Positions 1 through 37,552 of a DNA stretch of 37,552 nt are shown here, piece by piece. The first letter of the stretch is position 1; each line of letters starts with the position of its first letter. A program made the translations under genes and the position numbers. The notes under the pieces are model-generated. The model was not told the origin of the DNA and searched no databases. It saw nothing but the letters and a program-made list of their open reading frames with translations. The stretch comes from Catajapyx aquilonaris (taxonomy: Eukaryota): contig KZ539111.1 in NCBI GenBank assembly GCA_000934665.2, forward strand, positions 1 to 37,552, read 5' to 3'.

Positions 1-95
1 ATACAAGGAGAAACCTGCTGTCCCCTCTCAAATACCAATACCTTAGTCTTATCTACGTTAATCCTCATACCCCTCTTTTCACAAACATTATCTAA
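1..95 (-). mobile_element. Fragment of a non-LTR retrotransposon (LINE) reverse transcriptase, continuing past the left edge
   Basis: Minus-strand translation LDNVCEKRGMRINVDKTKVLVFERGQQVSPC matches the late RT motif G(L/M)xINxxKTKV(M/L)VF of RTE/CR1/L2-type LINEs. An in-frame stop lies immediately upstream, suggesting 5' truncation or decay. Confidence 0.75.
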
Positions 96-453
96 CTAGC
101 GAGAACCTCTTTTCGGGGTATTGCACAGACTAATCATTATTTTTGTGTTATGGACAGTTACTACAGGCATGTTTGTTTCATTGGAACGCCAGAGTACATA
201 CTATACTTGGGCGTGGGGGAGGGGGAGCCTCCCAAGGGTAGTTTTCGAGTCATTGCGGACCCTCTGAAAATCCAGACCGTTTCTTTTGGCCCTGGGAAGA
301 GAAAGGAGTGCAAGTCTGGTGATACACGTCTGGTGAAAAGCGGAAAAAGATACGACAATTTCGAAGGTGACGTCGAAGGAATTTGAATCCAGGCCTCTCC
401 GCTCTCCGCTCGAACGATTGTCGTCCAATTACAAATGCGATTGGGTAGTATTT

Positions 454-507
454 TGTGATCTAGTAGCATGGGATGATTGTACAATGTCAAATAAGGCTGC
501 TTTTGAG
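454..507 (+). mobile_element. Possible degraded Helitron/Pif1-type helicase remnant
   Basis: CDLVAWDDCTMSNKAAFE resembles the Walker-B region of Helitron helicases (CxLIVWDECTMxHKxAxE). An SAQEF-like string occurs near 658-675. The match is short and surrounded by stops. Confidence 0.35.
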
Positions 508-983
508 GATCAGATTGTGATTCGAAGGAAATTCCGCTTAACATCTTCATGGAAGGACATTAGCAGTGGTACTTCTGCTTCACAGAAGTTGATTAGATGA
601 TTGGGAGTTTCGGGGCCTATTACGTGAAAGTATACGTATATTATCAAATGGGGATCATCTGCTCAGGAGTTTCTGCGAGTCAAACACAAGGCTCTGTAAT
701 AAATAAATACATAACAGAGGGTCTTCCAACGCGGATGTCCCTAGCTCATTGCCCGTAGGGGAGAGATAATCTTTCCTGTATGGAGAAATCTCTGTTGGGT
801 TCTCTCCGTATGCTCGAAAGGTTTCCAAGGTTAGACAAGCTTTCTCTTCTGTCAAAAATTCATCAACTGCTCAGTCGTCCTCAAAATTGTGCAAGCAAAT
901 AAACATCAAAGACACCATGGCCCAAATGTTAATAAAAGGAAGGTTGTCATGAAATTTAATTGCAACATTCGAAAGAAATGATC

Positions 984-989
984 TTTATT
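984..989 (-). terminator. Candidate polyadenylation signal of gene A
   Basis: AATAAA on the minus strand about 210 nt after the stop at 1199. Confidence 0.5.
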
Positions 990-1198
990 TCACATTAATA
1001 AATGTTACAGAAGGTCTACATAATCAAATTCAGTTACTCAATATGGCAAATGAAAGCAGGGGGATTATAATTTTGGTAACACATAAAACGAGGCCTTAAG
1101 TACCGCAATTTTGTTATAAATGATTATTACCAATCGACCTCAATGACATAATACAATTATTCATCTTACTTCAAAGGAACAAATAGTCATAATCTAAA

Positions 1199-3129
1199 TT
1201 AATCATCATCAGTCACCATGTCCATGATTCTAGTCACTAAAGTACTGTAACCACGTTCCTTACCATTGTCATTAGAATCCTCAGAGTTGACAGTACTATA
1301 AGAGGAATCGTCATATTCCTCCTTTTTGTCCAATGATTCATCAGTAATAGTTTCGTTACGTTGGTCAGAAGAGCGACGAACTGTCAACTTTTGTCTCGTA
1401 ATTTCTGTCTTACGAATGACAGTTCTGTCCATTTCTGTATTCTGGCTTTTGTTACTTTCGCGGAATTCTTCATTGTTTTCATGAACTAGAAACTCATCAG
1501 ATTTGGAATCTTCATCATTCACTTCTCCTCCATTTGAATCATCGTCACTCTTACGAATGATTGTTGAACGCTTAGTAGTATTTTTATATTGTCCGCCAGT
1601 CTCGTTTTTGAAACTTCCATCATCGGAGATATTTGATTTGCGTGTAATTATTTTTTCTTTAATAATAAGGCTATTCATCATAGCTACGGCTTCGCCAGAT
1701 GGAGTGTCATATCCATGAAGGTCAAAATCGTCAGAGTCACTGTCAGAAGAGGTCGCAGACTCATCGTCTGAGTTAGTGTCATTGTGATGGTTGGAAGATT
1801 CCTTATTGACTGTTCTATTGATTGATATAATGGTCCTTTCTATCTCTTCAACGGACTCAGAGCTATCACCATCAGAAGTTACATCACCTGATGCTCCGTC
1901 GCGAGATTTGTGAGAGTGCTTCTCGTCGATATCCTCAATTATAATTTTAACAGTCTTCTTTTTCTTCTTCTGATCACCACTTTTTAACATATTTTCAATT
2001 ATATCTTCTAGGCCATCCATAGAATCTTCGAAAATTTCAGAGTCAGAATCTGGAACTTCCTCAGAACTGCATTCCTCGGAGTGAGGAGGGGTGGGAGGAC
2101 GCTTCGAGGTAGTGCGCTTAGGGGGTGTGGTAGTGGTACGTTTGGTAGTACGAGGGGTAGTAGGTTGCGTAACTCGTGTAGTAGGACGTCTAGTGGCAGT
2201 TGTAGTTGTGCGCTTGGTAGGTCTAGTGGTGGAACGTCTACTGGTGGAACGCCTCGTGGTAGGCCGTGAGGTAGTACCTCTCGTGGTGGGCCTGGGACTT
2301 CTGATCGTGCTACGGGTCTGTTCAGAGGTACCAGTTCCCGGTGGAGTAGTAGCAGTAGACTTGGGTGTGGTTTTGGTCTCCTTAGTCGTGCTGGCAGTAT
2401 CTTCGGGTGTAGTTCCGGTTCCCTTTGGAGTGGTGGCAGTAGACTTGGGTGTGGTCTTGGTCTCCTTAGTGGTGCTGCCAGTTTGTTCTTCTGTCGTGCC
2501 AGTTCCCTTTGGAGTGGTGGCAGTACACTTGGGTGTGGTTTTGGTCTCCTTAGTCGTTCTGACAGTATCTTCGGGTGTAGTTCCGGTTCCCTTTGGAGTG
2601 GTGGCAGTAGACTTGGGTGTGGTCTTGGTCTCCTTAGTGGTGCTGCCATTTTGTTCTACTGTCGTGCCAGTTCCCTTTGGAGTGGTGGCAGTAGACTTGG
2701 GTGTGGTTTTGGTCTCCTTAATCGTGCTGGCAGTATGTTCGGGTGTAGTTCCGGTTCCCTTTGGAGTGGTGGCAGTAGACTTGGGTGTGGTTTTGATGTC
2801 CGTAGTCCTGCTGGCAGTGTGTGCTACAGTTGTACTGGATTGAACTGTTGTCACATGAATCGGTGTGGTTGACGTTAAAACGCTACTAGACGTTTGTTTC
2901 TGTGTAAATGCTGACGAAGTGCTTCCAGTTTCACTGCTAGTTGTTGTTTTATTGGCACAATCCTTGTCTTCAACAGGTACAACGCATAACCTTTGGTCAC
3001 AGATATCGTAACAACATTTCAGTGGTTCAGGACAATCGAAATCGCATTCGCATTCGTTTTTCAGTGTCACTTTCAGCTTTTCGCAACCTCTCCCAATCTT
3101 ACTCGGGGGGCTACATTGTCCACTTCTCT
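1199..3129 (-). CDS. Gene A exon 2 (terminal): WAP domain + Thr-rich mucin-like repeats + Arg/Thr block + acidic Asp/Ser/Glu tail
   Basis: Acceptor TTCCTTTCCTTTCTAG|AG at 3130, phase 1, extends the 623-aa ORF to ERSGQCSPPSKIGRGCEKLKVTLKNECECDFDCPEPLKCCYDICDQRLCVVP, which has the WAP cysteine pattern with the DxDC..KCC core. Stop TAA at 1201-1199. Joined to exon 1 the CDS is 1995 nt (664 aa). Confidence 0.9.
2311..2815 (-). repeat. Coding minisatellite: six 84-bp (28-aa) units, consensus TTKETKTTPKSTATTPKGTGTTxExxxS
   Basis: The motif gcagta(g/c)acttgggtgtgg recurs at 2352, 2436, 2520, 2604, 2688 and 2772. Confidence 0.95.
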
Positions 3130-3455
3130 CTAGAAAGGAAAGGAATGGTGCGTTTTTTCAAGCAACATTTATACAACCCTTGATGACATGATTTCATTAA
3201 CTTGGGAAATGTAACGAACTTTATTCGTGCATATTGGGAATATACCCCAATATTCCAATACTGTATACGGTAAATATTTGATTCCCGAAATAACAGACTT
3301 CAAGAGACTATTATGGTCGTGGCTTGATACATCCACTTCTCCACTTTTGCAACCAATGCATTTCTTTTCTATTTACTATAATATGCATGTCGATGCCTAT
3401 AACACACACTACTATAAATTACTAAGTGAAATCCATCAAAATTTGGAAAAAATGT

Positions 3456-3782
3456 TTTCCCGTGATAAGGCGGAGCCTTTTTAGGGGGGTTGCCCTCCAC
3501 CATCAGTTTTCTTTGTATATTGTACTTTTCTTCATTCACCGGTGCAAGGAATCACAGCTATTGGGTAAGGAAAGGGATTTTCGGGGAGGCAACATGGGTG
3601 AAAGTTGAATGTCGTTAAATGGGTCATGTGCAGTTCCCCAGGAGGTTAGGTTGCTAGACACCTCCTTGGTGCAGGTCAGAGACCCTCATGACGCAGGTGA
3701 AAGGAAAGTTCCCCAGGCGGGGATCGAACCTGGGGCCTTTCACTCAGCAAACCGAGACGTTACCATCTCGGCCAAACCCCCA
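3456..3782 (-). mobile_element. tRNA-derived SINE, family 1, copy 1
   Basis: Head has A box TGGCCGAGATGG and B box GGTTCGATCCC. Body is closely similar to 35290-35636. 3' stem-loop tail present. Confidence 0.85.
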
Positions 3783-4179
3783 AATTTGAATATCAACTCA
3801 ACCGAAAATTATGCAGGACAATAAAATTCGTAATATTTTGTGCTGCAGTCTCATAGGCAATATACCAGCAAAGGCTTATTTTCCCATCAAGGGTCCAAGA
3901 AAATAATGGTATGTAATAGCCGACTTGATGTAAAATGAGTCTAGCTGTTAGTTAAGGAGTAAAAATACAAATCTGCAGAGACCGGCCTTTTGCGTTGGTA
4001 TAACAGAAAATCTGTTATAGCCGCGGCTGTAATATATGGATTCAACTATTGCCTACAATATTACCTTCTTATGTAATATACCGTACTCTTAATGTGTTTT
4101 ATTACCTTTATTGTAATCGTCTATTTCTTTTTCAACGCATTCCTATATCAATTTACACAATAAATTATTGACGTATCTA

Positions 4180-4680
4180 CAGGGAGTTTCTGAATGCGAC
4201 TGACAAACTTGTAGGGGTAGTAGAGGGGACTATGACAAATATTTTTCGCCTAGGAACACGTGTCCAGAAACGCCATCTATAGAGGGAATCAATAGACGAG
4301 GAACGCGTGCGCCACACGTGTCAGATGGGAGGCGCTAGCATGAGGGCTGTTTAGCACACGGACAGCAAAAAATGGCGCATTTCTCAATAACCTGGTAACA
4401 ACTGTGCCACAGTCTAGCAACTAAAGCTCGTTTGCTAAGCAGGGAGCGGATAGTAAACAACGCTTGTTGTTACCAGGTTATAGCGAATTACGCCATTGTT
4501 TTCCACCTAGCAACTAAACAGTCCGCATGCTAGCGCCTCCCACCTGACGCGTCTGAGCGCAACCGTTCCTCGTCTATGGATTCCCTCTAGATGGCGTTTC
4601 TGAACACGGATTCCCATGTGAAAAAGATTTGTCTTGGTCCCCTCTATTATCCCTAGTTTGCTGAATTCAGAAACTCCCTG
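4180..4680. mobile_element. Tc1/mariner-type MITE with long imperfect TIRs
   Basis: TA|CAGGGAGTTTCTGAAT...ATTCAGAAACTCCCTG|TA. Inverted similarity extends over 100 bp, with an additional internal inverted segment. Confidence 0.85.
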
Positions 4681-6490
4681 TATACGTAATAGTAAGTTAA
4701 TATATTTATATGGTGTACTTGTATCACACGAGTCAATTTCTTTCACCTACGCATATTATTTTCCACGTTGTATTTTTCGCGTCCTTTAGGCTACCATACT
4801 GTTTTGAACTGAAAGCAAAATAATTCACATTTGTGTCCATTTGTTTGATAGATATCGTTCATTATGGGAACTGGTACTTCATAGAGGTGGAATCGTTATT
4901 ATTTGCTGGGACATCAATTTCGTTCCTCTTTTCGAGTTCATATTTTCAGATTTGTAGCAACTACCTTATGCATAGTTTGAAAAAAATCACCTGCCTACAC
5001 TTTTCTGTGCGTTAAAATGTTTATTATAGGCGATAACGTTAAATGTGAGTATTTTCGGGCTACGCAAGCTTGTTCCCGAAAGAATGTGCGCCAAAATCAA
5101 GGTATAAAATACCCTAGCAGATGTGTATCCTTGTACGCGACCGTACCTTTTTCATTAAAAATTTGGGTGTGATCACGTGATCGTAGATTTTTCAATGCAA
5201 GATACTACCCTTCTGCCCATGAGGTTTAGTACGCTATAGCTTTGGCGATGCAAGTGTCGCACATTACCGCTACATAGGAGTATGTTTGACGTACTGTGTC
5301 TTTTATGCTATTTATCTCGATAACTAAGTTGCGAAGTTCTATTATACTTATATTATTTTATTATTTTACTATGCTAGTCTAGAACCCATCTATACTATGC
5401 CTCAAAGTTTGCGCACTTTATTTTTTCGCACCTTGTACAACTCATTTATGTGTTAAAGTTTAATCCTCCGTTAAACTTAGATTTCTCCGATATAATATGA
5501 ATACTGTTCTTCACAAACTTCATTCGTGAAATAGTCAGTTCTTTATTACATTCTTAAAATTCCACAGGAAATACAGTATATCATTTTCTTCTATTTATTT
5601 TTAAGGCCCAATGCCGTAATATATGAAGAGAACAATATACATAGGAATCACACATATCACATTTTCGCAATAGTTCATTTAAATTTAGGAAATTATGGAA
5701 TCAAATAGGTAATCCTTCATTCTTCCTTGATAATCTTGACTATACATCGTACGGCTGGACCATTTACAATGTAGTATGCCTATTCTTGATTCTCGTGTAC
5801 AATTAAATTCGGGAAATGGGCTTATTTCGTTCTTTCCAGCAATTTCGGGGTATAATTGTGCCTATTTTGGTTCAGCTAAGAAATAATTGTCCTAATATAT
5901 TAGCCTGAAATAAATTTTGCTGATTGATGTCTCTTAAGCTGTCAGTTTTAAGTATGTGAGAGTTTTTAGCCTAGTCGAATGGTAATAAGGCATAATTTAC
6001 AATCCTACATTTCTGATCTATAAGAAGTGCAGTATAATTATGAGGGTGGCTCATATAATCCCTTGGGCTTTTGTCGATTAATAAATAATAATAGGCAATA
6101 TTATTATAAGGACCTCACATTTAAAAGGGAGTTTGTGCTTCTCAAACCAATTATATTATAATGGAAGGCAATTGGTAAAATTAGCATTACATAAATAACT
6201 CAGGGTGTGCCACAGTCAAGGGGAAAAAGTTACTCTCACTATTACCTTGTAGACAATGAGGCACGCTATTGTGGAATTACACTGTATAGTGTATTCATTG
6301 CATTATTGCCGCAAATTGTATACTATACATTTATATCTTGCCAGTGCAAGATGCATGTTATTGCATACTGTATAATATTGCATTAAATTTTACGAGGTAT
6401 CTTCGGAAATTGTAATATCCAAGGTATGACAACTCCCCCTCTTGGTGATTCTCTTATTGTCTTAGAGTCTTAGACTATAGCAGGGGGAAG

Positions 6491-7563
6491 CTTCAGAGTT
6501 TTGGGAGGTGGCTTATATAAGTTGGCAACCATACTTAGCCCCGACGCGCCCCCTGCTGGGTTTTTGTAAGGCCCGATTCACACGGTCGCTTTGGTTGTTC
6601 GCCTTTTCTGCCAGTGACGTCATTCAACAGAGCTGAAAGAGTGGCAACTTTCACGCCGACCCCTCCCGCCCTCCCACCTCCCTGTCAAAAACCTCCCTTT
6701 GCTTGCTGGGTGGGGGAAGGCGGTCGGGAAAGCGCAAGGAAAATAGAGCATGGGCTATTTGGTTGAAGGAACTAACTCCGCCCCTTTCGGCCAGGCCCAA
6801 ATCACCTACTGCGCATGCTCCCAGGACTATTGGAGGCTCGTGTGAATCGGGCCTAAGGAATTTAGAACGTCTGGTGGGGAAATATTTCACCCCTGCAGGG
6901 TAACCAACTACGTTAGCGTAAATACTGTAAACAAACTAATTTCATCCTTGAGGTTTCAATACATAACGCCCATCTCCTTTGAAAATAAGTGTGAAATTCC
7001 CAAAGGTTGGCTGCCCCACATGTAACCAGTGGGGGATGATAGGAGGGAGCCAATCACGGACCGAGAAAAATGGGTCCCCCCTAACACGTGACTTATCGTA
7101 GCTCCGCCCTCCACCTCTTCTTCCTTCTTCCCTCTCAGTAGGGTCTCTGCTTTCGACATGTTCATATCGGGGCTCTGAGCTCTGCCTGCCCCACTGCCCC
7201 ACTCACTGAGGTTCCATTGCTCCCGCTTCGAATTTCAGAGTTCTTTTTCAGAACCGCGGGCATATCCCTACTCAGGTAGTTTCCTTGGCATTTTGCTTGG
7301 CTATTCGTCGCCCTCCCGTCCGCCCCCACTCGCCCCTGAACCCTCAGCTATCAACCAGAACTTGGTATGAGCAGCAGACAAGCAATTTGAAATTTGAGCC
7401 AGATTCCTGAAGGTTTATTATTTACAAGACTGGTAAATAAAAGTGCAAATAAAACTTGTGCGAACCTACTTCCAACCCTATCTAACCCTGATTGGTCGAC
7501 TGGTAGTGGATGGGGGCTAATTATGGTTGCCAAGGACACAAGCCACCTCCCAAAACTCTGAAG
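6491..7563. mobile_element. Non-autonomous TIR DNA transposon (superfamily not assigned) carrying a nested MITE
   Basis: Perfect 24-bp inverted repeat CTTCAGAGTTTTGGGAGGTGGCTT at 6491-6514 and 7540-7563, plus a subterminal TTGGCAACCATAxTTAGCCCC inverted match. No clear TSD. Confidence 0.75.
6570..6853. mobile_element. PIF/Harbinger-type MITE nested in the 6491-7563 element
   Basis: TAA|GGCCCGATTCACACG...CGTGTGAATCGGGCC|TAA: 15-bp TIR and 3-bp TAA TSD. Confidence 0.85.
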
Positions 7564-8231
7564 TTATGTATCGCAATTTGATCGGATATAATGCGCTGGG
7601 TGGAATAATCCTTTTCAAGTTGGATCTAGAAAATGTTAGCTCAGTTTCGGATATTCTGTACGCCTATTATTATGGCGATTTGTTAAGTTAACGGTAGGTT
7701 ATATCGCAGGAACTGACAATCATGTAAATTATGCATGAATCTCGTACGTGTTTGTGGGAATGCCCGATCCCACGGATTATATGCAACTATACTATGTGAT
7801 AGGGGTTCACTTTATCCTAATAAGATACTGCAGTGACACAACTCATGGGATTATTTCCATTGGCAAATTTAGCATGCACATGATTATAATATTCTTAAAA
7901 TCCATTAAATTGTCGCACCAAAATATTAGAAAATATCCACGTTGAAAATCTACAACGAGTTAACTGGCATACATGAAGAAATATCTGCTCTAACTTGAAA
8001 ATACAATAGAGTGCCGTATGCCATATGCCTTATTGATGTCTGCTATACTGTATTTTAGCTATGAAGCAGCGACAGTCACATGAACATGTGATCAGCATGA
8101 TTAAACTATATTATTTTGCACTACAATCACTTCTTATGACCAGACTGGAGTAACAAACTAGCTAACTGTCGAATATGTGTTATCAAGGACCTTCAGTGAC
8201 AAAGTGAGTTGCTGAGAGGTACAGTACATAC

Positions 8232-8295
8232 CTTGCCGAGCCAGTGCAAGTCCTCCGCAGAGAAGTAAGATGATGATAATCAACTTATTCTCCAT
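8232..8295 (-). CDS. Gene A exon 1: signal peptide MENKLIIIILLLCGGLALARQ
   Basis: GCC-ATG-G start context, hydrophobic core with ALA cleavage motif, donor AAG|GTATGT in phase 1 matching the phase-1 acceptor at 3129, upstream TATA box. Confidence 0.85.
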
Positions 8296-8362
8296 GGCTG
8301 CAACTGATGTGATCAGCTGTGATCACCAAGAGACAGTGGAGCCTATTCAAGGGGGAGGGCCC

Positions 8363-8369
8363 TTTTATA
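8363..8369 (-). promoter_or_regulatory. TATA box of gene A
   Basis: CTATAAAAGG on the minus strand about 70 nt upstream of the ATG. Confidence 0.7.
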
Positions 8370-9285
8370 GGCAAGACCCTTTGATTTGATATGCACATCT
8401 CCGATGAAATGCCCAAGTGTTTTCTTCTTGTAAAATAGAAACGAACAGACACGAGCTACAGTACGCATATGAATAAATATTAGGAGTCAATGCACACCTT
8501 TCATCTCATTAATTCAAGCATATCCAGATCCTTTTTGTAAAGGTTCACTTACATTTTCTTTTGACGTATGTAGCGTTAAGCCACGTTTAAATCTTGGTTT
8601 ATAGTTTCACCTTTACAAGGTGAGCGTAGGAAGGTAATGCCCGTGTGTAATAAAGATAATCATTGCAGGAAATGTTAATTTGCATGTAGGCGCCATTTAA
8701 TATAAATCGCCTTTTTGAGGTTCTATATCATGACGCGGTGCCACTTGACAACAACGTCTATGGTATTTGTGAAAACTAGTTCGCTGATTTATTGTGGGAG
8801 TGACGAGAATTGGGTACATTTCCATCATAAAAACATCACTTGTGTAGGCATTAACTGCTTACGTACACATTCATTTACTAAAAGTTATACGGTGGTCAAG
8901 TAACATACATTTTTATCATGGTTGTGAGAGATTAACCACATTTAAACAAGCGGCAGCCATGAATCTATGAATCTATGAATATAATTATATAAAATATATA
9001 ATATATAGTATAATATGCAGGGGTTAAATTTTCGTGTGATATACATTTTTCTAATCAGATTAACACACATGACATAAGATTAAAGTGTAGTAATTATGAA
9101 GGCTATTGCAACATTGTACAGTTTCTCAGTGGCGCGGCGTCCAGTCTTTCCTGCAGGTGTTTTTTCTCAAACCACTATTGAAATCATATAGTGGAAGACC
9201 TTGTGGAAGTATAAAAGGCTAAATAAAATAAGAAAGAGAGGATAGGAAAATAAACAAGCCACTTCTTAAAATTAAATTTGATTAG

Positions 9286-9529
9286 ATACACGGTGATGGG
9301 TCCACTAGGGCCATTTAGGGGATCATCTTTTCAACACCAGACTTGATTAACTGCCTGCACAGTGATGGATTTATATGAGGAAACTGAAAACCCCTGAGAA
9401 AACCCATGCGAACACAGAGAGAGCCCATCGAAACTATTTACCACATGACAAAATCCTTTGTCCAATCCTGGGATAGATCTAGGGACCTCAGAGGTGGAAG
9501 ACTGTGTCAATAACCATACACCAAGTGCC
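9286..9529 (-). mobile_element. tRNA-derived SINE with V-SINE-like core, family 2, diverged copy
   Basis: Aligns along its length with 20875-21137, including the AAAGATGATCCCCTAA tail. Confidence 0.75.
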
Positions 9530-11783
9530 AATTTGTGAGGAAAAAACTTTGTGGACAGTAGCTCAGAATCTAGAAAATTAAGTACTGTAGTTCTCTTTAC
9601 GGCTCGAGAGAGAAACTCACAATTGAACTTCCCAAGACAACTTTGTCAGGTGACTGTGAATACACAGAGCTGATATGAATGGGAGACAGGGTATTACATA
9701 ATTAAGCAAAAATGTAGGGGCACAAAATTACTTGCGCGCCATGATAAGGATGTAGGCTACTCTGCACAACAACAACTTAGTCTGCATCATTACAACTCTG
9801 CAGTCATCATAATCTTGCACTTTGGTTCATATCGATCGTACACAATTTTGTGTCTCTACCTGTTAATTTTGTTTTGTGATCACGAACCCATAACATCATG
9901 TTTGGAATATCTAAGAAGTTATTTGTGGCGCACCAGTTCTATGCATTTGTTGACCTCTTGAGGCAATTAATGGCACATTTTTAATTGAGGTTTGGCACGA
10001 TAAGGAATCAAGGACATGCTGATTATTTGCGAATTGTCACTACCAGAATGATATAAAAGCTATTCGCCCCTACCCAACAGAATCTTGTAGGATGTTGGAA
10101 ATCACATGTAACCAGACGCATACAGTAATATATTCTTTATGCATATCTAAAATAAAGATTAGACCCGTAATTAAATTTGCAGTTTTAATCACTTATGCCT
10201 AAGTTGTCATCATAAATAGATAGGCAGGCGAATATTTTTAACAGTCGCATGGATTCAAGCGAAACTATACTGTCAAAATAGCAAGAGCGCATTCAACGGA
10301 AATAACGCCTGAGCGAAAACCAAAGACTGAAATGTAGAGGGGCAAAATTGCGTAGGAGTAGCCAACATCCCCAATCAAGCAGGTGACTATTTGTGCAATA
10401 TATAGCGCGAGAGTAACTGATTGTGATGATAAGTAAGAAAGTAGGTTTCCGTCGCTGGAACCAACTTTTGTGCCTCTACCGTTTCCTCTTCTTTGCATCT
10501 CTGGCACCCGTTTCTTTCAACATTGTTCTCTACATTTGGACGGTCGTGGCCTACACAGACATCATTAAATGAGTGTTGGCTTTTTGATGGTCGCACTTAT
10601 ATAGGCTCGTAACCAAGCTATAGTAACGAACAGTTCAACATATAGTAGCTACTATTCGTCATTAATTTATTATAACTTATATAGACTATGCATGCATTCA
10701 TTCACATTATTGACAAGTCTTGCCCCATTTCTTACAGACTCATCTCGAGCGCTCTTCGCATACGGTACAGTAGTAGTTAGTTCATACATGCTTTCTCTAA
10801 ACAAAAATAATCATACGGTGTAGCATGTTGGGCGAAAAGCCATGTAATGTGAGAGACCTTAACCAACCAGTAGTTTTGAACTGAATATTTACTGACTTAT
10901 CGTATTTTACAAATAAACTATTTCAAATAAAATGTCTAGTCAATCATTCCTCTTTTTTAATGGCGGAATTATACACCAAAATGAAGGGGTGTAAATGCTG
11001 TGCTGCCATCCTACCGCAAAAAATGCACAAATTCTAATCGCGATAATTATACGACATCGTAGTTGTTTGGGACAGACATCTCTATAGGAAGGACCACCAT
11101 AATTATGGCAATGTGCCTTGCAATGTGCATTTGTGTCTTTTTTCGGTAGGGCAGCAGTATAGGTCAAAATATTTCAAAGCCTCCTCTGACCAGTCCCACA
11201 CATGCACATCTAATATTAATCTATATTGATATCAATGTTTAAAATATTTCCAAAATGAACTTTGGAACTCCAATATACCTTCAGGATTCAGAAATGTTGT
11301 ATTTTTTATAGAGTTTTGGACCTCCTCTGTAACATTCCTCCTTCGCTTCGTATACGTTCGTAGGCACATTAATGTACTATGGTAATTTATTAAGCTTTGT
11401 ACAAAATTCACACCAAAAGGAGGTCATATGCCGTGTTTCGTATATTACTGTATGCTCTATCACATGGTTTCGCAAGGCAAGAGAGGTCGAAAAACATCTG
11501 TTTGGGTGTACGTGGTGTTGCTGCTCCAGTTGTACTGTACAAATTGAACTGGCAACTACGTAACACGAAGGGAGCTCGTGATAGCATCAGGTAGGCTCTA
11601 CATGATACAGTATGCTCTGTACTGTACATTACGTTCCTTCTTTAGTATAATTATTATCACACTGTACTATATCGCTCAAAAATATAGAGACGATTTTGAA
11701 TTTGATTCAAGTGCATAGACATGTGCAACAAATCACAAGAGATTTTTTAAAGCGGTATTCCATCAATATTATTGGGGATGTAT

Positions 11784-12142
11784 TATTATTATTATTATTA
11801 TTTTTTTTTTTTCATTACCCCACGGGGGGAGTTACATACTCCTTAGGGGGGGTGGGTTACCACCTTTGGAAATTTGTGTTGGAGCGGGTTTAAGAATAAT
11901 CTTAATTAGTATGCTCCAAGGGTGGGTGGGAGGGGATGTGCAAAGTGCAAGTGCAATGTCTCTAATCGTCATTTTGTGAACTCCCCCGGGTGGCTTAGTC
12001 TGTCGGAAATTGCCACCCGAAACGAAGCCGGAGATGGCCCAACTCTGCACGAAAGAAGGTGGGAACCCCGGGTGGGGATTGAACCCGGGACCTTAACTTC
12101 CGTGGGCGCGCGCGTTACCGCGGCGCCACTCCGTCTCCCCGT
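11784..12142 (-). mobile_element. tRNA-derived SINE, family 3, copy 1, with TSD
   Basis: A and B boxes (TGGCGCCGCGG, GGTTCAATCCC), A/(TAA)n tail, 17-bp TSD TATTATTGGGGATGTAT at 11767-11783 and 12143-12159. Second copy at 30243-30616. Confidence 0.9.
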
Positions 12143-12352
12143 TATTATTGGGGATGTATGTATATGTCTACGCAGGGTTCCCGAAATTTATAGCTTTCAC
12201 AATCAGTTTTACACGTTTAAAGATATAGATTGTTTGAACTGCAGTGCATAGGCATACTTTTCTTCGTATTAAAAGGCAGCAGTAATCAAAGCAGAAAAAC
12301 AAAATAATGGGCGCAAACATAGCAAATAACCAATTTCACCCCCCCCCCCCCC

Positions 12353-12566
12353 NNNNNNNNNNNNNNNNNNNNNNNNNNNNNNNNNNNNNNNNNNNNNNNN
12401 NNNNNNNNNNNNNNNNNNNNNNNNNNNNNNNNNNNNNNNNNNNNNNNNNNNNNNNNNNNNNNNNNNNNNNNNNNNNNNNNNNNNNNNNNNNNNNNNNNNN
12501 NNNNNNNNNNNNNNNNNNNNNNNNNNNNNNNNNNNNNNNNNNNNNNNNNNNNNNNNNNNNNNNNNN
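12353..12566. other. Assembly gap (N run) between a poly-C tract and a (TA)n tract
   Basis: 214 N characters. Confidence 0.99.

Positions 12567-12650
<84 letters not shown>
12567..12650. repeat. (TA)n microsatellite
   Basis: Pure TA run adjoining the gap. Confidence 0.98.
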
Positions 12651-12651
<1 letters not shown>

Positions 12652-13182
12652 GATAATGTTTCATTCGGACATGTTTCCCTTCTCCAAAGTCATAAATGGA
12701 CAGACCCAGTGTTAATAACCATTGCTGAAAATATATTTGTATAAACATCAGGGACATTATATACGGTATCGTTTATTTTCTCGCGAGCTATGCATAACCA
12801 ATAGAGGCTTCAAACTTTACATGAAGCTCTTTTTTTGTTTTTGTTTTGTTTTTGTTTTTTTTTGCAAAAGCCACATATGTCAAAAATGGTAGAAAACGAG
12901 TTATGGCCACCACCGCTTAGTTCCAAGCCTTGCGCTCTAAATGCTGCAATCGAAACGCAGGCAGGACAATATATTGTCAAGGGAGAAAACCAAGGTAGAA
13001 AAAATGCACCTTACGCAAGAACAGCAGATGTCAGTTCATCCCAGCTAACATTTTACAGAAAAACAACAGCTATCAGTGACATCTGTTGTTCTTGCGTAAA
13101 AAGTAGCATTCCACCAAACATGGTTCTATGATCTTCAGCGGTTATAGCTACAAGACAAGAGCAACGTCCAATGTCAGCAATA

Positions 13183-13314
13183 CCAAGAGCTAATATGCTG
13201 CGGTCAAACGGCCGAGCCCGTCTGGGGAGTCGCGCCAGTTCCGCGGAGAGGATGAGGAACCCAGCTCTATGCAAGGGATAGGGGACTCGGAGGCTCTCAG
13301 TTATTAGCTCTTGA
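13183..13314. mobile_element. Short MITE candidate
   Basis: 12-bp inverted repeat CAAGAGCTAATA/TATTAGCTCTTG with TA on both sides and a GC-rich interior. Confidence 0.5.
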
Positions 13315-14461
13315 TATCACATATATTACATGTTTTACATACATATGCATTATTCATTATTACAACGAGCATAAAACTTGATTGCTTCGGGTGGGAAGTG
13401 CAGCTCACAGAGATTATAGCTTCGGTAGGAAGGTCCACCCCACTGTCCACCCCGGTTCCACCCTCAGTGGTAACAATAGCAATAAGTCGTGTCTATTCCT
13501 GAGAGTCGGCACCAGCGCAGTCATTAAAAAGCTGTGGCTCCTTTGAGAACCCAGAAAATGTGATCCCAGCCCCAGTGCGCGAACAGCGCTGTAGCGAGCG
13601 GCGCACAACCTGCTAGGCCGCGCGGCTAGGCCCCGCCATAATACCGGCGAAGAAACTCGCCTCCCTAGGCCGGAGGACGGACAGGTTGGCCAGCTGCGCC
13701 GAATATCAGTTTCGGGTCCAAAAATTAGTGTCTTAACCGCATACGACTCTTAATTATGTATGTAAATAAAGTGACTCTTTCACTAGCTGGATTCAGAACA
13801 GTCGTACTTTTCATTTGCTCTCCATTTCCCTTGCCCTCATACGTTCGGCAGGGATCATAACACTGTCTATACATAAATATTATACCAAACGATACCAAAC
13901 TAAAAGCTATGTGACGTGCTGACGATGTCGTAACAGTACCAGTTAGCTCATGTAGTGTTACCCAAAGTGCTAACAGGTTCGTTGGGGAGAATATGTTTTT
14001 ATTCATGTGAGTGGTTGTGTATAGGTGCACTGACTTGCCTGGGGGTCTGCAATGCTGTTATAGGCCGGCCCGTATTATACAAATACGTATTATTAGATTT
14101 ATTACACCCGCGAGTACAGTACCGTACTGGAGTATAGGCAGGGATCACGAAAAGCAAGACGAAAAGGAATTTCGTATCGTATCGTATATCTATTCTATCG
14201 TATCACCTCTGTGCCTATTTTGTAAGACAGGGCAGGGCAGGGAATCGGGCCACCCCGCAGCTCGGCCACGGGAGATCAGTGGTAGTACACATTCACCGAC
14301 CACGGCAGACCTCACAAATCGCGGCAAAACTCACAAACCCTATCAATAACACCAGAGGGCGCAAACATTTTGCCTACCAACAAGATGGCCGCCTCTGTTT
14401 TAATGACGTAGACCGTAGAGCTAAAAGGTAAAGGTCCATAGCATGATCTTAAAATACTCAT

Positions 14462-14502
14462 GTCTGGTCACTCCCACTCACCCCCTGCCGGGGCGTTTTG
14501 CA
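14462..14502 (+). repeat. Dispersed repeat, probably a transposon end, also at 37503-37543
   Basis: GTCTGGTCACTCCCAC(T/C)CACCCCCTGCCGGGGCGTTTTGCA is shared with one mismatch. Confidence 0.7.
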
Positions 14503-15402
14503 GGGGGTGCTCACCTGAGAGCGCCATGAGACATTTCAGAGCACTGGTATGTGGCGACCCTACCGGACTACGCTGAACTTTATAGGTACGAAAGGAAGCG
14601 GCCATTTTTGATCCCGACAGGCGACTTACAGGTGCTGCCACCCACCCGTATCTTTGCGGGCCTTTCCTTCCCGCAGCCCTTGCGGGAGCGCGACACGATA
14701 ATTCCACTTCGGGAGTTGCCGGGGCGTGACGTCATGTTTACGGGCGTTTGCGACTTGCGGGCCTCCCGTAAAGTCCACGAGAATCCAAGCAATAGCCACC
14801 AGATGTGCATTTTCTAAATTCCCGTCACCCCCGATTTCACCGGCATGCTGCAGTATATGCGGTACAAGTAGGCCACAGTACATAATCTTATTTCTTTTCC
14901 AAGCTGACGAAATATATTAAGTACCTGCTGCCCCGATACAATCATTAGTCAGTATAGTTGGCACCAAGGAAGCCTAGAGAGCCTACTCAGCCTACCCATA
15001 CTTACAGTATATGATAGGAAATTACAACATGTCATAAAATACCTGTACTATTAAGGCAATATTAGCATTTCATTTTATACTGTATAATTTGTGCTTTGTT
15101 GCAAGAGTATCAGTGTGAGAGCAGATATAAATCTTGTAATGTTGGCACATTTAATTTCACATGCACTTCTACTGCACACTTGTAATGGAAACACATGCAA
15201 ATTTATTCCAGATGGCATATGTATATGTGGCAAGCCAGTGAAAACTTTTGCCCAGTAACTTATTTTCGAACTATTTCGAACAGGAGTATTAAACCTTACA
15301 CTTGAGCAAGTCCTTAAAAATCCTTAAATATATTTTTCTTTGAGAGTACATCATCACACATGAAATAGGCAAAACACTTTGCACTTAATAATCACACTTG
15401 CC

Positions 15403-15408
15403 TTTATT
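15403..15408 (-). terminator. Candidate polyadenylation signal of gene C
   Basis: AATAAA on the minus strand about 180 nt after the stop. Confidence 0.5.
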
Positions 15409-15588
15409 AAACCAATTAATGCATTACAACAGTCTTTGATCAACACAATATTACACCACACTAAGGTCCAAGGGTGTAGCCTACTAAATAACAGTCATAT
15501 TCCCACATCTCTATGCAAATGTGCCTACAGTCTTGATTACAATATAGCACAATGCAATGAAGGAATATGCATAGTAGTGGTAGTAGTG

Positions 15589-15812
15589 TTAATAGGTGTC
15601 AATGTTGGCCTTGACAGGGTATTTACAAATCTTTCCACATCCTTCTGGACAACACTTTCTACCCATTTTACACTCCAAATCTGTCAAACAGTTTACTCCA
15701 GGACGAAATTCACAAGTGCCTACTTTGTCTCTTGCAGGTGGACACACCCATGGATTTTCCGGAGGAAGGGCATATGTTTGGGTTGTTGTCTCAGCAACAG
15801 GCCTCTTTTCAG
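15589..15812 (-). CDS. Gene C exon 3 (terminal): linker + canonical 8-Cys WAP domain
   Basis: Acceptor ATTCTTACAG|CT, phase 1. Encodes CPPARDKVGTCEFRPGVNCLTDLECKMGRKCCPEGCGKICKYP, then TAA. Confidence 0.9.
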
Positions 15813-16190
15813 CTGTAAGAATTGATGACATCAGTAAATTCCTAGACATGCTGAAATATGCACAGATAATCCTGATCCAGGGATAAAATACAGTTGTAGT
15901 AGGCTACTATAATCTCAATTTAAAATTTTCAACGAGATGAAAATTTTAAAATGTTTCATGCAACCCTGCATGGGCTATAATAAATTCTGACGATACTGGA
16001 ATCTGAAAAAAAAAAAACACTTCTACATACAGTATAAGTTATGCAGTATATCCAGAGGTGTCACATAAAGGAGGTCATGTCCACATAATTTACTCTTGTG
16101 CAAGGGATGTTCACTGATTGATTAGATGTGATTTCATGTAGCAGGCCCTATCCCTCAAATCAACCACGATTATTCTGATGCCGCTATTAA

Positions 16191-16884
16191 CCCCTTCGCT
16201 CCCAGATAGGCCCGAACCACGTAGATTTTGGATTATGCGTAGCCTACTCCGAAGATACGGACAAGATATTTTACAAATAATAACAGCTATACTTATCACT
16301 TTCAGGGAAAACACTATGAATGTGTCTGAAACAATTTTACTTGTCTAGAAGTCCCTAAATTAATTGACAAAAAAAGGCTATGAAAACTCAAAATTCGAGT
16401 ACTGCCGACCAACTGTTAGGCTGATTTAATTATGAAATGTGTGAAAATATGTGGAATAAGAACTTTGAGAATACTTATTTGCGGCTTTCTGGCACTTCGG
16501 AAAACTCCCAAATTTATTTACTATTTTCCAAAATGCCAGAAAGCCGCAAATAAGTATTAATTTATTTCTCGCAAAGTATGACGAGTTCAGCAAATTCGTC
16601 TGGCATGGTTCTCAAGGTTGTTATTCGGCATATTTTCACGCATTTCATAATTAAATCAGCCTAACAGTTGGTTGGCAGTCCTCCAATTTCGAGTTTTTAT
16701 AGCCTTTTTTTGGAAATTAATTTAGGGTCTTCTAGACAAGTCAAATTGTTCCACACACATTCATAGTGTTTTCTCTGAACATGGTAAGTATAGCTGTTAT
16801 TATTTGTAAAATATCTTGTCCGTATCTTCGGAGTATGCTTACGCCAAGATTTACATGGTTCAGACCTATCCGGTAGTGAAGGGG
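16191..16884. mobile_element. piggyBac-type fold-back MITE in gene C intron 2
   Basis: TTAA|CCCCTTC...GAAGGGG|TTAA with inverted arms of about 280 bp and an internal palindrome AATACTTATTTGCGGCTTTCTGGCA. Confidence 0.9.
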
Positions 16885-17033
16885 TTAAAAGACAATTGGA
16901 AGTCCACGCCTCTTACAGTCTGTTGACTTCAGTAGGTTGATACTGAAATTGGTGACCTAACTCTAAAATCTCACTTCAAAATAATAAAAAATACTTTCCT
17001 TCCTTGATTACACCCAAGCATGCAATGACTTAC

Positions 17034-17129
17034 GGCAAACTTTTGCTGTACAGACATCTGGCTCTCCTTGAACACCACACCAACAATCATTACATCCATC
17101 AAAGTACCACTGGTCCAAATAACATGGAT
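17034..17129 (-). CDS. Gene C exon 2: pacifastin (I19-type) inhibitor domain
   Basis: 96-nt phase 1-1 exon (TTTGACCCAG|...|GTAAGT) encoding DPCYLDQWYFDGCNDCWCGVQGEPDVCTAKVC, matching C-x9-CNxCxC-x3-G-x4-CTxxxC. Confidence 0.88.
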
Positions 17130-17200
17130 CTGGGTCAAATAAAAACAAAATAAAAATGTCAAAAAGAGGAGTATAAAAGCTTACGTATACACAAACACAC

Positions 17201-17264
17201 CTGGTCGGCCAATACCCATAACCACAGCAAGTGACATGGACAATGCACACCACAGAGCAGCCAT
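17201..17264 (-). CDS. Gene C exon 1: signal peptide MAALWCALSMSLAVVMGIGRP
   Basis: Hydrophobic N-terminus, donor CAG|GTGTGT in phase 1, 71-nt intron, TATA box about 40 nt upstream. Total CDS 384 nt (127 aa). Confidence 0.78.
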
Positions 17265-17301
17265 TATCTCTCATGTCCATGTATGTACTTTCGTTTATGT
17301 G

Positions 17302-17309
17302 TTTATATA
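17302..17309 (-). promoter_or_regulatory. TATA box of gene C
   Basis: CTATATAAAC on the minus strand just upstream of the signal-peptide exon. Confidence 0.6.
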
Positions 17310-17344
17310 GCTCTGAGAACTGCATAGGTTAGCAAATAGCTCAT

Positions 17345-17350
17345 TTTATT
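17345..17350 (-). terminator. Candidate polyadenylation signal of gene B
   Basis: AATAAA on the minus strand about 90 nt after the stop at 17442. Confidence 0.55.
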
Positions 17351-17441
17351 ACTTTGTGAGTGGTGACAATGCATGTATAATCAACATCAGATAAACACAC
17401 ATATGTGTCTCCATAATAGAAAGGGGACTACAGGTCTTTGT

Positions 17442-17599
17442 TTAGGTGGATGGTTGGCAAGTGGTGGCACCACAAATGTTCACACAGCATGTTGTATCCT
17501 TAGGACACTCAGAGGTGGATTGGCAAGGTTGTCCTGAGCTACAAGTGGGCAGGTGACACACTTGAAGCATGTCAGATGTTGACCGCTTGAATGGTGAAG
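17442..17599 (-). CDS. Gene B exon 3 (terminal): KR-containing linker + compact 8-Cys WAP-like domain
   Basis: Acceptor ATATTTACAG|CT, phase 1. Encodes SPFKRSTSDMLQVCHLPTCSSGQPCQSTSECPKDTTCCVNICGATTCQPST*. Confidence 0.85.
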
Positions 17600-19184
17600 C
17601 TGTAAATATCAAGTTGTTGAATAACATGTGTATAATGTGTACATGGCACAAAGTGACACATATATTCACTGCAAAATTTACTTTAAAAACATCACTAAGG
17701 CCAGTTGTATCAATGTGTATTAAGAAGAACATCTATTGTGCAGTGTGAATACTATGTGATCACAATAATTGTATCACATGCAGTAGTCCACCTCAAGGCC
17801 AGTGACATGCAAGTGGCAGCATGTAAATATTTAAAAAATAACCCAAAAATTAAAAATGGGACTAGATAATATTTGTATGCATAATAATTATAAATTCAGA
17901 ACATTCCCACTACTGAAATATGCATAAGTCGGTCACATGTGTTACACATTACTACTTAATTTTTTATTTAGGTCAAAGGCATCATTACATATTTTAGGTG
18001 GAAATATTGATTCAGCTGGAATAATATTTTCTTAAATATGTGAGTGCCATGTCTAATGCAGATATGACAGACTGTCAGATGATCCACTATTGTATTGAGC
18101 TATATGGATTTGATGATAATCATAACTGAACTGGCAGGGGGGGGGGGATTCATCTGGTGATTCATTTAGAAGACAATCAATGAAAAAATACAATAAATGT
18201 TGCCCCGTGGCCAATTGTCAATATATGCATTGTTTAACAGCATCCTAAAACTTCACATTATTTTTTCAATAATTGTACCAATGTTTTACACAGCAGGTCA
18301 TAGATTTAACAATGTTTGTAATTTTTAATGCAACGAACGAATGTAACCAAGGATGGTAATAAACATTATGATAATTATAATCATTATTTATTTACTAAAC
18401 AATAATGCCAAGTCACAACCTATACCAAGTGCACAAAGCATTCTGAAACTAACTGTAAATTAAAAACCTCTCGATACACTGACTAAGCAAGGTCTCCCCT
18501 TTTAAATTATTCTTTATGAGTGAATTTATGCAACGTCTCTCAGCTTCTCTTTCAATATTGGAAGCATATCAGTCAGTCCTTTTTTGACACACTCTCCTTG
18601 TGCTCTATACAAGCTCAGAGGTCACTGACACCATCAATTTAGTGAAGGTTCTATTTTTGTAGAAAGCTCTCAAGAAATGTGAAGGGGCAAAATCCATTTA
18701 ATAGTGCATGTTGGGAATATGCACTGTGTTTGTTACCCCTAAAATTATGCTGCAGAGAGGGTGGTACTAATTTGCATGATGCAACAAAAAACCAGTTGTT
18801 ATTTTTTGGCAGATTACATTGCAAATCATCTGGAAGACCTCAATACATATTGTAATGATGTAAAACATAATGATAAATCATCTCTTTGTTCATACCTTGT
18901 ACATTACATGGCAATGACTTTGTATGAGTACCTCCACATTTTGGTGTTACATCACATACCTATGTGTGACAAGTTGTATTTAAAACCCTGATATGATTTG
19001 CCACTGTTCACTAAACCACACATTTCCATGATAAATTCTTGCACATAAGAATCACCAGCAGTCGATATAGTCACTGCAACCAACTTAATTTATTTTTGGG
19101 TACCATAGTATGAGGTGGCAGAGCTTATTTTTCTTCCCTATCCCCATAACTTTAAAAATGATTTATTATTATAGAAAACCTTAC

Positions 19185-19298
19185 TTTCACCGGGTGGGAT
19201 GCAGAACTTCCTGGTACAAGCAGGCGGTGAATTCCCAATGCACAGGCAGATGTTGCATCCATCAAAGTACTGCTTGGTCACACCATCAGCACAGGGAT
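19185..19298 (-). CDS. Gene B exon 2: pacifastin (I19-type) inhibitor domain
   Basis: 114-nt phase 1-1 exon (ATCTTTTCAG|...|GTAAGG) encoding PCADGVTKQYFDGCNICLCIGNSPPACTRKFCIPPGE. An alternative in-phase GT lies 6 nt earlier, at 19190. Confidence 0.88.
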
Positions 19299-19380
19299 CT
19301 GAAAAGATCGGGAACAGGAAACAGTTCATCATGAAACATCACAACCAAACATGTCAAGGGCCATGATAATCATCACTCAC

Positions 19381-19441
19381 TAAATGCCCTTTGACCTGAT
19401 GCTGCAGCAACCAGCAGGAAGATTAGGACAAGATGGACCAT
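19381..19441 (-). CDS. Gene B exon 1: signal peptide MVHLVLIFLLVAAASGQRAF
   Basis: GAC-ATG-G start, classic h-region with ASG-Q cleavage, donor A|GTGAGT in phase 1, 82-nt intron. Total CDS 333 nt (110 aa). Confidence 0.88.
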
Positions 19442-19490
19442 GTCTGCTTGGAGGAGCTGAAATGATACCCAGGCAGACAAGGAAGAGAAC

Positions 19491-19497
19491 TTTTATA
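19491..19497 (-). promoter_or_regulatory. TATA box of gene B
   Basis: TATAAAAG on the minus strand 50 nt upstream of the ATG, with an Inr-like TCATTT at 19465-19460. Confidence 0.7.
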
Positions 19498-20874
19498 TGG
19501 AAGGTGTGGTTGTGACCTTGGGCTGTGACTTCTTCTATATGCAGCTATTGTCATATCCCAGGTGCGTAAAAGGGATGGCTGGAATTAAAATTATTCATGA
19601 GGAACATGACACACGTTGTAATTGCCACATATGGTGTTATTCATTCTTCTTTATGAGAATTTTGAACCCCTCGGCAGTATTATAGTCCCCAACTTTGTTT
19701 ACTCAACATATTGACACAACACTTATGGGAGTTTGATCCTTTCAAAATTGAATGATCATTAGTAATTTCTTTTTCCTCGGGTGGTTCACATCAGGAAAGT
19801 TACACTGTAAATAATTAGCATTTCAAATGCTTCCTCAGTCACATTCACCCCACTTTATAAACCATCTAGAACCAGGTTACAAAATTGTTATGACAATGCA
19901 TGATGCATCTCCCTCCCAAGGTCAATTGCAATGCATATGTGTAATATTAGTTTCTAAGCCACCATCTCAGCTATAGGAGGCCTTCAGATTTTAGGATGAG
20001 TATAACCCATATGCCCAAGCATCTTCACACATCAATATTACTTATAAGGAACTGTAATTGCTTAATAAATGCTTAATGCATTTCCAAAAATTTACTATGA
20101 AATATAAAATTCCTATATTTGGCATCAACATGAGATGTCGTCCCAAAGAATACTAAATCACTAGCATCAATAACTAGGCCCTGAATTTAAAATATTTCTA
20201 CTTGTTAATTTTTGTGTAAGTTATATTTTGTGTAACTGCATCATGGGTTGGGTTTAGGGACCAGGGAGGGAGTGTGTGAGAGAAGGACAGCAAGAGAGAC
20301 AAGGTAAGGGAAAGGAAGTAACTGTACTGTACCATAAATTGGGGTGAATAGGTACAAAAAACTGTACGAAAATGTATAAATTTTGCATTTGAAAAATTGA
20401 AAGATATCAAAATAGGGTTTTTCCAGGAGAGAACTGAGTTTTCAGACATAATAGTAAAAAAAATGTTTGTGTAGATTGGTAACATGATAATCAGATGTTA
20501 TGTAAGTAGGTGTCATTTTCCATAACCTACAAACTCTACATAGTAGGAGGTGTTGGCAGCAGTCCAAAGTGACTTCCTAACACCAAATTTTAAAATATCC
20601 TTCTGCCTTTATCTGAAATGCTGTCAACCTTTCAATACACAACATTTAAATTTTACACTGTCACTCTCACTGGTATCACTGAATTTATATAACTTAAGTC
20701 TTAACTGTTCAGAGTTTGAGATTTATGGCAAACTGTATCAAAGCAAATTAGGGAAATTCACCGATTATAATAATATTATATAGGTATTCATAGTGCATTA
20801 CCCGAGATAACCCCCCTAATTTTCCCTCATACAACCCACCCTTAGGAGGAATTTGAAAATTAATTAATATTATT

Positions 20875-21137
20875 ATAATAATGGATACCCTGTGATAGGC
20901 CCCTTGGGCCTCTTAGGGGATCATCTTTTGAATAACCGACTTTAATCATTTGCCTGAAATGTGATGGATTTTGATAGTGGGAGGAAACGGGAGAACCTCG
21001 AGAAAACCCACGCGAACACGGAGAGAACCCATCGGAGCTCTATCCACATAAGTATCCTCCGTCCGACCCGGGGATTGAACTCAGGACCTCAGAGGTAGAA
21101 GGCTGTGGCACTAACCACTCAGCCACTGTGTTGCCCT
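20875..21137 (-). mobile_element. tRNA-derived SINE with V-SINE-like core, family 2
   Basis: A box TGGCTGAGTGG and B box AGTTCAATCCC. Core GTTCTCTCCGTGTTCGCGTGGGTTTTCTCGAGGTTCTCCCGTTTCCTCCCAC resembles the V domain. Stem-loop tail present. Confidence 0.85.
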
Positions 21138-21156
21138 CAAGAAGATTTTAATTCAG

Positions 21157-21161
<5 letters not shown>

Positions 21162-21210
<49 letters not shown>

Positions 21211-21480
21211 TGTTACCCCGTGGAAGAGCTCGTGGCCCTCTTAGGGGGGAAGGGGAAGTTCCCAAGTGAGGGCGCCATGCGATAGCCATTTCTGACAGTC
21301 TTTAACACCAGGCCTTTTCTGCTGGCCCCGGGCAGAGTAGGGAGTGCAATTCTGCCCCGGCATGTCAGGTGAAAAGCGGAAAAAGACCCGGCCAAGCAGA
21401 GGTGACGGGGACAGGATTTGAACCCCGGCCTCCCGCTTGGCTGGCCAGTAGCGTAACCACTAGACCACCATGCCACCCTC
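21162..21480 (-). mobile_element. tRNA-derived SINE, family 4, with long (TAA)n tail and TSD
   Basis: A box TGGTCTAGTGG, B box GGTTCAAATCC, 11-bp TSD ATTCAGATTAT at 21151 and 21481. Confidence 0.9.
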
Positions 21481-21649
21481 ATTCAGATTATACGTATTTC
21501 ATCACATGATTTATTACATAAACAAACTTTTCACTCAACAGCATTGACGTGAGAATTTATGAATGGGTGATCTTCAAGGAGAAAACACCAGCCACACTTT
21601 TCTGGTCGTGCTAGCACTTTCAGCATTGTTATTATTTTTAGCATGTAAC

Positions 21650-21845
21650 TATGGCCCAAAAAAATATCGTCACAGGTTATCCTGGCTTGGGTGCAACCCA
21701 TTGCAAGGTGTATGTGTGGGTGGGTGTGGGTGTGTGTCTGAGCAAAGCAGATAAGAGACGGGGTCAGATAAGCACGGACATGGACACCTGTGCAATGGGT
21801 TGCATCCAGCCAGGATAACCTGCGACAATCCTTATTTGGGCCATA
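21650..21845. mobile_element. MITE with imperfect TIRs of about 60 bp
   Basis: TATGGCCCAAA...CAGGTTATCCTGGCT...TGCAACCCATTGCA is mirrored at the right end (...TTTGGGCCATA). Confidence 0.8.
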
Positions 21846-21902
21846 ATGTATACATTAATGCTTTGAGGTTATATGTGCAAGTCAAGTAGGCTATCAGATC
21901 TG

Positions 21903-22808
21903 ACAAGGGAAGGTCACGGGGTGATAATGACGGATCTTGATGAAATTGATCATGCTAATACAGGACAATATATGATACCCAAATATGAAATATTTCGTGC
22001 GGAACCCCATATTTGCAAATGTTATGACGTCTCAAAGTTCTAAAAATAATACATTTTCATACTCCATGGGATTACATTAGCAACCACATATAATGACATT
22101 GAAGTGTGTAATCAGTTTCTAGACATTTTCTCATAGGGAGCATGTGAATCGATATATCGTAACCTAGGCAACTTATCGATTCCAGTATCGGCTTGGGCGA
22201 TAACATCATGGCGGCCGATGACGCTCATTGCAAACATGTCCAACGTCAGGAATAAATTCCACAGCCCCTGTGCCAGAGAGTCAGGTAAAACCCGGAGTAA
22301 ATCCCCGAAAAACACAGTCAAGAATACACGGAAACTAACTTCAAAATCCAACGATAACCCGCCCGTAAAGTAGACTTGTGTGGATAGAGTGAACCCAGAA
22401 GACCGGAAGTGGCGGGTCACCAGAAGTTGACCATGAAACCTATTTTGGTCACGCTCAATCCGAATATGAAAACCGTTTGTCGCTATCTCATACGGTTTAG
22501 GCCTTGATACCTGTCCACAGACGGACGGACGGACGGATGGCCAGAGCCGTTCTGTATGACTTTTTTCCGATGAGAAAAGGTCTAGAAACTGATTACACAC
22601 TTCAATGTCATTATACGGTATGTGGTCGGTAATGTAATCTCCCATGGAGTATGAAAATGTATTATTTTTGGAACTTTAAGACATCATAACTTTTGCAAAT
22701 ATGGGGTTCCGGACGAAATATTTCATTTTTGGGTATCATATATTGTCCTGTATTAGCATGTTCAATTTCATCAAGATCCGTCATTATCCCCCCGTGACCT
22801 TCCCTTGT
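21903..22808. mobile_element. Fold-back TIR element with arms of about 230 bp and an internal (GGAC)n tract
   Basis: ACAAGGGAAGGTCACGGGG...CCCCGTGACCTTCCCTTGT. Arms 21903-22134 and 22570-22808 are inverted copies. Confidence 0.88.
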
Positions 22809-22892
22809 GAGTATATGCTCTGAAGTTCTCCTACAGCACACTGTCACCCCCTCTCACAGCTAACTTGAACCATATTGTTGTTTCATCTAGTG

Positions 22893-23268
22893 CAGTGGTT
22901 CCCAACCTTTTCGTCATTTGTTTTCACCAAACATTCACGCCCTCCCCCCGCCCCTGGTCCCAATAACTTTCAGCAAGAGTTTCTTGAAAGATATTTTTAT
23001 AACTGAGGAATGAAAACATGTCTAAATAGGGGGAACAGACAAAAAAAAATTGGGTTCGAGGTCACACAAGTTTAGGTGAATGTCACAGACAAAATACAGT
23101 GGTATCCTCCTATACTGTAAGCAAGTACTGATACAAGCAAGTAGAAAAGTCGGTCCCTTCATAATTCCAGCAGCGCCAAGCGGAAGCATGTTACATTATT
23201 TTACTTATTTCTCATAGCCTCATGCCCCCCATGAAATCCTCTCACGCCCCCCAGGTTGGGAACCACTG
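22893..23268. mobile_element. hAT (Charlie-like) MITE
   Basis: 16-bp TIR CAGTGGTTCCCAACCT with perfect 8-bp TSD ATCTAGTG. Confidence 0.93.
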
Positions 23269-24490
23269 ATCTAGTGTTTGTGATGTTAGTGTGTTGATCT
23301 ATCACAACCAAATGAAGCAAAACATCAAAACATCCAGCCAACACTACGTACACCTCAGCAGGGTGCATATGTGCCTCTTGCAAAATTCAATTTGTTTGTG
23401 AAAAAATACACTGTTATGATCAACAACAATAGGTTTGCTTATATCAGGGGGTTCCATGGGGTGGATTGGTAGATTCATTGGCAGACATGCTTACTGAATT
23501 AAGTAGATCACCACATGCAAGGCCACAATGTAAGATGGGCCCATGATAGGAATGTTTTAAAAATGTTACTTGGACTGTAATTCTGTAATTTCTCACCATT
23601 GCATTGTAACAATGAAAACTTCATTAGACCTACACTTAACAGGATCAGTCATATTTCCCCAAATTTTGGAGTGCATTTTACATATTAAATTGCATTTTCT
23701 GATACTCTCATATGGCCTGGATGACTTCATTGCATTCCATATATTGCCACCATATTGCCATCTTAACAGTCAAGATAGTAAGTTTCAGAAAAGTAGGCAG
23801 TTTTTCTTTACAAAAACTACTTCCTGCACCTGATTCAGTGTTTTACTCCCAACACATAAGGATATTGTTCATGTGCAAAAATGAGAAAAACTGTTTTTGA
23901 CAGTATGGCAACCTAGCTTAGCCAAAAACTGACGTTCTTTGCTTTTTTGCCAAGAGGTAGGAATGGTACAGGTCCCATGACCTCTTATCTGGAAGATCTG
24001 CCTGACCCATAAATGTGCCATCTTCCACACTTGTTAGGCCTTGCCAGTAGATGACAATTGAACTGAAAGCAGAAAAATGTCAGAAGCAACTTTTCTGGGA
24101 TTGGAGATATCCTGACAACCTGCCTGAAATTTTTCAATATTTTAGTACAGGTGTATCATTTTCAATGATATTAAAACTTGTTGAATATCACAATTCATTT
24201 TAATGACAACAGCTAGAGCTGTGACAAGGGTTGAGGAGGCCTCCCATGCATATGTTCCTATTGCTTCCATTGGGGAAGGAGAAAGTTTGTGCATTTGTGC
24301 CAACCCCAACAAAGTAATACACAACTCCTACTTCATTGACTGCAACTTGATGAACAACCCATGTTGTGTTGACATGGTTGAAATAACTCCTCGCTGACTA
24401 TAGTGTGCGCAAAAAGAGAATTATTGCAAAAAATTGTGCATCTGGTTACACACAGTAGCTGCAACTTATGGTGTAAACAAGGGCTCTGGA

Positions 24491-24709
24491 CAGTGGCGGA
24501 TCTAGACGTCGTTGTTGGGGGGGGGTTGAATCTNATTTGTCGCCGCGCTCCCCCCCCCAATAAAGAAAAAAACCCAATAAAGCCCGCCGCAGGCGAAATT
24601 TTTTTACACTCTGTAAGCACATCGGATTGCGAAATGGCCTTTTTTCTGTTTCTTGCTTCAGCTTGGGGGGGGTGATCACCCCGATCACCCTCCCATAGAT
24701 CCGCCACTG
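24491..24709. mobile_element. hAT MITE
   Basis: TIR CAGTGGCGGATCTA with perfect 8-bp TSD GCTCTGGA. Confidence 0.93.
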
Positions 24710-25620
24710 GCTCTGGAAAAAGTGCATGGAGCACTTTTTTCTAACTGCACCCTCTGTATAGATTTGCAGGGTGAAAGTGGTCCAGTATTGTCATCTCAAG
24801 GTGAAACACCAAAACCAGTAAAGACGAAGGTTGTGTGCACTCTACCCTGTCGGCCCAGGGAGGATGGATGCAGGGCCTGCGAGTGACCTTCATCCTTACT
24901 GGTTTTGGACATAGGGTGATTCACCTTGGGACAGCAGAATAGGTCCCACCACTCATGTGCAGGACGACTTCCTGGCCAAAAAAACTACACCCTATTCACA
25001 ACTTCATAGGACAGTAATGGCAGGTTCTTCAATGATGTGGTGAATTTACTAAGAATTTCTGATATTGTGTAGTTCTCAGTGTGCAACCATCCCTGGAACA
25101 TGTTCATTTCTAATCCCTAATTCACAAGTGTTGTACGAGGGTTGGATTTTAAATAGTGGCAGCACTAAGGCCACAGGCTCACTGAGTAATAAAATTAATT
25201 CAATTCAAATTCATAGAGCAGTAATTTCAGATATTTCAAAATGTCATTTTTATGGGATAAATCCAGTAGGGGAGACCAGGCACAATGGCTGCAGGGGCAC
25301 AATGGCACAGTCAAAGTGAAGAGGCTATTAAGTTCACGGACATCAAGCTTATGTGGTAGGTGCAGATTGACATGCTCCACACTACATCCTATTTTTAATT
25401 CAATCGCAAAAGTCTGTCTGCAGCAGTACCAATTTTTTCGATTTTTTACCATGAGAGTAAATTTCCAATTTTCATTAGTTTTTCTTGTTTCTTCCAATGG
25501 AAGTGGTAGATCACCGAGTCCAATATAATGTGTTTGCAAGGCAGAATATCTGCCTACATAATGACAACATAAATGACCATTTAATATTTTGTCACTCAAG
25601 AGTAGGACTCCAAAGATTTA

Positions 25621-26012
25621 AAAATGCCTGCGGGGCATGATGGCACATTTTACTTGGGGCACGTTGGCACCCCACCAACCCTACCAACCTTAGCGGACCA
25701 TGGCAGATCATGGAAGCCTCTCCCCTGTCACTTATTAGGCCGGGCCCATGCACTTTTCCCAGTTGCTGGCTACTTGCTCCTTAGCTGGAGGGCACACTAT
25801 GCTATCCTGCAGGAAAAAAGTTCTTAATATCTTTGTAACATCTTCGTAATCTCTTGTAACTATATGGATATTAATCGATAATGTGGGTAGAAGTCATTTT
25901 CACGTTATTTCATAAGCCCTACCTTAGCCTTATATTACGGTGCCAACGTGCCCCATGCCTTGTGCCAGTGCCCCGGTCATGGGGCATGTTGACACACACG
26001 CAGAGGCTTTTT
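25621..26012. mobile_element. Degraded TIR element (ends approximate)
   Basis: Inverted GGGGCACGTTGGCACC/GGTGCCAACGTGCCCC and several GGGGCA subterminal motifs. Confidence 0.5.
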
Positions 26013-28090
26013 ATGATTTTTAGTGGATAGCATATCTAAAATGCACACATGAAAATATCACATATATGTGCTCAAATATTTATCCGTATAAAAATTACAG
26101 TGAATTAAGTCTTAACTGGTCCACTTAGAAAAAAATGAAATGTACAAAGTGTGCCATTTAGCTCTGGTCTCCTCTAATGTTTTAAAACTGTCTCATAGCA
26201 CAAACACAGATGAATGAGGAACAAGTTAAAAAAGAACTTTTATTCTTCTACAATCGAATAAAGATGCACCCATCACAATGGGTGATGACACCACGGAACA
26301 ATACTCTCTCATTCTGAGAGTTTGGGCTAGGCAACACCATGCCTGCCATACCACTGCTTTCTTCACACAAAGATTGTACCTTAGGCTTACAGCACTATAT
26401 TCAAGCACATGTGTACACTCATATTACAATATTTTCAGAGAAAAAAAGTGCTTTGCTTGCGTCCCATAATTATGTATGTGGAAAGTAATCATGATTTCAC
26501 ATCACCAACAAGGCTAGCTAGTACAGCATTATTTGTTCCACTTCGTGAAAAATATATCTCTTGACCAGCCAATGTAGCAAGTAACCCATTACGCAAATAA
26601 ATACTTATACAGGGCGGTGCAAAAGTTGCAAAATGATCTCGCAGCCTTAAGCTCCTTGCAACATTCCAAGATAAAATCACCCCAGTTGTTTCTATGATTT
26701 CAGCTACAATATAGACATAATTGCTTCTTAATTCTAGTCTTGTCATCATTGGATGGTTATGCTATGCCCCACAGGCATTTGAATAGCATGACAAAAATTA
26801 ATATTTCTTCACACTGGGATTTGACATCAATTAGGATAATTTCATGGGCATACAGGAGAAATCTACGACCACCCCCTGGCATCGGTGTTTAGCCTTAGCA
26901 GCAGAAATAGGCCGATGTTAAGCCCCACTGATAAATGTGTAAACAATGGCAAGATCAGATCTTGGCTTTGGATTATCTCAAAACTAGTTGTTTTTTGACT
27001 TAAGTGGATTTCACCTGTATGCCCATCATTTTATCTAGGAATAACACAAGAAACCTACATAATAGAGGAATTGCACACCTCTTGTACCACCTTGTATAAC
27101 AGCATGTGAATAGAACACTAGCAAAGAAGATCAGAAATGAGTACAAAGGATGCCGATGTTTTGGCCAGCATAAGGAATACACCACTACTTTTCTCCCCTT
27201 GAATCTTGCCCCAATGCTTTCACATTTGGACATGCCTAGCACAATTCAAACAATGTGATCCCTCTTCGTTGCCATTTCTCCATTCTATAATCAAGTACTT
27301 GTGATGTCATAGAGTACGTTTCTAAACTTCAGCGACTGCTGCCGCAGAGATAAACAAGTCATTGCTAAATGTTCGGCCTCCAGTGACGTGAGCACTTTAT
27401 GTGACCAAGTCACATTTTTTGTAATAGCATGGGAAATACAGCACATGTGGGCTTCACCCTTCAGATCTTGGGATTGATTCCATTTGCAATTCATGGAATT
27501 TAGTTTACACTAGTACTGGACTATGCCTAATTTTGGCAACAGTTCTGAATTTACCCCAGAATTTCACCAGTTCTGAACTTCCTATTAGCAATCCAACTTT
27601 AGCTCTGCCAGCACAGCATTCATAAGTTTTGAAATTATTGCATCCAAGGATGTATTTGTGGTGTGGAGCAATCAGGTGCAATGCTGTCAGAAGTTTCTCA
27701 AGAATATATTTTTACTGAATCCCATACAATTGTCACTGACTTTTAATGACTAAAAAAAGGTATCCCACAGATTTCCTGTCTTCTTTGGTAGTTTCCACTC
27801 ACTCACAAGAAATACTTAACTACAGATAGAAAATATCCAAGGAGGGGAAGAAAAGAGAATGAAAAATGAGGTCATAGGGTTCCTTTTCTTGTTGCACTTA
27901 TCGGATTTCCATCAATGATTCTTCTTTCCTCATTACCATTAGCGCATATCTCCAAGAGCGCAAAACTTTGCAACTTTCTCACGGAAACTTCCAGTCACTT
28001 CCAACTTAGTAGCCTCTGCAATACCAAAAATGAAGGATCAGTATTGGCAATAACTAATTTCCAAATTGTGTGTGTGTGTGTGTGGGTGTT

Positions 28091-28397
28091 CTTGTCTTCA
28101 ATAAGGTCTGGGGACGGAAACAGGTGTGTTACTGTAACTCTGGGGACGTTGACCCAATTGTGGGGACATATTCGGTCCCCACAGCGTCTCACACGAGAAT
28201 ATCACCGTTACAGTGAGGACATGTCTCCACTATTTCGTTTTGCAGGGTTTCACAAAAGTCCATTTCGCTCAGCCTAGGTTAGATAGGGTAGGGTAGGTAG
28301 GGTAGGGTAGGGTAGGGTACGTTAGGGTAGGTTAGGTTAGGTTACACTCGCTACGAAAAGTTCAGTTTCCACGTCCCCACACCTTAGTGAAGACAGG
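28091..28397. mobile_element. TIR element inserted in (TG)n, with internal (GGGTA/TTAGG)n tract
   Basis: Imperfect TIR of about 30 bp, C(T/C)TGTCTTCAxTAAGGTxTGGGGACG. TG runs on both sides and repeated TGGGGAC motifs. Confidence 0.8.
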
Positions 28398-28417
28398 TCT
28401 GTGTGTGTGTGTGTGTG

Positions 28418-28668
28418 GGCGCGCATTGCTATCCTTGTGAGGAATTTTTTTCGCGTTTTTCCTATCCTTGTGAGGAATTTTGTCATTACGAGGTAGTTTT
28501 CCTGTACCTCATAGTGAACACACGCCTCACAAGGATAGGGAAAAATCGAAAAATACCTCATAAAGACCGCAAAAATATATTTCACCAAAATTTCGTGTTT
28601 CCTTGTAGGTTAGGTTAGTTTTAAATTTTAAATTTTGGAAAAACCTCACAAGGATAGGAATGCGCGCC
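28418..28668. mobile_element. Second TIR element inserted in the same (TG)n tract
   Basis: TIR GGCGCGCATT(G/C)CTATCCTTGTGAGG matching at 24 of 25 positions, with internal repeats of CTATCCTTGTGAGG in both orientations. Confidence 0.85.
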
Positions 28669-29706
28669 TGTGTGTGTGTGTGCATGTGCAATAATGCATG
28701 CTTCTCAAAATGTTGTGCACAAAAGTGCTGACAGAATGCAGGTCTTCAAAGTAACACCTGAATTACTGCATTAAATCTTCAGAGTATGACTCTACTCCCA
28801 ACTTTTGTGATGCTAAAGAACTACACAAAGCCAGTCTTAAATGTGTGTTCTACAAGCTTTCTTTTTTATTGCATGCCACTAGGGTGAGGTAACATCACAC
28901 AGCCCACTTCTGGCCATTTCACAAACTCGGCGTTGCAAGAGCGAGGCATGTGGGCCTTTCGTCCCTCGCACGCGGAAAGTCCACCCAGTCACACGCCAGC
29001 GCTCGGCCATCCCACGCACCATTTGTTAACAGCCACTTGCATGTTTTATCCCATGAAATAATCATTAGCAAAGAACGGATTTCCAAGTTTTTACCTAATT
29101 TTTATCTTGTAGGCAGAACACCAGAACCAAAATATCTATCCATTTTATAACACAAGGACCTCAAATATTGTAGTTTTATAAAACCTAAAATTGCCTATTT
29201 CGGACGTTAGGACCCAAATGGCCTATAAGCGCCTATTTACGCCTTTTGTAATATTTTCGGCAGTTTTTACTTGTTTTCCGTTCAAGTCATCCCTCCAGCT
29301 TCAACCTGTGAACAGCGAAGAAGCTGTAGCCTATAGACATGCCAGATGAACTGGCAATACAAGACATTTAAGTCCGAAACAATGGGTCATATTTTCGTCC
29401 CACTGCTAGATGCTGCTAACACTCTCTCTGTGGTACTGCTAAGTTAGCAGTAACTAGCAGTAGAACGAAAATTTGGCCCACTATCAATATGTCTCGCCAA
29501 TGTAGAAAAGTATAACAAACTTTTTCTAGAAGACAAAGTAAAAATCTATGGTAAGTTTTATTATTTTGATTCAACCAAGCAGCATACTCTCTGTACAGTA
29601 GTACATTAAAAACCTGTGAATTTCTCATTTTTTATGATGTCTAGGACATTTTCCTATTATCCGTGTTTTCCGATTATCTGGCAACACTCGTGCAGTCATT
29701 AGCCCG

Positions 29707-29759
29707 GATAATGGGGAGTAATGGGGATAATGGGGAGATAATGGGGAGATAATGGGGAG
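29707..29759 (+). repeat. Tandem (GA)TAATGGGGA x5 repeat, G-quadruplex-compatible
   Basis: Five GGGG tracts separated by 5-7 nt. Confidence 0.85.
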
Positions 29760-29851
29760 TCCAGCACTTCTCTTTGTGGTGCTTCGTCTGTGAGGTGCTT
29801 TGCAATTGCAAAGCACCTCACAGACGAAGCACCACAAAGAGAAGTGCTGGA
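29760..29851. repeat. Perfect 92-bp palindrome with no spacer
   Basis: TCCAGCACTTCTCTTTGTGGTGCTTCGTCTGTGAGGTGCTTTGCAA|TTGCAAAGCACC...GTGCTGGA; centre between 29805 and 29806. Confidence 0.97.
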
Positions 29852-29956
29852 AAGTGAGGTATGCCCGTTTACAATACTCGTAAGTCAGGAGAAAAATTTT
29901 CTAAATATTCTGTCTTGAAATATATAATTCCTCCAATATAAATCTGTACAATAACT

Positions 29957-30198
29957 GAGGTGCTTAGAACAAAAGTGGCCCAAGTCCAAAAATATAATGC
30001 TACAAAAATTGACCTGAAATGCCCCATGGTGGAGGCAATTCTCATTGGAGCATAAATATGACTACTCCATCTACTGGCCAAATGTCCAAATTATGACCTA
30101 CACCAACTTTGGACCAACTTGGAGTAGTCTTCTGAGCGTGATGTCGTTTCTCGGCAGTGGCAAAAATGGACTTGGGCCACTTTTATTCTAAGCGCCTC
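29957..30198. mobile_element. MITE with GAG termini (possibly Sola-like)
   Basis: TIR of about 32 bp, GAGG(T/C)GCTTAGAA(C/T)AAAAGTGGCCCAAGTCCA, with flanks AACT and AATT. Confidence 0.8.
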
Positions 30199-30242
30199 AA
30201 TTATGCATGGTAAAAAGTGATAATGCAAGTCCTGAGTTGTGA

Positions 30243-30616
30243 ATGTTATTTTATTTTTATTTAATTTTAATTTTTTTTAAATTACCCCACTTAGGGAGCT
30301 ACTTACTCCTTTGGGGGGGGGGNGGTGGGGGGGGGATTACCACCATCGAGATTTGTTGGAGCGTGTTAAGAAGGATCTTATTAGTTTACTCCAAGGGTAG
30401 GTGGGAGGGGATGTGCAAAGTGCATGTGCGCTGTCGTTGAGTGGTCATTTTGTGAACTCCCCTGGGTGGATTAGTCTTTAGGAAATTTCCACCCGAAATG
30501 AAGCCAGAGATGGCCCAACTCTGCACGGATAAAGGTGGGAACCCCGGGTGGGGATTGAACCCGGGACCTTCATATCCGTGGGCGAGCGTGTTACCGCGGC
30601 GCCACTTCATCTCCGA
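30243..30616 (-). mobile_element. tRNA-derived SINE, family 3, copy 2
   Basis: Aligns with 11784-12142 through head, body and tail. Confidence 0.88.
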
Positions 30617-30723
30617 ATGGGGGAAATATACAGGGTCCACTTCTCCTTCTCAACTCTAGTCTGCATATATTCTTCATCCCTTTTCCTTTTCCCAACCTTT
30701 GTGGGATAACTTCTTAGATCAAG

Positions 30724-31022
30724 ACCGAAGCAGGTTGGTGTAGGGGTTAAGGAGCCAGACTGCTAATCGGGAGGTCCTGGGATCAAATCCCCGGGCCGGC
30801 AACTCTGACCGTGGTTTTCTGTGGTTTCCCACGGTCCCTCCAGGAAAATTCCGGAGTTGTTTCCGTAATTAACAGGCCACAGCCGCTTCCTTCCTTCCCT
30901 ATCCCTTCCCAAAAAGTGAAGCAAAAAGTAAAAAGCCAAGAGTTCCTGACAAAAAAAAAATTGGGATGAACTCCCCCCCTAAGAGAGCCAATGGCTCTAT
31001 CACGGGGTAAATTATTATTATT
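30724..31022 (+). mobile_element. tRNA-derived SINE with Inv-domain-like core, family 5, with TSD
   Basis: tRNA-like head. Core GGTTTTCTGTGGTTTCCCACGGTCCCTCCAGGAAAATTCCGG...GGCCACAGCCGCTTCCTTCC. (ATT)n tail. 15-bp TSD ACTTCTTAGATCAAG at 30709 and 31023. Confidence 0.92.
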
Positions 31023-31042
31023 ACTTCTTAGATCAAGGCCCC

Positions 31043-31160
31043 TAGTCTGGTGACCCAGGGTAAGCTTGCCCGCGGGCAATCACCATGGCAACATATGTAA
31101 AAGGATAGCAGTACACAACCAGTTACCCAAGGGGGCAAGCTACCCGGGGTCACCAGACTA
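31043..31160. mobile_element. Small MITE
   Basis: TIR TAGTCTGGTGACCC..GGGTAAGCTTGCCC is mirrored at the right end. Confidence 0.75.
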
Positions 31161-31398
31161 TATACCCAAATTATGGGTGTGGTAGAAAAAGCTGACAACC
31201 CACAAAAGTGTAATTTTCCAGGAGAGCGAATTTAAGTTCTCTCAACAAATCATAGGGAATGCTGGTTTTGATCTAGTCCGTGTGGCCGTCTCATGCATGA
31301 TATGTGAACTTGGAGTATACCAAACTGTTTGTCATGTCTTTTACACAGTTGCTAGGTGTTGAGGTTAAAAATGACAAATATGGGGGTTTCCACCACAC

Positions 31399-31760
31399 CA
31401 GGGGCGGATCCAAGGGGGGGGGGGGGGGTCACGGGGGTCATGACCCCCCCCCCAAACCATGGAAAGTGAAATATTTTCTAAATTTTTATCTGCAAATTAG
31501 GATGATTTTTGGGAAAAAGTGCTACCAATTTCATCAAATACTGTACACACACATTCAAATCTCCTACATTCACCTAAGCTCGTGTGACCTTGAACCCCCC
31601 CAAAAATTTTCGCCTGCGGCGCTCTTGCTCCCCGCCCTTTTCGACTTATGCCCCCGCCCCACCTCGCAAACGCCACCAAGTCTGTGGTATGGTACAGAAC
31701 GGTCCGAAAGGACCATGACGGCATGACCCCCCCCTAATTGAAAGTCTGGATCCGCCCCTG
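31399..31760. mobile_element. hAT MITE
   Basis: TIR CAGGGGCGGATCCA with perfect 8-bp TSD CACCACAC. Interior resembles the 24491-24709 element. Confidence 0.93.
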
Positions 31761-32076
31761 CACCACACCCCTCAAATCTGTTCACTATACAATTACTTAC
31801 ACCAATTTTTTTCCTTTAAAGGAGAGTAATTTAAACGTGTTTATAAGGAGCTCTGATAGTCACAAAATAATTTTCCTTGCTAAGACAAATTCTCTAGCAG
31901 GAGGGTTGTTACACGGAGAGTACAATGTGTATTATGACCAGATATTCTCTTAGTTGAGATGGTTCCTGCCACCAGTGTCAAACATTTTTCTGCTAATTAC
32001 TATGCAGGTTATAAAAAAAATCACAGTCAAAACGAGCCAACAGGAGATGGGTTACCTCTCAAGTTACATAGACTAC

Positions 32077-32280
32077 TCACTTGAGTTGCGCCAACTCATC
32101 CTGTGACTGCACCTCTGCCAGAATAGCACACTTCGGCTGGAACGAGTCAAAGTAGACATTTGCCTGCTTGTGCACACTTCGTACATGGGCCCGGAGATTG
32201 TCCCTGCGTGCAGATCTGTATGGACAGTGTGGGCACAGATGCGGTTTTTCACCGGTATGGATTCGGCGGTGTTGGATCAG
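32077..32280 (-). CDS. C2H2 zinc-finger gene, third visible exon (end of finger 5, TGEKP linker, finger 6, C-terminal tail)
   Basis: Acceptor TTTCTTTTTATGGCAG|, phase 0. Encodes LIQHRRIHTGEKPHLCPHCPYRSARRDNLRAHVRSVHKQANVYFDSFQPK...ELAQLK*. The stop overlaps a GTGAGT donor, so the gene may continue. Confidence 0.92.
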   Translation of the reverse strand: MIQHRRIHTGEKPHLCPHCPYRSARRDNLRAHVRSVHKQANVYFDSFQPKCAILAEVQSQDELAQLK

Positions 32281-32462
32281 CTGCCATAAAAAGAAAGAAA
32301 AGACATTTTAGCATTTTATTCCAACAAGGTACTTTTGAATCTAATGACTGCAGATAGCTTTGTAAAAAACTAAAGTAGGGCTTAGGAGGAAAGCATGATT
32401 TCATTCATTGGGGTGTCTGCTAAGAGTAGACAAGAGAACATTGATACAACCAACTGACTCAC

Positions 32463-32727
32463 CTTGCTCAGCTGAACAGTCCGGAACGTCGTACACATGT
32501 CACAGAAGTAGTATTTTCCACTGCAGTGCTTCCGCATGTGTCGCTTCATATCCACATCAGATGGCCTGTCCTTCCCACACACCACACAGGATATCTTTAC
32601 TGGACCTCCTGAAGCCACAACTCTTGCCACCCCTTCTAACTTGTGCTGCCTCTGGTGCTTGCGAAATGCCTTTTCTATAGTGCATGTGTATGGGCACACA
32701 GGGCACTGGTACTCTTCTGTCTCATAC
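32463..32727 (-). CDS. C2H2 zinc-finger gene, second visible exon (fingers 3, 4 and first half of 5)
   Basis: Acceptor ATACTAG|G in phase 2, donor AAG|GTGAGT in phase 0. Encodes YQCPVCPYTCTIEKAFRKHQRQH, ISCVVCGKDRPSDVDMKRHMRKH and YFCDMCTTFRTVQLSK. Confidence 0.92.
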
Positions 32728-32764
32728 CTAGTATTTAAAAAAGTTTAAGTAATAATTAAAGAAC

Positions 32765-33318
32765 ATATATAGTCCTTTGTGTTAATTATCCCGTTAAAAT
32801 GTCAATGGGCAATTCATAATTGGTCGAGATAAAAATTATCGAAATTGAAGGTACACCGCTCCTGCATATCTCGCTAGTGTCTTGAACGAACATTCATGGC
32901 CCAGTAAACAGGTTTAACTCCTGATGTAAGTCTGGTGACTAATTTTCTTTAAACATTACAAATTCTGAACCAATTAATACTTTAGTAATTCAATAATTTT
33001 CCAATGATTTTGTCAATTATTACGATTACCATTACTTAATGGTAATTATAATAACTGACAAAATCATTGGAAAATTATTGAATTACTAAAGTATTAATTG
33101 GTTCAGAATTTGTAATGTTTAAAGAAAATTAGTCACCAAACTTACATCATGAGTTAAACCTGTTTACTGGGCCAAAAAATACCCAATGAATGTTCGTTCA
33201 AGACACTAGCGAGATATGCAGGAGCGGTGTACCTTCAATTTCGATAATTTTTATCTCGACCAATTATGAATTGCCCATCGACATTTTAACGGGATAATTA
33301 ACACAAAGGACTATATAT
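32765..33318. repeat. 554-bp near-perfect inverted repeat (fold-back) in the zinc-finger intron
   Basis: Arms 32765-33034 and 33037-33318 around a 2-nt centre. By eye about six substitutions and one 12-nt indel. TA-rich ends. Confidence 0.95.
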
Positions 33319-34094
33319 TTATGTGAGGGAAAAAGTAAAAATAAATAAAAATAGCCTTTTTGGAAAAGTAAATTCAAAGTTTAAAATTTACCGTAAATTT
33401 TTAAATATGTTACATAAAAATATATTTGGTGGCTTTAGTATATTCCGTGCACATCTCCAATTAATTTAAGTCCCTATGTACATCTCTCTAAGATTGATAT
33501 TAAGGGAGATATCGTCACTTTTCGGATACCGCACAGCGCCAAAAACGATAAAATCGATAATCTTTCGGCGCCCGTAGTTCCGTTGTTAAATTTTTTTCGG
33601 ATGAATGGCCTGGGCCACATTTGTTTGGGGTGGAGTACGTCCATTTAAAAAAGTCTGAACGAAATTCGAGATACCAAGGGCTAATATCGTGCCGAACTGA
33701 CGTGGAATGACCCAACTGTGAAACCTGAGGTTTCATGTCTACTATGTTAACTTCACTCCGATTTTTAATGCTGGACTTTTATCTTCCTCTTCACCTGATC
33801 TTTTTCATACCACAGCTCGTCTGGTTGCTTTGGACACATCCAATTTTTCCCTTATTTTCATCAAAAAAATGTTGCTTTCTGCCAAAGCTTCTGACCGATC
33901 TTCACGTAAACTCGTCCCATTACTGTTACACATGAAAATCAGTGAAATAATGGTGAAAGCCAGGAAAAACAGTGGCACAAAATCAAGTACACTTTTTAAA
34001 CTCATTGAGTCATAGCTTAAGCACAAATCTGGTTTAAAAACGACCAGTCTTATTATTTCTACCTTCAATAACATTATAATCAACGAATTAACTT

Positions 34095-34802
34095 ACAAGG
34101 GAAGTGTCTGTAGGGGTATCGGCTAATCGGCCCGAAAATGACACTTCAGGTAAATCGCAGGCCAGAAATTCATTGGTGAAAATAAAAAGTGCCAATAGCC
34201 AAGCGTTTAGAGATATGAGCGACGATAGGTGGCACTGCAAACCTGCGAGGTGACAAGGGGCGCATTTGGGGTAAGAAATCATAAACAGTCTTCGTGGCTC
34301 AGTCTGTAGAACGTCCGCCTCATGTTCCGAAGTCTCCCCGTTCAAGTCCGTGGGAAGCTACTTTCTCTCTCTTCCCCCACACCCCCAGAGCATCGTTTTC
34401 GTTTTCTTTTTCTCCTAACACCATTTATCACCGCATATCTTCCCCTTAGCAATCAACAGGAATAAAACAGCTTGCTGGGAAGTGCATTACTTTTTCTTCT
34501 TCTGCCGATGCCTACCTACTCTCTCCATGGCTTCATATTCGGAAAAATGAATAGTCACAAGCTGAGTAAATAATAAATTATTCATGTCCCTTCGTAATGA
34601 TTTGTTTACCTGTACACTCGTTCATTTACGGTTGCAGTTTCATTGAGCAGTTATTGGGAGTTGACACCTATCGTCGCTCATATCTCGAAAACACTTGGCT
34701 ATTGGCACTTTTTATTTTCACCAATGAATTTCTGGCCTGCGATTTACCGGAAGTGTCATTTTTGGGCCGACTGGCCAATACCGCTACACACACTTCCCTT
34801 GT
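34095..34802. mobile_element. TIR element with arms of about 140 bp
   Basis: ACAAGGGAAGTGT...ACACTTCCCTTGT. Segments 34095-34232 and 34665-34802 are inverted copies. Confidence 0.88.
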
Positions 34803-35210
34803 TAGTGCTCACAAGAAACAATCGTCCAATCACACTAACACTATACCACCCAATCCAAAACTTGAAAATCAAACATCAACAAAAATTAATTTTACCTAAT
34901 CACCCAAATTGCCTAATCACACCAAATTGCGAATTTTACTCGTCATTGCCAACCTTGACCATCCTTCAATGTAGTGAAACATGCCTAAATTCGTTAGTTT
35001 ACGTTTGCTCCCAGTAGGGCGCACTGTTGTCCACAAAAAATGCAATGGTACAATCTCACCATGTTTGACGGGTATTTACGGATATAAAACCCTTGCTCTT
35101 ATTGAATAATTTTTAAACTGCTTAGTTTTTACTGTATACGCATACAAACTAAGCATACAAACTGACGTACAAACTTACGTGGCGGTGAATACGACCTCGC
35201 CACAATTTTA

Positions 35211-36270
35211 GGTGGTCAAATGCAGTTGGAGTTAAGAGTCTGGGTGCGGCACCCGTGCTCTGTTGTCATAGTTTACCCCATGTGCTGACTTTTTTTTTTT
35301 TTTTAACCCCGTGCTAGGGCCATGGGCCCTTATAGGGGGGTGGATTACCACCATTTTCCTTCAATTTTCTTATTATTTTCTTCTAACACCAGTGCAAGGA
35401 TGAAAGGACAAGAGGTAAGGATAGAGATTTTCGGGGAGGGAACATGGGTGCAAGTGCACGTCTGAAAACGGGTCATGTGCTGTTCCCCAGGAGGTTAGGT
35501 TGCCAGACACCTCCTTGGTGCAGGTCAGAGACCCTCCTGACGCAGGTGAAAGGAAAGTTCCCCAGGTGGGGATCGAACCTGGGGCCTTTCACACAGCAAG
35601 CCGAGACGTTACCATCACGGCCACCACACCTCCCCGATGTGCTGACATCTGACATGAGTTAGTACTGTATTGCGCTACACTGTATTGTAATCCTACGAGA
35701 CAATACTGTAATGTCGGATGTGCCCCTGCCTTGATGCCCAGTACTTTGCATCGCCTGTCAAGAGGGCAGAAGTGTGTTGTTCCTGTTGTACTCTACGTTT
35801 CCACCAGATCCCTTTGATTTAATTTGCTGTTACCTTCTGACCAATGAGTAAATGTACAGGACCCAACCCAGTGACCTGGATGACCTAGTTGCTAAACTGC
35901 ATGCTGCAACGTGTGTAAGGGAGCATTCACAGTGGTCACTTTTGAGCACCTCCTTAGCTTAGCTGTACTCTGTATCCAGCATTCCAATACTCTCATCTGT
36001 GGTCAGCAGGGCACAGAAAATAAAATCTAAATTATCAGGTGGAACCGTACAACGGGAACAACACACTACCCCCATCTTGACCGGTGACGCAAAAATACCA
36101 GACATCAATGCAGGGGCCCATCCATCACTACAGTACTGTCTCGTAGGATTACAATACAATGTAGCGCAATCCAGTACCGAATCGTGTCAGATGTCAGTGC
36201 ATGAGATAAACAACAACAATGGAGAATTGGTGTCGCACCCGGACTCTTACTCCTACTGCATTTGATTACC
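35211..36270. mobile_element. Old fold-back TIR element with TA flanks, left arm interrupted by a SINE
   Basis: TA|GGTGGTCAAATGCAGTTGGAG...CTCCTACTGCATTTGATTACC|TA. Inverted similarity resumes after the SINE (35637-35850 versus about 35990-36200). Confidence 0.82.
35290..35636 (-). mobile_element. tRNA-derived SINE, family 1, copy 2, with poly-A tail and TSD
   Basis: A and B boxes, poly-A tail, 10-bp TSD ATGTGCTGAC at 35280 and 35637. Confidence 0.92.
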
Positions 36271-36590
36271 TACTGTACACAGAAGATAAGTTATGGGGCC
36301 AAGGCCGGATTATTCGGAGGCCATCCGACTGGTTTTTACCGTTTTGAAGCTGGCAGGGCGGATGTGACGTCAAGAAACTTTAAAGATGCATTAATTACGC
36401 AATGGCCCCCAAAACTACTTGCACATCCATATATTAGTTCTGCGAGTACTATCAGTCTACCTGGCGCTTATGTGCGAGACTCCCTTCACCCTGTATATCT
36501 ATTTCAATGTCTTCATGGTTCCAAAGGTCATTGCCAACCCTTTGGCACTAACATCAATGCATTTTGTGCTAGGCTCAAATTTAACTTTAC

Positions 36591-36972
36591 CTCATCTTCC
36601 TGACAAGTGCAGTAGTGTCCCTCTTCCGGACAGCTGTCTCCCCTTCTCGGGCGTGTTTGGCCAGATGCCTGTCCAGCTTGCCCCTGTTCTGGGTGTAATA
36701 GGCACAGGCAGGCACAGGGCAGGTATAGGTCTTTGTTATGATGTCAGCAGGTTCAGGATCATCTGAGTTGTGGAGGCGCTTCGTGTGCTTTTGGAGATCC
36801 ATCTGTGACTTAAAGCTGCTGCTACACCGGTTGCACTCAAAGCTGCACAGGGATGTTTCACTGCTGTAAGAGTCTTCCTCCTCCTCCTCTTCCACCTCCT
36901 CAATCATTATTCCATCGTCGTCCTCTTCCTCCACCTCATCCACCACCACTGCTTCATCTTCATCATCATCAT

Positions 36973-37003
<31 letters not shown>

Positions 37004-37034
37004 ATCGTCATCACCATCCTCAACAGTCACACGA
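36591..37034 (-). CDS. C2H2 zinc-finger gene, first visible exon (poly-Asp/Glu tract + fingers 1 and 2); 5' part of the gene not identified in the window
   Basis: Likely acceptor GCATTTTGCAG|T at 37035 (boundary less certain). Donor GAG|GTAAAG in phase 2 matches the next exon. Encodes FECNRCSSSFKSQMDLQKHTKRLH and YTCPVPACAYYTQNRGKLDRHLAKH. Confidence 0.85.
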
Positions 37035-37552
37035 CTGCAAAATGCACATGCACTATCAGCATTATGTGCAGAAGGATACCTGAACTCTGAACTGCACAGC
37101 ATACTTGAATTTGCATGCAATGAAACTCTGTTAACCCTTCCAATTTTGCGCGGGTGGAGTTTAATTGTCTTGCAGTCCCGTGCCTTGTTCGGCTGTATTT
37201 TTTCCCCTCATGGCCACCTGCACCAAAGCCAATCTTTGGACCAGTGCTAGCCAGGGTCCCCTACATGGTTGCCTCCCCCACCCTAACCAGGGTATTGTCT
37301 CCACGTAGTCCTTATGGGGCGTCCATATTGGATCTAGATTGCATGCTGGAGGATAGGAAATTGGCAAGCGTCCAATTTTTTTTTTCAAGGACATTTTTTC
37401 ACTGCATGAACCAATCTGATTTAGATCCAATATGTCGGAGAGACAATACCCTGTCTAGGTGGGGGAGGCACTCATGGAGGTTACCACGGTCATATAAGTA
37501 AGGTCTGGTCACTCCCACCCACCCCCTGCCGGGGCGTTTTGCACCGGGCGCT

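Follow-up and report, generated by a model that had tools for sequence, protein, structure and literature searches.

Two three-exon pacifastin-WAP genes and a mucin-like WAP gene of Catajapyx aquilonaris, and a tandemly arrayed single-exon pacifastin-WAP family

We consider it probable that the neighbouring genes B and C belong, as derived members, to a family that has expanded in this lineage and in which a pacifastin and a WAP domain share a single exon, that this unit has been split or re-partnered in both, and that they encode two-headed inhibitors, gene A being a separate mucin-like gene. The window, i.e. the whole stretch of DNA analysed, is one entire contig (KZ539111.1, 37,552 nt) with all three genes on the minus strand (Table 1).

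Gene models of A, B and C

As predicted from the DNA, gene B comprises exons of 61, 114 and 158 nt (110 aa), gene C exons of 64, 96 and 224 nt (127 aa) and gene A exons of 64 and 1931 nt (664 aa). All five are GT-AG introns of phase 1, and after splicing every model stays open up to one stop at its end. The exon anatomy, phase-1 introns and TATA boxes described in an earlier note on this DNA are confirmed by these models. The head-to-tail layout reported there holds with regard to the common strand, but only B and C are tightly linked, with 178 nt from the B stop to the C ATG, whereas A lies 7.3 kb away from C across a run of N.

Table 1. Positions of the exons, promoter motifs and other features of genes A, B and C in the window
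Feature	Position	Strand	Remarks
TATA box, gene B	19491..19497	-	56 nt before ATG
B exon 1, signal peptide, phase-1 donor	19381..19441	-	61 nt; followed by intron of 82 nt
B exon 2, pacifastin, P1-P1' Arg-Lys	19185..19298	-	Pfam PF05375, 30.2 bits
B exon 3, Lys-Arg dibasic site, divergent eight-Cys WAP-like domain, stop	17442..17599	-	PF00095, 17.8 bits
TATA box, gene C	17303..17309	-	45 nt before ATG; just downstream of the B poly(A) signal
C exon 1, signal peptide ending in Arg-Pro, phase-1 donor	17201..17264	-	64 nt; followed by intron of 71 nt
C exon 2, pacifastin, P1-P1' Ala-Lys	17034..17129	-	PF05375, 26.4-28.5 bits
C exon 3, Thr/Pro linker, family-type WAP, stop	15589..15812	-	PF00095, 35.9 bits
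Assembly gap (N)	12353..12566	.	separates genes C and A
TATA box, gene A	8363..8369	-	74 nt before ATG
A exon 1, signal peptide, phase-1 donor	8232..8295	-	64 nt; followed by intron of 5.1 kb
A exon 2, WAP, Ser/Thr stretch, Thr/Lys repeats, Arg/Thr block, Ser/Asp/Glu tail, stop	1199..3129	-	1931 nt
Tandem repeat in A	2334..2822	-	84-nt (28-codon) unit, 5.8 copies, alternating as 168 nt

The pacifastin domain of B scores above the PF05375 cut-off of 27.9 bits, and that of C straddles it, with the lower value in one search and the higher in the other. Against the PF00095 cut-off of 20.8 bits, the WAP domain of C scores above and that of B below, the cysteine pattern of the latter being nonetheless present. 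A second intron, in phase 1, separates pacifastin from WAP in both genes (1585 nt in B, 1221 nt in C). An alternative upstream ATG for C at 17280 was rejected, the frame being closed.

Reading through the exon 2 donor meets a stop within 8-15 codons in both genes, giving potential pacifastin-only peptides, and pacifastin-only genes exist in the family described below. In addition, a weak signal-like exon was found at 18441, inside the second intron of B, so that exon 3 of B could be a separate gene. It is nevertheless very unlikely that B and C end with exon 2 and that the WAP exons are orphans or belong to genes of their own, because the predicted splice sites on both sides are canonical and keep the reading frame, the second intron of C contains no detectable signal exon, and both WAP exons are intact, each with a poly(A) signal after it. 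Searches of the A intron, the C-A spacer and the second introns of B and C revealed no hidden Cys-rich 1-1 exon, and tblastn found no dead WAP or pacifastin remnants in the latter. This absence counts against the derivation of B and C proposed below, under which a remnant might have been expected.

The two precursors may also differ in processing. The Lys-Arg site before the WAP domain of B may allow cleavage into two peptides, as judged from the residues. A Pro after Lys-Arg usually blocks such cleavage, and the Lys-Arg before the WAP domain of C is followed by Pro.

A single-exon family and the placement of B and C

Genome-wide profile searches for pacifastin gave 43 candidates, of which 19 matched at E 0.001 and 40 at E 5; for WAP, 79 of 90 candidates matched at E 0.1. 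Intact pacifastin-WAP genes numbered 22, on seven other contigs (C3308, C6058, C5235, C712, C9994, C1442 and C12040); this number is a minimum as far as the search goes and may include alleles (C12040 versus C5235 end, 96%; C16659 versus C9994, 98%). Pacifastin, WAP and stop all lie in one exon, which starts at a phase-1 acceptor. In 21 of the 22 genes a hydrophobic, phase-1 signal exon ending in Arg-Pro is located 56-385 nt upstream, and in 21 of the 22 the last pacifastin Cys and the first WAP Cys are exactly 6 residues apart. The genes are co-oriented in dense tandem arrays, mostly at intervals of 0.8-2 kb. A WAP-only derivative (C6058:10345) keeps the same signal exon, and there are a pacifastin-only derivative (C5235:2209), a pacifastin-plus-tail gene (C2964:1856) and an early-stop copy (C5235:3143). 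Domain loss therefore runs both ways, as WAP-only, pacifastin-only and pacifastin-plus-tail genes all exist. WAP-only arrays at C7131 and C8197 have phase-1 signal exons as well. The genome also contains crustin-like WAP genes. No overlap was found between the window contig and the family contigs, which could be its chromosomal neighbours, and positions 1-21000 of the window show no DNA similarity to 15 family loci at E 1e-6.

Both B and C lack the single-exon layout and the 6-residue linker. Gene C has the phase-1 signal exon ending in Arg-Pro together with a family-type WAP domain. In B, the pacifastin is of the family type, while the WAP domain is not and exon 1 does not end in Arg-Pro. For the WAP trees, 66 stretches were extracted, and removal of six duplicate extractions and one opposite-strand artefact left 59 rows, which cover part of the 79 genomic matches. 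The DNA tree contains a group of 24 rows (94/99). By subtraction, these comprise every one of the 21 family rows as well as C, the WAP-only derivative and a single outsider. The WAP domain of C groups with those of the intronless genes C3308:6111 and C9994:1546 (97/89 in the protein tree, 99/91 in the DNA tree) and shares 18/39 non-Cys residues with each of them, versus 6/30 with B and 5/36 with A. Among the best 14 matches of C exon 3 after itself, 13 are intronless pacifastin-WAP genes or one truncated at a contig end, and the remaining one is a WAP-only member. The WAP domains of A and B fall outside the 24-row group on long branches; that of B stays outside the family WAPs in protein and DNA trees alike, and no close paralogue of B exon 3 was found in the genome.

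The pacifastin trees were mostly unresolved. The pacifastin of B pairs with that of the intronless gene C5235:6062 (94/96), with 70% DNA identity. The different affinities of the two B domains therefore indicate some exon-level recombination. The pacifastin of C shares 5/25 non-Cys residues with those of its WAP sisters, last of 25 rows, which hints from the residues that C is a chimera too; an AU test did not reject its grouping with them (p 0.182). The C-terminal stub Pro-Gly-Glu of B exon 2 resembles the start of the in-exon WAP of the family, and its donor sits near the position of the first WAP Cys codon of the family genes, one residue short. This resemblance is suggestive only that the tail of the exon is a stub of an in-exon WAP. 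Phase-1 exon shuffling, the process invoked in the earlier note, thus stands as far as some recombination of exons goes, but not as insertion of pacifastin into a signal-WAP gene, which probably did not take place since the two domains already share one exon in 22 genes.

The same observation goes against a single ancestral signal-WAP gene at this locus. According to that account, two duplications of such a gene were followed by the gain of a 1-1 pacifastin exon in B and C and of a mucin tail in A, and the trio is co-expressed as a protected secretion. The three genes agree in strand, phases and possession of a TATA box, and pacifastin and WAP proteins are reported from barnacle adhesive proteomes in a part of PMC8371367. 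The WAP phylogeny, set beforehand as a test, placed C with genes on other contigs, although AU tests did not reject an A+B+C clade (p 0.317 and 0.355, on short domains); a B+C clade was not rejected either (p 0.329, on short domains with long branches). In mutual phmmer comparisons among the 59 WAPs, A, B and C rank each other only 15-58, and C combines a WAP that sits among intronless genes of other contigs with the Arg-Pro signal exon of the family. Secreted proteins of animals generally have a phase-1 intron after the signal peptide (PMC1626468), so that this intron is no sign of kinship among A, B and C. Thus, it is unlikely that A, B and C descend from a single ancestor at this locus, and we regard the account as a whole as quite improbable. 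Co-expression of the three genes could still hold, being compatible with other ancestry.

The opposite direction, in which B and C keep an ancestral three-exon shuffled form and the intron was lost once before the intronless form multiplied, is improbable as well. A 1-1 exon is the textbook shuffling intermediate, intron loss is common, and the long branches of B and C would suit an old form. However, the WAP of C is nested in a three-gene intronless subgroup, which would call for several independent intron losses. Moreover, the 6-residue linker, shared with a clam protein (see below), is missing in both B and C, and the end of B exon 2 resembles a stub of the in-exon WAP.

Based on these comparisons, we propose a course of events for the derivation of B and C from the single-exon family. 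An ancestral pacifastin-WAP unit in one exon would have multiplied into tandem arrays. A new phase-1 donor after the pacifastin would later have divided the unit in B and C or linked its pacifastin to a different WAP exon. Since every acceptor in the arrays is in phase 1, such a donor would splice in frame to another downstream WAP exon.

Gene A and the promoters

The WAP domain of A is divergent, with 17.5 bits against the PF00095 cut-off of 20.8 and 23.3 bits in the genome search; it has the cysteine pattern plus an extra Cys. No Pfam family beyond this WAP below the cut-off was detected in exon 2, and the ESM Atlas gave no usable match for the tail. The Arg/Thr block carries a net charge of +22 and the acidic Ser/Asp/Glu tail, 300 aa long, one of -36. 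Differences among five repeat copies fall 12/27/46 on codon positions 1/2/3, with 30 synonymous to 29 non-synonymous, the copies not being independent of each other in these counts. The bias towards third positions indicates that the long exon behaves as coding DNA. A signal peptide is combined with Thr-rich tandem repeats (41% Thr in the repeat region), both marks of mucin-like proteins.

In Thr-rich mucins and glue proteins such as Drosophila Sgs3, a signal peptide and a small Cys-rich cap likewise go with Thr/Pro/Lys tandem repeats. Gene A differs from Sgs3-type proteins in its WAP cap, basic Arg/Thr block and 300-aa acidic tail. No paralogue of A or of its tail was found in the genome. From its composition, A most likely encodes a separate secreted matrix protein of mucin-like character, presumably glycosylated and capped by a WAP domain, with a possible role in a glue. 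The Pfam domains and the composition and repeats of A bear out the earlier description of three secreted WAP genes, two of them small and inhibitor-like and one mucin-like.

Gene A is tied to B and C only by position and promoter type. A TATA box is present within 110 nt in all three, versus 1 of the 22 intronless family genes. At sampled positions the motif occurred 20-100 nt upstream in 260 of 5294 (4.9%), giving a chance of about 1e-4 for three out of three. The TATA boxes of A, B and C, rare as they are in family genes, would fit shared strong expression.

Known relatives and predicted function

B and C share the six-Cys domain and the C-T-P1-P1'-x-C loop with arthropod pacifastin-related precursors (PF05375, MEROPS I19; locust SGTI/SGCI and PMP-C), and the Arg-Lys pair of B is the same as in locust SGTI. 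Separate signal exons, clustered recent duplicates and variable P1 residues of arthropod pacifastin genes, described in parts of PMC2689174, are features common to the pacifastin-WAP family. In section 10 of PMC13388995 all 155 'conventional' arthropod pacifastin proteins are pacifastin-only, unlike the single pacifastin with an in-frame WAP found here. A figure legend of that paper lists WAP among the partner domains of the 'ancestral' pacifastin group; the word 'WAP' is absent from the two of its text supplements that were searched.

With the single- and double-WAP proteins (Type III/IV crustins, SLPI and elafin; PF00095, MEROPS I17), B and C have in common a signal peptide and a C-terminal eight-Cys WAP. 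Such proteins are likewise small, secreted and expanded, according to parts of PMC9680087. B and C differ from them in carrying a six-Cys pacifastin at the N-terminal side instead of a four-Cys crustin region, a Pro/Arg stretch or a second WAP. Crustin types I, II and V, whose 12-Cys signature joins a four-Cys region to a WAP in the relevant part of the same review, were ruled out for the three genes, as B and C have 6+8 Cys and A has its WAP at the N-terminal end. The main text of the review does not contain the word 'pacifastin'. With no fewer than 79 WAP matches, the genome shows a large expansion over the 0-14 WAP domains counted in each of 14 arthropods (PMC5673224, Table 1), the two counts having been made by different methods.

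Searching 1.84 billion proteins with the family profile gave 1185 matches, and the best 150 were mostly long repeat proteins, so that small pacifastin-WAP proteins elsewhere could rank below them; two of the 150 hold both halves. Mercenaria mercenaria XP_053408337 ('kielin/chordin-like') contains nine units in which a pacifastin-like domain is directly followed by a WAP, again 6 residues apart. In Pollicipes pollicipes XP_037076249 ('Balbiani ring protein 3-like'), pacifastin-like stretches before the WAPs were recognised by profile and by eye and are not called by Pfam. These clam and barnacle proteins are 940-1628 aa long with many repeats, in contrast to one unit per gene of about 100 aa here, and their pairing may reflect either homology with the family or convergence. 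A protein homologue search returned no match for C exon 3 or for one family member, a 21-sequence profile gave one of 20 candidates, a fish WAP, and the ESM Atlas returned for one family member only WAP clusters under 0.8. The free-standing form of about 100 aa was not found in these protein searches of limited sensitivity, and the literature searches made turned up no description of such a family. The pacifastin-WAP pairing is therefore not unique, given the clam and barnacle proteins; what appears to be new is a free-standing mini-protein family of this size, which is apparently undescribed and did not appear in the searches made.

The P1 residue was assigned following section 9 of PMC13388995. 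Over 26 pacifastin domains it is Glu in 6, Arg in 5, Lys in 4, Leu in 3, Met in 2, Tyr in 2, and Asp, Val, Thr or Ala in one each. The column varies, yet comes only 16th among 82 in entropy, and the term 'hypervariable P1' was toned down. The Ala-Lys pair, as found in C, is called elastase-like and enriched in arthropods in the same section. A structure model of the family member P0005, which is neither B nor C, reached a pLDDT of 78 and a pTM of 0.45. Its best matches are solved pacifastins (rmsd 1.7-2.3, E 0.03-0.1), and it separately matches the WAPs of SLPI, elafin and waprin; the overall E values are 0.03-0.2, none below 0.001. The WAPs of the family are for the most part neutral or acidic. 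Inhibition of microbial proteases is described for single-WAP crustins, some of which also kill bacteria (PMC9680087). The pacifastin loop would occupy the active site of a serine protease, with Arg at P1 directing B to trypsin-like targets and Ala directing C to elastase-like ones, and the WAP would act as a second inhibitory or microbe-binding head. B and C are most likely two-headed inhibitors of the canonical type that would serve in defence or guard a secretion.

A bolder reading, which we hold to be rather unlikely, would be a combinatorial library of at least 24 two-headed pacifastin-WAP mini-inhibitors with 10 P1 residues, in which B and C are new head combinations made by in-frame splicing between tandem neighbours. 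These would be co-secreted with the charge-blocked mucin A, basic then acidic, able to self-coacervate into a glue or coat. The P1 residues Glu and Asp would suit microbial or unusual proteases.

The expanded family matters more than the three-gene cluster itself. It departs from the rule recently put forward in the sections of PMC13388995 cited above, by which pacifastins of the arthropod type occur without partner domains, and the variety of its P1 residues makes it a natural set of disulfide-rich inhibitor scaffolds. B and C make it possible to test whether domains are re-paired within such an array.

Further contents of the window

Apart from the three secreted WAP genes A, B and C, the window carries exons of a C2H2 zinc-finger gene whose product includes an acidic stretch; this gene has no relation to the A/B/C cluster. 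Six MITE-like elements with long terminal inverted repeats were also observed, two of them within the introns of A and C, together with three pairs of dispersed repeats of SINE-like appearance, sharing 75-82% identity.

Positions of features in the window and on other contigs of the same assembly (G000:C numbers; figures after the colon are positions)
Feature	Location	Strand
C2H2 zinc-finger exons	window 32066-37207	minus
MITE-like elements	window 4212-4655, 16241-16839, 21900-22811, 32765-33318, 34091-34806, 35637-36202	
SINE-like repeat pair	window 3459-3774/35308-35623	
SINE-like repeat pair	window 11772-12138/30237-30614	
SINE-like repeat pair	window 9285-9516/20884-21117	
Signal-plus-single-WAP genes	G000:C7131, C8197, C12563, C12917, C14618, C15379, C1673	
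Crustin-like WAP genes	G000:C537:104207 and 134290; C1063:50121; C2289:9919	
Third WAP-like group	G000:C395:48374-56302; C2553; C1588; C206	
Pacifastin pair	G000:C631:49725-50012	
Two-exon pacifastin-WAP genes, dense tandem arrays	G000:C3308:756-7950; C6058:3272-10490; C5235:2090-12039; C712:69817-74760; C1442:40376-40654; C9994; C12040	

Other WAP groups in the genome

A second WAP expansion consists of tandem two-exon genes, in which a phase 1 signal exon ending in Leu-Ala-Gln or similar precedes a single WAP, with one gene carrying a double WAP. Among the crustin-like genes, one has its WAP split by a long Gly-rich insert with a Lys-Arg-Lys-Arg site, plus a Gly/Tyr tail. A third, WAP-like group has fewer cysteines and the motif C-V/I-G-D-Y/F-T/S/N-C-P; four of its copies lie in tandem on C395.

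Pacifastin domains on other contigs

One closely spaced pair of pacifastin domains has no adjoining WAP, an arrangement more conventional than pacifastin-WAP. Many of the pacifastin-WAP arrays occupy short contigs or the ends of contigs, and the arrays on separate contigs possibly represent a single fragmented locus.
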